NCBI RefSeq assembly: GCF_003334255.1
Contig: NZ_QOWU01000016.1
Length of the DNA: 64,000 nt
Source: Escherichia coli
Lineage (GTDB): Bacteria; Pseudomonadota; Gammaproteobacteria; Enterobacterales; Enterobacteriaceae
Reading direction: 5' to 3' (one strand)
Shown: in pieces, positions 1-64,000 of the stretch
How positions within the stretch are numbered: position 1 is the stretch's first letter
How the letters are laid out: every line of letters starts with the position of its first letter
Notes under the pieces: generated by a model
Databases searched by the model: none
What the model was told of the DNA's origin: nothing
The model's input: only the letters and a program-made list of their open reading frames with translations
Made by a program: the position numbers and the translations under genes

Positions 1-1142
1 CGCTTTTGGTAATTAATCCCGGAAATAATAACGATAAACAATTTTCATTGTTGCTTGAGGAATACCGTTCACTTTTTGGTCTTGCCAGTTTGCGTTTTCA
101 GGGTGACCAACATTTGCTGGATATTGCCTTCTGGTGCAACGAAAAAGGGGTCAGCGCCCGTCAGCAGCTTAGCGTTCAGCAACAAAATGGTATCTGGACA
201 TTAGTTCAAAGCGAAGAGGCGGAGATCCAACCACGCAGCGACGAAAAACGCATTCTGAGTAATGTTGCTGTACTGGAAGGTGCGCCGCCGCTATCGGAAC
301 ACTGGCAACTGTTCAACAATAACGAAGTCCTGTTCAATGAAGCCCGTACCGCTCAGGCGGCGACGGTGGTCTTTTCTTTACAGCAAAATGCGCAAATCGA
401 GCCACTGGCCCGCAGCATTCATACCCTGCGTCGCCAGCGCGGTAGTGCGATGAAAATCCTCGTGCGGGAAAATACCGCTAGCCTGCGCGCCACCGATGAA
501 CGTTTGTTATTGGCCTGCGGTGCAAATATGGTTATTCCGTGGAATGCGCCACTCTCCCGTTGTCTGACGATGATCGAAAGCGTGCAAGGGCAGAAGTTTA
601 GTCGCTATGTGCCGGAAGATATCACTACCTTGCTGTCAATGACCCAGCCGCTCAAACTGCGTGGTTTCCAGAAGTGGGATGTGTTCTGTAATGCCGTCAA
701 CAACATGATGAATAACCCTCTATTACCTGCCCACGGTAAAGGCGTTCTGGTTGCCCTACGTCCGGTACCGGGTATCCGCGTTGAACAAGCCCTGACGCTG
801 TGTCGCCCTAACCGTACCGGCGATATCATGACCATTGGCGGTAATCGGCTGGTGCTGTTTCTCTCATTCTGTCGGATTAACGATCTGGATACCGCGTTGA
901 ATCATATTTTCCCATTGCCTACTGGCGACATTTTCTCAAACCGTATGGTCTGGTTTGAAGATGATCAAATCAGTGCCGAGCTGGTGCAGATGCGCTTGCT
1001 TGCCCCAGAACAATGGGGCATGCCGCTGCCTTTAACGCAAAGTTCTAAACCGGTCATCAATGCCGAGCACGATGGTCGCCACTGGCGACGAATACCAGAA
1101 CCCATGCGACTGTTAGATGATGCTGTGGAGCGCTCATCATGA
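1..1142 (+). CDS. bcsE: Cellulose biosynthesis protein BcsE, C-terminal ~378 aa; 5' end lies outside the window
   Basis: ORF 6..1142 translation recognised as BcsE C-terminal region; followed by bcsF and bcsG with 4-nt overlaps. Confidence 0.88.
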
Positions 1143-1330
1143 TGACCATCAGCGATATCATTGAAATTATTGTCGTTTGCGCACTGATATTTTTCCCGCT
1201 GGGCTATCTGGCGCGGCACTCTTTGCGACGCATTCGCGACACCTTACGTTTGTTCTTTGCTAAACCTCGTTATGTTAAACCGGCCGGGACGTTACGCCGC
1301 ACGGAAAAAGCCAGGGCAACCAAAAAATGA
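1139..1330 (+). CDS. bcsF: Cellulose biosynthesis small membrane protein BcsF (63 aa)
   Basis: 63-aa ORF with hydrophobic N-terminus ([18 protein letters not shown]), ATGA overlap with bcsE stop, immediately upstream of bcsG. Confidence 0.88.
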
Positions 1331-3006
1331 CTCAATTTACGCAAAATACCGCCATGCCTTCTTCCCTCTGGCAATACTGGCGCGGCCTTTCCGGCTGGAA
1401 CTTCTATTTTCTGGTTAAGTTCGGCCTGTTGTGGGCGGGATATCTTAACTTCCATCCGCTCCTCAATTTGGTGTTTGCCGCGTTTCTGCTGATGCCCCTT
1501 CCGCGCTACAGCCTGCATCGCTTGCGCCACTGGATTGCCCTGCCGATCGGCTTTGCTTTGTTCTGGCATGACACCTGGTTGCCTGGCCCGGAAAGCATAA
1601 TGAGCCAGGGTTCGCAGGTGGCGGGGTTCAGTACCGATTATTTAATCGACCTTGTCACACGCTTTATTAACTGGCAGATGATTGGGGCCATTTTTGTTTT
1701 ATTAGTGGCCTGGTTATTCCTGTCACAATGGATTCGCATTACCGTTTTTGTGGTTGCCATACTGCTATGGCTGAACGTACTTACCCTGGCGGGACCAAGT
1801 TTCTCCTTGTGGCCAGCCGGACAACCGACGACCACTGTAACAACGACGGGTGGTAACGCAGCGGCAACCGTTGCGGCGACGGGTGGCGCACCGGTAGTGG
1901 GTGATATGCCCGCACAAACTGCACCGCCAACAACGGCGAACCTTAACGCCTGGCTGAATAATTTCTATAACGCGGAGGCGAAACGTAAATCGACCTTCCC
2001 GTCTTCGCTGCCCGCTGATGCTCAGCCATTTGAACTACTGGTGATTAACATCTGTTCGCTTTCCTGGTCGGATATAGAAGCCGCCGGGTTGATGTCGCAT
2101 CCACTGTGGTCGCATTTCGATATTGAGTTCAAGAACTTTAACTCCGCCACCTCCTACTGTGGCCCGGCGGCGATCCGTTTACTGCGCGCCAGCTGCGGGC
2201 AGACTTCGCACACTAATCTGTATCAACCGGCAAATAACGACTGCTATCTGTTTGATAACCTTTCGAAACTGGGCTTTACCCAGCACCTGATGATGGGACA
2301 TAACGGCCAGTTCGGCGGTTTTTTGAAAGAAGTTCGCGAAAATGGCGGCATGCAGAGCGAATTGATGGATCAAACAAATCTGCCGGTTATTTTGCTGGGC
2401 TTTGATGGTTCGCCGGTTTATGACGATACCGCTGTGCTTAACCGCTGGCTGGACGTTACCGAAAAAGATAAAAACAGCCGTAGTGCCACGTTCTACAACA
2501 CGCTTCCACTGCATGACGGCAACCATTATCCGGGGGTCAGCAAAACAGCGGATTACAAAGCGCGGGCGCAGAAATTCTTTGATGAACTGGACGCCTTCTT
2601 TACTGAACTTGAGAAATCGGGTCGTAAAGTGATGGTGGTCGTGGTGCCGGAACACGGCGGCGCGCTGAAGGGCGACAGAATGCAGGTATCTGGCCTACGT
2701 GATATCCCTAGCCCGTCTATCACCGACGTCCCCGTTGGGGTGAAATTCTTCGGCATGAAGGCACCGCATCAGGGGGCACCGATTGTCATCGAACAACCGA
2801 GCAGCTTCCTGGCTATCTCCGATCTGGTGGTTCGCGTTCTCGATGGCAAGATTTTCACCGAAGACAATGTTGACTGGAAAAAACTCACCAGTGGGTTGCC
2901 ACAAACAGCACCGGTCTCCGAGAACTCAAATGCAGTAGTTATTCAATACCAGGATAAACCGTACGTTCGCCTGAACGGCGGCGACTGGGTGCCTTACCCG
3001 CAGTAA
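1327..3006 (+). CDS. bcsG: Cellulose phosphoethanolamine transferase BcsG (559 aa)
   Basis: 559-aa ORF; N-terminal multi-TM region, Thr/Gly/Ala-rich linker, C-terminal alkaline-phosphatase-like domain; length matches BcsG. Confidence 0.92.
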
Positions 3007-3009
3007 GAA

Positions 3010-3046
3010 CGAAAAAGGCCGCAGAGTTTCCCCCCTGCGGCCTGGT
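3010..3046 (-). terminator. Hairpin (aggccgcag...ctgcggcct) with T-tract on the minus strand; likely ldrD terminator
   Basis: Inverted repeat read in sequence, followed on the minus strand by tttttcg; lies just downstream of ldrD. Confidence 0.4.
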
Positions 3047-3092
3047 CCGGGCGCAAATTGCCATTACGGCAGCCTGACGCCCGCATGACACG

Positions 3093-3200
3093 TTACTTCC
3101 GCTTGTTCAGCCAGTTCACGATCATACTGGCAAGAATGCCAGCAATGACCGGAGCCGCTAAATCATGCCAGAAGGCCATGCCCAGCTCTGCGAACGTCAT
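3093..3200 (-). CDS. ldrD: Type I toxin LdrD (35 aa small toxic membrane peptide)
   Basis: Last 35 codons of ORF 3093..3368 read MTFAELGMAFWHDLAAPVIAGILASMIVNWLNKRK, the Ldr peptide; ATG (cat on + strand) at 3198-3200. Confidence 0.85.
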   Translation of the reverse strand: MTFAELGMAFWHDLAAPVIAGILASMIVNWLNKRK

Positions 3201-3248
3201 ATAGCCGCCTGTGTTGTAATGACAACGTTTCGCGGCTATTCTTGAGTG

Positions 3249-3314
3249 GTCTAGAGTCAAGATTAGCCCCCGTGGTGTTGTCAGGTGCATACCTGCAACG
3301 TGCGGGGGTTTTCT
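3249..3314 (+). ncRNA. rdlD: Rdl antisense RNA (antitoxin of ldrD), about 66 nt ending in an intrinsic terminator
   Basis: 66-nt stretch gtctagagtcaagattagcccccgtgg...cgggggttttct on the strand opposite the ldrD 5' region; cccccg/cggggg stem plus U-tract; boundaries recalled from the Ldr/Rdl family, not mapped. Confidence 0.55.
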
Positions 3315-3675
3315 CTCTCCAGCAACCAATGCCACCAGGGATAAAGCCCCCGCAACATTGCGCCTCACCGGAACCTTTCCGGCTTGCCGCTGATTCTACG
3401 ATTGCTTTTTACTGTCAGCACCCGGCAATCTTCCTCATTGCGCGATGCCTTCCAGCTTAATTTCTTTATTTGCAATAGTTGCAGTTCATATCCGGGCTGA
3501 CTCCAGACTGGTAGTGAAATGCGCAATTTTGTAGAATTGCGCCTCCTCGCGACCTCCCCAGTGAATCTGTTGCCTCATTTTTTACATACTGCGTATTCGA
3601 CTTCTCCACCTGTTGCGCAAGAGAAACTGGGTTTATTCATTTTTGCGAGGCCGACTTCTTTCTGGACAGGACTTT

Positions 3676-4947
3676 ATGCAGCACAACACACTATCGAAAC
3701 ACAATCAGAAATTGCCGTTTACACGCTACGACTTCGGCTGGGTTTTATTATGCATAGGCATGGCGATTGGTGCCGGAACCGTGCTGATGCCAGTACAAAT
3801 TGGCTTGAAGGGAATTTGGGTATTTATTACCGCAGCGATCATTGCTTATCCTGCCACCTGGGTAGTGCAGGACATTTATTTAAAAACCCTTTCTGAAAGC
3901 GATTCCTGTAATGACTACACCGATATTATCAGTCATTACCTGGGGAAGAACTGGGGAATTTTCCTCGGGGTTATCTACTTTTTGATGATTATCCACGGGA
4001 TTTTTATCTACTCTCTCTCCGTGGTTTTCGACAGCGCCTCGTACCTGAAAACCTTCGGTTTAACCGATGCCGATCTTTCACAATCTCTACTTTATAAAGT
4101 CGCTATTTTCGCCGTACTGGTGGCGATTGCGTCTGGTGGTGAACGATTACTGTTTAAGATTTCCGGGCCAATGGTGGTGGTCAAAGTAGGGATTATTGTC
4201 GTGTTCGGTTTTGCGATGATCCCGCACTGGAATTTCGCCAATATAACCGCCTTCCCGCAAGCCTCCGTCTTTTTCCGCGATGTCTTGCTTACCATTCCAT
4301 TTTGCTTCTTTTCTGCAGTATTTATTCAGGTACTTAACCCAATGAATATTGCCTATCGTAAACGGGAAGCGGATAAAGTACTGGCAACCCGGCTCGCGCT
4401 GCGTACCCACCGAATTAGTTATATCACGCTCATCGCGGTGATCCTGTTTTTTGCCTTTTCGTTTACCTTCTCAATTAGCCACGAAGAAGCCGTTTCTGCC
4501 TTTGAACAAAATATCTCAGCACTGGCGCTGGCCGCGCAGGTGATCCCTGGGCATATCATTCATATCACCTCTACGGTGCTTAATATCTTTGCCGTACTGA
4601 CCGCATTCTTTGGCATTTATCTCGGTTTCCACGAGGCCATTAAAGGCATTATTCTCAATCTGTTAAGCCGAATTATTGATACCAAGAAAATTAACTCACG
4701 CGTGCTGACTCTGGCGATCTGCGCTTTTATCGTCATTACGTTGACGATTTGGGTTTCGTTTCGTGTATCGGTGCTGGTGTTCTTTCAGTTGGGAAGCCCG
4801 TTATATGGTATTGTGTCGTGCCTCATTCCGTTTTTCCTGATCTATAAAGTCGCACAACTGGAAAAACTTCGCGGATTTAAAGCCTGGCTGATTCTGCTGT
4901 ACGGCATTTTGCTATGCTTGTCGCCACTGTTGAAGCTGATTGAGTAA
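3676..4947 (+). CDS. yhjV: Putative amino-acid (Ser/Thr-type HAAAP family) transporter YhjV, 423 aa
   Basis: Polytopic membrane ORF; ATG at 3676 gives [11 protein letters not shown]... matching YhjV length (ORF track extends 21 codons further upstream). Confidence 0.85.
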
Positions 4948-4976
4948 ACCGGAGCGCATGGCCCCGGTTTTGTGAG

Positions 4977-5981
4977 TTAACGCTGCGGATTTTCATCCTG
5001 ATCAACAGCAAAACAAGCTACCAGTTGACCGCCGTAGTCTTTTAGCTGCGGCTGCAACTGGGTGCAGGGGCCGAAGCGCCGACGACAGCGGGCGTTGAAG
5101 GCGCAACCCGGCGGTGGATTCAGTGGGCTTGGTAGTTCACCGCTGAGCTTGATGCGCTCGCGGCGATCGTCCGGGTTCAGGCGCGGCGTCGCGGAAAGTA
5201 GCGCCTGAGTGTACGGATGGCGCGGGTTATTGAAGATTTGGTCTTTCGTTCCCTTCTCCACGCAGCGGCCCAGGTACATCACCATCACTTCATCAGCAAT
5301 GTGCTCCACCACCGACAGGTCGTGGGAGATAAAGACATAAGACAGCCCCAACTCCTGCTGCAAATCCATCATCAGATTCAGCACCTGCGCGCGCACTGAA
5401 ACATCCAGCGCGGAAACCGGTTCATCGGCAATCACCACATCCGGGTCGAGCATCAGACCACGGGCGATGGCGATACGCTGACGCTGACCGCCGGAGAACA
5501 TATGCGGATAGCGGTCATAGTGCTCGGTTTTCAGGCCGACTTTCGCCATCATCGACAGGGCTTTTTCCCGACGCTGTTCTTTGCTTAAGCTGGTGTTGAT
5601 CAGCAGCGGCTCTTCAAGAATTTGCCCGACTTTTTTACGCGGATTCAGCGAACCGTAAGGGTTCTGGAAGACGATCTGGATTTTCTGCCGACGCAGCTTC
5701 TGCGCCTGCGGATCGTGCTTAAGCAGATCCTGCCCCTGGTAATACAGCTCGCCACCGGTGGGCATTTCAATCATCGTCAGCAACCGACCGAGGGTCGATT
5801 TACCGCAGCCAGATTCGCCCACTACTGCCAGCGTTTTGCCACGTTCAAGGTTAAACGAAACGCCATCCAGCGCTTTAACCAGACGTTCCGGCGCGAACAT
5901 GCCTTTCTTCACCGGATAATGTTTTTTCAGGTCGATAGCCTGCAACAGCGGTTGTTGCAGGGTGGCCTCTTGCGTACTCAT
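4977..5981 (-). CDS. dppF: Dipeptide ABC transporter ATP-binding protein DppF (334 aa)
   Basis: Walker [13 protein letters not shown] signature LSGGQRQR; 4-nt overlap with dppD. Confidence 0.95.
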
Positions 5982-6961
5982 AGTGTCGGCCTCCCGGCAT
6001 CATCAAGTGGGTAATGGCATTTGGACTGACGCCCGTCAGCGAGCATATTCAGCGCCGGTTCTTCAGCGCGACATCTGTCAGTGGCATAGGGGCAGCGCGG
6101 GTTAAGCAGGCAGCCGTTCGGGCGGTCGTACTTGCCGGGAACGACACCTGGCAACGACGCCAGACGTTCTTTGTCCTGAGCAAATTCTGGCAGCGCACGC
6201 AGCAATGCCTGAGTATACGGGTGACGCGGCGCATGGAAGATGGCGTGCGCATCACCGGTTTCCACCACCTGGCCTGCATACATCACGATGATTTTATGTG
6301 CCGCTTCCGCCACCAGCGCCAGGTCATGGGTAATTAACACCAGCGCCATGTTCTCTTTCTGCTGTAGCTCCAGCAGTAGTTCGATGATTTGCGCCTGAAT
6401 GGTCACGTCCAGCGCGGTGGTCGGTTCATCGGCAATCAGCAGTTTTGGCCGACAGGCAATCGCCATGGCGATCATCACGCGCTGGCTCATGCCGCCGGAA
6501 AGCTGATGCGGGTAAACATCCAGACGCGATGCCGGATCGGGAATACCGACCTGATTCAGCAGGTCAATCGCTCGCTGACGGCGGGTACTTTTGTTGCCGC
6601 CCTGATGCACCTTAATCGCTTCCATAATCTGGAAACCCACGGTGTAGCACGGGTTAAGGCTGGTCATCGGGTCCTGGAAGATCATCGCCACTTCGGCACC
6701 CACCAGGTTGCGGCGCTCTTTTTCTGAGATACGCTGCAAATCCTGGCCGTTAAACTCCAGTTTTTCTGCCATTACGCGGCCCGGATAATCAATCAGCCCC
6801 ATAATCGCCAGTGAACTGACCGACTTACCGGAGCCGGACTCACCCACAATCCCGACCACTTCGCCCTGTTTTACGCTGTAGCTGATGCGGTCTACGGCGC
6901 GGAACGGCGCGCTTTCGTCGCCGAAATGCACCGATAATTTATCTACATTTAATAACGCCAT
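5978..6961 (-). CDS. dppD: Dipeptide ABC transporter ATP-binding protein DppD (327 aa)
   Basis: Walker [12 protein letters not shown] signature LSGGMSQR; position in dppABCDF operon. Confidence 0.95.
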
Positions 6962-6971
6962 CTCGAACCTC

Positions 6972-7874
6972 TTACTGCTTCAGTTTGGGATCGAGCGCGT
7001 CACGCAGACCGTCACCCATCAGGTTAAATGCCAGCACCGTCAGCAGGATCGCCAGACCCGGGAAGGTCACGACCCACCAGGCGCTTTGCGCGAACTGCAA
7101 CACGTCGGAGAGCATGGTGCCCCACTCAGGCGTTGGCGGCTGTGCCCCCATGCCGAGGAAACCAAGAGCAGCCATATCGAGAATGGCGTTAGAGAAACCG
7201 AGCGACGCCTGAACAATCAGCGGCGCAAGGCAGTTCGGGAAGATGTTAATAAACATCTGACGCATCGCCCCGGCACCCGCCACGCGAGACGCGGTGACGT
7301 AATCGCGGTTAACTTCCACCAGCACGGCGGCGCGGGTTAAGCGCACATAGTGCGGCAAGGCAACGAAGGTCAGTGCCAGCGCGGCGTTACCAATCGACGG
7401 GCCGAAAATTGCCACCAGCACCAGCGCCAGCAGCAGACTTGGCAGCGCCAGCATGATATCGACCACGCGCATAATGATGTTATCGACCAGGCCGCCAAAG
7501 TAACCGGCGATCAGGCCGAGAATAACGCCCATAATCAGCGATAACACAACTACCAGACAGCCAACCAGCAGCGACAGGCGCGCACCGTACATCAGGCGCG
7601 ACAGCACATCACGGCCTACGTCATCGGTGCCCAGCAAGTGCGCCATGCTGCCGCCTTCCTGCCAGGCTGGCGGGGCGAGCAGTGCATCGCGGAACTGTTC
7701 CGCCGGGTTATAGGGTGCAATCCAGTTGGCAAAGATCGCGATGAACAGCACGATGACGACGTAAACCAGCCCGACGACCGCGCCTTTGTTGCGTTTAAAA
7801 TAGTGCCAGAACTCCTGTAACGGGGTCATCGGCACCGGTGCGCTAATCACTTTATTTTCAGTAACCTGTGACAT
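6972..7874 (-). CDS. dppC: Dipeptide ABC transporter permease DppC (300 aa)
   Basis: Polytopic permease ORF of expected length between dppB and dppD. Confidence 0.95.
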
Positions 7875-7883
7875 GATGTCCCC

Positions 7884-8903
7884 TTACTTCTTATGACGAA
7901 TACGCGGGTTCACCACGCCGTACAGCAGATCGACCAGCAAGTTGACGAGGATAATCATCGTCGCCACCAGCAATACGCCGCCCTGCACTACCGGATAGTC
8001 GCGGCGTTGCAGTGCGTCAATCAACCAGCGTCCCAGACCGGGCCACGAGAAGATGGTTTCGGTCAGAATCGCCCCCGCCAGCAATGTTCCCACCTGCAGG
8101 CCGATAACGGTCACCACCGGCAGCATCGCGTTACGCAGCGCATGGACGATAATCACCCGCATGCGGGTTAGCCCTTTGGCGCGCGCGGTGCGGATGTAAT
8201 CCTCGCCCAGCACTTCCAGCATCGAGGAGCGTGTCATACGCACAATGACCGCCAGCGGAATAGTACCCAGCACAATGGCAGGCAAGATCATATGGGCGAC
8301 GGCATCGATAAAGTTGCCGTCTTCACCCCAGATGGCGGTGTCGATTAGCATAAAACCGGTTAACGGATTGGAGTCATCGAGGAACACCATATCGCTCACG
8401 CGACCGGAGACGGGCGTCAGGTTCCAGTGCACCGAAACCAGCATGATCAGCATCATGCCCCACCAGAAGATAGGCATTGAATAACCTGTCAGCGCCAGGC
8501 CAACCGCTGTGTGATCGAAAATGGAACCGCGTTTAACCGCAGCCAGCACGCCGACCGGAATACCGACTGCCGTAGCAAAAATCATCGCGCAGACGCCAAG
8601 TTCCAGCGTGGCCTGGAAGCGCGGCACGAACTCTTCCCAAACCGGGATGCGGCTTTTCATTGAAATGCCTAGATCGCCATGCATAACGCCCCAAATGTAA
8701 TGGAGATACTGCTGCCACATCGGTTTATCTAAGCCGAGTTCAGCCAGCAGCTGCGCGTGACGCTCTGGGGAGATCCCACGTTCGCCCGCCATGATCATCA
8801 CCGGATCGCCCGGGATCATGTGGACAAAGGCAAATGTGAGAAGGGTAATACCGATAAACGTGGGGATGACGAGTCCCAAACGTCGGAGAATAAACTGCAA
8901 CAT
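7884..8903 (-). CDS. dppB: Dipeptide ABC transporter permease DppB (339 aa)
   Basis: Polytopic permease ORF of expected length downstream of dppA. Confidence 0.95.
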   Translation of the reverse strand: MLQFILRRLGLVIPTFIGITLLTFAFVHMIPGDPVMIMAGERGISPERHAQLLAELGLDKPMWQQYLHYIWGVMHGDLGISMKSRIPVWEEFVPRFQATLELGVCAMIFATAVGIPVGVLAAVKRGSIFDHTAVGLALTGYSMPIFWWGMMLIMLVSVHWNLTPVSGRVSDMVFLDDSNPLTGFMLIDTAIWGEDGNFIDAVAHMILPAIVLGTIPLAVIVRMTRSSMLEVLGEDYIRTARAKGLTRMRVIIVHALRNAMLPVVTVIGLQVGTLLAGAILTETIFSWPGLGRWLIDALQRRDYPVVQGGVLLVATMIILVNLLVDLLYGVVNPRIRHKK

Positions 8904-9003
8904 AACCCGGATTCTCTATAGTGACCCGCAGCCTGGAACTGCGTGTCTGTATTGCTCACAAATCAATTCCCGCCCTTATCGGACAGGGAATGAAGTATTG
9001 CTG

Positions 9004-9175
9004 CCGGATGGCGCTGCACGCAGAGGCACAGCGCCACCGGGTATACAGATTGTTGACAAAGTGCGCTTTGTTTATGCCGGATGCGGCGTTAACGCCTTAT
9101 CCGGCCTACAAAATCGTGCAAATTCAATACATTGCAGAATTTTCGTAGGCCTGATAAGCGGAGCGCATCAGGCAT
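9004..9175. repeat. REP/BIME palindromic units in the dppA-dppB intergenic region
   Basis: Motifs gccggatgcggcg...cgccttatccggcctac and related imperfect palindromes read in sequence. Confidence 0.6.
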
Positions 9176-9210
9176 TTTTGCCTTTGCCATCAGTCTTGTA
9201 TGGCTTTTAA

Positions 9211-10818
9211 TTATTCGATAGAGACGTTTTCGAAGTGATGTTTGCCTAATGGATCAACCACATAGCCTTTAACTTCTTTACGTACCGGTTCAAACACGGT
9301 GGAGTGAGCGATGATCAGTGCCGGAGCCTGATCGTGCATCACCACCTGCGCTTGTTTGTACAGTTCAACGCGTTTATTGTGGTCGTCGGTAGCACGCGCC
9401 GGTTGAATCAGATCTTCAAACGGTTTGTAGCACCATTTTGAGTAGTTGGAGCCTTGTTCAGAGGCGGCGCAGCTGAACAGGGTGGCGAAGAAGTTATCCG
9501 GATCCCCGTTATCGCCAGTCCAGCCCATCATTACCGTCTGGTGCTCGCCATCTTTCGCACGCTTGAGGTACTCACCCCATTCGTAGGTGACAATTTTGGC
9601 CTGCACGCCGACTTTCGCCCAGTCTGCCTGAATCATCTCCGCCATGCGGCGAGCGTTCGGGTTATACGGACGTTGTACCGGCATCGCCCACAGGTCGATG
9701 GAGAAACCTTTTTCCAGACCCGCTTCTTTCAGCAAGGCTTTCGCTTTTTCAGGATCGTAGGTGTAGTCCTGAACGTCGTCGTTATAGCCCCACATGGTTG
9801 GCGGGATCAGGTTTTTCGCTGATACGCCCGCGCCCTGATAAACCGCTTTGATGATCGCGTCTTTGTTCACCGCGTAGGTCAGAGCCTGGCGAACTTTCAC
9901 GTCATCGAGTGGTTTTTTCTGCACGTTATACGAGAGATAACCGACGTTCAGCCCCGGCATTTCCATCAGATTGATGGATTTATCCTGCTTCATGCGAGCG
10001 ATATCTGCCGGGTTCGGGTACGGCATCACCTGGCATTCATTCTTCTGCAATTTCGCGTAACGCACGGAAGCGTCAGGGGTAATAGAGAAAACCAGCGTAT
10101 CGATCTGCGGTTTGGTGCCCCAGTAGCCATCAAACGCTTTGTAGCGGATACGGGAATCTTTTTGATACTGCTGTAACTGGAACGGACCGGTTCCGATTGG
10201 GTTGAGGTCCAGTTTTTCCGGTGTACCGGCTTTCATCATCGCATCAGCATATTCTTTTGACAGAATAGAGGCGAAGTCCATTGCCAGGTCAGCGAGGAAC
10301 GGCGCTTCCGGGCGAGTCAGCACAAACTGAACGGTGTTGTCGTCCACCTTTTTCACTTCACTGATCAGCTCTGGCAAGCCCATGCCTTCGAAGTATTCGT
10401 AGCTGCCGCCAGAAACTTTATGGTACGGGTTTTGCGCGTTTTTCTGACGATCGAACGAGAACACCACATCATCGGCGTTCAGTTCACGCGTCGGTTTGAA
10501 TTCTTTATTGTCGTGCCACTTCACACCTTTACGCAGATGGAAGGTATAGGTTTTACCGTCTTCGCTGACTTCCCACTTTTCAGCGAGGCCCGGGATCACT
10601 TCGGTGGTGCCGATTTTAAATTCAACCAGACGGTTATAAAGCGGGACGGAAGAGGCGTCATAGGTGGTGCCGGAGGTAAACAGCTGCGGGTTAAACCCTT
10701 CCGGAGATCCTTCTGAGCAATAAACCAGAGTTTTAGCCTGAACACTTGCTGCGACGGTCATAGCCACCAGGCTGAGACCAAGCTTCAGCATCCCTGACTT
10801 TTTCAAGGAAATACGCAT
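9211..10818 (-). CDS. dppA: Periplasmic dipeptide-binding protein DppA (535 aa)
   Basis: 535-aa ORF with signal peptide MRISLKKSGMLKLGLSLVAMTVAASVQA; ATG verified at 10816-10818. Confidence 0.95.
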   Translation of the reverse strand: MRISLKKSGMLKLGLSLVAMTVAASVQAKTLVYCSEGSPEGFNPQLFTSGTTYDASSVPLYNRLVEFKIGTTEVIPGLAEKWEVSEDGKTYTFHLRKGVKWHDNKEFKPTRELNADDVVFSFDRQKNAQNPYHKVSGGSYEYFEGMGLPELISEVKKVDDNTVQFVLTRPEAPFLADLAMDFASILSKEYADAMMKAGTPEKLDLNPIGTGPFQLQQYQKDSRIRYKAFDGYWGTKPQIDTLVFSITPDASVRYAKLQKNECQVMPYPNPADIARMKQDKSINLMEMPGLNVGYLSYNVQKKPLDDVKVRQALTYAVNKDAIIKAVYQGAGVSAKNLIPPTMWGYNDDVQDYTYDPEKAKALLKEAGLEKGFSIDLWAMPVQRPYNPNARRMAEMIQADWAKVGVQAKIVTYEWGEYLKRAKDGEHQTVMMGWTGDNGDPDNFFATLFSCAASEQGSNYSKWCYKPFEDLIQPARATDDHNKRVELYKQAQVVMHDQAPALIIAHSTVFEPVRKEVKGYVVDPLGKHHFENVSIE

Positions 10819-10860
10819 TATTCTGCTCCAATTGTGATGTTTGTTGTTTTAACCCTTTGC
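10819..10860 (-). promoter_or_regulatory. dppA 5' UTR: ribosome-binding site plus C/A-rich element (aaaacaacaaacatcacaattggagcagaa) of the kind targeted by GcvB sRNA
   Basis: C/A-rich stretch immediately upstream of the dppA start read on the minus strand; GcvB regulation of dppA is established knowledge. Confidence 0.5.
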
Positions 10861-11394
10861 AGTGGGTTGTCGCTGCCTGACCTTTTTTGTTTTTTGCCCG
10901 GTCGGGTCAACGTTATGAGGTGGGGATGCCGTACTAATTAACATCAGTGTAACAGTGCGGATCCTCCATAAAATGCCCCTCGTGACCTACAATCTGTCAA
11001 CAGAATGTGAAAACGTCAATACAGCCAACCGGGATTTACACCAACGGTGAGAATCCACAGACAAAGATTAAAAAAACTTCAAACAGCTATTTGCAGCAGA
11101 GAAATTTGTGCTACTCCAACATGACCAGAACAATCAGCTTAATATTTAGCAACATTTGGTGATTAAGTTTTATGCATTTAATGAAAAAAATCTGAGGAAA
11201 AGGTGGATATCTGAGCGATTAATACCATGAACGCTAAAACGCACAGCGGAAAATGCCAGGGCCAGCCATAAGTAACGCAAAAAAAGATTTAAGCAAATAT
11301 AAAAAAAGACAATGGTTTCTGTCACAAATCCGTTAATGGATAGTGAGATATGGGGCGCAAATTTGGCAGGGAAATGTGTGTCGTGTAGGTCGAA

Positions 11395-11470
11395 TAAGGC
11401 GGTCGCGCCGCATCCGACAATGGCCGGCACATTTGCCTGATGCGACGCTGACGCGTCTTATCAGGCCTAC
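11395..11470. repeat. REP-like palindromic element
   Basis: gcgccgcatccgaca...gcctgatgcgacgctgacgcgtcttatcaggcctac, REP-type imperfect palindromes. Confidence 0.5.
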
Positions 11471-11471
11471 G

Positions 11472-11805
<334 letters not shown>

Positions 11806-11896
11806 AATGCGGGGCGCATCTTACTGCGCAGATACGCCCTCGTCAATCCCTTAATAGCAAAATGCCTTTTGATCGGCGAGAAAGTCAGCAGGCCGC

Positions 11897-13588
11897 TTAG
11901 TTAGCCGCTGCCTCTTTTGCCTGCGGGATGTGACACCAGTTGTTGTTTTCGTTAATTCCACCATCCGGTGAAGTATAGCCAAGACAACCCATGATGGTAT
12001 CGTACAGCTCTACGTGACGGCGTGGCACTTTCATGTCGGCTTCTTTTTTCAGCTGCGCAAACGCCTGCGCATTGGCCGGATTTTCCAGATATTTATCTGA
12101 CATCCAGACCATCATCGGTACGCGGAACTGCTCCGGCGGTGCCAGTTCACGCGGCGTGCCGTGCAGGTGCTCGCGTTCATTAATTGACTCACCGTGGTCA
12201 GCTGCGTAGAACACAATCGCTTTCTTATCGCGAACCTGATCAATCACGCTGGAGATAAAGTGATCCACATAGGTCACCGAGTTGTCATAGGAGTTGATCA
12301 TCTGCGCTTTGGTACAGCCGCTATCAACACCAATACATTCCGGCTTCCACTGCGCGAAGCTACGCGGATAACGCTGGGTGTAGTTAAAATGCGAACCTTT
12401 GGTATGCAGAATGATCAGATGCTTACCATCCGGGTTGCGCCCTAGCGATTGCTGCATTTCGTCTACCAGCAACATATCATCTACCGGCTTGCCACGATTA
12501 CGTGGCTCCGCACCAATCTGCTCACGATAAGCAATGTTGTCCGCCATCGTGTTGCTGTAGAACCACATTTCGCTCTGCATAGCGTAGAGGTCAGAACTGA
12601 ATCCTAACTGCTTCAGAACCGCGAAAATGTTCTGTTCTTTTAATGTGCGCTGCGGATTATCTTCCGCGCCCCCCTGACGTACAAACATGCAACGCAGTGA
12701 GAGTTTGGTTGCGGTATCACAGGAGTAACCACGGAACGCCGCCAGATTTTTCTCCTGGGCCAGTTTCGGCGTGGTATTACGCTCATAGCCGAAAATACCC
12801 ATATGGTCCCAACGCGTGGTTTCACCGATGATAAACACGACATAAGTGTCATCAACGTTTTGCGGTGCCTGATAAGTGAATTTCTTCGCCGGATTAAGCA
12901 ATGAATTATTATCGGAAGATTCATCGACCCGCGCCCAGGCATACAGCCCCAACGCAGAAAGCCAGTTTGATGGCAGATAAGAGTTCGCTACGACACCGCC
13001 ATAACTCGGCAAATCAACGCCGGTCGCCCTCTCCACTTTCTTCTGCTGGATATCCAGCAAACGAATCGGTGCCCAAACCATAATACCCGCCAGTACGACG
13101 ACCGCCAGGCTGCGAATACGCTGCCCTGGGGTTCGCAGTTGTCGGAGCAAGGTGTAGCGACAGCGGTTATTCCAGATAAGGATAAGAGGCAATGCACTAA
13201 CGGCGATTAACCAGAGAATAAAGTTCAGACCAACAACTTCTTTTGACAGGTCGATATCGGTGGTCATGACGGAAGCGATGATGCCATAACCAATGACCAC
13301 ATTAAGGAAGGTCATGTAATAGCTGGCACCTGCGGAAAAGAGCACCACCAGCGATGCCAGAATACGCCAGCTGCGGCGGCCAAACAGCGAAAGAAGACGT
13401 AGTAAAAAGAAGGTCACCAGTACGGTGGCGGCCAGTTCAACAACAGCAGAAATGCCTTTCCAGACGGTAAAATCGTGCGCATAGCTGCCGAAGCGGCGGT
13501 AAAAAACCGCGCCATTCATAAAAAGGCCAATATAGATTGCAAGCAAAAAGCTCAGCTTCTGCTGTGTAATCGATTTGATGTATCTCAT
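11897..13588 (-). CDS. eptB: Kdo2-lipid A phosphoethanolamine transferase EptB (563 aa)
   Basis: ATG at 13586-13588 gives [23 protein letters not shown]...; N-terminal TM region plus sulfatase-like domain. Confidence 0.92.
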
Positions 13589-13804
13589 GCAAACAAACCC
13601 TGGACAAACAGGTGATAACACCCTGCTTAGTGGCTTTTCAGGCCCGGCAGGGAAAAAGTGCGGAGGTAGTCAGATAAGTAAAATCTACACGCGCGAATAA
13701 GTAGACCACAGCAAAGGGAAAAAGTGTGGGGAAAGAGTGTGCATGAAGCACAAATTTACAAAAATGCAAGTTTGAAAAGAGACTTTAGCGTTACAAAAAG
13801 CAGT

Positions 13805-13834
13805 AAAAAGGGCCAGTTAATTGGCCCAAATTTT
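13805..13834 (-). terminator. Intrinsic terminator downstream of yhjX (gggccaattaactggccc plus U-tract on minus strand)
   Basis: Perfect palindrome flanked by A-run/T-run, about 80 bp past the yhjX stop. Confidence 0.6.
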
Positions 13835-13911
13835 ACGAGTCATTGTTTATACATTTCGTTGATGCGTTTGATGCACACGGAAGCTGAAGCCCAGTAGCTC
13901 GCGGCTGAGCA

Positions 13912-15120
13912 TTAAAGGGAGCCATGCGCCTCACGCAACATTTTCTGCTCTGGCTGACGAATCGTCGTAGAAAGCGCCAATGACAGAATCAGCAGGGCGA
14001 AAATCACGTAGAAGGTCACATAGAAGCCGCCAAACAGTGAGGCGATAATCGAACCACAAATGCTACCGATACCGAAACCGAGATAAATCACACCGTAGTT
14101 TTTCGCCAGGTTATTGAGGCCAAAGAACTCACTGACCAGTGACGGAAAGACGGTAATAGTGCCGCCAAAGTTAAATGCCACGCAGGCAATCGCTGCAAAG
14201 AACGTCACTGCATTCAATGGTGCAAACAGCAGGGCCGCCATACCCACCAGCGATATCACCTGACCAATGGTAATAACACGGATACGGGCGATTTTGTCAG
14301 ACAGAATACCCAGCACCAGACGACCTGAAAGGTTGGCGATGGAAATAACAGTGACTGCATTGGCTGCGGAAACCACATCAAGGTGTGCCAGACTTTGGGC
14401 GATATCTTTCGCTACCCCAATCACGTACAGGCCGCTCATGCAGGCGGTCAGGAACATTACCGCTAACATCCAGTACTGCGGTTTACGCATCGACTCTGCC
14501 AGCGTGTAATCTTTCTCCACCACACCATTGCTGGTTTTCACTTCCTGTTTTGGTGCGTCTTTCATTAACGTTGCGCCGAAAACAATCATCAACAGCGCAA
14601 TCGCTCCCCAAATCACAAAGGTTTTTTCCAGACCGACCGTTTCCAGCAGCTGCGTGTCGATAAATTTGAAACCCAGGCTACCCAGACCATAAGAACCGAT
14701 AGCGAACGCGGAGATCAGACCTTTACGCTCCGGGAACCACTTCACACAGTTAGAGAGCGTCAGCAGATAACCCGCGCCATCTGCCAGTCCCACCAGCACA
14801 CCGGCGCTTAACCACAGCATCATCAGGTTGTCAGAATGCGCTGTCAGGAAGAAGCCTAATCCCAGCAAAATGCCGGAAGCCATGGTGACGCGTTTAACGC
14901 CAAAACGTTCCTGTAATTTGCCCGCAACAGAAGACGAAATTGCCAGCCCCAGACTTAACAAGCCGAAAGAGAAAGCGACCTGGCTTACCGGCGCATCCAG
15001 CTTGGCGGAAAGCGCGCCATTAAACAGGCTCCAGGTATAAACCGACCCCAGCGCAAACTGGGTAATGATAGTACCGATGAGTGTCAGCCAGCGGGTACGC
15101 TGATAATTTGAAGGTGTCAT
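13912..15120 (-). CDS. yhjX: Pyruvate-inducible MFS transporter YhjX (402 aa)
   Basis: ATG at 15118-15120 gives MTPSNYQRTRWLTLIGTIITQF...; 12-TM MFS-like hydropathy. Confidence 0.9.
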   Translation of the reverse strand: MTPSNYQRTRWLTLIGTIITQFALGSVYTWSLFNGALSAKLDAPVSQVAFSFGLLSLGLAISSSVAGKLQERFGVKRVTMASGILLGLGFFLTAHSDNLMMLWLSAGVLVGLADGAGYLLTLSNCVKWFPERKGLISAFAIGSYGLGSLGFKFIDTQLLETVGLEKTFVIWGAIALLMIVFGATLMKDAPKQEVKTSNGVVEKDYTLAESMRKPQYWMLAVMFLTACMSGLYVIGVAKDIAQSLAHLDVVSAANAVTVISIANLSGRLVLGILSDKIARIRVITIGQVISLVGMAALLFAPLNAVTFFAAIACVAFNFGGTITVFPSLVSEFFGLNNLAKNYGVIYLGFGIGSICGSIIASLFGGFYVTFYVIFALLILSLALSTTIRQPEQKMLREAHGSL

Positions 15121-15203
15121 GGCAGTATTCCTGCAGTAATAAAAAGGAAAAATCTCTGCCGACAACCATAACGAAGTGCACTTTATGCCTGGGGAAAAAC
15201 GGC

Positions 15204-15234
15204 ATGAAATGCCATCAGAACGGAATGAAATGCC
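15204..15234 (-). promoter_or_regulatory. Likely YpdB (LytTR response regulator) binding site in the yhjX promoter: two GGCATTTCAT direct repeats separated by 11 bp
   Basis: On the minus strand GGCATTTCAT-tccgttctgat-GGCATTTCAT, about 85-115 bp upstream of the yhjX start; matches the YpdB site architecture as recalled. Confidence 0.6.
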
Positions 15235-15348
15235 TTAGTTCAGGAATGAATGACGCGACAATTATTCACCAAATTTATTATTTGGTAAGTTAGCACCCAC
15301 TATTGCCACAACTATTGTTATTTAATGGTTTCAATTGTGACTGTTACG

Positions 15349-16047
15349 TTAAAATCTGGCGCTAACCCCCATCGTATACAGATAGTCGCTATTATTAGTG
15401 GTATTTTCTGCCTGAGTTAGCGCGGCATAGGCGGCAATATTTTGATTGAGCAACATATCAGCGCCTACGGTGACATCCAGCCAGTTGCCGTTCTGGTTTG
15501 TCGCCGTCATCCGGCTCAGGCCTGATTGCGCCTTCCAGATATTCTCGCCAAATTGCTGGTTATAGCTGATTTGCGCCCAGGGTCGGAGATCGCCAAGCCG
15601 GGAGTCAACACGCCAGCCTAAGGTACTCACGCTGGCATGCCATAACGGATCGGTCAGCGTGGTAGTACTGTCGCCAAACTCGTTATACATCGAGGTGGTT
15701 GTGCCATCGTAATGTAATGCCGCGACCGGGCCGGTTGTAACCTGTTCATATAAAGGAAAATTCCAGCCCATACTCATACTGCTGGTCACATCCACAGGGG
15801 TTTCTTCCGCCAGATTGACTTCCAGTCCCAGCGCCCTTTGGCTACTTTGAATACGTTGCGACAAAATATCGTTGTAATCAGGTTGATGATCACTATCCCA
15901 GGTGTAACGCTCTGTGGAAAGTCCGGGTTGCGTATCAACGATATATTCTTGTTGCCAGGCGTAAGCTGTGTTGAGAAAAAAGGCACTGATTACCACGCTC
16001 GCCAGCAGGCTTAGCTGCCAGCGACCACCGCTTTTTTTTATGATCAT
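15349..16047 (-). CDS. yhjY: Uncharacterised protein YhjY (232 aa), predicted outer-membrane beta-barrel / autotransporter-like
   Basis: ATG at 16045-16047; signal-peptide-like N-terminus; C-terminal aromatic residue (…MGVSARF). Confidence 0.8.
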   Translation of the reverse strand: MIIKKSGGRWQLSLLASVVISAFFLNTAYAWQQEYIVDTQPGLSTERYTWDSDHQPDYNDILSQRIQSSQRALGLEVNLAEETPVDVTSSMSMGWNFPLYEQVTTGPVAALHYDGTTTSMYNEFGDSTTTLTDPLWHASVSTLGWRVDSRLGDLRPWAQISYNQQFGENIWKAQSGLSRMTATNQNGNWLDVTVGADMLLNQNIAAYAALTQAENTTNNSDYLYTMGVSARF

Positions 16048-16204
16048 TAACACGACTCCAGGGAAGAGCCGAATTCGGCAATATTATTGTCATTGTATGA
16101 AGGATATCGGGCATAGTAGCCCTGTATTAAATATTGACTTTTTCACCGATGCGTCAAGAAAAGCGGCTGAAATTTTTACGATCGGGTACATAGCGAGGGA
16201 AAGT

Positions 16205-16768
16205 ATGGAACGTTGCGGCTGGGTGAGTCAGGACCCGCTTTATATTGCCTACCATGATAATGAGTGGGGCGTGCCTGAAACTGACAGTAAAAAACTGTTC
16301 GAAATGATCTGCCTTGAAGGGCAGCAGGCTGGATTATCGTGGATCACCGTCCTCAAAAAACGCGAAAACTATCGCGCCTGCTTTCATCAGTTCGATCCGG
16401 TGAAGGTCGCAGCAATGCAGGAAGAGGATGTCGAAAGACTGGTACAGGACGCCGGGATTATCCGCCATCGAGGGAAAATTCAGGCAATTATTGGTAATGC
16501 GCGGGCGTACCTGCAAATGGAACAGAACGGCGAACCGTTTGTCGACTTTGTCTGGTCGTTTGTAAATCATCAGCCACAGGTGACACAAGCCACAACGTTG
16601 AGCGAAATTCCCACATCTACGTCCGCCTCCGACGCCCTATCTAAGGCACTGAAAAAACGTGGTTTTAAGTTTGTCGGCACCACAATCTGTTACTCCTTTA
16701 TGCAGGCATGTGGGCTGGTGAATGATCATGTGGTTGGCTGCTGTTGCTATCCGGGAAATAAACCATGA
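16205..16768 (+). CDS. tag: 3-methyladenine DNA glycosylase I, Tag (187 aa)
   Basis: ATG at 16205 gives MERCGWVSQDPLYIAYHDNEWGVPE...; C-terminal Cys cluster; ATGA overlap with yiaC. Confidence 0.93.
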   Translation: MERCGWVSQDPLYIAYHDNEWGVPETDSKKLFEMICLEGQQAGLSWITVLKKRENYRACFHQFDPVKVAAMQEEDVERLVQDAGIIRHRGKIQAIIGNARAYLQMEQNGEPFVDFVWSFVNHQPQVTQATTLSEIPTSTSASDALSKALKKRGFKFVGTTICYSFMQACGLVNDHVVGCCCYPGNKP

Positions 16769-17205
16769 TTCGGGAAGCGCAACGTTCAGAACTCCCCGCG
16801 ATCCTCGAACTGTGGCTGGAAAGTACAACCTGGGGGCATCCCTTTATAAAAGCGAATTACTGGCGTGACTGCATTCCGCTGGTGCGGGATGCCTATCTTG
16901 CCAACGCGCAAAACTGGGTCTGGGAAGAAGACGGTAAGCTTCTCGGTTTTGTCAGCATTATGGAAGGCCGATTTCTGGCAGCGATGTTTGTCGCACCGAA
17001 GGCCGTCAGGCGCGGTATTGGTAAGGCGCTGATGCAGTATGTGCAGCAGCGCCATCCCCACCTGATGCTGGAGGTTTATCAAAAAAATCAACCGGCGATA
17101 AATTTTTACCAGGCACAGGGTTTTCACATTGTCGATTGCGCATGGCAGGATGAAACCCAACTACCCACATGGATTATGAGCTGGCCGGTGGTTCAAACGC
17201 TGTAA
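16765..17205 (+). CDS. yiaC: GNAT-family N-acetyltransferase YiaC (146 aa)
   Basis: 146-aa ORF with GNAT-like motif ([12 protein letters not shown]), translationally coupled to tag. Confidence 0.85.
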
Positions 17206-19507
17206 GTGTCAGTTCCGGACCGTTGTATTTTTCCAGCCATGCCAGCGCCGTATTACCCGCACAGCCATTCCCCAGCCGCGAGCTGGGGAGATCTTTGGTC
17301 AGCACGTTCACTGCGCCGTTTTTACAAATACCGTCAGCGGTTAAATCCAGATCCGGCCATGCCCCTTCGTGAATGCAAATCACGCCAGGTTTAATTCCCT
17401 CGCTAATGACCGCTCCGGCAAGAATTTGCCCGCGTGCGTTCCACAACCGAACAGTATCGCCATCTTGTATGCCGCGCTCCTGGGCATCGTCAGGATGAAT
17501 GGTGACAGGCTCACGATTTGCCACCGCGTACAATTCGCGCAGAGAACTGTAATTCAGCTGGCTGTGCAGGCGGTGCGCCGGATGGGCAGAAAGTACCTGC
17601 AACTGTTCTGGTTCGGCATTGCCCTGCCATTCGTCCGGCTCCAGCCACATTGGATGCCCAGGGCAATCCGGGTAACCGTAATCGGCAATACGCTGTGAGA
17701 AGATTTCAATCTTGCCGCTGGCGGTTTTTAACGGATGCGCCAGCGGATCGCGGCAAAAATCAGCGAAGCGAATAAACCGCTCGCTGTCCGGGTTTTCCGG
17801 CATCTCAATTAACTGGTTGGCTTGCCAGAACTCAGCAAATGGCGGCAATTCAACCTGCTGGCTTGCCCCGCGCTGTCGGGCAACGTTATAAAACGTTTCC
17901 AGCCATTGCAGCTCACTTTTTCCTTCCGTAAAACGTGCATAACCGCCCTTCTCCCAGCGTTCACTTAACTCGGCAAAAACATCAAAATCATTACGCGCTT
18001 CATAGCGTGGCGGCACCACTTGCTTCATCGGCACCAGATGCTGATTACTGTAATCACCGGTCATGGTGAGATCATTACGCTCAAAAGAGGTAGTCGCAGG
18101 CAGAACGATATCCGCGTGTTTTGCCGCCGCCGTCCAGAAGCATTCAGAGATCACCACCAGCTCCGGTTTTTGCCAGGCACGGATCAGGCGATTGGTATCC
18201 TGATGATGAGTAAAGTTGGCACCGCCCGCCCACCAGATAAAACGAATATCCGGGAAATGTCGGTTCATACCGTTGTGTTGATATGCGCCACCAGGGTTTT
18301 CCAGTGCTTCAACAATGCGGGCAACAGGGATTTTATCCACCGCATCGCAGCCACCCGGCAAGCTGCCCTGCATGGAAGAGAGCACCGCAGAACGCCGCGT
18401 GGGGTTACCACCATTGGCAAAATGGTAAGAAAGACCAAAACCGCCGCCGGGTGTGCCGATTTGCCCCAACATTGCTGCCAGCGTGACGATCATCCAGTGT
18501 TTTTGCTCACCAAACTGTTGGCGCTGCATTCCCCAGCCTGCCATCAGCATGGTGGTATTTTGGTGGAAAATAGCCGCCAGCTCGCGGATTTTCGCTGCGC
18601 CAACACCACAAATCTCTGCTGCCCATTCGGCGGTTTTCGCTATTCCGTCACTCTCGCCCAGCAAATAAGAGGCGAAGACGGCATAACCTGTGGTGCAACG
18701 CGCCAGAAACGCTTCGTCGTGCCAACCATTTTCCACCAGCGTATGGGCGATCCCCAGCATCAGCGCAACATCGGTGCCCATGTGCGGTGCCACCCACTCC
18801 ATTTTATCGCCAAAGAAATCGACGGTTTCCGATCGCATTGGATCAATGCAGATCAGCTTTTTCCCGCTGTCACGCAGTGCAGAAAAGTAAGAAAGCCCCT
18901 GCTCATCGGATGCATTCCACGCAATTTTCAGCGTATTGAGTGGGTTAGCACTCCACAGCACCACGACATCGCTATGTTCCAGCACCAGCGGCCAACTGGT
19001 CTGCTGTTGATAAACTTCACTACCACCCACGACATACGGCATGATCGCCTGTGCCGCGCCGGTCGAATAATCCCCCAGATGCCCGGTATAACCGCCTGCC
19101 AGCGCCATATAGCGTTGTAATAATGTCGAGGCCTTATGCAGCACGCCGTTTGAACGCCAGCCGTAGGAACCAGCAAAAATCGATGCCGGACCATAAGCCT
19201 CACGAATGCGTTTATGTTGTTGGTGAATAAGATCCAGCGCCTCATCCCAACTCACGCGAACAAATTCATCCTGCCCACGAATGCCTTGCGGGTTTTCCGG
19301 TGACGCAAGAAAGCCTTTTCGCACCATTGGAAATCGTACCCGCGTATTGCTGTGAACCTGGTCGCGAACCGCGCTCTGCAAGGAGTTTTCCATTCCTGTG
19401 GCTAACGCGCCACGCGAGCTAAACACGGTTTCGCCGTCGGTTTCAACCAGCATGGGCCCCCAATGGGCGGCAGTCAGAACGGAATATCGTGAGGATGAGT
19501 TGGCCAA
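17174..19507 (-). CDS. bisC: Biotin sulfoxide reductase BisC (molybdopterin oxidoreductase, 777 aa); apparent TTG start
   Basis: 777-aa ORF typical of the DMSO-reductase family; first codon reads TTG with AGGAG 8 nt upstream. Confidence 0.9.
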
Positions 19508-19659
19508 ACCGAAGACTCCTGAAAGGTTAGATGTATTGAGCAGTTAAATATTACTTACAAATTTCCGAGTATTCCCAGGAATAATCTTCATGTTCACGCG
19601 GCATAATCTCCCGCCACGGAACCCGTGGCAAAGAATAAAAAGGTTATTAAGGATTAACA

Positions 19660-20319
19660 ATGAAGAAACGTGTTTATCTTATTGCCGCCGTAGTGAGTGG
19701 CGCTCTGGCGGTATCTGGCTGCACAACTAACCCTTACACCGGCGAACGCGAAGCAGGTAAATCTGCTATCGGCGCAGGTCTGGGCTCTCTCGTGGGCGCG
19801 GGTATTGGTGCGCTCTCTTCTTCGAAGAAAGATCGCGGTAAAGGCGCGCTGATTGGCGCAGCAGCAGGCGCAGCTCTGGGCGGCGGCGTTGGTTATTACA
19901 TGGATGTGCAGGAAGCGAAGCTGCGCGACAAAATGCGCGGCACTGGTGTTAGCGTAACCCGCAGCGGGGATAACATTATCCTCAATATGCCGAACAATGT
20001 GACCTTCGACAGCAGCAGCGCGACCCTGAAACCGGCGGGCGCTAACACCCTGACCGGCGTGGCAATGGTACTGAAAGAGTATCCGAAAACGGCGGTTAAC
20101 GTGATTGGTTATACCGACAGCACGGGTGGTCACGACCTGAACATGCGTCTCTCCCAGCAACGTGCGGATTCCGTTGCCAGCGCGTTGATCACCCAGGGCG
20201 TGGACGCCAGCCGCATCCGTACTCAGGGCCTTGGCCCGGCTAACCCAATCGCCAGCAACAGCACCGCAGAAGGTAAGGCGCAAAACCGCCGTGTAGAAAT
20301 TACCTTAAGCCCGCTGTAA
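19660..20319 (+). CDS. yiaD: OmpA-family lipoprotein YiaD (219 aa)
   Basis: Lipobox (…LAVSGC), Gly-rich segment, C-terminal OmpA-like peptidoglycan-binding domain. Confidence 0.9.
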   Translation: MKKRVYLIAAVVSGALAVSGCTTNPYTGEREAGKSAIGAGLGSLVGAGIGALSSSKKDRGKGALIGAAAGAALGGGVGYYMDVQEAKLRDKMRGTGVSVTRSGDNIILNMPNNVTFDSSSATLKPAGANTLTGVAMVLKEYPKTAVNVIGYTDSTGGHDLNMRLSQQRADSVASALITQGVDASRIRTQGLGPANPIASNSTAEGKAQNRRVEITLSPL

Positions 20320-20327
20320 TCCCTTTC

Positions 20328-20368
20328 ATGCCAGGTGATGCAGAAATCACCTGGCATTCTTCAGTTTT
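20328..20368 (+). terminator. Intrinsic terminator of yiaD (atgccaggtgat...atcacctggcat plus T-tract)
   Basis: 12-bp perfect inverted repeat followed by tcttcagtttt, directly after the yiaD stop. Confidence 0.6.
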
Positions 20369-20422
20369 CCTTCATCATATTTCAGGCTAAGGTGATCGCC
20401 TTATCAGTGAATGGAGAGAAGC

Positions 20423-21397
20423 ATGAAGCCGTCCGTTATCCTCTACAAAGCCTTACCTGATGATTTACTGCAACGCCTGCAAGAGCATTTCACCGTTCAC
20501 CAGGTGGCAAACCTCAGCCCACAAACCGTCGAACAAAATGCAGCAATTTTTGCCGAAGCTGAAGGTTTACTGGGTTCAAACGAGAATGTAAATGCCGCAT
20601 TGCTGGAAAAAATGCCGAAACTGCGTGCCACATCAACGATCTCCGTCGGCTATGACAATTTTGATGTCGATGCGCTTACCGCCCGAAAAATTCTGCTGAT
20701 GCACACGCCAACCGTATTAACAGAAACCGTCGCCGATACGCTGATGGCGCTGGTGTTGTCTACCGCTCGTCGGGTTGTGGAGGTAGCAGAACGGGTAAAA
20801 GCAGGCGAATGGACCGCGAGCATAGGCCCGGACTGGTACGGCACTGACGTTCACCATAAAACACTGGGCATTGTCGGGATGGGACGGATCGGCATGGCGC
20901 TGGCACAACGTGCGCACTTTGGCTTCAACATGCCCATCCTCTATAACGCGCGCCGCCACCATAAAGAAGCAGAAGAACGCTTCAACGCCCGCTACTGCGA
21001 TTTGGATACTCTGTTACAAGAGTCAGATTTCGTTTGCCTGATCCTGCCGTTAACTGATGAGACGCATCATCTGTTTGGTGCAGAACAATTCGCCAAAATG
21101 AAATCCTCCGCCATTTTCATTAATGCCGGACGTGGCCCGGTGGTTGACGAAAATGCACTGATCGCAGCATTGCAGAAAGGCGAAATTCACGCTGCCGGGC
21201 TGGATGTCTTCGAACAAGAGCCACTGTCCGTAGATTCGCCGTTGCTCTCAATGGCCAACGTCGTCGCAGTACCGCATATTGGATCTGCCACCCATGAGAC
21301 GCGTTATGGCATGGCCGCCTGTGCCGTGGATAATTTGATTGATGCGTTACAAGGAAAGGTTGAGAAGAACTGTGTGAATCCGCACGTCGCGGACTAA
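20423..21397 (+). CDS. ghrB: Glyoxylate/hydroxypyruvate reductase B (2-ketoaldonate reductase), 324 aa
   Basis: ATG at 20423 gives [14 protein letters not shown]...; D-isomer 2-hydroxyacid dehydrogenase NAD-binding motif GIVGMGRIG. Confidence 0.92.
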
Positions 21398-21415
21398 GCC
21401 GCGACTGCGTAGAGT

Positions 21416-21444
21416 AAAGCCCGATAATCGCTCGGGCTTTTACT
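21416..21444. terminator. Bidirectional-looking hairpin between convergent ghrB and yiaF (gcccga-taatcgc-tcgggc plus tttt)
   Basis: Inverted repeat with flanking A/T runs read in sequence. Confidence 0.45.
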
Positions 21445-21446
21445 CT

Positions 21447-22157
21447 TTATTGGGTTGCAGTAACTGCTGTAGTCCAGGCCTGATTAAACGCCTGATGCTG
21501 TGCCGGTAATGGCGCAATCAGTTTGTTATATTCACTTGCCTGCTGTGAAGTCGGGAACTGGATGCCATTTGCGACAAAGCTCACCTGAGTACCTTGCTGA
21601 GCAATGTAGTCTCCAACCATCACCAGTTGTTGCGTGAAAGTTTGTGCCGCCGGAATCAACGGTTGCAATGCATCAGCTGGCGTCGTTACCACTTTGGTGA
21701 ATGCCTGATCAAAGACCGGTTTCAAATCATCGCTCTGTTTTAGCGCAGAGTGCGCAGCATCGGCCTGCAACTTCGCATTTTGCAGTTGTTGCGCCAGCAC
21801 ACCCAGCGAACCGTTCATTTCACGCAGCGGACCGCTTTGCGTAACGTAATCCTGCGGTACGCGAATTGCGTTAACGCTGTCTACAACCGGGCGCAGACCG
21901 GAATCCATCGCCTGATTCACCTGCTGAGAATAACCATACAGAATCGCGTAATCAGAGACAAAAGGACCAAACTGTTTTTTCTGATCGGCAGTCAGGGTTG
22001 GTAGACGTTCACCGCTACGCATCACTGTATTCTGCAGGAAGTCGATAAACGCTTTACGCTGATCGCCTTCTTTATCAAAACACCCACTCAGGCTAACTAC
22101 CATTAATAACGCCGCAAGAGGCGCAAACCAGCGAGAGCAGGACTTTCCTGTCGCCAT
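21447..22157 (-). CDS. yiaF: Uncharacterised lipoprotein YiaF (DUF3053), 236 aa
   Basis: ATG at 22155-22157 gives MATGKSCSRWFAPLAALLMVVSLSGC (lipobox). Confidence 0.85.
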   Translation of the reverse strand: MATGKSCSRWFAPLAALLMVVSLSGCFDKEGDQRKAFIDFLQNTVMRSGERLPTLTADQKKQFGPFVSDYAILYGYSQQVNQAMDSGLRPVVDSVNAIRVPQDYVTQSGPLREMNGSLGVLAQQLQNAKLQADAAHSALKQSDDLKPVFDQAFTKVVTTPADALQPLIPAAQTFTQQLVMVGDYIAQQGTQVSFVANGIQFPTSQQASEYNKLIAPLPAQHQAFNQAWTTAVTATQ

Positions 22158-22590
22158 TTTCTTACTCCTTTCACCCAAAAAAAGCGCACAACGACACACG
22201 CGTGTCTGACGTGACAAGGATAGTCCAGGACAGGCTTGCAGGATACCCTTTCTACGTAATCTTCCTGGTAAAATCATGGAGAAAATGAAACAAGGTTAAT
22301 TTGTTGTTTCATTGTTAAAAAATGATAGTGCCGTTGCCTTTTTTGTAGCCAGAGATTTACGCCTTCGCAGAAGGTTAGATTTTCGAAATCTTTACAAAAC
22401 AGGAGTGGTAAGAGATATATCGGCATTTATCAGATCGTTAGGTGGCTATAAGTCACGCTAAATGACAGGCTGAATCGAATCATAGCCAGAGCATGCCCTG
22501 ACTTCACCCCGCTGTGTCTGCTTTTCCCGACTATTCTTAATGAGCTTCGATGCAATTCACGATCCCGCAGTGTGATTTGAGGAGTTTTCA

Positions 22591-22881
22591 ATGGAATATA
22601 AAGATCCAATGCATGAGCTGTTGAGCAGCCTGGAACAGATTGTTTTTAAAGATGAAACGCAGAAAATTACCCTGACGCACAGAACAACGTCCTGTACCGA
22701 AATTGAGCAGTTACGAAAAGGGACAGGATTAAAAATCGATGATTTCGCCCGGGTTTTGGGCGTATCAGTCGCCATGGTAAAGGAATGGGAATCCAGACGC
22801 GTGAAGCCTTCAAGTGCCGAACTAAAATTGATGCGTTTGATTCAAGCCAACCCGGCATTAAGTAAGCAGTTGATGGAATAG
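22591..22881 (+). CDS. yiaG: XRE-family helix-turn-helix transcriptional regulator YiaG (96 aa)
   Basis: 96-aa ORF with HTH segment (IDDFARVLGVSVAMVKEWESRRVKPS). Confidence 0.85.
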   Translation: MEYKDPMHELLSSLEQIVFKDETQKITLTHRTTSCTEIEQLRKGTGLKIDDFARVLGVSVAMVKEWESRRVKPSSAELKLMRLIQANPALSKQLME

Positions 22882-22965
22882 ACTTTTATCCACTTTATTG
22901 CTGTTTACGGTCCTGATGACAGGACCGTTTTCCAACCGATTAATCATAAATATGAAAAATAATTG

Positions 22966-22994
22966 TTGCATCACCCGCCAATGCGTGGCTTAAT
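22966..22994 (+). promoter_or_regulatory. cspA promoter (-35 TTGCAT, 17-bp spacer, -10 CTTAAT)
   Basis: Hexamers read in sequence at the right distance from the recalled cspA 5' UTR start (acggtttgacgt... near 23003). Confidence 0.5.
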
Positions 22995-23002
22995 GCACAT
23001 CA

Positions 23003-23161
23003 ACGGTTTGACGTACAGACCATTAAAGCAGTGTAGTAAGGCAAGTCCCTTCAAGAGTTATCGTTGATACCCCTCGTAGTGCACATTCCTTTAACGCTTC
23101 AAAATCTGTAAAGCACGCCATATCGCCGAAAGGCACACTTAATTATTAAAGGTAATACACT
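23003..23161 (+). promoter_or_regulatory. cspA long 5' UTR (about 159 nt; cold box and RNA thermosensor region)
   Basis: Sequence upstream of cspA ATG matches the recalled cspA leader; function is established knowledge. Confidence 0.7.
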
Positions 23162-23374
23162 ATGTCCGGTAAAATGACTGGTATCGTAAAATGGTTCAAC
23201 GCTGACAAAGGCTTCGGCTTCATCACTCCTGACGATGGCTCTAAAGATGTGTTCGTACACTTCTCTGCTATCCAGAACGATGGTTACAAATCTCTGGACG
23301 AAGGTCAGAAAGTGTCCTTCACCATCGAAAGCGGCGCTAAAGGCCCGGCAGCTGGTAACGTAACCAGCCTGTAA
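23162..23374 (+). CDS. cspA: Major cold-shock protein CspA (70 aa)
   Basis: Translation [70 protein letters not shown] is CspA. Confidence 0.97.
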
Positions 23375-23402
23375 TCTCTGCTTAAAAGCACAGAATCTAA
23401 GA

Positions 23403-23431
23403 TCCCTGCCATTTGGCGGGGATTTTTTTAT
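23403..23431 (+). terminator. Intrinsic terminator of cspA (ccctgcc-attt-ggcgggg plus T-run)
   Basis: GC-rich hairpin followed by atttttttatttg. Confidence 0.6.
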
Positions 23432-23560
23432 TTGTTTTCAGGAAATAAATAATCGATCGCGTAATAAAATCTATTATTATTTTTGTGAAGAATAAATTTG
23501 GGTGCAATGAGAATGCGCAACGCCGTAAGTAAGGCGGGAATAATTTCCCGCCGAAGACTC

Positions 23561-23713
23561 TTACTCTTTCAATTTGCAGGCTAAAAACGCCGCCAGCTCA
23601 TAACTCTCCTGTTTAATATGCAATTCACACAGTGAATCTCTTATCATCCAGGTGAAAAATAAAAGCGTGAAACAAATCACTATTAAAGAAAGTAATCTAT
23701 ATTTCTGCGGCAT
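23561..23713 (-). CDS. hokA: Hok-family type I toxin HokA (50 aa)
   Basis: Last 50 codons of ORF 23561..23815 read MPQKYRLLSLIVICFTLLFFTWMIRDSLCELHIKQESYELAAFLACKLKE; ATG at 23711-23713. Confidence 0.85.
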   Translation of the reverse strand: MPQKYRLLSLIVICFTLLFFTWMIRDSLCELHIKQESYELAAFLACKLKE

Positions 23714-23900
23714 TCCCAGCCTCCTGTGTTGATTTCCAACGAGTGATTTATAGTCAGGTGGGGCTTTTCTCTGTCTGCCTTTCGGTGAATACCTGAGACA
23801 AACAGTCTCAAGCACCCGTGGCTATTCTAGCTTAATAAGTTTGTTTCTTCTCCTTGATATAATCCTAAAAAAATCTCATAAAATTAATATATGAGATAAT
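23714..23900. other. hokA upstream control region expected to hold the overlapping mok reading frame and the antisense sok RNA; boundaries not mapped
   Basis: Placement by analogy with hok/sok loci; the ORF track shows the N-terminal extension (MLETVCLRYSPKGRQRKAPPDYKSLVGNQHRRLG) overlapping hokA. Confidence 0.3.
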
Positions 23901-23944
23901 CTTTATTCAGCAGAAGATTATTAAAGGTTGCTGTATTATTTAGC

Positions 23945-23973
23945 GATAAAAAAAGCCTGCCAGATGGCAGGCT
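23945..23973 (-). terminator. Intrinsic terminator downstream of glyS (agcctgcca-gat-ggcaggct, U-run on minus strand)
   Basis: Perfect 9-bp inverted repeat flanked by an A-run on the + strand, 18 bp past the glyS stop. Confidence 0.6.
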
Positions 23974-23990
23974 ATTTAATAACGGCGTTA

Positions 23991-26060
23991 TTATTGCAAC
24001 AGCGAAATATCCGCAACGCGCAGGAACAGTTCGCGCAGTTTCTCCAGCATGGTCAGACGGTTGATACGCAATTCTTTGTCATCAACCATGACCATCACTT
24101 TATCGAAGAAAGCATCAACCGGTTCACGCAGCTCAGCCAGTTCGACCAGCGCATCCTGGTAACGACCTTCCGTAAAGTACGGCTCCAGCTTGTCACGTAG
24201 CACCACAACCTGCATCGCCAGTTTAATTTCTTCCGGCTCTTTCAGGGTAGAGGCATTCACGCGGTCGCTCAGCACTTCGTCAGATTTCGCCAGAATGTTA
24301 GATACACGTTTGTTCGCCGCCGCCAGTGCAGCAGCTGCATCCAGGGTACGGAAATGCGATACCGCTTTCATACGGGCATCGAAATCAGCCGGACGAGTCG
24401 GACGACGCGCCAGTACCGCCTGGATGGTGTCAACGGTATAACCTTCGTCCTGATACCAGGCGCGGAAGCGACCGAGCATAAAGTCGATAACATCATCAAC
24501 TACGTTGGCATTAGTCAGCTTATCGCCATACAGACGCACCGCTTCTTCGGTCAGCGTTTGCAGATCAAGGTTGAGGTTCTTCTCAACGATAATTCGCAGC
24601 ACGCCAAGCGCGGCACGACGCAGCGCAAACGGGTCTTTGTCGCCTTTCGGATGCTGACCGATACCGAAGATACCCGCCAGGGTATCCATCTTGTCAGCAA
24701 TCGCCAGCGCACAAGCTACTGGGTTGGACGGCAGGTCATCACCAGCAAAACGCGGCTGATACTGCTCATTCAGCGCCACCGCGACATCTTCCGCTTCGCC
24801 ATCGTGACGCGCATAGTGCATCCCCATAACGCCCTGGGTGTCGGTGAACTCGAAGACCATGTTGGTCATCAGGTCGCACTTAGACAGCAGACCCGCACGG
24901 GTAGCGTGGTTAACGTCAGCGCCAATCTGTTCAGCAATCCAGCCAGCCAGCGCCTGGATGCGGTCAGTTTTGTCGCGCAGCGTCCCCAACTGTTGCTGGA
25001 ACAACACGGTTTGCAGGCGCGGCAGGTTATCTTCAAGACGTTTTTTACGGTCGGTGTTGAAGAAGAACTCGGCATCCGCCAGACGCGGACGAACGACTTT
25101 CTCGTTACCGGAGATAATCTGCTGCGGATCTTTCGATTCGATGTTGGCAACGAAGATAAAGTTCGGCAGCAGTTTGCCGTCGTTCGCATACACCGGGAAG
25201 TATTTCTGGTCACCTTTCATGGTGTAAACCAGCGCTTCAGCCGGCACCGCGAGGAATTTCTCTTCGAATTTTGCGGTCAGAACGACCGGCCACTCCACCA
25301 GCGAAGCCACTTCTTCCAGCAGGCTTTCGCTTAAGTCAGCGTTACCGCCAATCTTACGCGCTGCTTCTTCGGCATCGGCTTTAATCTTCGCCTTACGTTC
25401 TTCGTAATCGGCGATGACTTTCCCACGCTCACGCAGAATTTCCGGATACTGATCGGCGTTATCGATGGTGAATTCCGGCTCGCCCATAAAGCGGTGGCCG
25501 CGAATCACGCGATCGGACTGAATGCCCAGAATGGTTGCCGGAATGACTTTGTCGCCCAGCAGCAGGGTCACGGTGTGCACCGGACGCACGAAGTGCACGT
25601 CGCTTGCGCCCCAACGCATCAGTTTCGGGATCGGCAGTTTCGCCAGAGAAGTCGCAACCATATTCGGCAGCAGTGCTTCGGTGCTTTCGCCCTTCACATG
25701 GGCGCGATACAGCAGCCATTCGCCTTTATCGGTAGTCAGACGCTCAGCCTGGTCAACGGTAATACCGCAACCACGCGCCCAACCTTCTGCCGCTTTGCTC
25801 GGTTTGCCTTCAGCGTCGAACGCCTGGGCAATCGCCGGGCCGCGTTTTTCGATTTCACGATCCAGTTGCGCTTCCGCCAGGTTAGCTACTTTCAGCGCCA
25901 GACGACGCGGAGCAGCAAACCATTGAACGGTGCCGTGTGCGAGGCCAGCGTTATCCAGCTCCGCAGTAAAGTTCGCAGCAAAGGACTCAGCCAGGCTGCG
26001 CAGTGCTTTTGGTGGCAGCTCTTCAGTGCCGATTTCCACCAGAAAAGTTTTCTCAGACAT
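23991..26060 (-). CDS. glyS: Glycine--tRNA ligase beta subunit (689 aa)
   Basis: 689-aa ORF immediately downstream of glyQ. Confidence 0.97.
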
Positions 26061-26069
26061 AGCCGCCTC

Positions 26070-26981
26070 TTACTTATCTTTGTTGCACATCGGGAAGCCG
26101 AGGGCTTCACGGGAAGCGTAGTATGCTTCTGCCACTGCTTTGGTCAGGGTGCGAATGCGCAGAATGTAGCGCTGACGCTCGGTGACGGAGATGGCTTTAC
26201 GCGCATCCAGCAGGTTGAAGCTGTGGGCGGCTTTCAGAATACGCTCGTAGGCTGGCAGCGGCAGCGGATTTTCCAGCGCCAGCAGCTGCTGCGCTTCTTT
26301 CTCGTACTGCTCGAAGCAGGTGAACAGGAAGTCCACATCCGCGTATTCGAAGTTGTAAGTGGACTGCTCCACTTCGTTCTGATGGAACACGTCGCCGTAG
26401 GTGGTTTTACCCAGCGGGCCGTCGCTCCAGACCAGGTCGTAAACGCTGTCTACGCCCTGAATGTACATGGCCAGACGTTCCAGACCGTAGGTGATCTCGC
26501 CGGTAACCGGTTTACACTCCAGACCACCAACCTGCTGGAAGTAAGTGAACTGCGTCACTTCCATGCCGTTCAGCCACACTTCCCAGCCCAGTCCCCAGGC
26601 ACCCAGCGTCGGGTTTTCCCAGTTATCTTCCACGAAACGGATGTCGTGAATAGTCGGGTCCATGCCCAGCTCTTTCAGAGAACCGAGGTACAGCTCCTGA
26701 ATATTGTCCGGCGATGGCTTAATGACCACCTGGAACTGATAGTAGTGCTGTAAACGGTTGGGGTTTTCGCCGTAGCGACCATCGGTCGGGCGACGAGAAG
26801 GCTGAACATAAGCAGCCGCCATCGGTTCTGGCCCCAGCGCGCGCAGACAGGTCATTGGGTGAGAGGTTCCCGCGCCGACTTCCATGTCCAATGGTTGAAC
26901 AATGGTGCAGCCCTGGCGAGCCCAGTAATCCTGTAAGGTCAGGATCAAGCCCTGGAAGGTCCTGGTATCAAACTTTTGCAT
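26070..26981 (-). CDS. glyQ: Glycine--tRNA ligase alpha subunit (303 aa)
   Basis: 303-aa [28 protein letters not shown]... Confidence 0.97.
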
Positions 26982-27075
26982 ATTATTTCGTGCTGGATAC
27001 GTGTGGATTTAAAGGAAGGGATCAGTATACCCGCTGGATGGAAGATATACAGTACGAAACGGGAAAAAGCAGGGC

Positions 27076-27375
27076 TTAACGCATGGAAAGATGCAAAAAA
27101 TGGCCATCCGCGTCAAAAGAACAGACAAACTGCTCTTTACGGAAGGTATAACCGCGCATTTCATAGCTTCCCTGGAACTGTTCGAAGGCGGTGACGTCGA
27201 TTTTTTGCTCGCCGGTGTTATAACGTTTTGCCGCCTGATCCTTGCATAACGCTTCCATATTCAACGAACGCAGAGGATCAACCTTTACCCGTTGTGCTTT
27301 CTGCACGGGTGACGGTATAGAACAACCCACTAGCACCATAAGCGCCATTGCCGGAAAGAAAGCGTTCATCATCAT
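27076..27375 (-). CDS. ysaB: Uncharacterised lipoprotein YsaB (99 aa)
   Basis: 99-aa ORF with lipobox (MALMVLVGC) upstream of glyQS. Confidence 0.8.
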   Translation of the reverse strand: MMMNAFFPAMALMVLVGCSIPSPVQKAQRVKVDPLRSLNMEALCKDQAAKRYNTGEQKIDVTAFEQFQGSYEMRGYTFRKEQFVCSFDADGHFLHLSMR

Positions 27376-27549
27376 TAAATTACCGTCTGGTTTGCAGGTG
27401 AGTCTTATTATTTATATCGGTATAGTGGCTGATATCTTACGAATTTCCTTAAGCCTCTATAAGCTGTAGTGATAAAACTCAGATTATTCCAGTGCGCCAA
27501 CCAAATGATTTATCGGTCAGACTTTTTTTAACCAGATACAGAGACACAG

Positions 27550-28545
27550 ATGCAGCCCAAAATTTACTGGATTGATAACCTGCGAGGGATAGCGTGTTTA
27601 ATGGTGGTGATGATTCACACCACTACCTGGTATGTGACCAATGCTCATAGTGTTAGCCCCGTCACATGGGATATCGCCAATGTTCTGAATTCTGCCTCTC
27701 GTGTCAGCGTGCCGCTATTTTTCATGATTTCCGGCTATCTCTTTTTTGGCGAACGCAGCGCCCAGCCGCGCCATTTCTTGCGTATCGGCTTATGTCTGAT
27801 TTTTTATAGCGCAATCGCACTGCTCTACATTGCGCTGTTTACCTCCATCAATATGGAGTTAGCGCTGAAAAACCTGCTGCAAAAGCCAGTGTTTTACCAC
27901 TTGTGGTTTTTCTTCGCGATTGCGGTGATTTATCTGGTTTCACCGCTGATTCAGGTGAAGAACGTCGGCGGAAAAATGTTGCTGGTGCTAATGGCGGTGA
28001 TTGGCATTATCGCTAACCCAAACACAGTGCCGCAGAAAATTGACGGTTTTGAATGGCTGCCAATTAACTTATATATCAATGGCGATACTTTTTACTACAT
28101 TCTGTATGGCATGTTGGGCCGCGCTATAGGGATGATGGACACACAGCATAAAGCACTGTCGTGGGTGAGCGCCGCGCTGTTTGCGACGGGGGTTTTTATT
28201 ATCTCTCGCGGGACATTATATGAATTGCAGTGGCGCGGAAATTTTGCCGATACCTGGTATCTTTACTGTGGGCCGATGGTTTTTATCTGCGCAATCGCGC
28301 TATTGACTCTGGTTAAAAACACGCTGGATACGCGTACCATTCGCGGACTTGGCTTAATCTCCCGCCATTCATTGGGTATATACGGATTCCACGCCTTGAT
28401 TATCCATGCGCTGCGCACCCGGGGAATTGAGCTTAAAAATTGGCCAATACTGGATATTATTTGGATCTTTTGCGCGACGTTGGCAGCGAGTTTGTTACTT
28501 TCTATGCTGGTACAACGAATCGACAGAAACAGATTAGTGAGTTAA
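27550..28545 (+). CDS. wecH: Membrane O-acetyltransferase WecH / YiaH (acyltransferase-3 family, 331 aa)
   Basis: Polytopic 331-aa [28 protein letters not shown]... Confidence 0.9.
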
Positions 28546-28586
28546 GTAAAAGCCCGGTCACATTGGACTGACCGGGCTTACGTGAG

Positions 28587-29024
28587 TTATTCGCTGTATT
28601 CTTCCTGGGTAACCTGTGTTTCTTTTGGTGGGTTTATTCCGGCATCACGAATATTTTTCTGCACCGCTACTGCACCAAACAAGCTTAAGAAGAAAGCCAG
28701 TCCATAAAAACCTTTTTCGCTGAGTAATAATGTCGCATTCCACAGACCTACCATCAGTAATGCAACAGAGATAATAAAGACAGTCAGGCAGGTCATATAA
28801 TAAATGGAAGTGGTCGGTATGCCTTCATACTTGTCCCGAACGGTCTTTTGATAAGACGCCGCAGAAAACAGTCCTAATACCAGTACGGCAAAATAATATC
28901 CTTTTTCATTTAACTGCATCTCTGCATTCCATAGCCCTAACAGATAGGTAACGATACCACCAACGAGAGCTATCCATGACACAATACTAAAGGCCGGTGA
29001 ATAGGTTGATATTTTGTTGTCCAT
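28587..29024 (-). CDS. yiaA: Inner-membrane protein YiaA (145 aa), internally duplicated YiaA/B two-helix domain
   Basis: ATG at 29022-29024; two repeats of L-x-GLWNA-x(5)-EKG(Y/F)Y motif. Confidence 0.85.
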
Positions 29025-29069
29025 CACAGTATTCCTTTCATTCCTGAATATGTAAGAGCTTTATGTTGC

Positions 29070-29411
29070 TCATGCCGAGCGAAACAAACGCATTTGACCA
29101 AACAAGCAGACAAAAAAGGCGATGGGATAGATCACCATTTCATAAGTATTGATAGGTGCGTTTAAAACACCGATAAACAAGAGACCGATAGTGATTAACG
29201 CAACTAACTGGCAGATATGGGTAAAAAAATCATCCAGTTGCCCGAGTTTTTCTGCGCGAAGATATGCATAGTTGCCAAAAGTTGCTGTCATTAACACGCC
29301 AAGAAAATAGCCTTTTCCACTTAACAATGGGCATGAGATCCATAGCCCAACCAGATAAACCAGCGCCCCGACAACAAATAATAGTTTTGCCACAGTCTTT
29401 GAGGTTTTCAT
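29070..29411 (-). CDS. yiaB: Inner-membrane protein YiaB (113 aa), paralog of YiaA
   Basis: ATG at 29409-29411 gives MKTSKTVAKLLFVVGALVYLVGLW...; same two-helix repeat. Confidence 0.8.
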   Translation of the reverse strand: MKTSKTVAKLLFVVGALVYLVGLWISCPLLSGKGYFLGVLMTATFGNYAYLRAEKLGQLDDFFTHICQLVALITIGLLFIGVLNAPINTYEMVIYPIAFFVCLFGQMRLFRSA

Positions 29412-29579
29412 AACGATCTCCATATCTACCAGCGATACATTACGAGTAACCAACGAAAGACAAAACTGAAAAATGCCATTAACAAATGATTTTCAGAATA
29501 AATTCATACTAAATATTAATTAATTACTGAGATATATAGATGTGAATTATCCCCCACCCGGTCAGGCAGGGGATAACGT

Positions 29580-31034
29580 TTACGCCATTAATGGCAGAAG
29601 TTGCTGATAGAGGCGACGGAACGTTTCTCGTCGTGGCTGATAAGCGGCATAACGCTGCGCATCTGGTAGATGCGACTGTTCTAACGGTAGTTGCGGCAAC
29701 AATTCAATGAGCGATTTCTCTGGATTCGCCGCGATCTGCGCCAGCCTTGCTGCGCCCAGTGCTGGCCCCACATCCCCCCCCGTACGGTAATCGAGCTGCT
29801 GACCGCTGATATCCGCCAGCATCTGACGCCAGTACTCACTACGCGCCCCGCCCCCAATCAACGTAACACTTTGCGGTTTAATACCGCAGGCATGCACGAC
29901 ATCCATGCCATCTGCCAGCGCATAACCCACGCCTTCCAGCACTGCTCGCGCCAGTTCATTGGGGCCATGTTGATGAGTCAAACCAAAGAAAACCCCCTTC
30001 GCCTGGGGATTATTGTGTGGCGTACGCTCGCCGGAAAGATAAGGCAGAAACCAAACTGGCTCGGCACTTTCATCAGCCTGTTGAGCTGCAGCGATTAAAG
30101 CTGGGACATTGCTCAGGCCGGTTAATTTCGCGGCCCAATCCAGACACGACGCTGCACTCAGCATCACAGACATTAAATGCCAACGTTGCGGTAGCGCATG
30201 GCAAAAGCTATGTACGGCGCTTTCTGGCTTGCTTAAGAACCCTTCGCTGACAGCAAAATAGACCCCCGACGTCCCCAGCGATAACATTGCCTGATTAGCA
30301 TCAACCATTCCCACACCAACTGCACCAGCTGCATTGTCGCCACCGCCTGCGACAACTGGCACCGTCGCCATACCCCACGCTTTCGCAACTTCAGGTAACA
30401 AAGCACCAGTAATTTCGCTGCCTTCGTATAATGCGGGCATCTGGTCACGAGATAAGTCGCAAGCCTGCAGCATGACGTCACTCCAGTCACGCTTTGCGAC
30501 ATCCAGCCACATGGTGCCAGCTGCGTCAGACATATCGCTGGCAAACTCCCCCGTCATACGCAGACGCAAGTAATCTTTCGGTAATAATACTTTGTCGATT
30601 TGACGGAATATCTCCGGCTCATGCCGCTGAACCCATAGCAATTTAGGCGCAGTAAATCCGGGCATCATCAGGTTGCCGGTAATCACCCGCGATTGCGGAA
30701 CTCGCGCTTCCAGCAAAGTGCACTCTTGCGCACAGCGCCCGTCGTTCCACAAAATGGCAGGGCGTAACACCCGTTGCTGAGCATCCAGCAAGGTTGCTCC
30801 GTGCATCTGGCCGGCAATACCCAATGCTTTAACGTCCTGCAGAGAATGCTGATCGCCCAGAGCTTTCATTGCGCGATCAGTTGCCTGCCACCACTGTTCC
30901 GGGTCTTGTTCCGACCAGAGTGGATGCGGGCGCGAAACGGTCAGCTTTTCCGTTTGCGCAGCAACCACCTCACCCTGCTCGTTGAGCAAAATAACTTTTA
31001 CGCCCGAGGTGCCAAGATCTATCCCGATATACAT
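29580..31034 (-). CDS. xylB: Xylulokinase XylB (484 aa)
   Basis: FGGY-kinase ORF MYIGIDLGTSGVKVILLNEQGEVVA... downstream of xylA. Confidence 0.95.
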   Translation of the reverse strand: MYIGIDLGTSGVKVILLNEQGEVVAAQTEKLTVSRPHPLWSEQDPEQWWQATDRAMKALGDQHSLQDVKALGIAGQMHGATLLDAQQRVLRPAILWNDGRCAQECTLLEARVPQSRVITGNLMMPGFTAPKLLWVQRHEPEIFRQIDKVLLPKDYLRLRMTGEFASDMSDAAGTMWLDVAKRDWSDVMLQACDLSRDQMPALYEGSEITGALLPEVAKAWGMATVPVVAGGGDNAAGAVGVGMVDANQAMLSLGTSGVYFAVSEGFLSKPESAVHSFCHALPQRWHLMSVMLSAASCLDWAAKLTGLSNVPALIAAAQQADESAEPVWFLPYLSGERTPHNNPQAKGVFFGLTHQHGPNELARAVLEGVGYALADGMDVVHACGIKPQSVTLIGGGARSEYWRQMLADISGQQLDYRTGGDVGPALGAARLAQIAANPEKSLIELLPQLPLEQSHLPDAQRYAAYQPRRETFRRLYQQLLPLMA

Positions 31035-31105
31035 ATCGATCGTTCCTTAAAAAAATGCCCGGTATCGCTACCGATAACCGGGCCAACGGACTGCACAGTT
31101 AGCCG

Positions 31106-32428
31106 TTATTTGTCGAACAGATAATGGTTTACCAGATTTTCCAGTTGTTCCTGGCGACCACTCTGATGCACCGGAGACAAATGATGTTCCTGAGCATATT
31201 TGGCTAAATCTGCCAGTGACATTTGGCCTTTCAGGATTTGCTGGCCCAATTCGCTATTCCAGCCGGAATAACGCTGCGCGATGCGTTTATCCAGCTCGCC
31301 ATCTTCAATCATGCGCGCTGCAATTTTCAGCGCCAGTGCCATCGTATCCATCGCGCCGATATGACCGTAAAACAGATCATATTTATCAGTACTTTGACGA
31401 CGTACTTTGGCATCGAAGTTCAGACCACCGGTGGTGAAACCGCCTGCTTTGAGAATTTCATACATCACCAGCGCATTCTCTTCCACACTGTTCGGGAACT
31501 GGTCGGTGTCCCAGCCCAGTTGCGCATCGCCACGGTTGGCGTCGACAGAACCGAACAGGCCAAGCGCAATGGCGGTGGCTATTTCATGATGGAAAGAGTG
31601 ACCTGCCAGCGTCGCGTGGTTAGCTTCAATGTTCAGTTTAATCTCTTTTTCCAGACCAAACTGTTTCAGGAAGCCATAGACCGTCGCGGCATCGTAATCA
31701 TATTGATGTTTGGTCGGTTCTTGCGGTTTCGGTTCGATAAGCAACGTGCCCTGGAAACCGATTTTATGTTTATGCTCAACCACCATCTGCATAAAGCGGC
31801 CCAGTTGTTCACGCTCCTGACGCAAGTCGGTATTTAACAGCGTTTCGTAACCTTCACGACCGCCCCACAGGACATAGTTTTCACCGCCCAATTTATGGGT
31901 TGCTTCCATCGCTGTAACAACTTGCGTTGCCGCCCAGCTGAAGACTTCAGGATCTGGGTTCGTCGCCGCACCCGCGCCGTAGCGAGGGTTTGTAAAGCAG
32001 TTGGCGGTTCCCCACAGCAGCTTCACGCCGCTCTCTTCTTGCTTGCCTGCCAGGACATCAACCATTTGCGCAAAATTATTGATGTACTCTTTTAACGACG
32101 CGCCCTCAGGGGAAACATCCACATCGTGGAAGCAATAAAATGGCACATGTAACTTGTGGAAAAACTCAAATGCGACATCTGCTTTACGCTTCGCCAACGC
32201 CAGTGCCTCACCAGGCTGCTGCCACGGACGATTAAACGCCCCCACACCAAACATATCCGCCCCGTTCCAGCAGAAGGTGTGCCAGTAGCAGGCGGCAAAA
32301 CGCAAGTGCTCTTCCATACGCTTACCCAACACCAGTTCGTCGGGATTGTAGTGACGGAATGCTAACGGGTTTGAGGATTTTGAGCCTTCATAACGAACGC
32401 GATCGAGCTGGTCAAAATAGGCTTGCAT
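31106..32428 (-). CDS. xylA: Xylose isomerase XylA (440 aa)
   Basis: ATG at 32426-32428 gives [31 protein letters not shown]... Confidence 0.95.
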
Positions 32429-32440
32429 ATTGAACTCCAT

Positions 32441-32793
32441 AATCAGGTAATGCCGCGGGTGATGGATGATGTCGTAATATTGGGCACTCCCTTTCAGTTG
32501 CTCAATTATGTTATTTCACACTGCTATTGAGATAATTCACAAGTGTGCGCTCGCTCGCAAAATAAAATGGAATGATGAAACTGGGTAATTCCTCGAAGAG
32601 AAAAATGCAATAAGTACAATTGCGCAACAAAAGTAAGATCTCGGTCATAAATCAAGAAATAAACCAAAAATCGTAATCGAAAGATAAAAATCTGTAATTG
32701 TTTTCCCCTGTTTAGTTGCTAAAAATTGGTTACGTTTATCGCGGTGATTGTTACTTATTAAAACTGTCCTCTAACTACAGAAGGCCCTACACC
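32441..32793. promoter_or_regulatory. Divergent xylA / xylF promoter region (expected XylR and CRP sites; individual sites not resolved)
   Basis: AT-rich 350-bp interval between divergent xylAB and xylFGHR; function is established knowledge. Confidence 0.6.
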
Positions 32794-33786
32794 ATGAAAA
32801 TAAAGAACATTCTACTCACCCTTTGCACCTCACTCCTGCTTACCAACGTTGCTGCACACGCCAAAGAAGTCAAAATAGGTATGGCGATTGATGATCTCCG
32901 TCTTGAACGCTGGCAAAAAGATCGAGATATCTTTGTGAAAAAGGCAGAATCTCTCGGCGCGAAAGTATTTGTACAGTCTGCAAATGGCAATGAAGAAACA
33001 CAAATGTCGCAGATTGAAAACATGATAAACCGGGGTGTCGATGTTCTTGTCATTATTCCGTATAACGGTCAGGTATTAAGTAACGTTGTAAAAGAAGCCA
33101 AACAAGAAGGCATTAAAGTATTAGCTTACGACCGTATGATTAACGATGCGGATATCGATTTTTATATTTCTTTCGATAACGAAAAAGTCGGTGAACTGCA
33201 GGCAAAAGCCCTGGTCGATATTGTTCCGCAAGGTAATTACTTCCTGATGGGCGGCTCGCCGGTAGATAACAACGCCAAGCTGTTCCGCGCCGGACAAATG
33301 AAAGTGTTAAAACCTTACGTTGATTCCGGAAAAATTAAAGTCGTTGGTGACCAATGGGTTGATGGCTGGTTACCGGAAAACGCATTGAAAATTATGGAAA
33401 ACGCGCTAACCGCCAATAATAACAAAATTGATGCTGTAGTTGCCTCAAACGATGCCACCGCAGGTGGGGCAATTCAGGCATTAAGCGCGCAAGGTTTATC
33501 AGGGAAAGTAGCAATCTCCGGCCAGGATGCGGATCTCGCAGGTATTAAACGTATTGCTGCCGGTACGCAAACTATGACGGTGTATAAACCTATTACGTTG
33601 TTGGCAAATACTGCCGCAGAAATTGCCGTTGAGTTGGGCAATGGTCAGGAACCAAAAGCAGATACCACACTGAATAATGGCCTGAAAGATGTCCCCTCCC
33701 GCCTCCTGACACCGATCGATGTGAATAAAAACAACATCAAAGATACGGTAATTAAAGACGGATTCCACAAAGAGAGCGAGCTGTAA
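32794..33786 (+). CDS. xylF: D-xylose ABC transporter periplasmic binding protein XylF (330 aa)
   Basis: ATG at 32794 gives MKIKNILLTLCTSLLLTNVAAHA (signal peptide). Confidence 0.93.
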   Translation: MKIKNILLTLCTSLLLTNVAAHAKEVKIGMAIDDLRLERWQKDRDIFVKKAESLGAKVFVQSANGNEETQMSQIENMINRGVDVLVIIPYNGQVLSNVVKEAKQEGIKVLAYDRMINDADIDFYISFDNEKVGELQAKALVDIVPQGNYFLMGGSPVDNNAKLFRAGQMKVLKPYVDSGKIKVVGDQWVDGWLPENALKIMENALTANNNKIDAVVASNDATAGGAIQALSAQGLSGKVAISGQDADLAGIKRIAAGTQTMTVYKPITLLANTAAEIAVELGNGQEPKADTTLNNGLKDVPSRLLTPIDVNKNNIKDTVIKDGFHKESEL

Positions 33787-33863
33787 GCGTTACGCCCCAG
33801 CGCGGAGCGGGGGCGTGATTTCTCTCCATGCCGCGTGAATGAATTGGCTTAGGTGGAGTCGTT

Positions 33864-35405
33864 ATGCCTTATCTACTTGAAATGAAGAACATTACCAAAA
33901 CCTTCGGCAGTGTGAAGGCGATTGATAACGTCTGCTTGCGGTTGAATGCTGGCGAAATCGTCTCACTTTGTGGGGAAAATGGGTCTGGTAAATCAACGCT
34001 GATGAAAGTGCTGTGTGGTATTTATCCCCATGGCTCCTACGAAGGCGAAATTATTTTTGCGGGAGAAGAGATTCAGGCGAGTCACATCCGCGATACCGAA
34101 CGCAAAGGTATCGCCATCATTCATCAGGAATTGGCCCTGGTGAAAGAATTGACCGTGCTGGAAAATATCTTCCTGGGTAACGAAATAACCCACAATGGCA
34201 TTATGGATTATGACCTGATGACGCTACGCTGTCAGAAGCTGCTCGCACAGGTCAGTTTATCCATTTCACCTGATACCCGCGTTGGCGATTTAGGGCTTGG
34301 GCAACAACAACTGGTTGAAATTGCCAAGGCACTTAATAAACAGGTGCGCTTGTTAATTCTCGATGAACCGACAGCCTCATTAACTGAGCAGGAAACGTCG
34401 GTTTTACTGGATATTATTCGCGATCTACAACAGCACGGTATCGCCTGTATTTATATTTCGCACAAACTCAACGAAGTCAAAGCGATTTCCGATACGATTT
34501 GCGTTATTCGCGACGGACAGCACATTGGTACGCGTGATGCTGCCGGAATGAGTGAAGACGATATTATCACCATGATGGTCGGGCGAGAGTTAACCGCGCT
34601 TTACCCTAATGAACCACATACCACCGGAGATGAAATATTACGTATTGAACATCTGACGGCATGGCATCCGGTTAATCGTCATATTAAACGAGTTAATGAT
34701 GTCTCGTTTTCCCTGAAACGTGGCGAAATATTGGGTATTGCCGGACTCGTTGGTGCCGGACGTACCGAGACCATTCAGTGCCTGTTTGGTGTGTGGCCCG
34801 GACAATGGGAAGGAAAAATTTATATTGATGGCAAACAGGTAGATATTCGTAACTGTCAGCAAGCCATCGCCCAGGGGATTGCGATGGTCCCCGAAGACAG
34901 AAAGCGCGACGGCATCGTTCCGGTAATGGCGGTTGGTAAAAATATTACCCTCGCCGCACTCAATAAATTTACCGGTGGCATTAGCCAGCTTGATGACGCG
35001 GCAGAGCAAAAATGTATTCTGGAATCAATCCAGCAACTCAAAGTTAAAACGTCGTCCCCCGACCTTGCTATTGGACGTTTGAGCGGCGGCAATCAGCAAA
35101 AAGCGATCCTCGCTCGCTGTCTGTTACTTAACCCGCGCATTCTCATTCTTGATGAACCCACCAGGGGTATCGATATTGGCGCGAAATACGAGATCTACAA
35201 ATTAATTAACCAACTCGTCCAGCAGGGTATTGCCGTTATTGTCATCTCTTCCGAATTACCTGAAGTGCTCGGCCTTAGCGATCGTGTACTGGTGATGCAT
35301 GAAGGGAAACTAAAAGCCAACCTGATAAATCATAACCTGACTCAGGAGCAGGTGATGGAAGCCGCATTGAGGAGCGAACATCATGTCGAAAAGCAATCCG
35401 TCTGA
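33864..35405 (+). CDS. xylG: D-xylose ABC transporter ATP-binding protein XylG (513 aa, duplicated ABC domains)
   Basis: Walker [10 protein letters not shown] in first half, second ABC domain with LSGGNQQK. Confidence 0.95.
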
Positions 35406-36564
35406 AGTGAAATTGGCCGTACCGACATCCGGTGGCTTCTCCGGGCTGAAATCACTGAATTTGCAGGTCTTCGTGATGATTGCAGCTATCATCGCAATCA
35501 TGCTGTTCTTTACCTGGACCACCGATGGTGCCTACTTAAGCGCCCGTAACGTCTCCAACCTGTTACGCCAGACCGCGATTACCGGCATCCTCGCGGTAGG
35601 AATGGTGTTCGTCATAATTTCTGCTGAAATCGACCTTTCCGTCGGCTCAATGATGGGGCTGTTAGGTGGCGTCGCGGCGATTTGTGACGTCTGGTTAGGC
35701 TGGCCTTTGCCACTTACCATCATTGTGACGCTGGTTCTGGGACTGCTTCTCGGTGCCTGGAACGGATGGTGGGTCGCGTACCGTAAAGTCCCTTCATTTA
35801 TTGTCACCCTCGCGGGCATGTTGGCATTTCGCGGCATACTCATTGGCATCACCAACGGCACGACTGTATCCCCCACCAGCGCCGCGATGTCACAAATTGG
35901 GCAAAGCTATCTCCCCGCCAGTACCGGCTTCATCATTGGCGCGCTTGGCTTAATGGCTTTTGTTGGTTGGCAATGGCGCGGAAGAATGCGCCGTCAGGCT
36001 TTGGGTTTACAGTCTCCGGCCTCTACCGCAGTAGTCGGTCGCCAGGCTTTAACCGCTATCATCGTATTAGGCGCAATCTGGCTGTTGAATGATTACCGTG
36101 GCGTTCCCACTCCTGTTCTGCTGCTGACGTTGCTGTTACTCGGCGGAATGTTTATGGCAACGCGGACGGCATTTGGACGACGCATTTATGCCATCGGCGG
36201 CAATCTGGAAGCAGCACGTCTCTCCGGGATTAACGTTGAACGCACCAAACTTGCCGTGTTCGCGATTAACGGATTAATGGTAGCCATCGCCGGATTAATC
36301 CTTAGTTCTCGACTTGGCGCTGGTTCACCTTCTGCGGGAAATATCGCCGAACTGGACGCAATTGCAGCATGCGTGATTGGCGGCACCAGCCTGGCTGGCG
36401 GTGTGGGAAGCGTTGCCGGAGCAGTAATGGGGGCATTTATCATGGCTTCACTGGATAACGGCATGAGTATGATGGATGTACCGACCTTCTGGCAGTATAT
36501 CGTTAAAGGTGCGATTCTGTTGCTGGCAGTATGGATGGACTCCGCAACCAAACGCCGTTCTTGA
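35383..36564 (+). CDS. xylH: D-xylose ABC transporter permease XylH (393 aa)
   Basis: Polytopic ORF overlapping xylG by 23 nt. Confidence 0.95.
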
Positions 36565-36641
36565 TTTTGATAAAAATTTTCTCAAAGCCGGTTACGTATT
36601 ACCGGTTTTGAGTTTTTGCATGATTCAGCAGGAAAAGAACC

Positions 36642-37820
36642 ATGTTTACTAAACGTCACCGCATCACATTACTGTTCAATGCCAATAAAGCCTATGACCG
36701 GCAGGTAGTAGAAGGCGTAGGGGAATATTTACAGGCGTCACAATCGGAATGGGATATTTTCATTGAAGAAGATTTCCGCGCCCGCATTGATAAAATCAAG
36801 GACTGGTTAGGAGATGGCGTCATTGCCGACTTCGACGACAAACAGATCGAGCAAGCGCTGGCTGATGTCGACGTCCCCATTGTTGGGGTTGGCGGCTCGT
36901 ATCACCTTGCAGAAAGTTACCCACCCGTTCATTACATTGCCACCGATAACTATGCGCTGGTTGAAAGCGCATTTTTGCATTTAAAAGAGAAAGGCGTTAA
37001 CCGCTTTGCTTTTTATGGTCTTCCGGAATCAAGCGGCAAACGTTGGGCCACTGAGCGCGAATATGCATTTCGTCAGCTTGTCGCCGAAGAAAAGTATCGC
37101 GGAGTGGTTTATCAGGGGTTAGAAACCGCGCCAGAGAACTGGCAACACGCGCAAAATCGGCTGGCAGACTGGCTACAAACGCTACCACCGCAAACCGGGA
37201 TTATTGCCGTTACTGACGCCCGAGCGCGGCATATTCTGCAAGTATGTGAACATCTACATATTCCCGTACCGGAAAAATTATGCGTGATTGGCATCGATAA
37301 CGAAGAACTGACCCGCTATCTGTCGCGTGTCGCCCTTTCTTCGGTCGCTCAGGGCGCGCGGCAAATGGGCTATCAGGCGGCAAAACTGTTGCATCGATTA
37401 TTAGATAAAGAAGAAATGCCGCTACAGCGAATTTTGGTCCCACCAGTTCGCGTCATTGAACGGCGCTCAACAGATTATCGCTCGCTGACCGATCCCGCCG
37501 TTATTCAGGCCATGCATTACATTCGTAATCACGCCTGTAAAGGGATTAAAGTGGATCAGGTACTGGATGCGGTCGGGATCTCGCGCTCCAATCTTGAGAA
37601 GCGTTTTAAAGAAGAGGTGGGTGAAACCATCCATGCCATGATTCATGCCGAGAAGCTGGAGAAAGCGCGCAGTCTGCTGATTTCAACCACCTTGTCGATC
37701 AATGAGATATCGCAAATGTGCGGTTATCCATCGCTGCAATATTTCTACTCTGTTTTTAAAAAAGCATATGACACGACGCCAAAAGAGTATCGCGATGTAA
37801 ATAGCGAGGTCATGTTGTAG
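36642..37820 (+). CDS. xylR: Xylose operon regulator XylR (392 aa; sugar-binding domain plus AraC-type HTH)
   Basis: C-terminal AraC-type HTH (…ISQMCGYPSLQYFYSVFKKAYDTTPKEYRD). Confidence 0.93.
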   Translation: MFTKRHRITLLFNANKAYDRQVVEGVGEYLQASQSEWDIFIEEDFRARIDKIKDWLGDGVIADFDDKQIEQALADVDVPIVGVGGSYHLAESYPPVHYIATDNYALVESAFLHLKEKGVNRFAFYGLPESSGKRWATEREYAFRQLVAEEKYRGVVYQGLETAPENWQHAQNRLADWLQTLPPQTGIIAVTDARARHILQVCEHLHIPVPEKLCVIGIDNEELTRYLSRVALSSVAQGARQMGYQAAKLLHRLLDKEEMPLQRILVPPVRVIERRSTDYRSLTDPAVIQAMHYIRNHACKGIKVDQVLDAVGISRSNLEKRFKEEVGETIHAMIHAEKLEKARSLLISTTLSINEISQMCGYPSLQYFYSVFKKAYDTTPKEYRDVNSEVML

Positions 37821-37864
37821 CGATGATGAGAATTGTCGGCGTCACATCAGGTAACGCTGCGTGG

Positions 37865-37900
<36 letters not shown>

Positions 37901-37961
37901 CCGCCAGGCATGATAAAACGCACCAACAACGCTTCAGGCTCGTAGCTCAACTGCCTGAGAC

Positions 37962-38007
37962 AAAGTAAAAAGCCTTATCCGACTGACAAGTCGGATAAGG
38001 CTCAAGG
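37962..38007 (-). terminator. Hairpin downstream of bax (gccttatccgac...gtcggataaggc, U-run on minus strand)
   Basis: 12-bp inverted repeat flanked by aaaaa on the + strand, about 10 bp past the bax stop. Confidence 0.5.
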
Positions 38008-38015
38008 AAATGCAA

Positions 38016-38840
38016 TTACATATGCGCCGCGATTAACCGTTGGTTATCCTGGTACATTGCGAACAGGTAGTTGTTATAACTCTTCCCTTTGGTCGAGTAG
38101 CCCTTCAGCTTGTGAATCATCGCTGTGGCAGTCACTTCCTGATCCGCTTTACGCAGCTGCGCACGCGATTTACGGAACGAAGAGTAAGCCGGGTGCGTAT
38201 TCAGGTTAGTGACATAGGCGCTCACCGATTCTTTGACAGAACTAAACTGTGAGTACCCTTTCACTTTACCTGGCGCATTGGTACAACGTCCTTTCATGCA
38301 TTTCATGCCGAACAGGTTGTTGTTGTTGCGCGCCAGCTTCGACGTTCCCCAACCGCTTTCTGCTGCAGCCATCGTCGCCACCATACTGGTGGGGATAATG
38401 TCTACGCGTTCAAGCAAGGTATTCCACGGGATTTTTCGCGTATTACCGGACCACTTCACCTTGTAGCGTTTGGCGATGTCTTTCAGACGCGCACGCTCAG
38501 CAGGTGACCATTGGCCCTGATACTGTTTTGAAATGAGCCAGTTACGTTCCGCAGTAATGGCCGCATTTTGGCTGGTAATGTAAGGCATTACGGTCCGGAG
38601 AAACGCCTTTTTCCTTGGTGTTCCGGAAGGGTATTTTCGCAAATCAGGAAGTGAACTACTCTTTGCACTATTGCGAGAATACTCTTGTTTACTGCTTACC
38701 TGTTTATTACTAGCTTTAGTTAAGTGGGACTTTTGACTCGCTGTTGTTGTGTGCGTCTTCGCTAACACCTCACTCGAAAACACCAGAGTGAGTAACATAA
38801 GAATCATCGCCCCATATCGTCGTATGGGAGTCAAAATCAT
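38016..38840 (-). CDS. bax: Putative glucosaminidase Bax (274 aa)
   Basis: 274-aa ORF with signal-anchor N-terminus. Confidence 0.85.
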   Translation of the reverse strand: MILTPIRRYGAMILMLLTLVFSSEVLAKTHTTTASQKSHLTKASNKQVSSKQEYSRNSAKSSSLPDLRKYPSGTPRKKAFLRTVMPYITSQNAAITAERNWLISKQYQGQWSPAERARLKDIAKRYKVKWSGNTRKIPWNTLLERVDIIPTSMVATMAAAESGWGTSKLARNNNNLFGMKCMKGRCTNAPGKVKGYSQFSSVKESVSAYVTNLNTHPAYSSFRKSRAQLRKADQEVTATAMIHKLKGYSTKGKSYNNYLFAMYQDNQRLIAAHM

Positions 38841-39059
38841 CAGGTCTCCTGGTCGGATTTAATCATTCCAACACCTTATATTTTTCACAAATTTGAGAGT
38901 TGAATCTCAAATCATATCAAAAATAGCTGTCAAGAGCACCCCAAGGAATAGTCCAAATCTGAAACTATGTCACGTGTTAACGATTCAGATTGGCGCTAAA
39001 TCGCAGAAAATGTGGGGGTTATCGCAAAATTCAGCCGTTTTTTGCGCGAGATCGCTCAC

Positions 39060-39159
39060 CCTTGCTTCTCATCCTGTGGACTTACCGCTCAGGGATGAGT
39101 TTTGTTTGGCTTATCGCTGGCAAACTGTCTGAAATCGCAGCAATAAGGACTCATCCGCC
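39060..39159 (+). promoter_or_regulatory. malS promoter region with GGATGA-type MalT-box-like hexamers (39069-39074 on minus, 39093-39098 on plus)
   Basis: Hexamers read in sequence; MalT dependence of malS is established knowledge; exact sites not verified. Confidence 0.4.
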
Positions 39160-41190
39160 ATGAAACTCGCCGCCTGTTTTCTGACACTCCTTCCTGGCTT
39201 CGCCGTTGCCGCCAGCTGGACTTCTCCGGGGTTTCCCGCCTTTAGCGAACAGGGGACAGGAACATTTGTCAGCCACGCGCAGTTGCCCAAAGGTACGCGT
39301 CCACTAACGCTAAATTTTGACCAACAGTGCTGGCAGCCTGCGGATGCGATAAAACTCAATCAGATGCTTTCCCTGCAACCTTGTAGCAACACGCCGCCTC
39401 AATGGCGATTGTTCAGGGACGGCGAATATACGCTGCAAATAGACACCCGCTCCGGTACGCCAACATTGATGATTTCCATCCAGAACGCCGCCGAACCGGT
39501 AGCAAGCCTGGTCCGTGAATGCCCGAAATGGGATGGATTACCGCTCACAGTGGATGTCAGCGCCACTTTCCCGGAAGGAGCCGCCGTACGGGATTATTAC
39601 AGCCAGCAAATTGCGATAGTGAAGAACGGTCAAATAATGTTACAACCCGCTGCCACCAGCAACGGTTTACTCCTGCTGGAACGGGCAGAAACTGACACAT
39701 CCGCCCCTTTCGACTGGCATAACGCCACGGTTTACTTTGTGCTGACAGATCGTTTCGAAAACGGCGATCCCAGTAATGACCAGAGTTACGGACGTCATAA
39801 AGACGGTATGGCGGAAATTGGCACTTTTCACGGCGGCGATTTACGCGGCCTGACCAACAAACTGGATTACCTCCAGCAGTTGGGCGTTAATGCTTTATGG
39901 ATAAGCGCCCCATTTGAGCAAATTCACGGCTGGGTCGGCGGCGGTACAAAAGGCGATTTCCCGCATTATGCCTACCACGGTTATTACACACAGGACTGGA
40001 CGAATCTTGATGCCAATATGGGCAACGAAGCCGATCTACGGACGCTGGTTGATAGCGCACATCAGCGCGGTATTCGTATTCTCTTTGATGTCGTGATGAA
40101 CCACACCGGCTATGCCACGCTGGCGGATATGCAGGAGTATCAGTTTGGCGCGTTATATCTTTCTGGTGACGAAGTGAAAAAATCGCTGGGTGAACGCTGG
40201 AGCGACTGGAAACCTGCCGCCGGGCAAACCTGGCATAGCTTTAACGATTACATTAATTTCAGCGACAAAACAGGCTGGGATAAATGGTGGGGAAAAAACT
40301 GGATCAGAACGGATATCGGCGATTACGACAATCCTGGATTCGACGATCTCACTATGTCGCTAGCCTTTTTGCCGGATATCAAAACCGAATCAACTACCGC
40401 TTCTGGTCTGCCGGTGTTCTATAAAAACAAAATGGATACCCACGCCAAAGCCATTGACGGCTATACGCCGCGCGATTACTTAACCCACTGGTTAAGTCAG
40501 TGGGTCCGCGACTATGGGATTGATGGTTTTCGGGTCGATACCGCCAAACATGTTGAGTTGCCCGCCTGGCAGCAACTGAAAACCGAAGCCAGCGCCGCGC
40601 TTCGCGAATGGAAAAAAGCTAACCCCGACAAAGCATTAGATGACAAACCTTTCTGGATGACCGGTGAAGCCTGGGGCCACGGCGTGATGCAAAGTGACTA
40701 CTATCGCCACGGCTTCGATGCGATGATCAATTTCGATTATCAGGAGCAGGCGGCGAAAGCAGTCGACTGTCTGGCGCAGATGGATACGACCTGGCAGCAA
40801 ATGGCGGAGAAATTGCAGGGTTTCAACGTGTTGAGCTACCTCTCGTCGCATGATACCCGCCTGTTCCGTGAAGGGGGCGACAAAGCAGCAGAGTTATTAC
40901 TATTAGCGCCAGGCGCGGTACAAATCTTTTATGGTGATGAATCCTCGCGTCCGTTCGGTCCTACAGGTTCTGATCCGCTGCAAGGTACACGTTCGGATAT
41001 GAACTGGCAGGATGTTAGCGGTAAATCTGCCGCCAGCGTCGCGCACTGGCAGAAAATCAGCCAGTTCCGCGCCCGCCATCCCGCAATTGGCGCGGGCAAA
41101 CAAACGACACTTTTGCTGAAGCAGGGCTACGGCTTTGTTCGTGAGCATGGCGACGATAAAGTGCTGGTCGTCTGGGCAGGGCAACAGTAA
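39160..41190 (+). CDS. malS: Periplasmic alpha-amylase MalS (676 aa)
   Basis: Signal peptide MKLAACFLTLLPGFAVAASW; GH13 motifs (DVVMNHTG, GFRVDTAKH). Confidence 0.93.
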   Translation: MKLAACFLTLLPGFAVAASWTSPGFPAFSEQGTGTFVSHAQLPKGTRPLTLNFDQQCWQPADAIKLNQMLSLQPCSNTPPQWRLFRDGEYTLQIDTRSGTPTLMISIQNAAEPVASLVRECPKWDGLPLTVDVSATFPEGAAVRDYYSQQIAIVKNGQIMLQPAATSNGLLLLERAETDTSAPFDWHNATVYFVLTDRFENGDPSNDQSYGRHKDGMAEIGTFHGGDLRGLTNKLDYLQQLGVNALWISAPFEQIHGWVGGGTKGDFPHYAYHGYYTQDWTNLDANMGNEADLRTLVDSAHQRGIRILFDVVMNHTGYATLADMQEYQFGALYLSGDEVKKSLGERWSDWKPAAGQTWHSFNDYINFSDKTGWDKWWGKNWIRTDIGDYDNPGFDDLTMSLAFLPDIKTESTTASGLPVFYKNKMDTHAKAIDGYTPRDYLTHWLSQWVRDYGIDGFRVDTAKHVELPAWQQLKTEASAALREWKKANPDKALDDKPFWMTGEAWGHGVMQSDYYRHGFDAMINFDYQEQAAKAVDCLAQMDTTWQQMAEKLQGFNVLSYLSSHDTRLFREGGDKAAELLLLAPGAVQIFYGDESSRPFGPTGSDPLQGTRSDMNWQDVSGKSAASVAHWQKISQFRARHPAIGAGKQTTLLLKQGYGFVREHGDDKVLVVWAGQQ

Positions 41191-41367
41191 CTTTTCCGGC
41201 TTCCCGTTCGTCAGTACCTCGGGAAGCCGCCAACCAGGATAAAATGTCAGCCCTAATCAGCGTTGCAGGATAAAGCACCGCTCACTCTTCAACAGACCGA
41301 TTTGCACCCCAGCAAATGTAGCGTTATTGTTACCTTCCTTGCTACAGAGTTCGACAGATATCCCGCT

Positions 41368-42621
41368 ATGACATTCTCCCTTTTTGGTGACAAATTTACC
41401 CGCCACTCCGGCATTACGCTGTTGATGGAAGATCTGAACGACGGTTTACGCACGCCTGGCGCGATTATGCTCGGCGGCGGTAATCCGGCGCAGATCCCGG
41501 AAATGCAGGACTACTTCCAGACGCTACTGACCGACATGCTGGAAAGTGGCAAAGCGACTGATGCACTGTGTAACTACGACGGTCCACAGGGGAAAACGGA
41601 GCTACTCACACTGCTTGCCGGAATGCTGCGCGAGAAGTTGGGTTGGGATATCGAACCACAGAATATTGCACTAACAAACGGCAGCCAGAGCGCGTTTTTC
41701 TACTTATTTAACCTGTTTGCCGGACGCCGTGCCGATGGTCGGGTCAAAAAAGTGCTGTTCCCGCTTGCACCGGAATACATTGGCTATGCTGACGCCGGAC
41801 TGGAAGAAGATCTGTTTGTCTCTGCGCGTCCGAATATTGAACTGCTGCCGGAAGGCCAGTTTAAATACCACGTCGATTTTGAGCATCTGCATATTGGCGA
41901 AGAAACCGGGATGATTTGCGTCTCCCGGCCGACGAATCCAACAGGCAATGTGATTACTGACGAAGAGTTGCTGAAGCTTGACGCGCTGGCGAATCAACAC
42001 GGCATTCCGCTGGTGATTGATAACGCTTATGGCGTCCCGTTCCCGGGTATCATCTTCAGTGAAGCGCGCCCGCTATGGAATCCGAATATCGTGCTGTGCA
42101 TGAGTCTTTCCAAGCTGGGTCTACCTGGCTCCCGCTGCGGCATTATCATCGCCAATGAAAAAATCATCACCGCCATCACCAATATGAACGGCATTATCAG
42201 CCTGGCACCTGGCGGTATTGGTCCGGCGATGATGTGTGAAATGATTAAGCGTAACGATCTGCTGCGCCTGTCTGAAACAGTCATCAAACCGTTTTACTAC
42301 CAGCGTGTTCAGGAAACTATCGCCATCATTCGCCGCTATTTACCGGAAAATCGCTGCCTGATTCATAAACCGGAAGGAGCCATTTTCCTCTGGCTATGGT
42401 TTAAGGATTTGCCCATTACGACCGAGCAGCTCTATCAGCGCCTGAAAGCACGCGGCGTGCTGATGGTGCCGGGGCACAACTTCTTCCCAGGGCTGGATAA
42501 ACCGTGGCCGCATACGCATCAATGTATGCGCATGAACTACGTACCAGAGCCGGAGAAAATTGAGGCGGGGGTGAAGATTCTGGCGGAAGAGATAGAAAGA
42601 GCCTGGGCTGAAAGTCACTAA
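41368..42621 (+). CDS. avtA: Valine--pyruvate aminotransferase AvtA (417 aa)
   Basis: ATG at 41368 gives MTFSLFGDKFTRHSGITLLMEDL...; PLP-lysine motif region (SLSKLGLPGSRCG). Confidence 0.9.
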   Translation: MTFSLFGDKFTRHSGITLLMEDLNDGLRTPGAIMLGGGNPAQIPEMQDYFQTLLTDMLESGKATDALCNYDGPQGKTELLTLLAGMLREKLGWDIEPQNIALTNGSQSAFFYLFNLFAGRRADGRVKKVLFPLAPEYIGYADAGLEEDLFVSARPNIELLPEGQFKYHVDFEHLHIGEETGMICVSRPTNPTGNVITDEELLKLDALANQHGIPLVIDNAYGVPFPGIIFSEARPLWNPNIVLCMSLSKLGLPGSRCGIIIANEKIITAITNMNGIISLAPGGIGPAMMCEMIKRNDLLRLSETVIKPFYYQRVQETIAIIRRYLPENRCLIHKPEGAIFLWLWFKDLPITTEQLYQRLKARGVLMVPGHNFFPGLDKPWPHTHQCMRMNYVPEPEKIEAGVKILAEEIERAWAESH

Positions 42622-42624
42622 AAA

Positions 42625-42745
42625 TTGCCTGATGCGCTACGCTTATCAGGCCTACATGATTTCTGCAATATATTGAATTTGGAAGAATTTGTAGGCCGGA
42701 TAAGGCGTTTACGCCGCATCTGGCATAAACAAAGCGCACTGTTCC
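42625..42745. repeat. REP/BIME elements between avtA and ysaA
   Basis: gcctgatgcgctacgcttatcaggcctac and ggccggataaggcgtttacgccgcatctggc motifs. Confidence 0.55.
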
Positions 42746-42771
42746 GGCGTTGAGAAACGCCGGAAAACGTT

Positions 42772-43245
42772 TCAAACAGGCTGCTGCCGTAGCCGATGCC
42801 GCTGCACTTTCTCGACATCCATGCACTGCAACGCCTTTGTCGGGCAGGCTTCAACACAGGCCGGTCCCGTCTCCCGATGCCAGCACAGATCGCACTTAAT
42901 CGCCCTCGCCTTTTTGCGCGAAGAAACGACCTCCATCGCACCAAACGGGCAAGCCAGCATACAGCTTTTACAGCCAATGCAACGTGTTTGTTCAACGAAA
43001 ATATGCCCATGTTCGCGGCTTATCGCGTCAACAGGGCAGACATTCGCGCACGGTGCATCTTCACACTGATGACAGGCTACTGCCGTGGTCCAGCAGTGGT
43101 CTTTAATGACACGAATACGGGAAATAAACTCGTCTGGTGACAACGCAGCGCAATCCTGATTCTCATGATGCGACACTGCGCAAGCCACTTCACAGGTACG
43201 GCAACCGATACATTTCGTCGCATCCGCAATAATAAACCGGTTCAT
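42772..43245 (-). CDS. ysaA: 4Fe-4S ferredoxin-type protein YsaA (HycB/HydN-like electron-transfer subunit, 157 aa)
   Basis: ATG at 43243-43245 (MNRFIIADATKCIGCRTCEVAC...); multiple Cys clusters read in the translation. Confidence 0.8.
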   Translation of the reverse strand: MNRFIIADATKCIGCRTCEVACAVSHHENQDCAALSPDEFISRIRVIKDHCWTTAVACHQCEDAPCANVCPVDAISREHGHIFVEQTRCIGCKSCMLACPFGAMEVVSSRKKARAIKCDLCWHRETGPACVEACPTKALQCMDVEKVQRHRLRQQPV

Positions 43246-43346
43246 GATCACTCCTTTGCACTAAAACAGCAGAGTGCCAGAGAGCGCGTCCCTACTGCTT
43301 TGATCCAACGAAGGAAATGTTAAAGTTTTGGCACTTGTCCAAAGCG

Positions 43347-44195
43347 TTATGTGATCGCGCCCAGGTCATCCCTGACAGTAAATCCCAGTTCATTAGAAAT
43401 AGCCTGCGCGGTTTCACGCAGTGGTTTCAGGAGATTTTTCTCTCCCACCTGTTTCAGACGTGATGTCGAAAGCGAAATCGACACGGCGTACGGCACCCGC
43501 CCATGAATATCAAACACCGGAACAGCAATACAGGAGACGCCGAGTTCGTTTTCTTCTCTGTCCATCGCCGCTCCGCTTTCACGAATGTGCGCCAGTTCGT
43601 CGAACATCGCGGGCAGCTCGGTAATGGTATTGCGGGTTAACGGCTGGATCTCATGCTGATGGCTTTCCCAGTATGACTTCACGTAGTCCGGGTGACCAAA
43701 CGCCATGTAGATCTTGCCCATTGCGGAACAGTAGAGCGGCATATGCTGGCCAATATAGGCACGGGTTCGCAGCATCCCGGTTGTGGGTTCCAGCTTATAA
43801 ATCAAAATAGCGTGATCGTCTTCGCGGCTGGAGAAGTTAATGGTTTCACCAGTGGCGATGTTCAGTGCCTCAAGATGCGGAGCGGCGATATGAATGATAT
43901 TCAGCGAAGACAGCGCCTTCTGCCCGACGGCAATAAATTTGGTGGTCAGGCGATAACTCCCTGCGGCAGGCGCGGTGGTCACATAGCCGCAGGACTGTAA
44001 TCCCTGCAATAAGCGATGGACGGTACTCTTATTTAAACCAGCCAGCTCCGAAAGATGCGCCAACGGACAACCGTTTGGATAGTTGCTCAAAATCTCAATC
44101 AGCATCAACCCGCGAAACAGACTCTGGCTTCCGGCTGGACGCTCTTTTTCCTGCGCCATCTCGTTCTCTTTTTTTCCCATCACTTCTTTCCCCAT
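43347..44195 (-). CDS. yiaJ: IclR-family transcriptional repressor YiaJ/PlaR (282 aa)
   Basis: 282-aa ORF with N-terminal HTH (…LAHLSELAGLNKSTVHRLLQGL…), divergent from yiaK. Confidence 0.9.
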   Translation of the reverse strand: MGKEVMGKKENEMAQEKERPAGSQSLFRGLMLIEILSNYPNGCPLAHLSELAGLNKSTVHRLLQGLQSCGYVTTAPAAGSYRLTTKFIAVGQKALSSLNIIHIAAPHLEALNIATGETINFSSREDDHAILIYKLEPTTGMLRTRAYIGQHMPLYCSAMGKIYMAFGHPDYVKSYWESHQHEIQPLTRNTITELPAMFDELAHIRESGAAMDREENELGVSCIAVPVFDIHGRVPYAVSISLSTSRLKQVGEKNLLKPLRETAQAISNELGFTVRDDLGAIT

Positions 44196-44395
44196 TTTGT
44201 CGCGTCCTGATGGTAGCGCAAAGTGTGCCGTAGTTCACGATCTCGACAGATAATTTATAACCAATTGATTTTTATGTCTTTTGAAATTCATCAATCAGAT
44301 TGCTTTGTTAAAAAGTGATCGATATATTTGAAATCAAGTTTCGCATATTGAAATTTTAAGCCAAAAAAGCGATCAAAAAAACAAGGAAGCCTGGG

Positions 44396-45394
44396 ATGAA
44401 AGTGACATTTGAGCAGTTAAAAGCAGCCTTTAATCGGGTCTTAATTTCACGCGGCGTTGACAGCGAAACGGCTGACGCCTGTGCAGAGATGTTCGCCCGC
44501 ACCACCGAATCCGGCGTTTATTCTCACGGCGTTAATCGTTTCCCTCGTTTCATTCAACAACTGGAAAACGGCGATATCATTCCTGATGCCCAACCCAAAC
44601 GTATAACCAGCCTCGGCGCAATTGAACAGTGGGACGCCCAGCGTTCGATCGGTAACCTGACAGCGAAAAAGATGATGGATCGCGCCATTGAACTGGCTGC
44701 CGATCACGGTATTGGTCTGGTGGCACTACGTAATGCCAACCACTGGATGCGCGGCGGCAGCTACGGCTGGCAGGCGGCGGAAAAAGGCTATATTGGCATT
44801 TGCTGGACCAACTCCATCGCCGTAATGCCGCCGTGGGGCGCAAAAGAGTGTCGCATCGGCACTAACCCGCTGATCGTCGCCATTCCTTCCACGCCGATCA
44901 CCATGGTCGATATGTCGATGTCGATGTTCTCTTACGGCATGTTAGAAGTTAACCGTCTGGCAGGTCGTCAGCTCCCGGTCGATGGTGGCTTTGATGATGA
45001 GGGCAATTTGACCAAAGAACCTGGCGTTATCGAGAAGAATCGCCGCATTTTGCCGATGGGCTACTGGAAAGGTTCTGGCATGTCGATTGTGCTGGATATG
45101 ATCGCTACTCTCCTTTCCGACGGCGCATCCGTTGCCGAAGTCACCCAGGACAACAGCGACGAATACGGCATTTCACAAATTTTTATTGCCATTGAAGTGG
45201 ACAAGCTTATCGACGGTCCCACCCGCGATGCCAAGCTGCAACGCATCATGGATTACGTTACTAGTGCCGAGCGTGCTGACGAAAATCAGGCCATTCGCTT
45301 ACCCGGCCATGAATTTACTACCCTGCTGGCCGAAAACCGCCGTAACGGCATCACTGTTGATGACAGCGTGTGGGCCAAAATCCAGGCGTTATGA
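44396..45394 (+). CDS. yiaK: 2,3-diketo-L-gulonate reductase YiaK (332 aa)
   Basis: 332-aa ORF, first gene of the yiaK-sgbE operon. Confidence 0.9.
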
Positions 45395-45402
45395 GGAGAT
45401 AA

Positions 45403-45873
<471 letters not shown>

Positions 45874-45990
45874 TCGAATAATCGTCTACGCCAGAACGCC
45901 TGGGTAATGTTATTGCTCTAACTATATTAATAATTCAGGTTGCTGCACATGCGACTTGAATTATGACAGACATAGCCTCAAGGAATAGCT

Positions 45991-46464
45991 ATGAAAAAAA
46001 TACTCGAAGCAATACTGGCGATTAATCTCGCCGTACTTTCCTGTATTGTATTTATAAACATTATTTTAAGATATGGTTTTCAGACAAGCATTTTATCTGT
46101 TGATGAATTGTCACGTTATTTATTTGTCTGGTTAACGTTTATTGGCGCGATTGTAGCTTTTATGGATAACGCCCACGTTCAGGTCACCTTTCTGGTGGAG
46201 AAACTCTCCCCCGCATGGCAGCGACGAGTCGCTCTGGTTACCCATTCCTTAATCTTATTTATTTGTGGCGCACTGGCCTGGGGCGCAACGCTAAAAACAA
46301 TTCAGGACTGGAGCGATTATTCACCGATCCTCGGTTTACCCATCGGCCTGATGTATGCCGCTTGTCTGCCCACCAGCCTCGTTATCGCATTCTTTGAACT
46401 GCGTCATTTATATCAACTCATCACGCGTAGCAATTCTCTAACGTCGCCACCGCAAGGAGCTTAA
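45991..46464 (+). CDS. yiaM: TRAP transporter small permease YiaM (157 aa)
   Basis: 157-aa 4-TM-like ORF preceding the large permease. Confidence 0.88.
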
Positions 46465-46466
46465 TC

Positions 46467-47744
46467 ATGGCTGTGCTGATTTTTCTGGGCTGTCTGTTGG
46501 GTGGTATTGCTATCGGTTTGCCTATTGCCTGGGCACTGTTGTTGTGCGGGGCGGCGTTAATGTTCTGGCTGGACATGTTTGATGTCCAGATCATGGCACA
46601 AACGCTGGTGAACGGAGCCGATAGCTTCTCCCTGCTGGCGATTCCGTTCTTTGTGCTGGCGGGTGAAATCATGAATGCGGGCGGCTTGTCAAAACGCATT
46701 GTTGACCTGCCGATGAAACTGGTGGGGCATAAACCAGGCGGGCTGGGCTACGTCGGCGTGCTGGCAGCTATGATTATGGCGAGCCTTTCTGGTTCTGCCG
46801 TTGCGGATACCGCCGCCGTTGCCGCTCTACTGGTGCCGATGATGCGCAGCGCCAACTATCCGGTCAACCGGGCGGCGGGGCTGATTGCCTCTGGCGGCAT
46901 TATCGCGCCAATTATTCCCCCTTCCATTCCGTTTATTATCTTCGGCGTTTCCAGCGGATTATCCATCAGTAAGCTGTTTATGGCGGGCATTGCCCCTGGC
47001 ATGATGATGGGCGCAACGCTGATGCTTACCTGGTGGTGGCAGGCCAGTCGCCTTAATTTACCCCGCCAGCAAAAAGCAACGATGCAGGAAATCTGGCACT
47101 CTTTTGTCTCCGGTATCTGGGCGCTGTTTCTTCCAGTCATCATTATTGGCGGGTTTCGCTCCGGTCTGTTTACCCCTACCGAAGCCGGGGCCGTTGCTGC
47201 TTTCTATGCGCTGTTTGTCGCCACAGTTATTTACCGTGAAATGACCTTCGCCACACTTTGGCATGTACTCATTGGCGCGGCGAAAACCACCTCAGTGGTT
47301 ATGTTTCTGGTGGCCTCGGCACAAGTTTCCGCCTGGCTGATTACCATTGCTGAACTGCCGATGATGGTTTCTGATTTACTGCAACCGTTGGTCGATTCAC
47401 CGCGTCTGCTGTTTATCGTCATTATGGTGGCTATCCTGATTGTCGGCATGGTCATGGATTTAACGCCGACGGTATTAATTCTTACCCCGGTATTAATGCC
47501 TTTAGTTAAAGAGGCAGGAATCGATCCGATTTATTTCGGTGTCATGTTTATCATTAACTGCTCAATCGGCTTAATTACACCGCCTATCGGTAATGTACTT
47601 AACGTTATTTCAGGGGTGGCAAAACTCAAATTCGATGATGCAGTCAGAGGCGTTTTCCCTTACGTCCTGGTTTTATATTCATTATTAGTCGTATTTGTTT
47701 TTATTCCCGATCTCATCATCCTCCCTTTGAAATGGATTAATTAA
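46467..47744 (+). CDS. yiaN: TRAP transporter large permease YiaN (425 aa)
   Basis: 425-aa polytopic ORF. Confidence 0.9.
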   Translation: MAVLIFLGCLLGGIAIGLPIAWALLLCGAALMFWLDMFDVQIMAQTLVNGADSFSLLAIPFFVLAGEIMNAGGLSKRIVDLPMKLVGHKPGGLGYVGVLAAMIMASLSGSAVADTAAVAALLVPMMRSANYPVNRAAGLIASGGIIAPIIPPSIPFIIFGVSSGLSISKLFMAGIAPGMMMGATLMLTWWWQASRLNLPRQQKATMQEIWHSFVSGIWALFLPVIIIGGFRSGLFTPTEAGAVAAFYALFVATVIYREMTFATLWHVLIGAAKTTSVVMFLVASAQVSAWLITIAELPMMVSDLLQPLVDSPRLLFIVIMVAILIVGMVMDLTPTVLILTPVLMPLVKEAGIDPIYFGVMFIINCSIGLITPPIGNVLNVISGVAKLKFDDAVRGVFPYVLVLYSLLVVFVFIPDLIILPLKWIN

Positions 47745-47756
47745 AAGGAAAATATT

Positions 47757-48743
47757 ATGAAATTACACTCTGTAACCTACGCATTATTCATTGCTGGCCT
47801 GGCTGCATTCAGCACATCTTCTCTGGCGGCACAATCTTTACGTTTCGGTTATGAAACATCACAAACCGACTCGCAACATATTGCGGCGAAAAAATTCAAT
47901 GATTTATTGCAGGAGAGAACCAAAGGCGAGCTGAAATTAAAACTGTTCCCGGACAGCACTCTCGGTAACGCGCAGGCGATGATCAGCGGCGTACGTGGCG
48001 GCACCATCGATATGGAAATGTCCGGCTCGAATAACTTTGCCGGGTTATCACCAGTGATGAACTTGCTTGATGTCCCTTTCCTGTTCCGCGATACCGCTCA
48101 CGCGCATAAAACGCTCGACGGCAAAGTCGGTGATGATCTGAAAGCCTCACTTGAAGGTAAAGGACTGAAAGTACTGGCCTACTGGGAAAACGGCTGGCGC
48201 GATGTCACCAACTCGCGCGCACCGGTTAAAACCCCCGCCGACCTGAAAGGGCTGAAAATCCGCACCAACAATAGCCCGATGAATATCGCCGCATTCAAAG
48301 TCTTTGGCGCTAACCCGATCCCGATGCCGTTTGCCGAAGTCTATACCGGGCTGGAAACCCGCACTATCGACGCTCAGGAACACCCGATCAACGTCGTCTG
48401 GTCAGCAAAATTTTTCGAAGTGCAGAAGTTCCTTTCTCTGACGCACCACGCCTATTCCCCGCTTCTGGTGGTGATCAACAAAGCGAAGTTTGATGGCTTA
48501 AGTCCGGAGTTCCAGCAGGCGCTAGTTTCATCTGCACAAGAAGCGGGTAACTATCAGCGCAAACTGGTTGCTGAAGATCAGCAAAAAATCATCGACGGCA
48601 TGAAAGAAGCGGGCGTGGAAGTCATCACCGATCTCGACCGCAAAGCCTTTAGCGACGCACTGGGGAATCAGGTTCGCGACATGTTTGTTAAAGATGTGCC
48701 GCAGGGAGCTGATCTGCTGAAAGCCGTGGATGAGGTGCAATAA
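47757..48743 (+). CDS. yiaO: TRAP transporter periplasmic solute-binding protein YiaO (328 aa)
   Basis: Signal peptide MKLHSVTYALFIAGLAAFSTSSLA. Confidence 0.9.
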   Translation: MKLHSVTYALFIAGLAAFSTSSLAAQSLRFGYETSQTDSQHIAAKKFNDLLQERTKGELKLKLFPDSTLGNAQAMISGVRGGTIDMEMSGSNNFAGLSPVMNLLDVPFLFRDTAHAHKTLDGKVGDDLKASLEGKGLKVLAYWENGWRDVTNSRAPVKTPADLKGLKIRTNNSPMNIAAFKVFGANPIPMPFAEVYTGLETRTIDAQEHPINVVWSAKFFEVQKFLSLTHHAYSPLLVVINKAKFDGLSPEFQQALVSSAQEAGNYQRKLVAEDQQKIIDGMKEAGVEVITDLDRKAFSDALGNQVRDMFVKDVPQGADLLKAVDEVQ

Positions 48744-48746
48744 ACC

Positions 48747-50243
48747 ATGACGCAATACTGGCTGGGGTTAGATTGTGGCGGTAGCTGGCTGAAAGCCGGG
48801 CTGTATGACCGCGAAGGCCGGGAGGCAGGCGTGCAGCGCCTGCCGCTGTGCGCATTAAGCCCGCAGCCAGGCTGGGCAGAGCGCGATATGGCAGAACTGT
48901 GGCAATGCTGCATGGCTGTCATTCGCGCCCTGCTTACTCATTCTGGTGTTAGCGGGGAACAAATTGTCGGTATCGGCATCTCCGCACAGGGAAAGGGCTT
49001 GTTTTTGCTGGATAAAAACGACAAACCGCTCGGGAATGCTATTTTGTCCTCGGACCGCCGGGCGATGGAAATCGTTCGTCGCTGGCAGGAAGATGGCATC
49101 CCGGAAAAACTCTACCCGCTGACCCGACAAACCTTGTGGACCGGGCATCCGGTGTCGCTGTTACGCTGGCTGAAAGAGCACGAACCAGAACGCTACGCGC
49201 AAATTGGCTGCGTGATGATGACGCACGACTACCTGCGCTGGTGTTTAACTGGCGTCAAAGGCTGTGAAGAGAGCAATATTTCCGAGTCCAACCTCTACAA
49301 CATGAGTCTTGGGGAATATGACCCGTGCCTCACCGACTGGCTGGGGATCGCTGAAATCAATCACGCCCTGCCGCCTGTTGTCGGATCTGCCGAAATCTGC
49401 GGGGAGATCACCGCTCAGACAGCCGCCCTGACCGGTCTGAAAGCGGGTACGCCCGTTGTTGGCGGCCTGTTTGATGTGGTTTCCACCGCACTCTGCGCCG
49501 GGATCGAAGACGAATTTACCCTCAATGCGGTGATGGGGACCTGGGCGGTGACCAGCGGCATAACCCGCGGTTTACGTGACGGTGAAGCGCATCCGTATGT
49601 CTATGGTCGCTACGTTAACGATGGTGAATTTATCGTTCACGAAGCCAGCCCTACCTCTTCCGGCAACCTCGAATGGTTTACCGCACAGTGGGGAGAAATC
49701 TCGTTTGATGAGATCAATCAGGCCGTTGCCAGCTTGCCGAAGGCTGGGGGCGATCTCTTTTTCCTGCCGTTCCTGTACGGCAGCAACGCCGGACTCGAGA
49801 TGACCAGTGGTTTCTACGGGATGCAGGCCATTCACACCCGCGCGCACCTGTTGCAGGCCATCTATGAAGGGGTGGTGTTCAGCCATATGACCCACCTCAA
49901 CCGAATGCGCGAACGTTTTACTGATGTTCACACCCTACGCGTCACTGGCGGCCCGGCGCACTCCGATGTCTGGATGCAAATGCTGGCGGACGTCAGCGGT
50001 CTGCGTATCGAGCTGCCGCAGGTGGAAGAAACCGGCTGCTTTGGTGCGGCCCTTGCCGCCCGCGTCGGCACCGGGGTTTATCACAACTTCAGCGAAGCCC
50101 AACGTGACTTGCGACACCCGGTGCGCACCCTGCTGCCAGATATGACCGCCCATCAGCTTTACCAAAAAAAATATCAACGTTATCAGCATCTCATTGCCGC
50201 ACTTCAGGGCTTTCACGCCCGCATTAAGGAGCACACATTATGA
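48747..50243 (+). CDS. lyxK: L-xylulose / 3-keto-L-gulonate kinase LyxK (498 aa)
   Basis: FGGY-family kinase ORF, 498 aa. Confidence 0.9.
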   Translation: MTQYWLGLDCGGSWLKAGLYDREGREAGVQRLPLCALSPQPGWAERDMAELWQCCMAVIRALLTHSGVSGEQIVGIGISAQGKGLFLLDKNDKPLGNAILSSDRRAMEIVRRWQEDGIPEKLYPLTRQTLWTGHPVSLLRWLKEHEPERYAQIGCVMMTHDYLRWCLTGVKGCEESNISESNLYNMSLGEYDPCLTDWLGIAEINHALPPVVGSAEICGEITAQTAALTGLKAGTPVVGGLFDVVSTALCAGIEDEFTLNAVMGTWAVTSGITRGLRDGEAHPYVYGRYVNDGEFIVHEASPTSSGNLEWFTAQWGEISFDEINQAVASLPKAGGDLFFLPFLYGSNAGLEMTSGFYGMQAIHTRAHLLQAIYEGVVFSHMTHLNRMRERFTDVHTLRVTGGPAHSDVWMQMLADVSGLRIELPQVEETGCFGAALAARVGTGVYHNFSEAQRDLRHPVRTLLPDMTAHQLYQKKYQRYQHLIAALQGFHARIKEHTL

Positions 50244-50902
50244 GCCGACCACTTCTGCAACTGGCCCTCGACCACTCATCACTTGAAGCCGCGCAGCGCG
50301 ACGTGACGCTGTTAAAAGACAGCGTCGATATCGTCGAAGCGGGCACCATTCTCTGTTTAAACGAAGGGCTTGGCGCGGTGAAAGCCTTGCGCGAACAGTG
50401 CCCGGACAAAATCATCGTTGCTGACTGGAAGGTCGCCGACGCTGGTGAAACGCTCGCGCAACAGGCGTTTGGCGCAGGCGCTAACTGGATGACCATCATC
50501 TGCGCCGCGCCGCTCGCGACGGTAGAAAAAGGCCACGCAATGGCACAACGCTGCGGGGGTGAAATTCAGATAGAGCTGTTCGGTAACTGGACGCTGGACG
50601 ACGCCCGCGACTGGCATCGTATTGGCGTGCGGCAGGCCATTTATCATCGCGGTCGTGATGCACAGGCCAGCGGGCAACAGTGGGGCGAAGCCGATCTGGC
50701 ACGCATGAAGGCGCTTTCAGATATCGGCCTTGAGCTTTCCATTACTGGCGGGATTACCCCTGCTGACCTGCCGCTGTTTAAAGATATCCGCGTGAAAGCG
50801 TTTATTGCCGGGCGGGCACTGGCAGGCGCGGCAAATCCGGCGCAAGTGGCTGGCGATTTCCATGCGCAAATCGACGCTATCTGGGGAGGTGCGCGTGCGT
50901 AA
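50240..50902 (+). CDS. sgbH: 3-keto-L-gulonate-6-phosphate decarboxylase SgbH (220 aa)
   Basis: 220-aa ORF, ATGA overlap with lyxK. Confidence 0.9.
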
Positions 50903-51755
50903 TCATCCGTTAGGGATTTATGAAAAAGCGCTGGCGAAAGATCTCTCCTGGCCGGAGCGGCTGGTGCTGGCAAAAAGCTGCGGTTTTGATTTTGTCGAAA
51001 TGTCGGTGGATGAAACCGACGAACGGCTCTCACGTCTTGACTGGAGCGCCGCACAAAGGACTTCGCTGGTTGCCGCGATGATCGAAACAGGTGTTGGGAT
51101 CCCGTCGATGTGCCTGTCCGCACATCGTCGCTTTCCCTTTGGTAGCCGTGACGAGGCAGTGCGCGAACGGGCGCGGGAAATCATGAGTAAAGCGATTCGC
51201 CTGGCGCGCGATCTCGGCATTCGCACCATCCAGCTGGCAGGTTATGACGTCTATTACGAAGACCACGACGAAGGCACCCGGCAACGTTTTGCTGAAGGGC
51301 TGGCGTGGGCAGTCGAACAGGCGGCGGCATCACAAGTAATGCTGGCGGTGGAGATTATGGATACCGCGTTTATGAACTCCATCAGCAAATGGAAAAAATG
51401 GGACGAGATGCTCGCCTCACCGTGGTTCACCGTCTACCCGGACGTCGGCAACCTCAGCGCCTGGGGCAATGATGTTCCCGCCGAACTGAAACTGGGCATT
51501 GACCGTATCGCCGCGATCCACCTGAAAGACACCCAGCCAGTCACCGGGCAAAGTCCCGGACAGTTCCGCGACGTGCCGTTTGGCGAAGGCTGCGTCGATT
51601 TCGTTGGCATCTTCAAAACGCTGCATAAACTGAACTATCGCGGTTCTTTCCTGATTGAGATGTGGACCGAAAAAGCCAAAGAGCCGGTGCTGGAGATTAT
51701 TCAGGCGCGGCGTTGGATTGAAGCGCGTATGCAGGAGGCTGGATTTATATGTTAG
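50895..51755 (+). CDS. sgbU: L-xylulose-5-phosphate 3-epimerase SgbU (286 aa), GTG start overlapping the sgbH stop
   Basis: GTG at 50895 followed by [14 protein letters not shown]...; ORF track over-extends upstream in the same frame. Confidence 0.85.
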
Positions 51756-52444
51756 AGCAACTGAAAGCCGACGTGCTGGCGGCGAATCTGGCGCTTCCCG
51801 CTCACCATCTGGTGACGTTCACCTGGGGCAATGTCAGCGCGGTAGACGAAACGCGGCAATGGATGGTAATCAAACCTTCCGGCGTCGAGTACGACGTGAT
51901 GACCGCCGACGATATGGTGGTGGTTGAGATAGCCAGCGGTAAGGTGGTGGAAGGCAGCAAAAAACCCTCTTCCGATACACCAACGCATCTGGCGCTCTAC
52001 CGTCGCTATGCCGAAATTGGCGGTATTGTGCATACCCACTCGCGCCACGCCACCATCTGGTCACAGGCCGGGCTGGATCTCCCCGCCTGGGGCACCACCC
52101 ACGCCGATTATTTTTACGGTGCCATCCCCTGCACGCGACAGATGACCGCAGAGGAGATTAACGGCGAATATGAATATCAGACCGGCGAAGTGATCATTGA
52201 AACCTTCGAAGAACGTGGCAGGAGTCCGGCACAAATCCCGGCGGTGCTGGTGCATTCTCACGGCCCGTTCGCATGGGGTAAAAACGCCGCCGATGCCGTG
52301 CATAACGCCGTAGTACTCGAAGAATGCGCCTATATGGGTCTATTCTCGCGCCAGCTTGCGCCGCAGCTCCCTGCGATGCAAAACGAACTGCTGGATAAGC
52401 ACTACCTGCGTAAGCATGGGGCCAATGCCTATTACGGGCAGTAA
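51749..52444 (+). CDS. sgbE: L-ribulose-5-phosphate 4-epimerase SgbE (231 aa)
   Basis: Class II aldolase/epimerase-like ORF, 231 aa, overlapping sgbU stop. Confidence 0.92.
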
Positions 52445-52475
52445 TCCCTCACGCCGGGGCTTCATCGCCCCGGCA

Positions 52476-52790
52476 CTACGAATTGATATGTTCCTTGCTG
52501 TAACGCCGCTTCCACGCTGCTGGCGTTAAACCAGTATGTTTCTGAAAAATCTGCCGGAAATAGCCAACGTCATTAAACCGTATTGCATGGAGCAGGCCGA
52601 CAACGTCGAGTCACTGCATAACCTGTTGCTGCCCGCCGATGCGCCATTTACGACATTTGAAGGCAAGGGATTGTTCAGCCATAAGATCCTGATTCAGACG
52701 CCAGGTTCCCGGTATGAACAGAGCAATCCAGAGCAACAACCTTTGTGGCATTACGACGGAGCACCAGCCGCACCGACATCCACCGGTGAA
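52476..52790 (-). pseudogene. Remnant of an AraC/XylS-family regulator: C-terminal HTH region only, broken by an in-frame TGA
   Basis: Minus-strand translation by hand: …NQDLMAEQSLAFKCRKWRIGGQQQVMQ*LDVVGLLHAIRFNDVGYFRQIFQKHTGLTPAAWKRRYSKEHINS*; no N-terminal domain or start codon; abuts the yiaT stop. Confidence 0.45.
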
Positions 52791-53531
52791 TTAAAAACGC
52801 CAGCTCACCCCGGTGACAAAGGTAAAACTCTCATTACGATCAATCATCGGGCTGTCGGTAATCTCTTCCGGCAGCTCGCTGTATCCTGCGCTCGCCATCA
52901 ATACGACGTGCTCTCCTATCGGGTATTTTGCCGTCAGGCTGACATAGGGCACCCAGGCATCCTGCGCGGAATAACTTGCCAGACCGCTACGACGGGACTC
53001 ACTCTCTGAAATGCCATAGTAATAGTCACTGAAATTCTCGTCATAATAGAGAACGCCCAGCGCAGGTGTCAGCGACAGACGACCTATCTGCATTTTGTGG
53101 AATACCGATAGCTCCCCCACCCAGCCGTTGCTGTTATCCAGAACGTCCGCAGCTGCAGAGGCTTTCACGGTTCCCCAACGCTCGTGGTGATACCAGGCAA
53201 CCCCCGCCATAGCCGTACTATCACGCTTATCAAGCTGTTGCATGGCATAATCGTCATTATCGGTAGGGTCAAATTCCAGCGGCATCCAGGATGCGGTCAG
53301 GCTAAGTTCATTTTTTTCACTTTGCGACAGAATAAAACCTAACGTGGTCTGACGAACATAAAAAGTATCACCTTCATAACTAATCAGCGGAATTGCCTTC
53401 GTATTTTCATTATAACCGCGATAAGGCGATTCATTATAAGCCGCACCAGCACCAATGGATAATTCAGAAGCAGTTGCGCTTGCCATAAAAGGCAACGCAA
53501 ATAACGCCACAATATTGCGATTAATTAACAT
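52791..53531 (-). CDS. yiaT: Outer-membrane MipA/OmpV-family protein YiaT (246 aa)
   Basis: Signal peptide MLINRNIVALFALPFMASATA; beta-barrel-like with C-terminal …SWRF. Confidence 0.88.
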   Translation of the reverse strand: MLINRNIVALFALPFMASATASELSIGAGAAYNESPYRGYNENTKAIPLISYEGDTFYVRQTTLGFILSQSEKNELSLTASWMPLEFDPTDNDDYAMQQLDKRDSTAMAGVAWYHHERWGTVKASAAADVLDNSNGWVGELSVFHKMQIGRLSLTPALGVLYYDENFSDYYYGISESESRRSGLASYSAQDAWVPYVSLTAKYPIGEHVVLMASAGYSELPEEITDSPMIDRNESFTFVTGVSWRF

Positions 53532-53654
53532 GTCCGGTATTCCATTTTAAAATAAGATAAAAAAGAGTCGGCATAATAATGCTTACAATTTCTCCGGTGC
53601 AAGATTCATATTTATATAGTAATATATAAAATTATATATAATTGGGCTGTTGCG

Positions 53655-54629
53655 ATGACAAAATTACAACTTAAGTACCGGGAGTTAAAAATTATCTCGG
53701 TAATCGCTGCCAGTGAAAATATCAGCCATGCCGCGACTGTACTTGGCATCGCACAGGCCAACGTCAGCAAATATCTTGCTGATTTTGAATCAAAAGTGGG
53801 TTTAAAAGTCTTTGACCGAACCACCCGGCAGCTGATGCTCACACCTTTTGGCACCGCGCTGTTACCGTACATCAACGACATGCTGGACAGAAACGAGCAA
53901 CTTAATAATTTTATTGCAGATTATAAGCATGAGAAACGTGGTCGGGTCACCATCTACGCCCCAACCGGCATAATTACCTATTTATCCAAACATGTAATCG
54001 ATAAAATTAAAGATATCGGTGATATCACCTTATCGCTAAAAACCTGCAATCTTGAGCGTAATGCCTTTTATGAAGGCGTCGAATTTCCTGATGATTGTGA
54101 TGTTTTAATCAGCTACGCTCCACCAAAAGATGAATCGCTGGTTGCCAGTTTTATTACCCAATATGCCGTAACCGCTTATGCCAGCCAGCGCTATCTTGAG
54201 AAACATCCCATTAGCCGTCCTGACGAACTCGAACATCACTCCTGTATTTTGATCGACTCGATGATGATCGACGACGCGAATATCTGGCGCTTCAACGTCG
54301 CCGGGAGTAAAGAGGTGCGGGATTATCGCGTGAAGGGAAATTACGTTTGCGACAACACGCAATCTGCGCTGGAGCTGGCACGAAATCACCTGGGGATTGT
54401 GTTTGCGCCAGACAAAAGTGTGCAGAGCGACCTGCAAGACGGCACGCTGGTGCCCTGCTTTCAGCAACCCTATGAATGGTGGCTGGATCTGGTGGCTATC
54501 TTCCGTAAACGGGAATACCAGCCCTGGCGGGTCCAGTATGTGCTGGATGAAATGCTGCGTGAAATTCGCCACCAGCTTGCTCAGTCGCAGCAACTGCGGC
54601 CTGAACAAGCGGCGGAAAGCGAAGATTAA
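53655..54629 (+). CDS. yiaU: LysR-family transcriptional regulator YiaU (324 aa)
   Basis: N-terminal LysR HTH (…[38 protein letters not shown]…), divergent from yiaT. Confidence 0.9.
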
Positions 54630-55762
54630 TGATCGAGATAAAGGTAATGCACCCAGCTGGTCATGCGTAATAGCACTTTGCGCATCACCGAGACATGGCT
54701 GAAATGATCAGAGTAAACCGCCACCTGGGCGTAAATACCGTCTGGTAAAGCGCTCAAATCAGTGTGCTCATCCAGTTCAATGGTCGCGATAACGCCATCT
54801 GAACCCGGCGCTGTGTTTAACGTCTGTAAGGTGCCGGTCGACTGATAAGCTCCGCCGGGAACGGCTGGACTAATGGCTGCCAGCTTACCGCTGAATACCT
54901 TACCTGGCAGAGCATTAAACACCACTTCCGCATCGTCGCCAGGAGCCAGTCGCAGCAAGGAGTTCTGACGGAACTGCGCCACGATTTGTCGTTTCTGATC
55001 GGGTATAAACACCATCACCGGACGTAGCGGCAGCGACGCGGCATAGGTACCCGGACGAATCAGTACCTGGGTCACATAACCATCGCTCGGCGCACGCACT
55101 ATCGTCTGCTCAAGGTTATATTTTGCTTCCGCGAGCTGTGCTTTCAGGCTGGCGATTTGAGAATGTTCACCCAACACCAGGCTATCCAGCTGGCTCTGGA
55201 TCTGTTTTTGTTCCGCCGCCGATGACTTCACGGAGGCTTCCTGCGCCAGATAATTTTGCCGCGCCACATCGATATCGCGTTCTGAAAACGGGTTTACTTT
55301 CGCCTGGCTGCCACGTGCGTAACGCTGATACTCTTTAGCGAATTTATCCCGCGTGGCCTTTGCCTGCTGAGTATTCGCCGCCATCTCATCTAACTCTGCG
55401 CCCAACGCCCGCTGTTTATGTTCTGCGGTAACGATATCCGCCATCAGCCGATCCACCCGCACCTGATAACGCGTCGGGTCCAGTCGAAATAGCACCTCAC
55501 CTTTTTTAATCAGCGTATTTTTCTTATCCGTCACTTCAATCACCACACCAGTCACCTGTGGGACAACAGGAATAGAAATAACCGCTTTTTGCGCTTTAAA
55601 GGTATACGGATGGTTATAGTTCATTAACAGAATTAGACCGCTGACAATAAATATTCCACCCAGGGCCGCTGTGGGAATGGTCCATTTATTTACGGGAATT
55701 TTGAAGATCTTAAACATTGCCCATGCAAAAGCCACATAGGTCAAAATAATCAGTAAATCCAT
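54626..55762 (-). CDS. yiaV: Membrane-fusion (HlyD-family periplasmic adaptor) protein YiaV (378 aa)
   Basis: N-terminal signal anchor, coiled-coil middle, adaptor motif [10 protein letters not shown]; stop overlaps the yiaU stop. Confidence 0.88.
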
Positions 55763-55767
55763 AAGTA

Positions 55768-56091
55768 TTACTCGGCAGAAGAGGATTTGATGTCGGCGAG
55801 CTGTTTCTCCAGCCCGGCAATGCGCTGTTGCAGTTGCATAACGGATGAATCATGGCTTTGCATTCCCCATCCCCGCTCCGGGCGGTAAAGCGTGGCCCAA
55901 ATCCACAAAAACGGCCAGATAACATGTAACGTAAAAAGACTCACCCAACCAGCAACATGAATGGCGTCGGCATGAGGATGATTACGTTTTTTGGCAATCA
56001 GGTAGGGAATATCATGTAAAATAATGATCCCATAGAAGATCACCAGAAATACAAAAATAAGCACTCCCAGTGCAAAATAGTCCAGGAACAT
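55768..56091 (-). CDS. yiaW: Small inner-membrane protein YiaW (DUF3302, 107 aa)
   Basis: ATG at 56089-56091 gives [27 protein letters not shown]...; 6 bp upstream of yiaV. Confidence 0.85.
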
Positions 56092-56204
56092 ATTTCCCTC
56101 AAAGAATATAAAAAAGAACAATTAACGCATATTATGAAATGCCATGATGCAGTGCAATTTCCTTATTTATATAACGACATATTGTTTTTTATATACTTTC
56201 TTAA

Positions 56205-56417
56205 ATGTGCTGTCTGGTTTTTCAACAGGACGAGGTTTATCATATTGAAATAGTGGAACTATTGGCCAAACTAATGAATAACTCCAGTAAAACATCCACA
56301 GTACAGATTAAGCGTATTAAACCTTCAATTATCTACCGTTTATTGCTGATTGGCCTCGGATCACCAATGGTGATTTACGGCCTGGTTCGCCCGCTCACCA
56401 TCGAAACGCGAGATTAA
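56205..56417 (+). CDS. Hypothetical small ORF (70 codons; possible single-TM peptide) in the yiaW-aldB intergenic region
   Basis: ORF-track entry only; hydrophobic stretch IIYRLLLIGLGSPMVIYGLV; no convincing Shine-Dalgarno upstream of either ATG. Confidence 0.2.
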   Translation: MCCLVFQQDEVYHIEIVELLAKLMNNSSKTSTVQIKRIKPSIIYRLLLIGLGSPMVIYGLVRPLTIETRD

Positions 56418-56499
56418 ACTCCTGACAAAACACGCCCCAGAAACGTACTTCTGTTGGCGTAGTCTGGGTTATTGCGCACGTAGGTTTAAAACGTAAATT

Positions 56500-56630
56500 G
56501 TAACAACGTGCGCTTTGTTTATGCCGGATGCGGCGTGTACGCCTTATCCGGCCTACGGTCAGGTTCCCGTAGGCATGATAAGACGCGTAAGCGTCGCATC
56601 AGGCAATGAATACCCAATGCGACCAGCTTC
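56500..56630. repeat. REP/BIME elements downstream of aldB
   Basis: gccggatgcggcgtgtacgccttatccggcctac and gtaggcatgataagacgcgtaagcgtcgcatcaggc motifs. Confidence 0.55.
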
Positions 56631-56635
56631 TTATA

Positions 56636-58174
56636 TCAGAACAGCCCCAACGGTTTATCCGAGTAGCTCACCAGCAGGCACTTGGTTTGCTGGTAATGCT
56701 CCAGCATCATCTTGTGGGTTTCGCGACCGATACCTGATTGTTTGTAGCCACCAAACGCCGCATGTGCCGGGTAAGCGTGATAACAGTTGGTCCACACGCG
56801 CCCAGCCTGTATGCCGCGCCCCATCTTATAGGCCAGATTACCGTTGCGGCTCCAGACGCCCGCGCCCAGGCCATATTGCGTATCGTTCGCCAGCTCCAGC
56901 GCTTCTTCCATCGTTTTGAAGGTGGTCACCGCCAGCACCGGGCCAAAAATCTCCTCCTGGAACACCCGCATATTGTTCTGACCAAACAGAATCGTCGGTT
57001 CGAGGTAGTAGCCGTCTTTCAGTTCACCTTCCAGCAGCTTGCGCCGCCCGCCTGTGAGCACGTCAGCGCCCTCTTTTTTACCGATATCAATGTAGTTGAG
57101 GATGGTTTCCAGTTGCCCGTGAGAAACCTGCGCGCCCATTTGCGTCACGCTGTCGAGCGGGTTACCGCTACGAATGCTTTCGACACGGCGGATGGCGCGT
57201 TCCATAAAGCGTTCGTAGATAGATTCCTGCACTAAAGCACGACTCGGACAGGTGCAAACTTCGCCCTGGTTAAAGGCAAACAGTGCAAAGCCTTCCAGCG
57301 CTTTATCGAAAAAGGCATCTTCTTCATCCATCACATCAGCAAAGAAGATATTTGGCGACTTACCGCCCAACTCCAGCGTCACCGGAATAATGTTTTGCGT
57401 TGCGTATTGCATAATTTGTTGGCCCACTTCCGTTGAGCCGGTAAACGCCACTTTGGCGATGCGTTTCGAGGTCGCCAGATATTCGCCAATTACCCCACCT
57501 GCGCCATTGACCACGTTCACCACGCCCGGCGGCAGTAAATCACCGACAATTTCCATTAGCAGCAGTACAGAAAGCGGGGTAAGACGTGCGGGTTTCAGCA
57601 CCACACAGTTGCCCGCCGCCAGCGCGGGAGCCATTTTCCAGCTCGCCATCAGCAGCGGGAAGTTCCACGGGATAATCTGCCCCACCACGCCTAACGGTTC
57701 ATGGAAATGATAGGCCACGGTTTCGCTATCAACTTCACTGATCCCACCTTCCTGCGCCCGAATACACGAGGCGAAATAGCGGAAATGGTCAATCGCCAGC
57801 GGTACATCCGCAGCACTGGTTTCGCGAATGGGTTTGCCGTTATCCCAGGTTTCAGCTGTCGCTAACAGCTCGAGGTTTTGTTCCATTCGATCGGCAATCT
57901 TAAACAGAATCGCCGCACGATCCTGCACCGAGGTGTGCGCCCATTTATCTTTCACTTTGTGCGCAGCATCCAGCGCCAGATCGATGTCTCGTTTGCCCGA
58001 AGACGCCACTTCGCACAGCAGCTGCCCGGTCACCGGCGTCAGATTCTGGTAATACTCGCCGTCGGCAGGGGCTACCCATTCGCCGCCAATAAAGTTGTCA
58101 TAGCGGGCTTTTAACTTGAGGGGGAAACCATACTCGCCGGGCTTAATCTGTGCTGAAGGGGGATTATTGGTCAT
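56636..58174 (-). CDS. aldB: Aldehyde dehydrogenase B (AldB, 512 aa)
   Basis: ATG at 58172-58174 gives [17 protein letters not shown]...; ALDH catalytic Cys context (GEVCTCPSR). Confidence 0.92.
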
Positions 58175-58338
58175 GATCGTCTCCTTGCGGTGTGAGGTAT
58201 AACAAGGGTAGACGTGACTGGCGAAATCTTCGCCAGTCGGTAACAGCTTTACGACAGCTATCACGAATTTACGGGCAAGGGTTACAGAGATAGTTGAAAA
58301 AGCGGCTGACAATTTGCCAGCCGTTGTGGAAATGATGA

Positions 58339-59490
58339 TTACATCGCTGCGCGATAAATCGCCACAATTTCTTCGTGAGTTGCCTGGATCGGGTTAGTAA
58401 AGCCACAGGCATCTTTCAGGGCATTAGTCGCCAATACCGCGAAATCTTCTTCTTTCACGTTCAGGTCGCGTAGGCCTGCCGGGATATCCACTTTCTTCGC
58501 CAGTTCACGGATGGCGTTAATGCAGGCTTCAGCACCTTCCGCGTCGTTTTTACCTGTCACGTTCACGCCCATTGCAGCGGCACAGTCACGCAGACGTGCA
58601 GCGGCGACTTTGCTGTTGAATACCTGAACGTGCGGCAGCAAAACGGCGTTACATACACCGTGTGGCAGGTTGTAGAAACCGCCCAGCTGGTGCGCCATCG
58701 CATGAACATAACCCAGAGAAGCATTATTGAACGCCATACCGGCGAGGAACTGGGCATAAGCCATTGCTTCACGCGCTTTCGCATTACTGCCATCTTCAAC
58801 GGCTAACGGCAGGTTTTCGGCAATCATGGTCACGGCTTTCAGTGCACAAGCGTCAGTGATCGGCGTGGCGGCAATAGAAACATATGCTTCGATAGCGTGC
58901 GTTAAGGCATCCATACCCGTTGCGGCGGTCAGTGACTTCGGCATACCAATCATCAGAGAGGAGTCATTGACAGAAAGCAGCGGAGTGACATGTTTATCAA
59001 CAATCGCCATTTTGATATGACGCGCTTCGTCAGTGATGATGCAGAAACGGGTCATTTCAGAGGCCGTACCCGCCGTGGTATTGATGGCGATCATCGGCAG
59101 CTGCGGTTTTGCAGAGCGGTCAACGCCTTCGTAATCGCGAATATCGCCGCCATTGGCTGCCACCAGCGCAATACCTTTTGCGCAGTCGTGTGGAGAACCA
59201 CCGCCTAAGGAGATCACGCTATCGCAATTATTCTCTTTAAGTAATTTCAAACCTGCGGCGACGTTTTCCGTGGTGGGGTTAGGTTGGGTGCCATCATAAA
59301 TAACGCTAAAAATATTGCGTTCTTCCAGTGCTTTTTGCACATCGCCCGCCATACCTAATTTCGTTAACATATTGTCAGTGACAATTAAGGTACGGGTAAA
59401 TCCATAATCTGCCATCATATTCATTGCATCAGTCAATGAATCAGCGCCGATGACATTCACAGAAGGAATAAAGAACGTTGAAGCTGCCAT
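58339..59490 (-). CDS. yiaY: Iron-containing (group III) alcohol dehydrogenase YiaY (383 aa)
   Basis: Fe-ADH-like ORF ([13 protein letters not shown]…), 383 aa. Confidence 0.9.
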
Positions 59491-59588
59491 AACACACTCC
59501 TGAAAGTGTAAAAAAGGGCGGGCAGCTTACTGAGGATTTTCATTCGAAAATATGATCAGTATTATTGATTATCAAAATTAATCTAATA

Positions 59589-59626
59589 AAAAGCACATTG
59601 TATTCATTAAACAATGTGCTTTTTTT
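59589..59626 (-). terminator. Hairpin downstream of selB (aaagcacattg...caatgtgcttt) with flanking T-runs; likely selAB terminator
   Basis: 11-bp inverted repeat read in sequence between selB stop and the yiaY promoter region. Confidence 0.5.
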
Positions 59627-59679
59627 AAATTCATAAGAATTTTGTATTAATTTATTTTAAAACTTAATTAATCATTTCC

Positions 59680-61524
59680 TTATTTTTCCGGAAATAATAA
59701 TGCGTCGCGCAATAAATGATCATTTCCACGACGACGCGTAAAGCCAATGCGGTCAAAATATTCCAGAATCTGAATTGCCAGCTTTCGGCCTACGCCTAAG
59801 CGATCGCGGAAATCCGCCGCGCAGGTTGAACCACACTCCTGATCGAGATCGCGGATCATATTGGCAAACTCGACAATCCGATCGTTACGGTAATAACGAT
59901 CTTTAACGATCGCGGTAATTATTCCTTGCTGCGCCGCCTGGCGTAGAGTCAGGCGCATTGCCTGCTCGTCGGTTCCCGTCTCTTTTGCCAGGTCACGCAC
60001 CCACCACGGTTCGTCACCAAACAGTGGCTCTGCTTTTTGCCAGATGGCCTGCTGCTCTTCGCTGAAGCCCGCTTTGTGATCTGGCAGATGCAGCCAGCCG
60101 TGATGGCTGTGGATGTCGCCGCTTTCGCGCATCTTTTCAATCAGCAACAGTACCAGCGCTTCATCTTCCATTGGCAACGCCATACGTCGCAGACGTTCGC
60201 GCCCAGGGCCAGGTTCATCGCGATGTTGCTCATGATAAGTCGCTAATGTGTCGAGAATTTTCCGCTGCCAGCGGGCGGCAACCGGCGCATTCAACAAGCT
60301 ATAACCAGCCTGAATATAACCAGGCTGTTGCAGCAATTCGCGCATCCCTTCGCCGTTGAGCTGGCGCGCCCAGGCGAAATCCGCAAGGTTAACCGCGCCG
60401 CGTTCCAGATGAACAGATAACGCATCGGCATCGCTCTGCGCCCGTGCAAGAGACGCCAGCCATTGCAGATATTCCGGCTTACGTTTACCGCGACGCGGCG
60501 GGTTAAGCATCACGACGCGCGCTCCGGCCAGCGTGTTGCGGGCAGAGATATCGCGCAATACCAGGCGGTCGTTATCTGCCAGCCATAACGGGGTGTCGAA
60601 GACCAGTTCAGCAAGGTTATCTTCCAGCAGTGAAACGCGTCCCGTGACGTGGCTGGCGGCGTGGTGAATATGCAGCGGCTGCCACTGGGTCAGCGGTGTA
60701 TGGGTTTGAAGCTCGACAATCACCCGTGTGAACGGCTCTGGCGGCACATCGGCAAGCAGCCAGTCGCCACGGTTAATCTGCTCTTTTTCCGCATCACCCG
60801 CGATGTTAAGCGCGATACGCTGCCCGGCATTGGCGGTTTCTGTTGGCTGGTTTTGCGCATGCAGCGCACGTACACGCATCGGTTTATTTACACCAGTCAG
60901 CCAGAGTGAATCGCCTACCTTCACTTCCCCGCTTAACGCCGTACCGGTGACGACCAGCCCGGCACCTTTTACGGTAAATGCGCGGTCAATCGCGAGGCGG
61001 AAACTATGTTGGCTGGCGTGCTCGCGTTCCGGCAACTGAAGCAGATGCTCGCGCAGGGCATCCATTCCCCGACCTTCGGTTGCTGCGGTGATAAACAGTT
61101 TTGCCTCAGCAAAACCGTATTCCCGCAGAACCTCCTTTACCTGGCGTTCAACCTCATCAACACGCGCTTCGTCCACGCGATCGGCTTTGGTCAGCGCCAC
61201 TGTCAGCATCGGGTTACCGGTCAGCTGCAAAATCGCCAGATGCTCACGGGTCTGTGCCATCACGCCGTCATCGCACGCCACCACCAACAGCGCGTGATCG
61301 ATACCACCAACGCCCGCCAGCATGTTGGAAAGAAACTTTTCATGACCGGGAACGTCGATAAAACCAGGCACGCGACCATCCGGCTGCGGCCAGTAGGCAT
61401 AGCCGAGATCGATGGTCATGCCGCGCTTTTTTTCTTCCGGCAGACGGTCAGCATTTACGCCAGTAATCGCCTGCAATAAGGTTGTTTTGCCGTGGTCAAC
61501 GTGTCCGGCAGTCGCAATAATCAT
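59680..61524 (-). CDS. selB: Selenocysteine-specific elongation factor SelB (614 aa)
   Basis: GTPase G1 motif [10 protein letters not shown] at N-terminus; 4-nt overlap with selA. Confidence 0.95.
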
Positions 61525-62912
61525 TTCAACAACATCTCCAAAAACCGTTGCTCATCTTCAAGGCAGCGTAAATCCAGCCACAATCGTCCGTCATAAATAC
61601 GACCAATCACCGGCACTGGCAATTCACGCCAGCGGGCGGCTAATGACTCAAGGTGGCTACCGCGTCCATCATGGGGTGTAAACGTTAATGCCGCGCTCGG
61701 CAGGCGATCAACCGGCAGCGAACCACTGCCAATCTGCGAAAGACATGGCATAACCTGTACCGCAAACTCCGCGCCGTAATGTGCGGCAAGGGGGGCCTGT
61801 AAACGTTGTGCCTGGATTTGAATGACCTCTGCGCTGCGGGTAAGCAGGCGCAGGGTCGGTAATTTTTCACTCAGAGCTTCAGGGTGTAAATAAAGACGCA
61901 ACGTGGCTTCCAGCGCCGCGAGGGTCATTTTATCCGCGCGTAATGCACGCTTCAGCGGGTGGCTTTGCAGGCGGGCGATCATCTCTTTTTTACCAACAAT
62001 AATTCCTGCCTGCGGCCCGCCTAACAACTTGTCGCCGGAGAAACTCACCAGACTGACGCCCGCCGCAATCAACTCCTGCGGCATTGGCTCTTTCGGCAAA
62101 CCGTACTGGCTAAGATCGACCAGCGAGCCACTGCCTAAATCAGTCACTACGGGAACATCCAGCTCTTTGCCGAGCGCCACCAGTTCCGCTTCATCTATCG
62201 CTTTGGTGAACCCCTGAATGCTGTAGTTACTGGTATGTACTTTCATCAACAGTGCGGTATTTTCATTCACCGCCTGACGATAATCATTCGCGTGCGTGCG
62301 GTTGGTGGTCCCTACTTCGTGTAGGGTGCAGCCTGCCTGACGCATAACATCGGGAATACGAAACGCGCCGCCAATCTCCACCAGTTCGCCGCGAGATACC
62401 ACCACCTCTTTTCCGCTGGCAGTGGCCGCCAACATCAATAACACCGCCGCCGCATTGTTATTGACGATACAGGCATCTTCCGCCCCCGTAATACGGCACA
62501 GCAGCTGCGCCAGCGCCCGATCGCGATGTCCGCGTCCGGCGTCGTCCAGATCATACTCGAGGGTCACTGGCGAACGCATAGCCTGCGCAACGGCTTCCAC
62601 CGCGGCTTCCGCCTGTAAAGCTCGCCCAAGGTTGGTATGCAGCACGGTTCCCGTCAGGTTGATCACCGGACGCAGCGCGCTCTGCGCTTCTTTCGTCAAC
62701 CGGGCATCGACTTCTTGCGCCCAGTTTTCACACCACGCAGGCAGCGTCTGGCTGCCACGAATCACTTCTCGCGCTTCGTCGAGCATCTGACGCAACAATT
62801 CCACCACGCGGGTGTGACCATAAGTATCACGCAAAGAAAGGAAGGAGCTATCGCGCAATAAGCGATCAATAGCCGGAAGTTGACTATAGAGGGAACGCGT
62901 TTCGGTTGTCAT
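61521..62912 (-). CDS. selA: L-seryl-tRNA(Sec) selenium transferase SelA (463 aa)
   Basis: 463-aa [24 protein letters not shown]...; ATG verified at 62910-62912. Confidence 0.95.
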
Positions 62913-63009
62913 AGGAAACCTGGCTGATCAAGGCCCTCTCACACGGAGAAGGGCGTTTAACATAACCACGGATTGTAACGTGAGATGGGTCAGGAGGACA
63001 TATCGCGCA

Positions 63010-63618
63010 TCAAGCCTTTGGCGGTTCGGTGCGAGCAAAACTTTCGCGGCTAAACAGGTTTTCGACCAGTTTGACTAAGTGTGGGCGGTCGACACACCAA
63101 CCTGGCGCAACGCGGCGGAAATTGAGATATCCGACGGCACAGGCAATGGCGATAGTCGCCAGATTGACCGTATCGGTTTTGAGTGTGCCATCGACCAGAT
63201 ATCCTTCCAGCACATCCAGACTGCGGTTGATTTTCTCCCGCTGGCGTAACAATTCATCTTCAGACTGCTGCGCCGCTGGACGCGCCTGTTCACGCACCGA
63301 TACCAGCCCGGCATCCATAATGCCATCCGCCAGTGCCTCAATTTTGCGCACCCGCAACGACTCCAGCGGATCGCGCGGCAACATCGCCGGAGCGACATTC
63401 ATTAATTCAATATATTCAGCGATGATCGGCGAATCAAACCAGCATTCGCCCTCTTCGGTCACCAGCACCGGCACTTTTCCTAACGGGTTAAATTGCGCCA
63501 CGCCGTTGTCCGCGTTATAGGGCAGTTCATTAATAAATTCGAAAGTTATGCCCTTTTCTAACAACAGAATAGAAAGTTTGCGTACAAACGGGCTGGTGTA
63601 GCTACCGACGAGTTTCAT
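63010..63618 (-). CDS. yibF: Glutathione S-transferase-like protein YibF (202 aa)
   Basis: GST-fold [31 protein letters not shown]... Confidence 0.9.
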
Positions 63619-63845
63619 GCCGAGTCCTTTGTGCGAGGAAAAATATCAGTATGGCCTGGTGATGGGAAAAAGGGCAGAAAATGTTGATGGTTTGTTACTT
63701 CCAAATAAATCACATATTTATCATGGTGATATAAATATTTTCCTAATTATTTCACTCTGATGGATATCTCACTTCAGGCTTTCTTATAAATCTGTAGGGT
63801 TTCGCCTGTCAGCAGACAAATAACCCGATAAAACAAGGATGAGAA

Positions 63846-64000
63846 ATGAGCGGAAAACCGGCAGCGCGTCAGGGCGACATGACGCAGTATGGCGGTAGCA
63901 TTGTTCAGGGTTCAGCCGGGGTGCGTATTGGTGCCCCCACCGGCGTGGCCTGTTCGGTGTGCCCCGGCGGAGTGACGTCCGGCCATCCGGTCAATCCCCT
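63846..64000 (+). CDS. rhsA: Start of Rhs element core protein RhsA (first 51 codons; gene continues beyond the window)
   Basis: ATG at 63846 gives MSGKPAARQGDMTQYGGSIVQGSAGVRIGAPTGVACSVCPGGVTSGHPVNP, the conserved Rhs N-terminus. Confidence 0.85.
   Translation, partial: MSGKPAARQGDMTQYGGSIVQGSAGVRIGAPTGVACSVCPGGVTSGHPVNP

Follow-up and report, generated by a model that had tools for sequence, protein, structure and literature searches.

A known type I toxin-antitoxin unit of Escherichia coli, LDR-D (ldrD/rdlD), with a candidate leader ORF in the target of its antisense RNA

The LDR units of E. coli are type I toxin-antitoxin loci in which a short membrane toxin gene, ldr, is paired with an antisense RNA gene, rdl. 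Three of them, LDR-A, -B and -C, form the tandem array ldrABC/rdlABC between kdsA and chaA and have the same architecture as LDR-D, with rdl 48 nt upstream of the toxin gene on the other strand. LDR-D, which Kawano et al. described in 2002 (as cited in PMC4147584), stands alone as a single copy at a different site of the chromosome. It is 79-80% identical to LDR-A/B/C over 392-393 nt (blastn), and its toxin is placed in a separate 'LdrD group', with a CDS that is 67% identical. Overproduction of LdrD, the same peptide as the one described below, is toxic and causes growth arrest and nucleoid condensation (PMC4147584; PMC8309996), and this toxicity is rescued by RdlD (PMC4147584; PMC8167048). 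Both ldrD and RdlD are visible on Northern blots, and the duplex between them forms in vivo (PMC7373196). The mechanism of regulation by RdlD was called 'currently unknown' in a 2021 review (PMC8309996). A mok-like leader ORF, ldrX, was proposed by Gerdes and Wagner (2007) and needs confirmation (PMC4147584); the hypothesis that ldrX is coupled to ldr also appears in PMC8167048.

Two other systems, hok/mok/sok and Fst, resemble ldrD/rdlD in different ways. Like ldrD/rdlD, the hok/mok/sok system (plasmid R1 and chromosomal hok) makes a small membrane peptide from a highly folded mRNA with a long leader, and its antisense RNA is aimed at that leader and not at the toxin ribosome-binding site. 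A proposed coupled leader ORF (mok or ldrX) and a predicted 5'-3' fold-back are also common to hok and ldr. In contrast, the toxin families are unrelated (~50 aa for Hok and 35 aa for Ldr/Fst), and 3' processing and translation of the leader ORF are features of hok that in ldr are no more than candidates. The toxin itself belongs with that of Fst/RNAI-RNAII (par of pAD1), with which Ldr shares a superfamily defined by a transmembrane helix, a conserved tryptophan and a charged C-terminus (PMC2887945), and both Fst and Ldr cause nucleoid condensation when overexpressed (PMC4147584). Fst-like antisense RNAs pair with the 3' ends of their toxin genes; the pairing partner of Rdl is the 5' leader (PMC2887945).

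The locus analyzed here is LDR-D, the ldrD/rdlD unit between bcsG and yhjV. It lies in a 64,000-nucleotide stretch of E. coli DNA (hereafter the window), of which positions 2950-3700 match E. coli K-12 MG1655, and many other E. coli, with 100% identity. At the matching positions, the RefSeq annotation of NC_000913.3 has ldrD (b4453, 3699980-3700087) and rdlD (b4454, 3700136-3700199), with bcsG on one side and yhjV on the other; window coordinates are genome coordinates minus 3,696,887. Compared with b4453/b4454 of MG1655, the locus has the same position, DNA, flanking genes, peptide and sRNA, and nothing within it is different. The names, strands, coordinates and type I toxin-antitoxin assignment that had been given to the locus from the sequence alone all agree with RefSeq for MG1655, with Pfam and Rfam, and with published Northern blot and dsRNA data (PMC7373196). 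Nothing speaks against the identity of the locus, which is already known and annotated and has been the subject of experiments. As a discovery it carries little weight, having been studied since 2002 and having families in both Pfam and Rfam. What it does validate is the sequence-only reading, which found a 35-codon toxin gene and a 66-nt sRNA in raw sequence at their exact coordinates. All the elements that it pointed out are real and well above what chance would give. The features discussed below are as follows.

3008-3043, minus strand: intrinsic terminator of ldrD (stem 3043-3016, U-tract 3015-3008), from a terminator scan, folding and conservation.
3044-3092, minus strand: conserved 3' UTR of ldrD, 82% identical between LDR-D and LDR-A, with a predicted fold-back.
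3093-3200, minus strand: ldrD CDS, from the ORF, Pfam, PDB 5LBJ and RefSeq b4453; the product is a 35-aa toxin that has one transmembrane helix and ends in W...KRK.
3201-3260, minus strand: candidate leader ORF (ldrX-like), with TTG at 3260-3258 and an SD-like GGGGG at 3272-3268; the frame is open in 15 of 15 loci.
3201-3385, minus strand: ldrD leader (5' UTR, 185 nt), from the transcription start site (TSS) at 3385; it carries the RdlD target, 3314-3249.
3214-3242, plus strand: putative sigma-70 promoter of rdlD, with -35 TTGTAA at 3214-3219, a 17-nt spacer and -10 TATTCT at 3237-3242, as read from the sequence.
3242-3460, plus strand: 72-codon mechanical ORF, which contains the RdlD terminator at 3265-3314.
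3249-3314, plus strand: rdlD RNA, from Rfam RF01813, folding, RefSeq b4454 and the TSS at genome position 3700136 (window 3249).
3281-3358, minus strand: 25-codon upstream ORF, MLRGLYPWWHWLLERENPRTLQVCT, present in LDR-A, -B and -D.
3393-3398, minus strand: putative ldrD -10 hexamer TAGAAT, from sequence and alignment, 7 nt before the TSS; TAGTAT in LDR-A/B/C.
3519-3896, plus strand: 125-codon mechanical ORF, which overlaps yhjV (ATG at 3676) out of frame.
23561-23713, minus strand: hokA CDS, 20.6 kb away from ldrD.

The toxin gene on the minus strand encodes LdrD. The ORF starts with ATG at 3200 and stops with TAA at 3095-3093, and its translation product is MTFAELGMAFWHDLAAPVIAGILASMIVNWLNKRK (35 aa). 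The peptide matched Pfam family PF13940 (Ldr_toxin) from the first to the last position of the model (1-35/35, 93.7 bits, E=6.9e-27), and all 35 residues were identical to PDB entry 5LBJ, 'Small toxic polypeptide LdrD', which is an NMR structure. PGAP also names the peptide LdrD. These matches, together with b4453, bear out what had been proposed, a 35-codon gene for a membrane toxin on the minus strand. A peptide that did not match the Ldr family had been named beforehand as grounds for giving up that proposal, and the peptide fits Ldr_toxin over its full length. The signature of the Ldr/Fst superfamily, described as a hydrophobic helix, then a conserved Trp and several charged residues clustered at the C-terminus (Fozo et al. 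2010, PMC2887945), can be read in LdrD as ...AAPVIAGILASMIVNW-LNKRK, where the hydrophobic helix is followed by Trp and the charged C-terminus. An NCBIfam scan of LdrD matched no family, and the NCBIfam Fst model gave 11.9 bits (E=0.15), below its cut-off of 26. Because Pfam and PDB both match, we regard the NCBIfam miss as a gap in that library and not as counter-evidence on identity.

The RNA encoded opposite the ldrD leader is RdlD. In a scan of the 64-kb window at gathering thresholds, Rfam RF01813 (rdlD) matched 3249-3314 on the plus strand over the entire model (1-66/66) with 87.0 bits (E=5e-17), above its gathering score of 50. This was the kind of covariance-model search for the Rdl family that the sequence-only reading had recommended as a check on its 66-nt antisense RNA with a strong terminator, and the match begins and ends at exactly the predicted nucleotides. 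The RNA is 64 nt long in RefSeq (window 3249-3312) versus 66 nt in the Rfam model. Its minimum free energy was -29.5 kcal/mol (z=-3.98), and 0 of 200 dinucleotide shuffles folded equally well. RdlD has a single-stranded 5' tail (nt 1-16) and a G+C-rich stem-loop that doubles as the intrinsic terminator and is followed by a UUUUCU tail; the terminator, with its AGCCCCCG/CGGGGGU stem and that tail, lies within the RF01813 alignment. For covariation in the hairpin, the 13 comparison sequences had been picked by their outer-stem pattern, and the variation among them sits in the tail and loop. The 5' tail and apical loop of RdlD differ from those of RdlA-C, and these differences plausibly give cognate specificity.

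Transcription of rdlD probably starts from a promoter within the ldrD leader. The published rdlD TSS, at 3700136 or window 3249 (PMC7967276 Table S1), sits 6 nt after the putative -10 TATTCT. Both hexamers are invariant in LDR-A/B/C/D and match the consensus at 8 of 12 positions; a strict sigma-70 scan of 2900-3750 with a threshold of 9/12 listed no promoter. The promoters of rdlD and ldrD were both read by eye and then checked against the published TSSs.

The target of RdlD lies upstream of the signals for ldrD translation. The rdlD gene (3249-3314, plus strand) is divergent to ldrD and antisense to its 5' leader, between the ldrD AUG at 3200 and the ldrD TSS at 3385 on the minus strand. RdlD is perfectly complementary to leader nt 72-137 and overlaps neither the ldrD CDS nor the ldrD ribosome-binding site. 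Because the near end of the target is 48 nt upstream of the ldrD AUG, a direct block of the ldrD ribosome-binding site is impossible and repression is indirect.

The functional unit is the LDR-D repeat, which extends from ~3008 to ~3398 (~390 bp). The module had been described as compact, at 3093-3314. The elements in that interval are real, but compactness understates the unit, with conservation from ~3009 to ~3400 in the alignment of LDR-D with LDR-A/B/C and a TSS at 3385. Beyond these limits, identity among the LDR copies was 44% upstream and 21% downstream. Homology to LDR-A/B/C spans the promoter, leader, CDS, 3' UTR and terminator, which places the locus among the LDR repeats (a unit of ~0.5 kb). 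The LDR-D unit contains the ldrD promoter, the TSS at 3385, the 185-nt leader, the CDS, the conserved 3' UTR and the terminator. The ldrD promoter has a weak -35, and the similarity among LDR copies falls to that 44% upstream of the -10. From the published ldrD TSS, at 3700272 or window 3385 (PMC7967276 Table S1), it follows that the mRNA is ~375 nt long with a leader of 185 nt.

The hairpin downstream from the ldrD stop codon is the terminator of ldrD. A hairpin at 3010-3046, between the bcsG and ldrD stops, had been reported as a separate element. The hairpin does exist in the interval that separates the bcsG stop (3004-3006) from the ldrD stop (3093-3095), with a stem of 11 pairs at 3016-3043 that on the minus strand has a folding energy of -26.4 kcal/mol (z=-4.08) and is followed by the tail UUUUUCGUU. 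It is not separate, however. We assign it to ldrD because only the minus strand carries the U-tract and because conservation of the hairpin extends to LDR-A/B/C, none of which is near bcsG. We also considered a bidirectional terminator shared by bcsG and ldrD. On the plus strand there is no U-tract after the stem, and as a terminator for bcsG the hairpin is not canonical.

In E. coli, LDR-D is in effect part of the core genome, and the total number of LDR units varies. A comparison of ldr/rdl copy number with other E. coli genomes had been suggested along with the original reading. Using the LDR core (3093-3400) as the query, we found it in all 5426 complete E. coli genomes (5426/5426), at a median of 4 places per genome (range 1-12); 27 of the places were on plasmids. 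The control, MG1655, had 4 places, the known number of LDR units in that strain. In 5393 complete E. coli genomes, 80% or more of a query spanning bcsG-ldrD-yhjV was covered.

Structural constraint appears to act on the ldr mRNA. Between LDR-D and LDR-A, identity was 90% in the leader and 82% in the 3' UTR versus 67% in the CDS, and folding of the single ldrD mRNA sequence gave z=-8.66. For comparisons we used 15 further ldr units, from E. coli, E. whittamii, Escherichia sp. E1V33, Citrobacter sedlakii, Pseudocitrobacter faecalis and P. vendiensis. In the RNAalifold consensus of 15 ldr mRNAs, the 3' UTR (3083-3057) was predicted to pair with the region of the ldrD SD and AUG (3226-3191), and a second long-range pairing was predicted between UGCGCC at 3055-3050 and GGCGCA at 3364-3359. 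In this consensus fold, 97.7% of cells were paired, compared to 35-50% in slid controls. Compensatory changes were found in 7 consensus pairs, a number reached by 0 of 500 shuffles, with the structure having been derived from the same alignment. The 5'-terminal hairpin of ldrD (3379-3370) shows compensatory changes. The long-range helices (2 and 7-9) were 95-99% paired and mostly invariant; the changes in them were mostly one-sided and G-U-compatible, with one compensatory pair.

The leader contains a candidate ORF that starts inside the RdlD target. Both the TTG start and its SD-like GGGGG are opposite the single-stranded tail and the 5' stem arm of RdlD, and the TTG is invariant. In 15 of 15 loci, which come from 6 species, no stop interrupts the frame between the TTG and the ldr AUG, even though there are indels that shift it. 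The other leader frames have stops in 15/15 loci (frame +1) and in 4/15 (frame +2, which is open in the other 11/15). The phase of the leader ORF relative to ldr varies: it is in frame in LDR-D, where a 1-nt insertion puts it in frame with ldrD, it ends in an ATGA overlap in LDR-A/B/C, and it is at +17 in two Pseudocitrobacter copies. The openness of the frame is confounded, because the same 60 nt carry the rdlD promoter hexamers and predicted mRNA helices, and conservation at the nucleotide level could by itself account for it. The TTG and its SD are themselves part of a hairpin (helix 6) of the predicted fold. RefSeq lists no leader ORF for MG1655. Judged from the alignments, the open TTG frame fits the ldrX idea and marks a candidate ORF.

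Two other leader ORFs were considered as ldrX and set aside. An ATG at 3290, also in frame and inside the RdlD target, is not conserved in LDR-A/B/C, and we prefer the invariant TTG at 3260. The 25-codon upstream ORF (3358-3281) has no overlap with the start region of ldrD; its frame is shifted in LDR-C, and it is cut to 21 codons in Pseudocitrobacter. That ORF had no match in NCBIfam and overlaps the GCGGGGG/CCCCCGC hairpin of the leader. We regard it, with some uncertainty, as a probable by-product of conserved RNA structure.

A hok/sok-like model, in which the start of a leader ORF lies in the RdlD target and the 3' UTR is predicted to fold back over the ldrD start, fits these comparisons. 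Published experiments provide the expression of both RNAs, their TSSs, the presence of dsRNA in vivo, and the toxicity of LdrD with its rescue by RdlD (PMC7373196; PMC7967276; PMC4147584). According to the model, a weak promoter (-10 TAGAAT, 3398-3393) would drive a structured ldrD mRNA of ~375 nt on the minus strand, from 3385 to ~3010, that encodes the 35-aa inner-membrane toxin LdrD at 3200-3093, and a divergent promoter within the leader (TTGTAA-17-TATTCT) would drive the 64-66-nt RdlD on the plus strand, 3249-3312/3314. In the full-length mRNA, the ldrD SD and AUG would be sequestered by the conserved 3' UTR, and synthesis of LdrD would depend on ribosomes coming from the ldrX-like leader ORF. 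The 5' tail and 5' stem arm of RdlD would cover the SD-like GGGGG and the TTG, thereby blocking the leader ORF and, with it, LdrD. The duplex of RdlD and the leader would then be open to cleavage by RNase III. We give the leader-ORF step of this mechanism about even chances and divide the rest between a mechanism driven by degradation and a purely structural one.

The cleavage step could itself be the main route of repression, with RNase III cutting the duplex and the ldrD mRNA then being degraded, and with no leader ORF. Several published results agree with this: p19 capture yielded an abundant cluster of ~21 nt dsRNA in the rdlD/ldrD overlap, the third most abundant of the clusters that overlap an sRNA (PMC7373196), a short ldrD fragment builds up in rnc mutants only (PMC7373196), and type I antitoxins remove the active transcript by RNase III cleavage (PMC11997105). 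However, in rnc mutants ldrD and RdlD had levels and half-lives that were no more than 'slightly increased' (PMC7373196), a cut in the leader at least 48 nt upstream of the AUG would not alone remove the coding part, and reviews class Ldr/Rdl under 'inhibit protein synthesis' (PMC4147584). Because ldrD and RdlD are only slightly stabilized in rnc mutants, RNase III cleavage looks secondary to a translational block, and we consider mRNA destruction as the main mechanism to be rather doubtful. A purely structural action of RdlD, also without a leader ORF, would have its binding lock the leader or prevent a refolding or processing event that frees the SD and AUG from the fold-back. The stability of the mRNA fold (z=-8.66), the conservation in 15 loci of the pairing by which the 3' UTR is predicted to sequester the start region, and the greater conservation of leader and 3' UTR than of the CDS all point in this direction, and 3' processing of hok and folding of the H. 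pylori aapA1 mRNA (PMC5416894) are precedents. This explanation is unlikely in our view; it leaves unexplained why the TTG frame is open in 15/15 loci despite frame-shifting indels.

The locus might have no present function at all and be an evolutionary relic, a selfish or decaying repeat that is merely tolerated. Deletion mutants of ldrD and rdlD were like wild type in proton-gradient dissipation (PMC11997105), the neighboring hokA locus is clearly degenerate (see below), and one Pseudocitrobacter copy has a premature stop. Against this stand the presence of Ldr/Rdl units in 5426/5426 complete E. coli genomes and of bcsG-ldrD-yhjV (at least 80% covered) in 5393, the stronger constraint on the non-coding parts than on the CDS, the expression of both RNAs and their duplex in vivo (PMC7373196), and depolarization staining that was significantly raised in an rdlD mutant (PMC11997105). 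We regard a relic as very unlikely. The idea that one of the plus-strand ORFs, of 72 or 125 codons, is a real protein gene and the 'sRNA' a part of its mRNA is hardly credible. Both ORFs do exist mechanically, but neither is annotated in RefSeq/PGAP and neither matched a family in NCBIfam. In paralogues, the 72-codon frame is broken, by a stop at codon 4 (E69 and E1V33 copies) or at codon 16 (P. faecalis), and ends at varied positions elsewhere; it also has the terminator at 3265-3314 inside it, and the 125-codon ORF runs out of frame over yhjV. Both had been dismissed as spurious at the outset, and the missing annotation, the lack of NCBIfam matches and the broken 72-codon frame justify that dismissal.

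The ldr leaders resemble the hok leader. Rfam RF01794, which is named 'sok', matched ldr leaders in the hok-sense orientation, ending on the toxin AUG. The match to the LDR-D leader (3351-3198) was full length with 24.2 bits (E about 0.001-0.004), and the matches to 8 other ldr leaders were full length with 27-41 bits (best E=4.9e-6). All 9 of the ldr leaders tested were matched, always on the ldr-sense strand and always ending at the ldr AUG, and none of the 9 (24-41 bits) reached the gathering score of 59. At the level of these model scores, the relationship of the ldr leader to the hok leader is one of consistent resemblance and not of membership. We tentatively raise the possibility that ldr and hok leaders are distant homologues, a single ancestral regulatory RNA chassis carrying unrelated toxin ORFs, and that the true target of RdlD is a TTG-initiated ldrX whose translation opens the start region closed by the 3' UTR. 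Because coupling was already proposed by Gerdes and Wagner (2007), only the claim of homology and the specific TTG start would be new. The remaining interest of the locus is in how RdlD represses ldrD, and the comparative observations give concrete targets for a mutational test: the start of the leader ORF inside the RdlD target, the predicted fold-back of the 3' UTR over the start codon, and the sub-threshold likeness to the hok leader.

The other type I locus in the window, hokA, is degenerate as judged from its sequence, and its hok leader is not wild type. The sequence-only reading had counted ldrD and hokA as two type I toxin loci within 21 kb. The distance holds (20.6 kb), but hokA does not stand as an intact second locus, with 45 bp of its leader missing. 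Rfam sok matched at 23817-23711. In MG1655, IS150 interrupts the hokA locus, and the annotation gives mokA and sokA as pseudogenes. In the window, IS150 is absent and the flanks are 100% identical to MG1655; the missing IS150 rules out that the window is plain MG1655. The junction in the window was found as a single 100% piece in 0 of 5426 genomes, and natural strains that are free of the IS have 45 bp more of the hok leader at the junction than the window does. The window looks like K-12 sequence that has had the IS taken out.

The differences among Rdl antisense antitoxin RNAs clustered at two sites, the 5' tail and apical loop. Among 13 Rdl sequences, which had been chosen by stem sequence, the stems were invariant and the differences fell largely in two parts of the molecule. 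The corresponding parts of RdlD, and an ORF in the ldrD leader, are located as follows:

3249-3256, plus strand: variable 5' tail of RdlD (nt 1-8)
3287-3295, plus strand: variable apical loop of RdlD (nt 39-47)
3281-3358, minus strand: 25-codon ORF (MLRGLYPWWHWLLERENPRTLQVCT), located within the best-conserved stretch of the ldrD leader

Antisense recognition usually begins at such places, and variation in the tail and loop may set the cognate specificity of RdlD versus that of RdlA-C.

The 25-codon leader ORF is kept in LDR-A, -B, and -D, is frameshifted in LDR-C, and has 21 codons in its Pseudocitrobacter version. The GCGGGGG/CCCCCGC hairpin probably gives rise to this ORF as a by-product, but the ORF might be translated.

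The leaders of ldr genes resemble those of hok genes. The Rfam hok-leader ('sok') model, RF01794, matched every ldr leader tested over its full length with scores of 24-41 bits, all below the gathering score of 59. These matches were at 3198-3351 on the minus strand of the window and in six other records carrying ldr units (L003, L005, L006, L007, L008, and L014), and each was on the sense strand and ended on the ldr AUG. This resemblance hints at a common architecture or ancestry of hok and ldr leaders.

The hokA locus in the window differs from that of MG1655, in which IS150 (insJK) sits within hokA/mokA/sokA. The window has no IS150 in 23561-23820, and both flanks of the junction, at ~23744, are 100% identical to MG1655. 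Natural IS-free strains, e.g., HH97, have 45 bp more at this position (AAAGTGAGGCCCCTCTATGCATAGACACCATAAGGTTAGCCTCTT), and the window's junction was found as a single 100% piece in none of 5426 genomes. These results suggest that the window comes from a K-12 derivative in which the IS was cured or masked. The window still has a defective hok leader.

Further Rfam matches in the window, all at gathering threshold (11388-11805, 9110-9152, 42648-42690, and 23002-23429), comprised the cspA thermoregulator, naRNA4/CssrE, two ES036/CssrF RNAs, and one RNA beside a tRNA:

11561-11805: RtT RNA, at gathering threshold

All of these matches fit the dpp-proK-cspA region of K-12.

LDR-D is single in K-12, whereas Escherichia sp. 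E1V33 has a tandem pair of LDR-D-type units, 484 bp apart (L011 3692-4567) and ~95% identical to the window. In the second copy, the motif CTAATCTTG, which surrounds the candidate start of the leader ORF, is changed to CCATTCTTG. In the ldr homologue of Pseudocitrobacter vendiensis (L014 1245-1634), codon 31 is a premature stop (…IVGW*RNRK), and this copy is probably inactive; its rdl still scored 85 bits on the Rfam model. LDR-D-type sequence 96-98% identical to the window was also present on NZ_JABWSY010000055.1, a 503-bp contig with 0.66x coverage from the 'Bacillus sp. EB106-08-02-XG196' assembly, and is almost certainly Escherichia contamination. Of ~24,270 LDR matches in E. coli genomes, 27 were plasmid-borne, e.g., at 50471-50652 of NZ_AP040233.1, a 94.5-kb plasmid (90% identity, with an annotated Ldr-family toxin).

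Follow-up and report, generated by a model that had tools for sequence, protein, structure and literature searches.

Pyruvate-responsive LytTR systems and their operators

The binding site of YpdB in the yhjX promoter of Escherichia coli K-12 was reportedly described by Fried, Behr and Jung in 2013. According to Behr, Heermann and Jung (2016; PMC4847170), YpdB has no direct target other than yhjX, and both YpdB and the phosphomimetic YpdB-D53E are monomers in solution. On the intact promoter fragment two binding events were resolved, one with a KD of about 1.2 nM and slow on/off rates and the other with a KD of 21 nM and fast on/off rates; mutation of site B left a single event with a KD of 23 nM, and mutation of site A abolished all binding of YpdB-D53E. 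Site A is described as a high-affinity nucleation site, and site B as a site that binds about 10-fold less tightly, with rapid on/off rates, and that requires an occupied A, the differences between the two being ascribed to flanking nucleotides and curvature. In the 'AB-BA' model of these authors, binding is sequential and cooperative, A and then B, and it was proposed that occupancy of B recruits RNA polymerase and that rapid dissociation from B clears the promoter (PMC4847170).

The YpdA/YpdB system is now named PyrS/PyrR (PMC7730263). Its target yhjX is induced 678-fold by 3 mM pyruvate (PMC7660256), and there is no yhjX promoter activity in the uropathogen UTI89 when btsS and ypdB are both mutated (PMC9765748). 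The YpdB motif is reported to be conserved in several other genera, in which E. coli reporters are functional, and has been reported solely in species with YpdA/YpdB (PMC5552118).

LytTR sites in general consist of two repeats of 9-11 nt with spacers of 11-13 nt (PMC4847170). Among Firmicutes, the AgrA P2/P3, ComE, PlnC/D and VirR operators are similar in having two direct repeats of 9-11 nt with 11-13-nt spacers, though they belong to other organisms and regulators and have other sequences, and no consensus is common between the regulators (PMC4847170). Dimerisation is usually ascribed to those regulators, in contrast to activated YpdB, which is monomeric in solution and binds sequentially. 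A paralogous LytS/LytTR system is that of BtsR, whose site in the btsT/yjiY promoter is likewise a direct repeat, with a spacer of 13 bp. It differs in its recognition sequence (ACCRCTYA), its target gene, its high pyruvate affinity and its locus, which lies outside the window (the 64,000-nt stretch of E. coli DNA analysed here).

The repeat pair upstream of yhjX

The window carries yhjX on its minus strand, the gene name being the one that RefSeq gives in E. coli genomes with 99.6-100% identity to the promoter region here. Its protein product scores 478 bits (cutoff 375) against TIGR00890, the MFS model of the oxalate/formate antiporter family. It also scores above the NCBIfam equivalog cutoff for 'L-lactate MFS transporter' (SfMCT; 342 bits vs 320), and many RefSeq genomes label the yhjX product L-lactate MFS transporter. 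A 261-bp promoter region finds matches in 5423 of 5426 complete E. coli genomes, all chromosomal and all between yhjY and yhjX; the gene order in E. coli HS is bisC, yiaC, tag, yhjY, yhjX, eptB. The gene and the elements of the repeat pair are as follows.

13912..15120, minus strand: yhjX CDS, 402 aa, the regulated gene (ORF, RefSeq annotation and TIGR00890)
15225..15234, minus strand: distal repeat GGCATTTCAT, site A of Behr et al. 2016 (sequence and mutated oligonucleotide)
15222-15233, minus strand: conserved 12-bp core of site A, GCATTTCATTCC (cross-species comparison)
15214..15224, minus strand: 11-nt spacer TCCGTTCTGAT between A and B (sequence)
15204..15213, minus strand: proximal repeat GGCATTTCAT, site B (sequence and mutated oligonucleotide)
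15201-15212, minus strand: conserved core of site B, GCATTTCATGCC (cross-species comparison)
15200..15257, minus strand: the 58 native nt of the PyhjX SPR oligonucleotide (exact match, 0 expected)

Read on the minus strand from 15234 to 15204, the element is GGCATTTCAT-TCCGTTCTGAT-GGCATTTCAT, that is, the two perfect 10-bp direct repeats that an earlier note on this DNA had claimed. The pair is located upstream of yhjX and on its coding strand, 84-114 nt 5' of the ATG (15120-15118, minus strand), in good agreement with the 85-115 bp estimated in that note. With 10 + 11 + 10 nt the layout is that of LytTR operators in general. The repetition also extends beyond 10 bp, GGCATTTCATkCCGTT agreeing at 15 of 16 positions on the coding strand, and a repeat search returns A and B as 21-nt tandem units that are 76% identical.

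The earlier note had further attributed the repeats to YpdB, and the published sequences bear this out. Window positions 15200-15257 equal the PyhjX SPR oligonucleotide of PMC4847170 over 58/58 nt, and the mutated oligonucleotides in Table 1 of that paper assign the distal repeat as A and the proximal repeat as B. In the passage of PMC4847170 that describes it, the oligonucleotide is said to resemble every nucleotide protected in DNase I footprints; the footprint limits used below are second-hand, being those of this description. By the same description, the published YpdB-bound oligonucleotide falls here and not elsewhere. The element is the same as the YpdB site of the K-12 yhjX promoter: motif, 11-bp spacer and gene context agree, and the site itself is identical.

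Direct repeats of this size might also arise by chance, or be a relic of a 21-bp tandem duplication without a regulatory role, and the units do resemble 21-nt tandem copies. Exact 10-mer direct repeats within 40 bp are in fact common in the window, where 10 k-mer hits, forming 8 separate events, were found against 2.7 k-mer hits expected from Markov-1 simulations. Because the bare repeat structure is not unusual here, the weight of the observation lies in the identity of the motif and its location. The paired motif (<=3 mismatches) occurs once in the 64-kb window against 0.01 expected, its sequence is that of a site that has been bound and mutated experimentally (PMC4847170), and across 27 genus-level groups the blocks have been kept and the spacers have diverged (see below). 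What goes beyond chance is the identity to the published motif, the position in the yhjX promoter and the conservation, and an accidental or relic origin is extremely improbable. Two single copies elsewhere in the window, GGCATTTCAT at 56134 and GCATTTCATGCC at 38298, are chance-like and have no partner at 21 bp; the latter overlaps an opposite-strand ORF of 274 aa.

A different possibility is that the paralogous LytTR regulator BtsR (YehT) uses the site, instead of or besides YpdB. The BtsSR and YpdAB systems are interconnected (PMC5552118), and in UPEC the induction of yhjX requires BtsS together with YpdB. That cross-talk, however, takes place at the kinase-to-YpdB step and not at the DNA (PMC9765748), the BtsR site ACCGCTTA-N13-ACCACTCA is unrelated in sequence (PMC4847170, Table 1), and a btsT/yjiY fragment served as the negative control for YpdB (PMC4847170), all of which makes a role for BtsR at this site very unlikely. 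Judged by its sequence, the 31-bp element is almost certainly the published YpdB (PyrR) operator that activates yhjX, the experiments having been done in K-12 and UTI89. The presence of the regulator in the source strain is assumed from the species, ypdA and ypdB lying outside the 64-kb window.

Conservation of the operator among Enterobacteriaceae

The operator was followed across species by a protein-guided scan with one genome per species, which yielded 80 Enterobacteriaceae loci (YhjX identity 84-99%) in 27 genus-level groups, including Escherichia, Citrobacter, Enterobacter, Klebsiella oxytoca, Kluyvera, Buttiauxella, Kosakonia, Lelliottia, Cedecea and Yokenella. Loci were chosen by the YhjX protein, so that the motif was not presupposed. 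A pair with an 11-nt spacer was present in 80/80 of them, with 0-5 mismatches over the 20 motif positions and a distance of 67-104 nt from its end to the ATG; the pair that scored best was, in some loci, a third, more distal unit together with site A. One accession, CACSKA010000004.1, labelled Chryseobacterium sp. 18061, has an Enterobacteriaceae-type yhjX locus whose promoter is nearly identical to that of Citrobacter sp. 18056 from the same project, and this assembly is probably mislabelled or contaminated.

The alignment resolves three conserved blocks exactly 21 bp apart, the third unit GtCaTTCATtCC, A GCAtTTCATTCC and B GCAnTTCATGCC, with diverged spacers between them. Genus-weighted information content, calculated from an anchored alignment, was distributed as follows, in order from the distal end.

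Upstream flank: 0.52 bits per position
Third unit: 1.62 bits per position
Spacer between third unit and site A: 0.36 bits per position
Site A: 1.84 bits per position over the 13-mer
Spacer between A and B, variable portion: 0.58 bits per position
Site B: 1.66 bits per position

Of the A-B spacer, the first 3-5 nt (TCCgt) belong to the conserved A block and the remainder varies between genera. An unanchored MAFFT alignment of 27 genus representatives is gap-free in this region and has the same invariant columns.

The conserved unit does not coincide exactly with the repeat as published. The first G of the published 10-mer is variable (G 0.56 and T 0.44 in A; G 0.30 and T 0.55 in B), and the three bases that follow the 10-mer are essentially invariant, TCC in A and GCC in B. 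The comparison thus points to a conserved recognition unit of 12 bp, GCAtTTCATkCC, that is shifted relative to the published 10-mer, with the first G out and kCC in. Of the 80 species loci, 71 have a single exact match, on the yhjX strand, to a pattern of all three units with 27 fixed positions; the window holds 1 match against 0.00 expected.

A third phased unit

Distal to site A, and completing this pattern, lies the following element.

15243..15255, minus strand: third unit CGTCATTCATTCC, consensus nGyCrTTCATtCC (alignment and information content)

The earlier note had mentioned a third degenerate copy 9 bp beyond the pair. The position stands, ggaatgaatg (plus strand, 15243-15252) beginning 9 nt past 15234, but 'degenerate' does not, since the alignment argues for a conserved unit and not a decaying copy, apparently under constraint as strong as that on A and B. 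The TTCATTCC of the third unit is exactly 21 bp upstream of the copy in site A, and TTCATtCC is shared with site A at exactly this distance in all species. At the same time the unit keeps a consensus of its own, G-(T/C)-C-(A/G)-TTCAT-t-CC, with GyCr at positions 2-5 vs GCAt in A and B. Among the 27 genus representatives aligned with MAFFT without anchoring, its columns G47, T51-T55 and C57 do not vary. The oligonucleotide used for BtsR (PMC4847170) can likewise be read as three phased copies, GCCGCTCA-N12-ACCGCTTA-N13-ACCACTCA, of which the last two are the named site.

The third unit probably serves as a cooperative, non-autonomous YpdB subsite, or as a DNA segment wrapped by the complex; that it is not autonomous follows from the loss of all binding once A is mutated. 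The rather doubtful alternative is that YpdB binds A and B only, and that the third unit, and maybe an inverted fourth copy downstream of B (see below), are conserved for another factor or for curvature, the candidate factors being the alpha C-terminal domain of RNA polymerase, a nucleoid protein or an unidentified regulator. The SPR events, two on the wild type, one on the B mutant and none on the A mutant, fit such a two-site scheme, as do the third unit's own variant at positions 2-5 and the credit given in PMC4847170 to flanking nucleotides and curvature for the differences between A and B. Set against this are the invariant TTCATtCC common to the third unit and A, at exactly 21 bp in all species, and the position of the third unit inside the 58-nt oligonucleotide that PMC4847170, in its description of the construct, derives from the footprint, that is, within the stretch described there as protected by YpdB from DNase I. 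A protection of 58 bp, if that description is followed, is also long for two LytTR domains. Moreover, the third unit begins only 7 nt from the biotin-tethered end of the SPR oligonucleotide, and the tethered end may have masked binding to it.

The predicted core promoter

For the promoter that the three units face, the alignment suggests the following landmarks.

15190..15200, minus strand: tract gTTTTnccCc after site B (1.25 bits per position; T102-T104 and C109 invariant)
15165..15170, minus strand: putative -10 hexamer TATGGT (invariant columns)
15156..15158, minus strand: conserved CAG, 7-8 nt after the putative -10 (C143 and A144 invariant, G145 nearly so)

In the MAFFT alignment of 27 genus representatives, T131, A132 and T136 (15170, 15169 and 15165, hexamer positions 1, 2 and 6) are invariant and T133 is nearly so, the hexamer reading TATCGT or TATTGT elsewhere. 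This TAtnnT hexamer at 15170-15165 is probably the -10, and transcription probably starts in the region of the CAG at 15158-15156, with +1 near 15157. A -10 at this position places B, A and the third unit with centres near -50, -71 and -92; from a +1 at about 15157 the 13-mer of B would run from -56 to -44, that of A from -77 to -65 and that of the third unit from -98 to -86. Since 21 bp corresponds to two helical turns, all three would lie on one face of the DNA. The tract after B would fall at about -43 to -33, its T-tract at about -42 to -38.

No TTGACA-like -35 hexamer is present, the sequence at 17-bp spacing from the putative -10 being CCCAGG, and a consensus scan of the region returned no canonical sigma-70 promoter at a matching place and no terminator. 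The missing canonical promoter fits an activator-dependent promoter, and the predicted layout is the one expected of that type, with the proximal activator just upstream of the -35. The AgrA, ComE, PlnC/D and VirR operators are located just upstream of a weak -35. No mapped yhjX start site and no described third site were found in the papers that a literature search covered.

Two other promoter assignments were considered. CATAAA/TAAAGT (15185-15180) as the -10, with B over the -35, is less likely, TAAAGT being unconserved in Enterobacter-type promoters; TATGGT is preferred because for it alone T1, A2 and T6 are invariant across genera. The combination TTACCA-16-AATAAT (15288..15261) was rejected as the regulated promoter, such a match being found once against 1.2 expected and being unconserved between genera. 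An AT-rich palindrome, ACCAAATAATAAATTTGGT (15268-15286, minus strand), overlaps this combination; it is broken by E. coli polymorphisms and unconserved in other genera.

The leader of yhjX contains the palindromic TATTACTGCAGGAATA (15125-15141, minus strand) around the Shine-Dalgarno AGGA. Across genera the CAGGA of the leader is kept; it is similar to a CsrA GGA site, and CsrA-dependent control of yhjX has been reported in the literature. A reading of the region as an RNA element found no encouragement in an Rfam scan of 15050-15420, where nothing came near any gathering score.

Additional conserved sequences in the intergenic region

Two further sequences, one on either side of the phased units, recur in many of the promoters.

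15178..15189, plus strand: inverted fourth copy GCACTTTATGCC, 1 mismatch to the 12-bp core GCANTTCATKCC (motif scan)
15289..15304, minus strand: upstream block AATAGTGGGTGCTAAC, consensus GATAGYnnnnACTAAC (alignment and motif scan)

The inverted fourth copy lies 11 nt downstream of B. At a fixed offset of 10-11 nt an inverted copy with <=2 mismatches occurs in 35 of 81 sequences, and the exact GGCATGAAATGC in 9, whereas a same-orientation control over the same 60 nt gave mostly 3-4 mismatches; it is missing from promoters of the Enterobacter, Lelliottia and Klebsiella type. Relative to the predicted promoter it would occupy about -32 to -21. It lies outside the oligonucleotide described in PMC4847170 as footprint-derived, a further point in favour of a factor other than YpdB acting there. 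A conserved array larger than the published two-repeat site can be tentatively envisaged, comprising three co-oriented YpdB-type units in a strict 21-bp phase, the third of them cooperative, together with an inverted fourth unit that is added in many genera and could bring about shut-off.

The upstream block is more widespread, being present with <=3 mismatches in 66 of 81 sequences, where its distance upstream of the third unit is either 26-27 or 34-38 nt; these two classes are about 10 bp, or one helical turn, apart. The block falls downstream of yhjY in the non-coding stretch that leads to the YpdB units, and the window has no second good copy; in Klebsiella oxytoca and Enterobacter cloacae, too, yhjY is the gene upstream. 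We know of no regulator with the consensus GATAGYnnnnACTAAC. An RNA hairpin around the block was considered and set aside, the apparent pairings of its flanks being in inconsistent registers.

Variation within E. coli

The 228-bp spacer between yhjY and yhjX is fairly polymorphic among complete E. coli genomes (92.7-100% identity), and it can therefore be used as a within-species footprint. Eight E. coli alleles differ at many positions in the upstream half of the spacer and at few from the third unit to the ATG. Of 5426 complete genomes, 3560 share a 74-bp core (15189-15262) at 100% identity, K-12 substrain AG100 among them, so that up to about one third deviate somewhere within it; outside the site, a single base of the intergenic region distinguishes the source strain from strain HS. 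The repeats are thus conserved in E. coli yhjX promoters, as they are in the 80 Enterobacteriaceae species loci.

The variants in the sampled alleles are few. In the third unit's 13-mer the first base (15255) is changed from C to A; in site A the first base (15234) is changed from G to T, which gives TGCATTTCAT; the spacer has A to G at 15235; and the tract that follows site B has C to G. Each of the four positions varies between genera too. The description of the repeats as perfect accordingly holds for the window and for most genomes but not for the sampled variant alleles with TGCATTTCAT at the distal repeat: alleles with two or three mismatches, including that of strain 536, have no perfect 10-mer at A and yet an intact 12-bp core. 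Since the position varies freely between genera, the G-to-T variant of site A in sampled B2-type strains such as 536 is unlikely to matter. A common haplotype, found in 536, SCU-204 and Ecol_732 among others, combines TGCATTTCAT at A with C to A at 15255.

A more drastic change is seen in E. coli DX6 (NZ_CP126345.1; extracted locus 3155-3925), where an IS1 has inserted inside site B, at about 15205-15214 of the window, with a 9-bp target duplication, TGGCATTTC. Through the insertion about 0.8 kb lies between the core promoter and the two distal units, site A and the third unit. Some 24 further genomes are matched by the 261-bp promoter query alone (5423 genomes for this query vs 5399 for the 74-bp core), and there may be more disrupted alleles among them.

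A working model for yhjX activation

The published binding data and the layout together give the following course of events. The YpdA/PyrS kinase senses extracellular pyruvate, and phosphorylated YpdB (PyrR), a LytTR-type regulator, then activates yhjX. An activated YpdB monomer binds site A (15225-15234) first and with high affinity, its occupancy letting a second YpdB molecule bind site B (15204-15213) with fast on/off rates. Occupancy of B would recruit RNA polymerase to a promoter with a TATGGT -10 (15170-15165) and no usable -35, and rapid dissociation would clear the promoter. Where an inverted fourth unit overlaps the core promoter (at about -32 to -21), its filling could lead to an occupancy-dependent shut-off, adding to the pulse-like 'AB-BA' behaviour.

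Significance

The element is already known in its sequence, position, protein partner and mechanism, and the comparative details (the 12-bp core, the third unit, the predicted -10, the fourth copy and the upstream block) refine this picture and do not change it. The locus is an instance of a real operator that a first-pass reader could recover from raw sequence. What has been added is comparative, namely a shifted 12-bp unit, a probably tolerated variant of site A and a constrained third phased unit, and these details would be useful for YpdB/PyrR position weight matrices, for pyruvate biosensors built on PyhjX and for models of how LytTR proteins assemble on DNA.

What the first reader, a model, noticed from the sequence alone, without database searches (positions are those of the whole stretch)
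23561..23990. Uninterrupted hokA toxin locus; the window is not from MG1655
hokA encodes an intact 50-aa Hok toxin with about 277 bp of upstream region before glyS, and the ORF track shows the overlapping mok-like frame. As I recall, MG1655 has an IS150 copy (insJK) between hokA and glyS that is thought to inactivate the locus; it is absent here. This chromosome may therefore retain a functional chromosomal hok/sok system placed directly beside cspA, and the strain background differs from the reference.
Basis: partly seen in the sequence, partly recalled or inferred. Interest (0 to 1): 0.35.

Follow-up and report, generated by a model that had tools for sequence, protein, structure and literature searches.

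The report
IS150-loss scar in dead hokA locus
The hokA toxin gene is intact and the IS150 element found here in E. coli K-12 is absent, but the 45 bases carrying the system's translation switch (mok) and antitoxin RNA start (sok) are missing too, so this is a known dead toxin-antitoxin locus with the IS element lost, not a working one.

Summary
The factual observation holds. hokA (23561..23713, minus strand) is an intact 50-aa Hok toxin. It lies 277 bp from glyS. The IS150 that MG1655 carries between them is absent, and the window is not MG1655: it has 17 SNPs over 64 kb, and its alleles are shared with wild isolates such as strain G8.

The inference of a functional hok/sok system fails. The junction at 23744/23745 is not an empty IS150 site. 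Compared with uninterrupted natural loci (e.g. strain HH97; 2831 of 5426 complete genomes have a contiguous locus), the window lacks 45 bp. These held the mokA Shine-Dalgarno sequence and ATG, the AGCCTCTT box, and the -10, start and first ~20 nt of sokA.

MG1655, E. coli B (REL606) and G8 carry one identical allele, and its left junction is present in 1659 genomes. In it, IS150 replaces 39 of those 45 bp. The window equals that allele minus 1450 bp (IS150 plus 1 bp on the left and 6 bp on the right).

The Rfam hok/sok leader model scores 62 bits here against 119 bits on the intact locus.

The exact junction was found in none of the 5426 complete genomes, the metagenome contigs or the GTDB representative genomes. 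How the IS was lost (natural imprecise excision, engineering or artefact) is unresolved.

Interest is low: this is a known degenerate locus in a rare allelic form.

The parts
23561..23713 (-). hokA coding sequence (50 aa plus stop), intact
   Evidence: ORF list. NCBIfam HokA equivalog NF007290, 129.7 bits against a cut-off of 89. Pfam HOK_GEF PF01848, 1.6e-21. Annotated hokA in MG1655, HH97, G8 and REL606.
23720..23725 (-). hokA Shine-Dalgarno sequence AGGAGG
   Evidence: Read from the sequence. RNAfold pairs it, together with the AUG, to the 3' part of the hokA coding region in both the window allele and the intact allele (AUG P(unpaired) about 0).
23744..23745 (.). Deletion junction (scar). 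45 bp of the natural locus are missing here; equivalently, IS150 plus 7 flanking bp of the K-12-type allele are missing (the T at 23744 is ambiguous).
   Evidence: Pairwise BLAST and direct reading against MG1655, HH97 and G8. The junction is not seen as one piece in any of 5426 complete genomes. The 38-mer is absent from metagenome contigs and GTDB representatives.
23714..23743 (-). Remnant of the mokA-specific region (codons ...LVGNQHRRLG), now without its SD and start codon
   Evidence: mokA in HH97 translates to MHRHHKVSLLLVGNQHRRLG followed by HokA, in frame. MG1655 annotates mokA as a pseudogene at the equivalent position.
23730..23735 (+). TTGATT, the inferred -35 hexamer of the sokA promoter, left without its -10 and transcription start
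   Evidence: Inferred from position in the intact HH97 sequence (TTGATT-N17-TAACCT). The equivalent R1-type arrangement TTGCGC-N17-TATCCT can be read. The promoter assignment itself rests on my knowledge of R1 sok and was not tested.
23744..23774 (+). 3' remnant of sokA (about 30 nt). The part complementary to the mok initiation region is missing.
   Evidence: MG1655 annotates the sokA pseudogene at 3722077..3722111, which maps to window ..23774. The window keeps 5-6 nt less of it than MG1655 does.
23760..23817 (-). 5' stem-loop of the hokA mRNA leader, with the tac element GGGTGCTTGAG at 23807..23817
   Evidence: Matches Rfam RF01794 model positions 1-58. Predicted to pair with fbi.
23711..23817 (-). 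Whole Rfam 'sok' (hok leader) match, shortened
   Evidence: 62.1 bits against a gathering threshold of 59; about 52 model positions are missing in the middle. The intact HH97 locus scores 119.3 bits over the full model.
23500..23511 (-). fbi (fold-back inhibition) element CUCAUUGCACCC in the hokA 3' UTR
   Evidence: The RNAfold minimum-free-energy structure pairs transcript nt 1-11 with nt 307-318 in the window allele, and with the equivalent positions in the intact allele.
23824..23829 (-). Candidate -10 (TAGAAT) of the hokA promoter, 6 nt upstream of the inferred +1 at 23817
   Evidence: Sequence reading only. The simple consensus scan did not report it. Inferred, not shown.
23954..23973 (-). 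glyS intrinsic terminator hairpin, bounding the locus
   Evidence: Terminator scan.
23162..23429 (+). cspA coding sequence and terminator, convergent with the hokA 3' end
   Evidence: ORF list. Rfam cspA thermoregulator, 500.8 bits over 23002..23429. Terminator at 23399..23426.

Best explanation
This is the degenerate hokA/mokA/sokA type I toxin-antitoxin locus of the K-12/B lineage of E. coli, in a form that has additionally lost the IS150 element. The proposed history has three steps. An ancestral intact locus resembled that of strain HH97. It then acquired IS150 together with a 39-bp loss in the leader; this is the allele of MG1655, REL606 and G8, whose left junction is present in 1659 complete genomes. 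In the lineage of this window, a 1450-bp deletion then removed IS150 plus 1 bp on the hokA side and 6 bp on the glyS side. The result rejoins the hokA promoter and 5' leader (tac stem-loop) to the hokA SD and ORF. The 45 nt that hold the mokA SD and start codon, the AGCCUCUU box and the Sok target are still missing. On the other strand, the -10, start and first ~20 nt of sokA are missing. In hok/sok systems, Hok translation depends on translation of mok, and the hokA SD and AUG are predicted to stay buried in a long-range helix. The toxin gene is therefore most likely transcribed but not translated, and no Sok antitoxin RNA is made or needed. Shown here: the sequence anatomy, the allele relationships and the population frequencies. 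Inferred: translational silence, the promoter assignments and the way the IS was lost.
For: MG1655 carries IS150 at this site, with mokA and sokA annotated as pseudogenes. The window equals MG1655 minus 1450 bp, with otherwise 100% identical local flanks. HH97 and the other contiguous loci carry 45 extra bp at exactly this point. Those 45 bp align to the mok SD GAGG, the mok ATG and the AGCCTCTTAC box of an R1-type plasmid hok leader and to helices 2-3 of Rfam RF01794 (62.1 against 119.3 bits). The K-12 junction strings are identical in MG1655, REL606, G8, strain 127 and two draft genomes that encode the window's exact GlyS. G8, which carries IS150, is 100% identical to window 23744-42294. The scar cannot be the pre-insertion state, because the K-12 allele keeps ancestral bases (A and ACTTT) that the scar lacks. 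tac/fbi pairing and sequestration of the hokA SD/AUG are predicted in both alleles. Literature: the mok start codon and SD are required for Hok translation (PMC9841398); sokA of MG1655 is disrupted by IS150 (PMC11551753, citing Pedersen & Gerdes 1999).
Against: No expression data exist for this allele. Rejoining the native promoter and leader to an SD-bearing hokA ORF without any antitoxin could in principle allow some Hok synthesis. The structure predictions are thermodynamic only. The promoter assignments are by analogy, and the consensus scan saw neither the hokA nor the sokA promoter, even in the intact locus. The exact junction is unique among all collections searched, so its origin (natural, engineered or artefactual) cannot be established.
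Confidence: 0.85

Rival explanations
1. One reading: an uninterrupted, potentially functional chromosomal hok/sok system, in which Hok is held in check by Sok RNA through mok.
For: The hokA ORF is intact. IS150 is absent. The tac and fbi elements and the 5' stem-loop are present. The Rfam sok model is just above its gathering score (62.1 against 59).
Against: The mok SD, ATG and first 10 codons, and the sok -10, start and 5' target-recognition part, are deleted. [quoted passage not shown] Even the intact hokA locus of E. coli C reportedly gave no post-segregational killing (bioRxiv 10.1101/2025.08.07.668861).
Confidence: 0.03
2. The 45-bp gap arose directly from an intact, never-interrupted locus by a small deletion unrelated to IS150.
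For: Relative to HH97 the difference is a single 45-bp, in-frame deletion. On the hokA side the window is 100% identical to HH97.
Against: The left edge lies within 1 bp, and the right edge within 6 bp, of the K-12-type IS150 junctions. The closest relatives over tens of kb (G8, and draft genomes with the identical GlyS) all carry the K-12-type IS150 allele. HH97 differs at 4 positions in the first 957 bp on the glyS side.
Confidence: 0.07
3. The absence of IS150 is not a natural event: either the element was removed on purpose (an IS-cleaned laboratory strain) or it was dropped or collapsed during assembly or sequence processing. This concerns only how the scar arose, not what the locus is.
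For: The junction is found in none of 5426 complete genomes, although 1659 carry the parental allele. It is absent from contigs encoding the same GlyS, from metagenome contigs and from GTDB representatives. The deletion is almost exactly IS-sized (1450 against 1443 bp) with only 1 bp of microhomology. There are no other indels relative to MG1655 over 64 kb.
Against: The SNP pattern is that of a wild K-12-related strain, not MG1655 or B, and the IS-free chassis strains I know of derive from those two backgrounds (own knowledge). Spontaneous reversion of an IS150 insertion in another sok gene has been observed in the laboratory (PMC11551753).
Confidence: 0.35

Closest known systems
hokA / mokA(pseudo) / sokA(pseudo) locus of E. 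coli K-12 MG1655 (b4455, b4647, b4614), inactivated by IS150 (Pedersen & Gerdes 1999, as cited in PMC11551753)
   Same: The hokA ORF, 3' UTR, leader remnants and flanks are identical. The same 39 bp of the mok/sok core are missing. The position between cspA and glyS is the same.
   Different: IS150 is absent, and a further 1 + 6 bp are gone. As a result the hokA promoter and 5' leader are again contiguous with the hokA SD and ORF.
Intact chromosomal hokA/mokA/sokA loci of natural isolates (e.g. strain HH97, NZ_CP116409.1; E. coli C in the literature)
   Same: Same genomic position, same HokA protein, same tac, fbi and 5' stem-loop.
   Different: The intact loci carry 45 more bp, holding the mokA SD/ATG (giving a 70-aa in-frame Mok-Hok ORF), the AGCCTCTT box and the 5' end of sokA. 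They score 119.3 bits on Rfam against 62.1 here.
hok/sok of plasmid R1 (type I toxin-antitoxin, post-segregational killing)
   Same: Hok/Gef-family toxin. Homologous leader architecture, with a 5' tac stem-loop and 3' fbi.
   Different: No mok initiation region and no complete sok gene. In hokA loci mok is in frame with hok, whereas in the R1-type sequence it is out of frame. The locus is chromosomal. No killing function is expected.
IS-excision footprints / IS-cleaned genomes (e.g. spontaneous sokE::IS150 to sokE+ reversion in PMC11551753; IS-free chassis strains, own knowledge)
   Same: An IS3-family element is missing from a site where close relatives carry it, and the joint lies within a few bp of the IS ends.
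   Different: The loss is not precise: 7 flanking bp are lost, no target duplication is left, and the locus was not restored to the intact state. The cause is unknown.

Membership tests
Hok/Gef toxin family (HokA equivalog) | Small (~50 aa) hydrophobic protein matching PF01848 / NF007290 above the curated cut-off | tested here: met
   NF007290 at 129.7 bits against a cut-off of 89. PF01848 at 1.6e-21 over residues 5-46.
Functional hok/sok-type type I toxin-antitoxin locus | mok reading frame with its own SD and start codon upstream of, and overlapping, hok (needed for Hok translation) | tested here: not met
   The SD GAGG, the ATG and the first 10 codons present in HH97 are deleted in the window. 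MG1655 annotates mokA as a pseudogene.
Functional hok/sok-type type I toxin-antitoxin locus | Complete sok antisense gene: a promoter and a 5' segment complementary to the mok initiation region | tested here: not met
   Only the inferred -35 (23730-23735) and about 30 nt of the 3' end (23744-23774) remain. The -10, the start and the target-complementary 5' part lie in the missing 45 bp.
Functional hok/sok-type type I toxin-antitoxin locus | tac (5') / fbi (3') long-range pairing of the full-length mRNA | tested here: met
   The RNAfold minimum-free-energy structure pairs nt 1-11 with nt 307-318 (window 23807-23817 with 23500-23511). This is a prediction only.
Functional hok/sok-type type I toxin-antitoxin locus | Full-length match to the Rfam RF01794 hok/sok leader model | tested here: inconclusive
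   62.1 bits, just above the gathering score of 59, with about 52 model positions (helices 2-3) absent. The intact locus scores 119.3 bits.
Functional hok/sok-type type I toxin-antitoxin locus | Sok-controlled killing / post-segregational killing phenotype | not testable with these tools
   Requires experiments. The literature reports no such killing even for the intact hokA locus of E. coli C (bioRxiv 10.1101/2025.08.07.668861).
K-12-type hokA::IS150 allele | IS150 present between GAGTA and AACTTTGATT, + orientation | tested here: not met
   The window has no IS150. The junction strings are present in MG1655, REL606, G8, strain 127 and two draft genomes, but not in the window.
K-12-type hokA::IS150 allele | Loss of the 39 bp AGAGGC...GGCCTC of the ancestral leader | tested here: met
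   The same 39 bp are absent, plus 6 more.

The most novel reading that the evidence does not exclude
The scar is a genuine natural IS150 excision footprint. By rejoining the hokA promoter and leader to an SD-bearing hokA ORF with neither mok nor Sok, it would create an antitoxin-less, differently regulated hokA that can still be expressed under some conditions, for example when the long-range helix is opened. That would be a natural experiment in how a type I toxin gene survives loss of its antitoxin.
Probability: 0.05. Interest if true: 0.4.

Novelty: already known. Interest (0 to 1): 0.15.

Why it matters
It matters little in itself. The hokA/sokA locus and its inactivation by IS150 in K-12 have been described since 1999, and the window carries that same defect minus the IS. 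The practical lesson is that absence of an insertion element does not make a locus intact: the comparison must be with truly uninterrupted alleles, not only with the reference strain. The unique junction is a useful strain marker. If natural, it is a rare example of imprecise IS150 loss.

Tried and rejected
1. Looked for the exact junction elsewhere.
- A 111-bp query against 5426 complete E. coli genomes gave 54 perfect hits, all split into two pieces spanning 156 bp.
- The 38-mer was absent from metagenome contigs and from GTDB representative genomes.
- The fused 84-aa ORF was not on record as a called protein.
- Contigs encoding the window's exact GlyS all carried IS150 or broke at its position.
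- The source strain therefore could not be identified.

2. Tested whether the window is an IS-cleaned MG1655 derivative (MDS42-type). Rejected: there are 17 SNPs in 64 kb, and their alleles match wild strain G8.

3. Tested E. coli B as the background. Rejected: REL606 has three ldr copies where the window and MG1655 have one, and it carries the IS150 allele.

4. Considered the scar as the ancestral empty site of the K-12 insertion. Rejected: the K-12 allele retains ancestral bases that the scar lacks.

5. The consensus promoter scan found no hokA or sokA promoter in either the window or the intact locus. The scan is too strict for these weak promoters, so it is uninformative.

6. Sub-threshold Rfam hits at 23916-24090 (STnc370, Phe/Trp leaders, istR) fall on or next to the glyS terminator, which lies at 23954-23973. 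I treated them as chance.

7. Tried to read Pedersen & Gerdes 1999 directly; the paper is not held. It is cited only through papers that cite it.

8. E. coli C and W were not aligned, because their coordinates were unknown and the search output cannot be filtered by strain.

Full report
**What is at the coordinates**

- The minus strand of 23561..23713 encodes a 50-aa protein, MPQKYRLL...ACKLKE.
- It matches the NCBIfam HokA equivalog at 129.7 bits (cut-off 89) and Pfam Hok/Gef at 1.6e-21.
- cspA lies upstream on the plus strand: the coding sequence is 23162..23374, and the Rfam cspA thermoregulator scores 500.8 bits over 23002..23429.
- glyS ends at 23991 on the minus strand, leaving 277 bp between the hokA ATG and glyS.

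**Comparison with MG1655**

- NC_000913.3 annotates IS150 (insJ, insK) at 3720633..3722075, 32 nt upstream of the hokA ATG. It is flanked by a mokA pseudogene and a 35-nt sokA pseudogene.
- The whole window is collinear with MG1655 3696888..3762337. It differs by 17 substitutions and a single 1450-bp deletion at window 23744.
- The window is therefore not MG1655.
- The substitutions are natural alleles. The human faecal isolate G8 is 100% identical to window 23744-42294, and in a three-way comparison it shares five of the derived alleles.
- E. coli B (REL606) is excluded as the background, because it has three ldr copies where the window has one.

**The junction is not an empty site**

The three sequences read as follows.
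- Window: ...CCAACGAGT|GATTTATAG...
- MG1655: ...CCAACGAGTA[IS150, 1443 bp]AACTTTGATTTATAG...
- Strain HH97 (natural, IS-free)...CCAACGAGTA AGAGGCTAACCTTATGGTGTCTATGCATAGAGGGGCCTC ACTTTGATTTATAG....

Three points follow from this.
- The K-12 allele has IS150 in place of 39 bp of the ancestral leader.
- The window lacks those 39 bp plus 6 more, 45 bp in all. Equivalently, it lacks IS150 plus 1 bp on the left and 6 bp on the right of the K-12 allele, with one T ambiguous.
- The K-12 allele still holds ancestral bases (A and ACTTT) that the window lacks, so the window allele cannot be the pre-insertion state. It is derived.

The K-12-type allele is the most parsimonious parent.
- The edges of the gap lie within 1 bp and 6 bp of the K-12 IS150 junctions.
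- The nearest relatives (G8, and draft genomes encoding the identical GlyS) all carry the K-12 junction strings.

**What the missing 45 nt encode**

- Read on the hokA strand, the missing stretch is AAGUGAGGCCCCUCUAUGCAUAGACACCAUAAGGUUAGCCUCUU.
- Aligned with an R1-type plasmid hok leader, it covers the mok SD (GAGG), the mok AUG and the conserved AGCCUCUUAC box.
- In HH97 the mok ATG opens a 70-codon frame that is an in-frame N-terminal extension of HokA: MHRHHKVSLLLVGNQHRRLG followed by HokA.
- The window keeps only the codons for ...LVGNQHRRLG.
It exists only because the 45-nt loss is in frame.
- On the opposite strand, the same 45 bp hold the inferred sokA -10 (TAACCT, 17 bp after the TTGATT at 23730-23735), the transcription start, and the ~20-nt 5' part of SokA that is complementary to the mok initiation region. 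Only about 30 nt of the SokA 3' end remain (23744-23774).
- The promoter assignment is by positional analogy with R1 (own knowledge; the arrangement is readable) and is not shown.

**Quantitative check with the Rfam hok/sok leader model RF01794**

- The intact HH97 locus scores 119.3 bits (E = 1.6e-28) over the full model.
- The window scores 62.1 bits against a gathering score of 59. About 52 model positions are missing, comprising the second helix in part and the whole third helix, which is the mok SD hairpin.

**What remains, and the likely consequence**

- The 5' stem-loop with the tac element (23807-23817) and the 3' fbi element (23500-23511) are present.
- They are predicted to pair in both the window RNA and the intact RNA.
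- In both, the hokA SD and AUG are predicted to pair with the 3' part of the coding region (AUG P(unpaired) about 0).
- In the R1 system, mutations of the mok start codon or SD abolish Hok translation (PMC9841398).
- By that analogy, the window allele should give a hokA transcript that is not translated, and no Sok RNA. This is inference; there are no expression data.
- Even the truly intact hokA locus of E. coli C reportedly did not give post-segregational killing and was not activated by rifampicin (bioRxiv 10.1101/2025.08.07.668861, citing Pedersen & Gerdes 1999).

**Population picture across 5426 complete E. coli genomes**

- 2831 genomes have a contiguous locus. The locus spans about 665 bp in the records against the 620-bp query, which reflects the extra 45 bp.
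- 1659 genomes carry the K-12-type left junction. MG1655, REL606, G8 and strain 127 carry both junctions of that allele.
- Most of the remaining genomes appear to carry IS150 in the opposite orientation, as a simple insertion at CCTCACTT|IS150|CACTTTG. This is shown only in strain CLSC36.
- None has the window's junction.
- The junction is also absent from metagenome contigs and GTDB representatives, and the fused ORF is not on record among called proteins.
- How the IS was lost therefore remains open. It could be natural imprecise excision: a spontaneous sokE::IS150 to sokE+ revertant is documented in PMC11551753. It could also be deliberate removal, or an assembly or processing artefact.

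**Comparison with what is known**

- The locus is the known hokA/sokA system, one of five chromosomal hok loci of E. coli. That the K-12 copy is disrupted by IS150 is established (PMC11551753, citing Pedersen & Gerdes 1999; annotation).
- The toxin is a member of the Hok/Gef family.
- The locus fails two defining features of a functional hok/sok system: the mok initiation region and a complete sok gene.
- It is a previously unrecorded allele of a known degenerate locus, not a new kind of system.

**Verdict**

- Novelty is 'already known', and interest is low (0.15).

Noticed in passing
window 23744 region; L006:3416-4858; L014:2247-3689; L001:1234-2676: The leader just 5' of the mok SD looks like an IS150 hotspot. 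About 48% of 5426 complete E. coli genomes are interrupted at the same few nucleotides of hokA. 1659 carry the K-12-type left junction (+ orientation, with the 39-bp loss). Most of the rest appear to carry IS150 in the opposite orientation as a simple insertion, shown here only in strain CLSC36. An R1-type plasmid hok/sok locus (pCTXM15_000533) carries IS150 at the homologous position with a TGG target duplication. Recurrent IS150 hits in hok/sok loci are reported in PMC5419217 and PMC11551753. The basis of the site preference was not examined.
   Followed up: partly
window 23711-23817 (-): The Rfam family named 'sok antitoxin' (RF01794) matches the hok-mRNA strand and ends at the hokA AUG. 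In practice it models the hok leader rather than the antisense Sok RNA, so strand calls from this family need care.
   Followed up: no
window 23513-23584 (+): The small ORF ysaE (23 aa, annotated in MG1655 and RefSeq genomes) overlaps the 3' end of hokA on the opposite strand.
   Followed up: no
window 3093-3312: A second type I toxin-antitoxin pair, ldrD/rdlD, lies in the window as a single copy, as in MG1655. REL606 has three tandem ldr genes at this place.
   Followed up: no
window 11472-11579 and 11640-11747: Two identical 108-bp direct repeats lie upstream of tRNA-Pro (proK); REL606 annotates an RtT sRNA in this region. Strain G8 is 168 bp shorter here than the window and MG1655.
   Followed up: no
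window 11060: A tri-allelic site between dppA and proK: G in the window, C in MG1655, A in G8.
   Followed up: no
window 23916-23983 (+): A sub-threshold Rfam hit to STnc370 (33.6 bits; gathering score 54) coincides with the glyS terminator hairpin at 23954-23973. It is probably just the terminator.
   Followed up: no

What the first reader, a model, noticed from the sequence alone, without database searches (positions are those of the whole stretch)
42772..43245. Orphan HycB-like 4Fe-4S ferredoxin gene ysaA with no partner catalytic subunit
ysaA encodes a poly-ferredoxin of the type that normally wires electrons into hydrogenase or formate dehydrogenase complexes, yet it sits alone between avtA and the yiaJ regulator, flanked by REP elements. 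An electron-transfer subunit without a neighbouring catalytic partner implies it works in trans with a complex encoded elsewhere or is a relic.
Basis: inference. Interest (0 to 1): 0.25.

Follow-up and report, generated by a model that had tools for sequence, protein, structure and literature searches.

The report
Known stand-alone ferredoxin gene ysaA
This is the already studied E. coli gene ysaA, an intact iron-sulfur electron-carrier protein that is encoded away from any enzyme partner and has been shown by others to work at a distance with formate dehydrogenase H, so the finding is correct but ordinary.

Summary
The ORF exists at 42772-43245 on the minus strand. It is E. coli ysaA (157 aa), convergent with avtA and downstream of yiaJ. 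It has four cysteine groups (16 Cys) that are invariant in 35 YsaA orthologues, 46 HydN orthologues and 5 paralogues. Its nearest relative is HydN (65% identity), not HycB (48%). The best solved match is HycB of formate hydrogenlyase.

The "orphan" status holds: none of 34 orthologous loci in other Enterobacteriaceae has fdhF or hycE within 10 kb. By contrast, hydN sits directly upstream of a Cys-type fdhF paralogue in 25 of 45 loci. REP elements lie only on the avtA side.

The gene is not a relic. It is full-length and single-copy in 5424 of 5426 complete E. coli genomes, and its dN/dS is 0.05-0.16.

The ysaA deletion cuts FDH-H dye-linked activity to 57% (28% with hydN also deleted) without changing H2 output. 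In two-hybrid tests YsaA binds FdhF weakly and HycB, HydN and AegA strongly.

Three minor points may be new:
- selAB lies directly upstream of ysaA in Kosakonia-like genomes.
- A conserved upstream DNA block of about 70 nt travels with ysaA.
- YsaA lacks the HycB docking loop.

Verdict: already known, low interest.

The parts
42772..43245 (-). ysaA coding sequence (157 aa plus stop); four-[4Fe-4S]-type ferredoxin-like protein
   Evidence: ORF and Cys groups. (annotated ysaA in E. coli). (HydN, AegA and Fer4_11 family matches; HycB in the PDB). (AlphaFold2 model, pLDDT 80; best folds are HDCR HycB3 and E. coli HycB).
43251..43256 (-). Shine-Dalgarno sequence AAGGAG, 5 nt upstream of the ATG
   Evidence: Read directly. 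It supports the ATG at 43245 over the GTG at 43251.
43263..43331 (-). Conserved upstream DNA block that travels with ysaA: TGCCAAAA (TGACAAAA in most genera) .. TTTCC .. GGATCAAAGC (GATCAA at 43300-43305) - N16 - TCTCTGGCACTCTG (43270-43283) - N3 - TTTT (43263-43266). Probably ysaA's own promoter or operator region; the factor is unknown.
   Evidence: Alignment A2 of 19 genera: GATCAA and TC.G are invariant and the remaining positions of TCTGGCA are at least 90% conserved, whatever gene lies upstream (yiaJ, AraC-type, selB, yiaT, aldB). No conserved RNA structure. Weak RpoE-holoenzyme SELEX peak in this spacer (PMC5493296).
42742..42765 (-). Perfect 10-bp stem, 4-nt loop hairpin starting 7 nt after the ysaA stop codon; a likely transcript 3' end, but it lacks a proper T-run
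   Evidence: inverted repeat I4. (centroid -15.9 kcal/mol, z = -2.2). The terminator scan did not call it.
42626..42656 (+). REP element, first arm of a BIME in the avtA-ysaA gap
   Evidence: arms I1 and I3 pair with the second REP. Sequence read.
42691..42724 (-). REP element, second arm of the BIME
   Evidence: 1 mismatch to the REP pattern. There are 5 matches in the window against 0 expected.
41368..42621 (+). avtA (valine-pyruvate transaminase), convergent neighbour; this adjacency is the conserved one
   Evidence: avtA is adjacent in 32 of 34 orthologous loci.
43347..44195 (-). yiaJ (IclR-family regulator), upstream neighbour on the same strand; a variable neighbour across genera
   Evidence: yiaJ is the upstream gene in only 16 of 34 loci.
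59683..62894 (-). selA-selB (selenocysteine incorporation), same strand as ysaA, 16.4 kb upstream here but directly upstream of ysaA (126-149 nt gap) in Kosakonia-like genomes
   Evidence: (NCBIfam selA and selB equivalogs).

Best explanation
ysaA encodes a small soluble cytoplasmic electron-transfer protein. It has the HycB/HydN fold: two ferredoxin-like halves predicted to hold four [4Fe-4S] clusters in a chain.

It has no catalytic site of its own. It works in trans as an alternative small (beta-like) subunit of formate dehydrogenase H (FdhF). FdhF is itself encoded alone and binds its partners loosely. YsaA takes electrons from the FdhF cluster after formate oxidation and passes them to acceptors other than hydrogenase 3. 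It is partly redundant with its paralogue HydN. The best acceptor candidates are the related ferredoxin-domain flavoenzymes AegA and YgfT (formate-dependent urate utilisation) or other HycB-like proteins.

YsaA lacks the long loop with which HycB docks onto HycF and HycE. That fits its absence from the purified formate hydrogenlyase complex.

Status of each step:
- Shown here: the fold and family, the complete cysteine ligand set, purifying selection, and the orphan genomic context.
- Shown by others: the FDH-H activity phenotype and the two-hybrid contacts.
- Inferred: actual cluster content, the direction of electron flow, and the identity of the acceptor.
For: Family and cofactor sites:
- All 16 Cys in four groups are invariant in 35 YsaA, 46 HydN and 5 paralogues.
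- HydN is 65% identical, the AegA N-terminal domain 51%, HycB 48%.
- Top NCBIfam hits are HydN, AegA and YgfT.
- HycB chain 7z0s_B matches at 2.8e-36 and HDCR HycB3/HycB4 at about 1e-34.
- The AlphaFold2 model (pLDDT 80) matches 7qv7_A and 7z0s_B with TM about 0.67.

Action in trans on FdhF (PMC6004506):
- FDH-H activity is 57% in the ysaA deletion, 28% with hydN also deleted, and 1% in the triple mutant with hycB.
- The deletion is complemented by pysaA (91%) and by phydN (88%).
- Two-hybrid signals in Miller units: YsaA-FdhF 694, YsaA-AegA 5867/6150, YsaA-HydN 3072/4608, YsaA-HycB 3896/4215.
- YsaA is not found in purified FHL.
- FdhF is loosely bound and may interact with other proteins (PMC9474812).

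Guilt by association for the family: the closest paralogue hydN lies directly upstream of an fdhF paralogue in 25 of 45 loci.

Docking loop: the stretch between Cys groups 3 and 4 is 18 aa in YsaA, 31 in HydN, 50 in HycB and 53 in HyfA. In HycB this loop contacts HycF and HycE (PMC9474812).

A functional gene: dN/dS is 0.05-0.16, and it is present in 5424 of 5426 E. coli genomes.
Against: - The YsaA-FdhF two-hybrid signal (694 MU) is only just above the paper's 600 MU threshold and was seen in one orientation. The author warns that these ferredoxins can interact non-specifically.
- The phenotype is a partial loss of an artificial dye-linked activity. No physiological defect or acceptor is known.
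- No biochemical proof exists of cluster content or electron transfer.
- ysaA lacks the sigma54/FhlA promoter of the formate regulon that hydN, hyc and hyp carry, so it is not co-regulated with fdhF by that route.
- YsaA evolves 5-15 times faster at non-synonymous sites than HydN, which could mean a less constrained or marginal role.
- The gene is lost in Shigella sonnei lineages 2 and 3 within a 22-kb deletion.
Confidence: 0.6

Rival explanations
1. YsaA is a plain backup copy of HydN with no acceptor of its own. Both paralogues do the same job, and ysaA persists under weak selection as a redundant gene.
For: The ysaA deletion is fully complemented by hydN, and the two deletions are additive. 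The proteins are 65% identical with identical ligand sets. dN is 5-15 times higher than in hydN between the same species pairs.
Against: pysaA does not complement the hydN deletion and even lowers its activity, so the functions are not identical. The two differ consistently in the loop between Cys groups 3 and 4 (18 aa against 31) and in tail length across 35 and 46 orthologues. Their promoters differ: sigma54/FhlA for hydN, a different conserved block for ysaA. The two lineages are old: HydN is monophyletic in 82% of bootstraps with YsaA outside it. ysaA is kept in almost every E. coli genome.
Confidence: 0.15
2. YsaA is a transient assembly or maturation helper of FDH-H. It would hold or activate FdhF before FdhF joins the complex, rather than act as an electron conduit.
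For: The deletion lowers FDH-H activity without changing FdhF protein level. The weak, orientation-dependent two-hybrid signal could reflect a transient contact. In the minimal gene order ysaA lies directly downstream of selAB, which is selenoprotein biogenesis.
Against: H2 production, which needs mature FdhF, is unchanged in single and double mutants. Other Mo-bis-PGD enzymes are unaffected, and the author judged a maturation role unlikely because the phenotype is mild. A full set of 16 conserved cluster ligands and a HycB-like fold are what an electron wire needs.
Confidence: 0.12
3. YsaA serves its local neighbours. For example, it could be co-expressed with yiaJ and feed or drain electrons for the yiaK-sgbE sugar-acid pathway.
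For: yiaJ is upstream on the same strand with only a 101-nt gap, and no terminator was found in that gap. In Enterobacter and Lelliottia the yiaJ stop lies 3 nt from the ysaA ATG, so the two are probably co-transcribed there.
Against: The upstream neighbour changes between genera: yiaJ 16, AraC-type 10, selB 4, yiaT 2, aldB 1 of 34. The ysaA upstream block and the avtA adjacency stay the same. None of the yia/sgb products is annotated as an Fe-S-dependent oxidoreductase.
Confidence: 0.03
4. ysaA is a decaying relic of a former formate hydrogenlyase or hydN-fdhF cluster that once lay next to avtA.
For: In Cedecea, Buttiauxella and 'Enterobacter sp. Ag1' the order is hyc-hycI-hydN-fdhF-hypF-nickel transporter-avtA-malS. 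That puts hydN in the same orientation and on the same side of avtA as ysaA in E. coli.
Against: The ORF is intact in all 34 orthologous loci, 16 of 16 ligand Cys are invariant, and dN/dS is 0.05-0.16. A YsaA clade nested within Enterobacteriaceae HydN is recovered in only 2% of bootstraps. The other flank of the Cedecea cluster is fhlA, HNH, cheW-like and sodA, not selAB. A deletion phenotype exists.
Confidence: 0.02

Closest known systems
HydN of E. coli (b2713; NCBIfam NF007658)
   Same: Closest paralogue, 65% identical. It has the same four Cys groups and the same N-terminus MNRFIIAD. Its deletion gives the same phenotype, partial loss of FDH-H dye-linked activity. It also interacts with FdhF, HycB and AegA in two-hybrid tests.
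   Different: YsaA scores 214.6 bits, below the HydN equivalog cut-off of 260. Its loop between Cys groups 3 and 4 is 18 aa against 31, and its C-terminal tail is shorter. hydN has a sigma54 promoter with an FhlA upstream site and sits with hypF, hyc and (in 25 of 45 loci) a Cys-type fdhF. ysaA has none of these. pysaA does not complement the hydN deletion. YsaA evolves much faster.
HycB, small subunit of FDH-H in formate hydrogenlyase (PDB 7Z0S/7Z0T chain B)
   Same: Best solved-structure match (E = 2.8e-36, 48% identity). The ligand pattern for four [4Fe-4S] clusters is the same, and the predicted fold superposes (TM 0.68). Both contact FdhF.
   Different: HycB is encoded in the hyc operon and is essential for H2 production. 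YsaA is not. YsaA lacks about 32 residues of the loop that in HycB binds HycF and HycE. YsaA is absent from purified FHL.
N-terminal ferredoxin domains of AegA and YgfT, and YgfS (formate-dependent uric acid utilisation proteins)
   Same: They are 46-51% identical with the same 16 Cys. Their loops between Cys groups 3 and 4 are short (14-23 aa), like that of YsaA. AegA gave the strongest YsaA two-hybrid signals.
   Different: AegA and YgfT carry a large C-terminal glutamate-synthase-like flavoenzyme domain, whereas YsaA is the ferredoxin module alone. The aegA deletion does not affect FDH-H activity, and AegA does not bind FdhF.
HycB3/HycB4 of hydrogen-dependent CO2 reductase (PDB 7QV7) and polyferredoxin subunits of tungsten aldehyde oxidoreductases (8C0Z, 9MQX)
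   Same: Top fold and sequence matches. They are small four-cluster ferredoxins that link a formate dehydrogenase or tungsten enzyme to another redox module. YsaA also shows strong self- and cross-interactions with its paralogues.
   Different: No such assembly has been shown for YsaA.
Classical beta subunits FdnH, NrfC, PsrB, DmsB
   Same: They share the Fer4_11 four-cluster architecture.
   Different: Much lower similarity (E = 1e-12 or weaker; 20-30% identity). They are co-encoded with their catalytic subunit, and some carry membrane anchors or extra domains.

Membership tests
HycB/HydN-type four-[4Fe-4S] ferredoxin-like small subunits (Pfam Fer4_11) | Four cysteine groups (16 Cys) with the family's spacing | tested here: met
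   Groups at C12/15/18/22, C58/61/66/70, C89/92/95/99 and C118/121/130/134. All are invariant in the 7 E. coli paralogues and in 86 sequences.
HycB/HydN-type four-[4Fe-4S] ferredoxin-like small subunits (Pfam Fer4_11) | Significant sequence similarity to members with solved structures or curated models | tested here: met
   7z0s_B at 2.8e-36 and 7qv7 chains A/B at about 1e-34. Pfam Fer4_11 at 1.8e-12. NCBIfam HydN at 7e-64.
HycB/HydN-type four-[4Fe-4S] ferredoxin-like small subunits (Pfam Fer4_11) | Predicted fold matches the family | tested here: met
   AlphaFold2 model with pLDDT 80.3 and pTM 0.75. Foldseek top hits are 7qv7_A and 7z0s_B, probability 1.0, TM 0.67-0.68.
HycB/HydN-type four-[4Fe-4S] ferredoxin-like small subunits (Pfam Fer4_11) | Actually binds Fe-S clusters and transfers electrons to or from a catalytic subunit | not testable with these tools
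   Only indirect published evidence: the FDH-H activity phenotype and the two-hybrid contact with FdhF (PMC6004506).
HydN proper (NCBIfam NF007658 equivalog) | Whole-protein score at or above the curated cut-off of 260 bits | tested here: not met
   214.6 bits. PGAP accordingly names it only '4Fe-4S dicluster domain-containing protein'.
HydN proper (NCBIfam NF007658 equivalog) | hydN genomic context: next to hypF, hyc or fdhF, with a sigma54 promoter and an FhlA upstream site | tested here: not met
   None of 34 ysaA loci has fdhF or hycE within 10 kb, against 40 of 45 hydN loci. The GG-N10-GC spacing is absent upstream of ysaA. The published sigma54 ChIP text lists hydN but never mentions ysaA or yiaJ.
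HycB proper (formate hydrogenlyase subunit 2) | Long loop between the third and fourth Cys groups that docks on HycF and HycE | tested here: not met
   The loop is 18 aa in YsaA and 50 aa in HycB. The loop's role is taken from PMC9474812.
HycB proper (formate hydrogenlyase subunit 2) | Required for H2 production and encoded in the hyc operon | tested here: not met
   ysaA is not in the hyc operon. H2 output is unchanged in the ysaA deletion according to PMC6004506; that part is literature, not my test.
Pseudogene / relic | Disrupted ORF, loss of essential residues, or neutral evolution (dN/dS near 1) | tested here: not met
   ORFs of 151-184 aa are intact in all 34 orthologous loci. All 16 ligand Cys are invariant. 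dN/dS is 0.045-0.16 where dS is below 1. The gene is full-length in 5424 of 5426 E. coli genomes.
REP/BIME-flanked gene | REP elements on both sides | tested here: not met
   Two REPs lie in the avtA-ysaA gap only. The ysaA-yiaJ gap has none.

The most novel reading that the evidence does not exclude
YsaA may be the dedicated off-complex partner of the selenocysteine-type FdhF, while HydN is the partner of the Cys-type FdhF paralogue.

The supporting pattern is genomic. In the minimal gene order (Kosakonia-like genomes) ysaA lies directly downstream of selAB, the selenocysteine machinery; by textbook knowledge, not tested here, its only E. coli clients are the formate dehydrogenases. All 25 fdhF copies adjacent to hydN are Cys-type, and the 9 non-adjacent copies in those loci are Sec-type.

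On this reading YsaA, alone or in mixed HycB-like assemblies resembling the HDCR ferredoxin wires, would carry formate electrons from FdhF to AegA/YgfT-type flavoenzymes (urate or other reductive pathways) rather than to hydrogenase.
Probability: 0.15. Interest if true: 0.45.

Novelty: already known. Interest (0 to 1): 0.13.

Why it matters
As stated, the finding adds nothing new. ysaA is a named E. coli K-12 gene, and its paralogy, deletion phenotype and interaction partners were published in 2018.

What stays open is where formate-derived electrons go when FdhF pairs with YsaA or HydN instead of HycB. Answering that would complete the map of formate use in enterobacteria beyond hydrogen production, for example formate-dependent urate breakdown in the gut.

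My comparative observations give cheap handles for that question, but they are incremental:
- the selAB-ysaA adjacency
- the upstream DNA block that travels with ysaA
- the missing HycB docking loop
- the hydN and Cys-type fdhF pairing

Tried and rejected
**1. Sigma54 promoter.** The conserved CTGGCAC upstream of ysaA looked like a -24 element. However, no GC lies 10 nt downstream, the variable triplet there is not conserved, and the implied start site would fall inside the Shine-Dalgarno sequence. The text of the sigma54 ChIP paper lists hydN, hycA, hypA and hyfA but never mentions ysaA or yiaJ. Rejected.

**2. FNR site.** Only a half-site (ATCAA within the invariant GATCAA) is present. The other half is absent in every genus. 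Not supported.

**3. Standard sigma70 promoter or intrinsic terminator in the yiaJ-ysaA gap.** The scan found neither.

**4. Conserved 5' leader RNA structure.** RNAalifold predicts no pairs on 19 genera. Rfam has no match in that gap.

**5. RpoE promoter.** GGATCAA-N16-TCTCT resembles the sigma-E layout only loosely. A published SELEX peak in this spacer is 4.2-fold against a 4.0 cut-off. Left as a weak lead.

**6. ysaA as a positional remnant of hydN.** The idea came from the Cedecea and Buttiauxella order hydN-fdhF-hypF-nickel transporter-avtA. The NJ tree does not nest YsaA inside Enterobacteriaceae HydN (2% of bootstraps), and the other flank in Cedecea is unrelated. NJ with strongly unequal rates is not decisive.

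**7. Relic or pseudogene.** Rejected.

**8. Functional coupling to yiaJ and the yia operon.** Rejected because the upstream neighbour varies.

**9. Iwadate & Kato 2019 (PMC6509651).** The paper is not held in the library. I could not check whether ysaA or hydN were tested in urate degradation.
Full report
**Observation**

The window is E. coli chromosome. A 1.4-kb query around the finding is 100% identical to many E. coli genomes, and the 474-bp ORF is 100% identical to BW25113. The ORF lies on the minus strand at 42772-43245 and encodes 157 aa. It starts at the ATG at 43245, with AAGGAG five bases upstream. RefSeq annotates it as ysaA, '4Fe-4S dicluster domain-containing protein'. It is convergent with avtA and lies downstream of yiaJ on the same strand.

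**What the protein is**

It has 19 cysteines, and 16 form four groups. Only the third group is the textbook CxxCxxCxxxCP. The first ends in CA, and the second and fourth have longer internal spacers. These variants are the family norm. All 16 Cys are invariant in an alignment with HydN, HycB, HyfA, YgfS and the N-terminal domains of AegA and YgfT. They are also invariant in 35 YsaA orthologues, 46 HydN orthologues and 5 outgroup paralogues.

Identity to YsaA is 65% for HydN, 51% for AegA-N, 48% for HycB, 47% for YgfS, 46% for YgfT-N and 42% for HyfA. Pfam gives Fer4_11. NCBIfam ranks HydN first, but at 214.6 bits, below the 260-bit cut-off, followed by AegA and YgfT. Among solved structures the best matches are HycB of the E. 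coli formate hydrogenlyase (7z0s_B, 2.8e-36) and HycB3/HycB4 of the hydrogen-dependent CO2 reductase. An AlphaFold2 model (pLDDT 80) finds the same structures by fold. So YsaA is a HycB/HydN-type four-cluster ferredoxin-like protein, closest to HydN.

One consistent structural difference stands out. The stretch between the third and fourth Cys groups is 18 aa in YsaA (34 of 35 orthologues), 31 in HydN, 50 in HycB and 53 in HyfA. [quoted passage not shown] YsaA therefore lacks the element that docks HycB on the hydrogenase module.

**Local anatomy**

REPs are on one side only. Two inverted REPs forming a BIME lie in the avtA-ysaA gap, at 42626-42656 and 42691-42724. The ysaA-yiaJ gap has none. 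A perfect 10-bp hairpin (42742-42765) follows the ysaA stop codon. Rfam places the sRNA family ES036 at 42648-42690 between the REPs, above its gathering score. The consensus scan found no sigma70-type promoter or terminator in the 101-nt yiaJ-ysaA gap.

**Comparative context**

A scan of one genome per species returned 80 loci. I mapped E. coli reference proteins onto them, clustered the neighbouring ORFs and named the main clusters with NCBIfam.

Thirty-four loci carry a ysaA-type gene. All are in Enterobacteriaceae: Escherichia, Citrobacter, Enterobacter, Klebsiella, Kosakonia, Kluyvera, Leclercia, Silvania, Trabulsiella and others.
- 32 of 34 are convergent with avtA.
- None has fdhF or hycE within 10 kb.
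- The upstream neighbour, always on the same strand, varies: yiaJ 16, an AraC-type regulator with a GPH transporter and a GH127-like hydrolase 10, selB 4, yiaT 2, aldB 1.

In Kosakonia and two related genomes the order is mtlA / yibF-selA-selB-ysaA / avtA-malS, with 126-149 nt between selB and ysaA. In the window, selB-selA-yibF lie on the same strand 16.4 kb upstream. K-12 also keeps annotated fragments of the AraC-type and GH127-like genes between sgbE/araD and yiaT. The region between selB and ysaA is therefore a variable island.

The 45 hydN-type loci look different. Forty have fdhF or hycE in the locus, and 25 have an fdhF paralogue immediately downstream of hydN. All 25 adjacent copies have Cys (TGC or TGT) at the selenocysteine position. 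The 9 non-adjacent fdhF copies in these loci have TGA. The family's partner is nonetheless visible through hydN.

**Upstream block**

About 70 nt upstream of ysaA are conserved in 19 genera whatever gene precedes them: TGACAAA .. TTTCC .. GGATCAAAGC - N16 - TCTCTGGCACTCTG - N3 - TTTT, with GATCAA invariant. The block has no conserved RNA structure. It does not fit a sigma54 promoter in spacing or position, and the sigma54 ChIP paper's text never mentions ysaA or yiaJ. It has only an FNR half-site. A genomic SELEX study reports a weak RpoE-holoenzyme peak (4.2 against a cut-off of 4.0) in this spacer (PMC5493296). In Enterobacter and Lelliottia the block is absent and the yiaJ stop lies 3 nt from the ysaA ATG. 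I read the block as ysaA's own promoter or operator region, with the factor unknown.

**Evolution**

An NJ tree with 200 bootstraps gives a monophyletic HydN, including Yersinia, Serratia and Proteus, in 82% of replicates. YsaA plus HydN group together in 80%. YsaA nested within Enterobacteriaceae HydN appears in only 2%.

In Cedecea and Buttiauxella the hyc-hydN-fdhF-hypF-nickel transporter cluster sits next to avtA. That suggested ysaA might be a positional remnant of hydN. The tree does not support this, and neither does the other flank of the Cedecea cluster. Unequal rates make NJ indecisive on this point.

For species pairs with dS below 1, ysaA has dN/dS of 0.045-0.16, against 0.000-0.066 for hydN and 0.013-0.048 for avtA. 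Its dN is 5-15 times that of hydN in most pairs (about 2-fold in the two Silvania comparisons). ysaA is therefore under clear purifying selection that is weaker than for hydN. It is full-length and single-copy in 5424 of 5426 complete E. coli genomes. It is lost within a 22-kb deletion in Shigella sonnei lineages 2 and 3 (PMC12795559). It is not a relic.

**Literature**

- Phylogeny: YsaA and HydN are the closest pair among E. coli ferredoxin-like proteins, grouped with HycB, HyfA, AegA and YgfS/T.
- Deletion phenotypes: FDH-H benzyl-viologen activity is 57% in the ysaA deletion, 59% or 34% in the two hydN deletion strains, 28% in the double mutant, 10% in the hycB deletion and 1% in the triple mutant. 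[quoted passage not shown]
- Complementation: the ysaA deletion is rescued by ysaA or hydN. The hydN deletion is not rescued by either.
- Two-hybrid: YsaA-FdhF gives 694 MU (the paper counts more than 600 as real). Signals with AegA, HydN, HycB, HycF, HyfA and YsaA itself are strong.
- Other points: neither protein is found in purified FHL, and the paper cites 2.7-fold anaerobic induction of ysaA.

Later papers cite this without adding data on YsaA. A 2025 review reports unpublished data that HydN is a structural component of FHL-2 in Trabulsiella.

**Mechanism**

The best-supported account has three parts.
- YsaA is a soluble four-cluster electron wire. Fold and ligands are shown here; cluster content is inferred.
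- It binds FdhF in trans as an alternative small subunit. The genetics and two-hybrid data are published; direct transfer has not been shown.
- It passes formate electrons to something other than Hyd-3. This is inferred from the unchanged H2 output, the absence from FHL and the missing HycF/HycE docking loop.

AegA and YgfT are the leading acceptor candidates. AegA gave the strongest two-hybrid signals, and NCBIfam names both 'formate-dependent uric acid utilization protein'. I could not read the urate paper. The rival accounts are a redundant HydN backup, a transient FDH-H assembly factor, a local role with yiaJ and the yia operon, and a relic. The first two are less likely and the last two are largely excluded, as set out in the Rival explanations section.

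**Verdict**

All of it is already known for a named K-12 gene. My additions are incremental: the orphan status holds in 34 of 34 loci, selAB-ysaA adjacency occurs in the minimal gene order, an upstream block travels with the gene, the docking loop is missing, hydN pairs with a Cys-type fdhF in 25 genomes, and selection was quantified. Interest is low.

Noticed in passing
window 42648-42690 (-), between the two REPs of the avtA-ysaA gap: Rfam family ES036 (CssrF sRNA) matches at 46.1 bits against a gathering score of 37.6. A REP-derived naRNA4-like match at 42694-42771 (+) falls below its threshold. A Shigella sonnei paper also lists 'ES036' between avtA and ysaA.
   Followed up: no
window 59683-62894 (-); loci L016, L017, L019 (selB stop to ysaA ATG 126-149 nt) and L052 (791 nt): selA-selB lies directly upstream of ysaA on the same strand in Kosakonia-like genomes and in Klebsiella oxytoca. 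In E. coli the same genes are 16.4 kb upstream, separated by a variable island (yiaY, aldB, yiaW-T, the yia/sgb operon, yiaJ). This links ysaA by position to the selenocysteine machinery that the formate dehydrogenases need.
   Followed up: partly
window 52476-52577 (-) and 52581-52772 (+): These are fragments of an AraC-family regulator gene and a GH127-like hydrolase gene, annotated as partial pseudogenes in BW25113. Intact copies of that cassette (AraC, GPH transporter, GH127) sit directly upstream of ysaA in 10 other genera. In E. coli the yiaJ-sgbE block appears to have displaced it.
   Followed up: partly
window 43263-43331 (-); alignment A2: An upstream DNA block of about 70 nt is conserved in 19 genera regardless of the upstream gene, with GATCAA invariant and CTCTGGCACTCTG (a direct repeat CTCTG-GCA-CTCTG) largely conserved. 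It shows no RNA structure and does not fit sigma54, FNR or standard sigma70 patterns. The only published hint is a weak RpoE SELEX peak.
   Followed up: partly
loci L032-L084 (hydN-type loci): All 25 fdhF paralogues immediately downstream of hydN have Cys (TGC or TGT) at the selenocysteine position and are about 66% identical to E. coli FdhF. The 9 other fdhF copies in these loci have TGA. Leclercia and Silvania carry both types within 6 kb: hydN, Cys-fdhF, hypF, then Sec-fdhF.
   Followed up: partly
loci L032, L033, L045, L059 (Enterobacter sp. Ag1, Cedecea, Buttiauxella); L086/L087: The whole hyp-hyc-hydN-fdhF-hypF cluster lies next to avtA-malS, on the side where ysaA sits in E. coli; a HoxN/NixA-type nickel transporter gene between hypF and avtA was called in three of these loci (not L045). 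In Cedecea the far flank is fhlA, an HNH gene, a cheW-like response regulator and sodA, so avtA marks a rearrangement breakpoint.
   Followed up: partly
loci L021, L029, L034, L058 (Enterobacter, Lelliottia): The yiaJ stop codon lies 3 nt from the ysaA ATG and the conserved upstream block is missing. ysaA is probably co-transcribed with the IclR-type regulator gene in these genera.
   Followed up: no
locus L005 (record titled E. coli SCPM-O-B-8794) compared with the window: This record differs from the window at dS of about 0.3 in ysaA, hydN and avtA, and its YsaA is only 92% identical. That is far more divergence than I would expect within E. coli (my expectation, not measured here), so it may belong to a cryptic Escherichia lineage.
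   Followed up: no
window 42772-43245 (+ strand, antisense to ysaA): [quoted passage not shown]
   Followed up: no

Follow-up and report, generated by a model that had tools for sequence, protein, structure and literature searches.

The interval between sgbE and yiaT in Escherichia coli genomes of the K-12 type raises the question of what became of a transcriptional regulator whose last codons can still be read there: whether the gene eroded where it stood, was cut away, or left behind a sequence that has since acquired a use, and which neighbouring genes it once controlled. The interval, at positions 52476-52790, was studied within a stretch of 64,000 nucleotides (RefSeq assembly GCF_003334255.1, contig NZ_QOWU01000016.1) which is referred to as a whole as the window and to which coordinates refer unless another sequence is named. 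An earlier note on this DNA had described the interval as the decayed remnant of an AraC-family regulator, possibly of the adjacent sugar operon or of a deleted cluster. The analysis presented here leads to the reading that the interval is a two-piece deletion scar, left by the loss of a cassette of regulator, symporter and GH127 genes and having no function of its own, a reading to which a probability of about 0.95 is assigned and against which no contradicting evidence was found.

Position and anatomy of the interval

Sequence comparison finds positions 52300-52900 verbatim in E. coli K-12 MG1655, where the NC_000913.3 coordinate equals the window coordinate plus 3,698,337. Two pseudogenes are already annotated there between sgbE and yiaT, namely ysaC (b4648) at 3750813-3750914 on the minus strand (window 52476-52577) and ysaD (b4649) at 3750918-3751109 on the plus strand (window 52581-52772), and because the sequence is identical and the coordinates coincide, the correspondence with ysaC and ysaD that the earlier note had suggested is correct. 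The two pseudogenes of MG1655 do not differ from the window in sequence or position; they form an ordinary, non-functional deletion scar. The RefSeq record gives them no product name, and the parent genes, the exact junctions and the population context are added here. In a K-12-type genome the PGAP labels are “AraC family transcriptional regulator, missing N-terminus” for the ysaC piece and “hypothetical protein, missing N- and C-terminus” for the ysaD piece. Homology blocks and junctions were mapped by alignment against O157:H7, ECONIH5 and strain C, and the features obtained, together with the annotated flanking genes, are as follows.

51749..52444, plus strand: sgbE (L-ribulose-5-phosphate 4-epimerase), which closes the yiaK-sgbE operon and flanks the scar on the left (ORF list and annotation)
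52453..52474, no strand: GC-rich hairpin GCCGGGGC-TTCATC-GCCCCGGC, in the gap separating the stop codons of sgbE and the AraC-family gene, which converge here
52464-52579: homology block 1, 3' end of the AraC-family gene, 100% identical to ECONIH5 and 97% to O157:H7
52476..52579, minus strand: ysaC (b4648), 3' end of the AraC-family regulator gene (stop codon 52476-52478, 33 codons at 52479-52577, and 2 nt of codon 238)
52579..52580, no strand: junction of deletion 1, 4,021 bp missing (breakpoint contexts and homology blocks)
52580-52769, plus strand: homology block 2, internal GH127 sequence, 88-89.5% identical to intact alleles
52580..52769, plus strand: ysaD (b4649), internal GH127 fragment (63 codons at 52581-52769, residues 559-621 of 656-659)
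52764..52769, no strand: CCAGCC, a 6-bp direct repeat of which one copy survives, marking the junction of deletion 2 (210 bp missing; overlapping alignment ends)
52764 onward: homology block 3, yiaT 3' flank, 98.5-99.3% identical
52770..52790, no strand: residual yiaT 3' flank with the surviving hairpin arm CGCACCGAC (in intact strains the hairpin follows yiaT)
52791..53531, minus strand: yiaT (MipA/OmpV-family outer membrane protein), flanking the scar on the right (ORF list and annotation)

A plus-strand open reading frame of 157 codons at 52536-53009 also crosses the interval; it begins antisense within the AraC fragment, follows the GH127 frame of ysaD and continues antisense to yiaT, and is most likely spurious.

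The two gene fragments and the deletions between them

Translated on the minus strand, 52476-52790 reads ...QQQVMQ-stop-LDVVGLLHAIRFNDVGYFRQIFQKHTGLTPAAWKRRYSKEHINS-stop, with an in-frame TGA, so that the C-terminal AraC peptide and the stop codon ahead of it are as the earlier note gave them and its hand translation was in the correct frame. The ysaC peptide is identical at all 33 of 33 positions to the end (residues 239-271) of a complete AraC-family protein of 271 aa from ECONIH5 (E 1e-23), and the last 33 residues match the final 30 positions of the NCBIfam RhaR (E 3e-4) and AraC (E 6e-4) models, which bears out the homology to the AraC family. At the nucleotide level, positions 52300-52579 show 0 differences in 280 bp from the chromosome of ECONIH5, where the gene is intact. 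The intact regulator consists of a Pfam AraC_binding (cupin) domain at residues 26-132 and an HTH_18 domain at residues 184-263; the first of these falls in the deleted 4,021 bp, and of the second ysaC keeps the last 25 of 80 positions. A start codon, a promoter, the ligand-binding domain and the first helix-turn-helix are all missing from ysaC, as had been noticed for the start codon and the N-terminal domain, and what had been taken for a “textbook” C-terminal helix-turn-helix of 70 aa is in fact a piece of 33 aa.

The AraC homology also covers less of the interval than had been supposed, being confined to 52464-52579 (52476-52579 for the coding part), which is one third of it. The 11 residues between the TGA and FND... 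have no AraC match, and the stretch of 59 residues in frame ahead of the TGA resembles the intact regulator at chance level only (E 1.9). The other two thirds of the interval belong to a second gene fragment, on the opposite strand to ysaC. Translated on the plus strand, 52581-52769 is identical at 56 of 63 positions to residues 559-621 of an intact 659-aa GH127 protein (E 8e-39); at the nucleotide level ysaD shares 88-89.5% identity with intact alleles, and a patch in strain Z1322HEC0009 matches it at 100%. The in-frame TGA is not the decay mutation it had been taken for, since it lies in antisense GH127 sequence beyond the junction at 52579/52580. The fragment ysaD comes from the C-terminal, non-catalytic part of its parent protein and contains no catalytic or zinc-site residue; the GH127 active-site residues, which are conserved in the intact allele (segment queried: residues 301-450), lie in the deleted part, ysaD beginning only at residue 559.

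Two deletions separate these remnants from the intact arrangement. Deletion 1, of 4,021 bp, is blunt and without microhomology, its junction reading ...ATTAAACC|GTATTGC..., and with it went codons 1-237 of the regulator, the promoter region between the divergent genes, the MFS/GPH symporter gene in its entirety and codons 1-558 of GH127. Deletion 2, of 210 bp, lies between two CCAGCC repeats, one copy of which is left at 52764-52769; it took the final 35-38 codons of GH127, a hairpin and a REP element, as well as one arm of the yiaT hairpin.

The intact cassette and the role of its regulator

That the fragment is the scar of a lost regulator is borne out by other E. coli strains, in which the parent AraC-family gene is intact, and the search for such strains that the earlier note had proposed finds them (ECONIH5, for example), with an MFS/GPH symporter gene and a GH127 gene as neighbours. 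The order in ECONIH5, strain C (NZ_CP029371.1) and Z1322HEC0009 is yiaK...sgbE rightward, the regulator leftward, the MFS gene and GH127 rightward, and yiaT and yiaU leftward. The spacer separating regulator and MFS gene in E. coli measures 225 bp. The transporter passes the TIGR00792 cut-off for GPH:cation (glycoside-pentoside-hexuronide) symporters, with 331.9 bits vs 231. The intact GH127 protein aligns over its full length with the beta-L-arabinofuranosidases of PDB entries 4QJY (E 9e-233) and 3WKW (E 2e-149); the only NCBIfam GH127 model matched, that of aceric acid hydrolase, scores below its cut-off (456 bits vs 950). The residues aligned to E322, E338, C340, C417 and C418 of HypBA1, which we take to be the catalytic Glu/Cys and the Cys3-Glu zinc site, are all conserved in the intact E. 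coli protein. Two length alleles of GH127 occur, of 659 and 656 aa (locus L007, 11717-11728, vs locus L006, 11717-11719); strain C and Z1322HEC0009 have GAG in place of the TAG stop codon, and the translation is three codons longer.

By homology, the regulator would sense a sugar and activate the divergent operon, the GPH-family symporter would import a small glycoside (a small beta-L-arabinofuranoside), and the GH127 enzyme, cytoplasmic on this model, would free L-arabinose from beta-L-arabinofuranosides of plant glycoproteins; K-12 would then have lost whatever capacity of this kind the intact cassette confers. No paper was found that tests the substrate or the regulation of the intact E. 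coli cassette. GH127 has been noted as an accessory gene correlated with invasiveness (PMC11879602).

The cassette was followed beyond E. coli in a cross-species scan that took one genome per species and yielded 80 loci. The trio of regulator (minus), MFS gene (plus) and GH127 (plus) is kept in order and orientation in 68 of these 80 loci, in all of which the divergent spacer between regulator and MFS gene measures 215-383 bp. The flanks are more variable: sgbE lies directly to the left in 25 loci, yiaT-yiaU to the right in 23, both in 13 (from Citrobacter, Pseudocitrobacter, Lelliottia, Huaxiibacter and Enterobacter) and neither in 33. This survey points to the full arrangement as ancestral and to the trio as the conserved unit. 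Two observations on the survey itself may be recorded. Locus L032, from a record titled Chryseobacterium sp. 18061, contains an Enterobacteriaceae-like trio, and the assembly is probably mislabelled or contaminated, because the protein identities and positions are the same as those of the Citrobacter locus L031 from the same project. Six Bradyrhizobium loci (L080, L082-L084, L087 and L088) carry GH127 at 71% amino acid identity without AraC and MFS partners.

The survey also bears on which genes the lost regulator controlled. That it acted on the adjacent yiaK-sgbE operon, its loss helping to explain why this operon is cryptic in K-12, is an idea with some appeal, in that the regulator gene lies directly behind sgbE, in convergent orientation, both in E. 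coli and in 25 of the loci from other species, and in that both clusters concern plant-derived L-sugars (PMC6958661 for the yia operon). In all 68 trio loci, however, the regulator is divergent from the MFS-GH127 pair; the trio stays in place in 427 O157-type genomes from which yiaK-sgbE has been deleted, and it is found in 33 loci with neither sgbE nor yiaT-yiaU adjoining. The yiaK-sgbE operon has, moreover, its own divergent IclR-type repressor, PlaR/YiaJ (PMC6958661). Control of yiaK-sgbE is accordingly regarded as highly improbable. Because the trio is conserved, because it is intact in O157:H7 without plaR'-sgbE, and because the yia operon has PlaR/YiaJ, the regulator would have served the deleted MFS-GH127 pair and not the yiaK-sgbE operon. 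Of the two roles offered in the earlier note, regulator of a deleted cluster is thus the one that holds, given a gene divergent from MFS-GH127 in a trio that outlives yiaK-sgbE, and the notion that its loss accounts for the cryptic sugar operon is corrected.

Structural haplotypes in the species

The interval was classified in a census of 5,426 complete E. coli genomes, in which the following types were counted.

K-12-type scar, with both junctions: 2,461/5,426 (45%)
Full type, sgbE beside the intact regulator (sgbE-AraC-MFS-GH127-yiaT): 1,893/5,426 (35%)
O157-type junction, cassette kept and plaR'-sgbE lost: 427/5,426 (8%)
sgbE joined directly to aldB (Nissle 1917, ATCC 25922): 481/5,426 (9%)

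The scar is thus absent from 55% of the genomes, and the 3' part of GH127 is intact in 2,316. The O157 type results from an 8,987-bp deletion which begins inside plaR (window 43477-43480) and ends at 52464-52467, in the hairpin behind sgbE; the two sites share ATCG and match at 9 of 11 positions when extended. Everything from the plaR N-terminus through sgbE is gone in this type, and a 141-bp plaR remnant abuts the intact AraC gene (locus L002, 7734-7876). The sgbE/aldB type is without the cassette and without yiaT, yiaU, yiaV and yiaW; its junction in ATCC 25922 (locus L008, 5265-5312) is the same in Nissle 1917. On these counts the sgbE-yiaT interval is a hot spot for deletions: at least four structural haplotypes are common in the species, and within this structural polymorphism the K-12 scar is one of the common alleles.

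Rarer variants were also seen. In E. coli strain C9 (locus L003, 13054-13959) an IS1 replaces the stretch from early in the MFS gene to the interior of yiaU, and the AraC gene is intact and accompanied by the O157-type plaR remnant. Some genomes of the full type (XJW9B263, 100248) have the regulator annotated only as “helix-turn-helix domain-containing protein”, and this bare annotation suggests that further truncated or frameshifted regulator alleles exist among full-type genomes.

A cassette of regulator, GPH symporter and probable beta-L-arabinofuranosidase has on this evidence been lost by K-12 and kept by about 43% of complete E. coli genomes. Strains that retain it include O157:H7, and derivatives of B/BL21 retain at least the 3' part of GH127, so that presence or absence of the cassette bears on comparisons of how laboratory strains grow on plant-derived glycans.

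The divergent GH127 core

The 190-bp GH127 core of the scar has 20-23 differences from every intact E. coli allele examined, a divergence of about 11%, while intact alleles differ from one another at 1-8 positions. The adjoining AraC fragment shows 0 differences from ECONIH5. Given the distance of the core from all of these alleles, the scar was not cut recently from any sampled intact allele. Across about 2,458 scar genomes the identity of the core is at least 99%, and it is invariant in the K-12-type strains ET245, M18 and EA7, which show 5-6 differences in the AraC fragment and up to 28 in 305 bp at the 3' end of sgbE (about 9%; window 52140-52579 compared). The sgbE gene is unusually polymorphic in E. 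coli.

Eighteen sites separate the core from all three intact E. coli alleles that were compared. Six of the 18 share the state of E. whittamii and Escherichia sp. E1V33, all six being synonymous; nine are unique to the core, six of these being non-synonymous, among them W->L, G->V and Y->S, which alter residues that are identical in the other five Escherichia alleles compared; and the remaining three are three-way differences. Neutral decay since the deletion was considered as the sole cause of the divergence and set aside, there being no variation among K-12-type strains and 6 of the 18 sites having the outgroup state. A source in another species was also sought at the DNA level, where only two Escherichia loci, those of E. 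whittamii and E1V33, align over most of the length, and they are no closer, with 25 differing sites.

Tentatively, and at somewhat less than even odds, ysaD may be seen as a “frozen” relic of a deep-branching GH127 allele which is no longer found intact in the 5,426 sampled genomes and which was spread by recombination in the flanks. The two junctions would shield the core from homologous exchange, and it would have been carried along unchanged while the scar spread by way of its flanks; the AraC fragment could match an intact allele exactly because the flanks recombine with the species pool.

One genome bears on the core from the other side. Strain Z1322HEC0009 (GCF_037622475.1, NZ_CP148570.1) has an intact 659-aa GH127 gene which contains the core at 100% identity, and it is the only one to do so among the 2,316 genomes with an intact GH127 3' part. 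At 20 sites it agrees with K-12 against strain C, and all of these lie at 7208-7384 of locus L009, within the scar borders at 7201-7390 (window 52580-52769); the nearest other differences lie 231 bp upstream and 24 bp downstream. Because the borders of the patch coincide with those of the scar, the patch appears to be a conversion tract that a functional gene received from a scar-type donor, unless it is an artefact of assembly. The alternative that Z1322HEC0009 is a surviving ancestor of the scar allele was judged less likely, the K-12-like differences being confined to the scar borders. If the conversion reading is true, it would represent a case of a pseudogene fragment converting a functional gene.

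Transcription signals and possible co-option

The scar and its surroundings were examined for structure and transcription signals. The hairpin at 52453-52474 folds with -22.2 kcal/mol (z = -3.0); it has no U tract or T run on either strand and is not reported by the terminator scan. Its right arm, from 52464, coincides with the right breakpoint of the O157:H7-type deletion and is where O157:H7 homology starts. An Rfam scan of 51500-54000 at E <= 1 yielded no family at threshold; a CRISPR-DR16 match on the hairpin, with 19 bits vs a gathering score of 35, was taken as chance. The promoter and terminator scan of 52300-52900 reported no promoter-like site in 52476-52790 and two weak terminator-like sites, both inside the AraC fragment. 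Behind yiaT, intact strains have a strong hairpin, then a REP element and a second hairpin (z = -4.5; locus L006, 11720-11855), while the K-12 sequence there folds like its shuffles (z = 0.42). Because deletion 2 removed the structures behind yiaT, yiaT transcripts probably run into the scar, where a terminator for yiaT may be absent.

These results allow an assessment of the proposal that the scar has been co-opted and is under selection, either as a 3' UTR or terminator region of sgbE or yiaT or as the source of a small peptide or RNA. Two observations would fit it: the invariance of the core in divergent K-12-type backgrounds and across the scar genomes, and the probable entry of yiaT transcripts now that deletion 2 has taken the yiaT hairpin. 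A single recent origin predicts the invariance equally well, however, and the scar has no Rfam family, no internal promoter-like site and no more folding than shuffled sequence; moreover, 55% of genomes do without it. The published MG1655 derivative RB290 is listed as carrying a reporter cassette at the ysaC/ysaD junction (PMC12361893, strain table), which also speaks against an important role. That entry was the only mention of ysaC or ysaD found in the literature, the other matches being to unrelated genes of the same names in Lactococcus and Yersinia. Co-option is accordingly given only a slight chance.

Origin of the scar

The history proposed for the deletion scar begins with an enterobacterial ancestor which would have had the order plaR, yiaKLMNO-lyxK-sgbHUE, the AraC-family regulator divergent from the MFS/GPH symporter and GH127 genes, yiaT and yiaU. 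In the lineage leading to the K-12-type haplotype, the blunt 4,021-bp deletion brought an internal GH127 segment of 190 bp (plus strand) up against the final 104 bp of the regulator gene (minus strand), and the 210-bp deletion at the CCAGCC repeats took the GH127 3' end together with the structured spacer before yiaT. Left over are 33 codons from the regulator's second helix-turn-helix (ysaC) and 63 GH127 codons (ysaD), with no start codon or promoter on either. None of the 5,426 genomes has deletion 1 but not deletion 2.

Decay in place, which the earlier note had implied, would require 52476-52790 to have once been filled, as far as yiaT, by a complete AraC-family gene that nonsense and other point mutations then eroded, and the in-frame TGA and the missing start codon are what such erosion would leave. 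The residues upstream of the TGA are nevertheless unlike the intact regulator, the opposite strand of that DNA matches GH127 coding sequence at 88-100% identity, the AraC part has 0 substitutions relative to the intact allele, and 315 bp is far too short for an 816-bp gene. The regulator was lost by a clean deletion, “decayed” is not an apt description of a piece that is 100% identical to the intact ECONIH5 allele, and gradual erosion, refuted by these comparisons, can be given almost no credence. The converse reading, with the K-12 state ancestral and the cassette an insertion gained by other strains, can point to the scar as the commonest single haplotype (45%), but it is refuted by the anatomy of the fragments, K-12 having headless and tailless pieces of two genes which are whole elsewhere, and the full sgbE-trio-yiaT-yiaU order occurring in 13 loci of five other genera, so that its probability is negligible.

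Comparison with known systems

The layout of the intact regulator is that of AraC, RhaR, RhaS and MelR, a cupin AraC_binding domain at the N-terminus being followed by HTH_18 at the C-terminus, and like sugar-responsive activators of the AraC/XylS family it is divergent from the catabolic operon that it presumably controls. It falls below the equivalog cut-offs of all named regulators, the best being AraC with 59 bits vs 208, and because the score is so far under these cut-offs it is best classed as an uncharacterised member of the AraC/XylS family. Unlike AraC/XylS proteins, the 33 residues of ysaC cannot bind DNA or ligand.

The intact E. coli GH127 protein can be aligned end to end with HypBA1 of Bifidobacterium longum (3WKW) and with the Geobacillus enzyme (4QJY), while the fragment in the window differs from both in that the whole catalytic domain is gone. 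The genomic partners also differ: in E. coli GH127 is accompanied by an MFS/GPH symporter and an AraC regulator, whereas the arrangement given for B. longum in PMC7263609 is an ABC transporter with GH121 and GH43.
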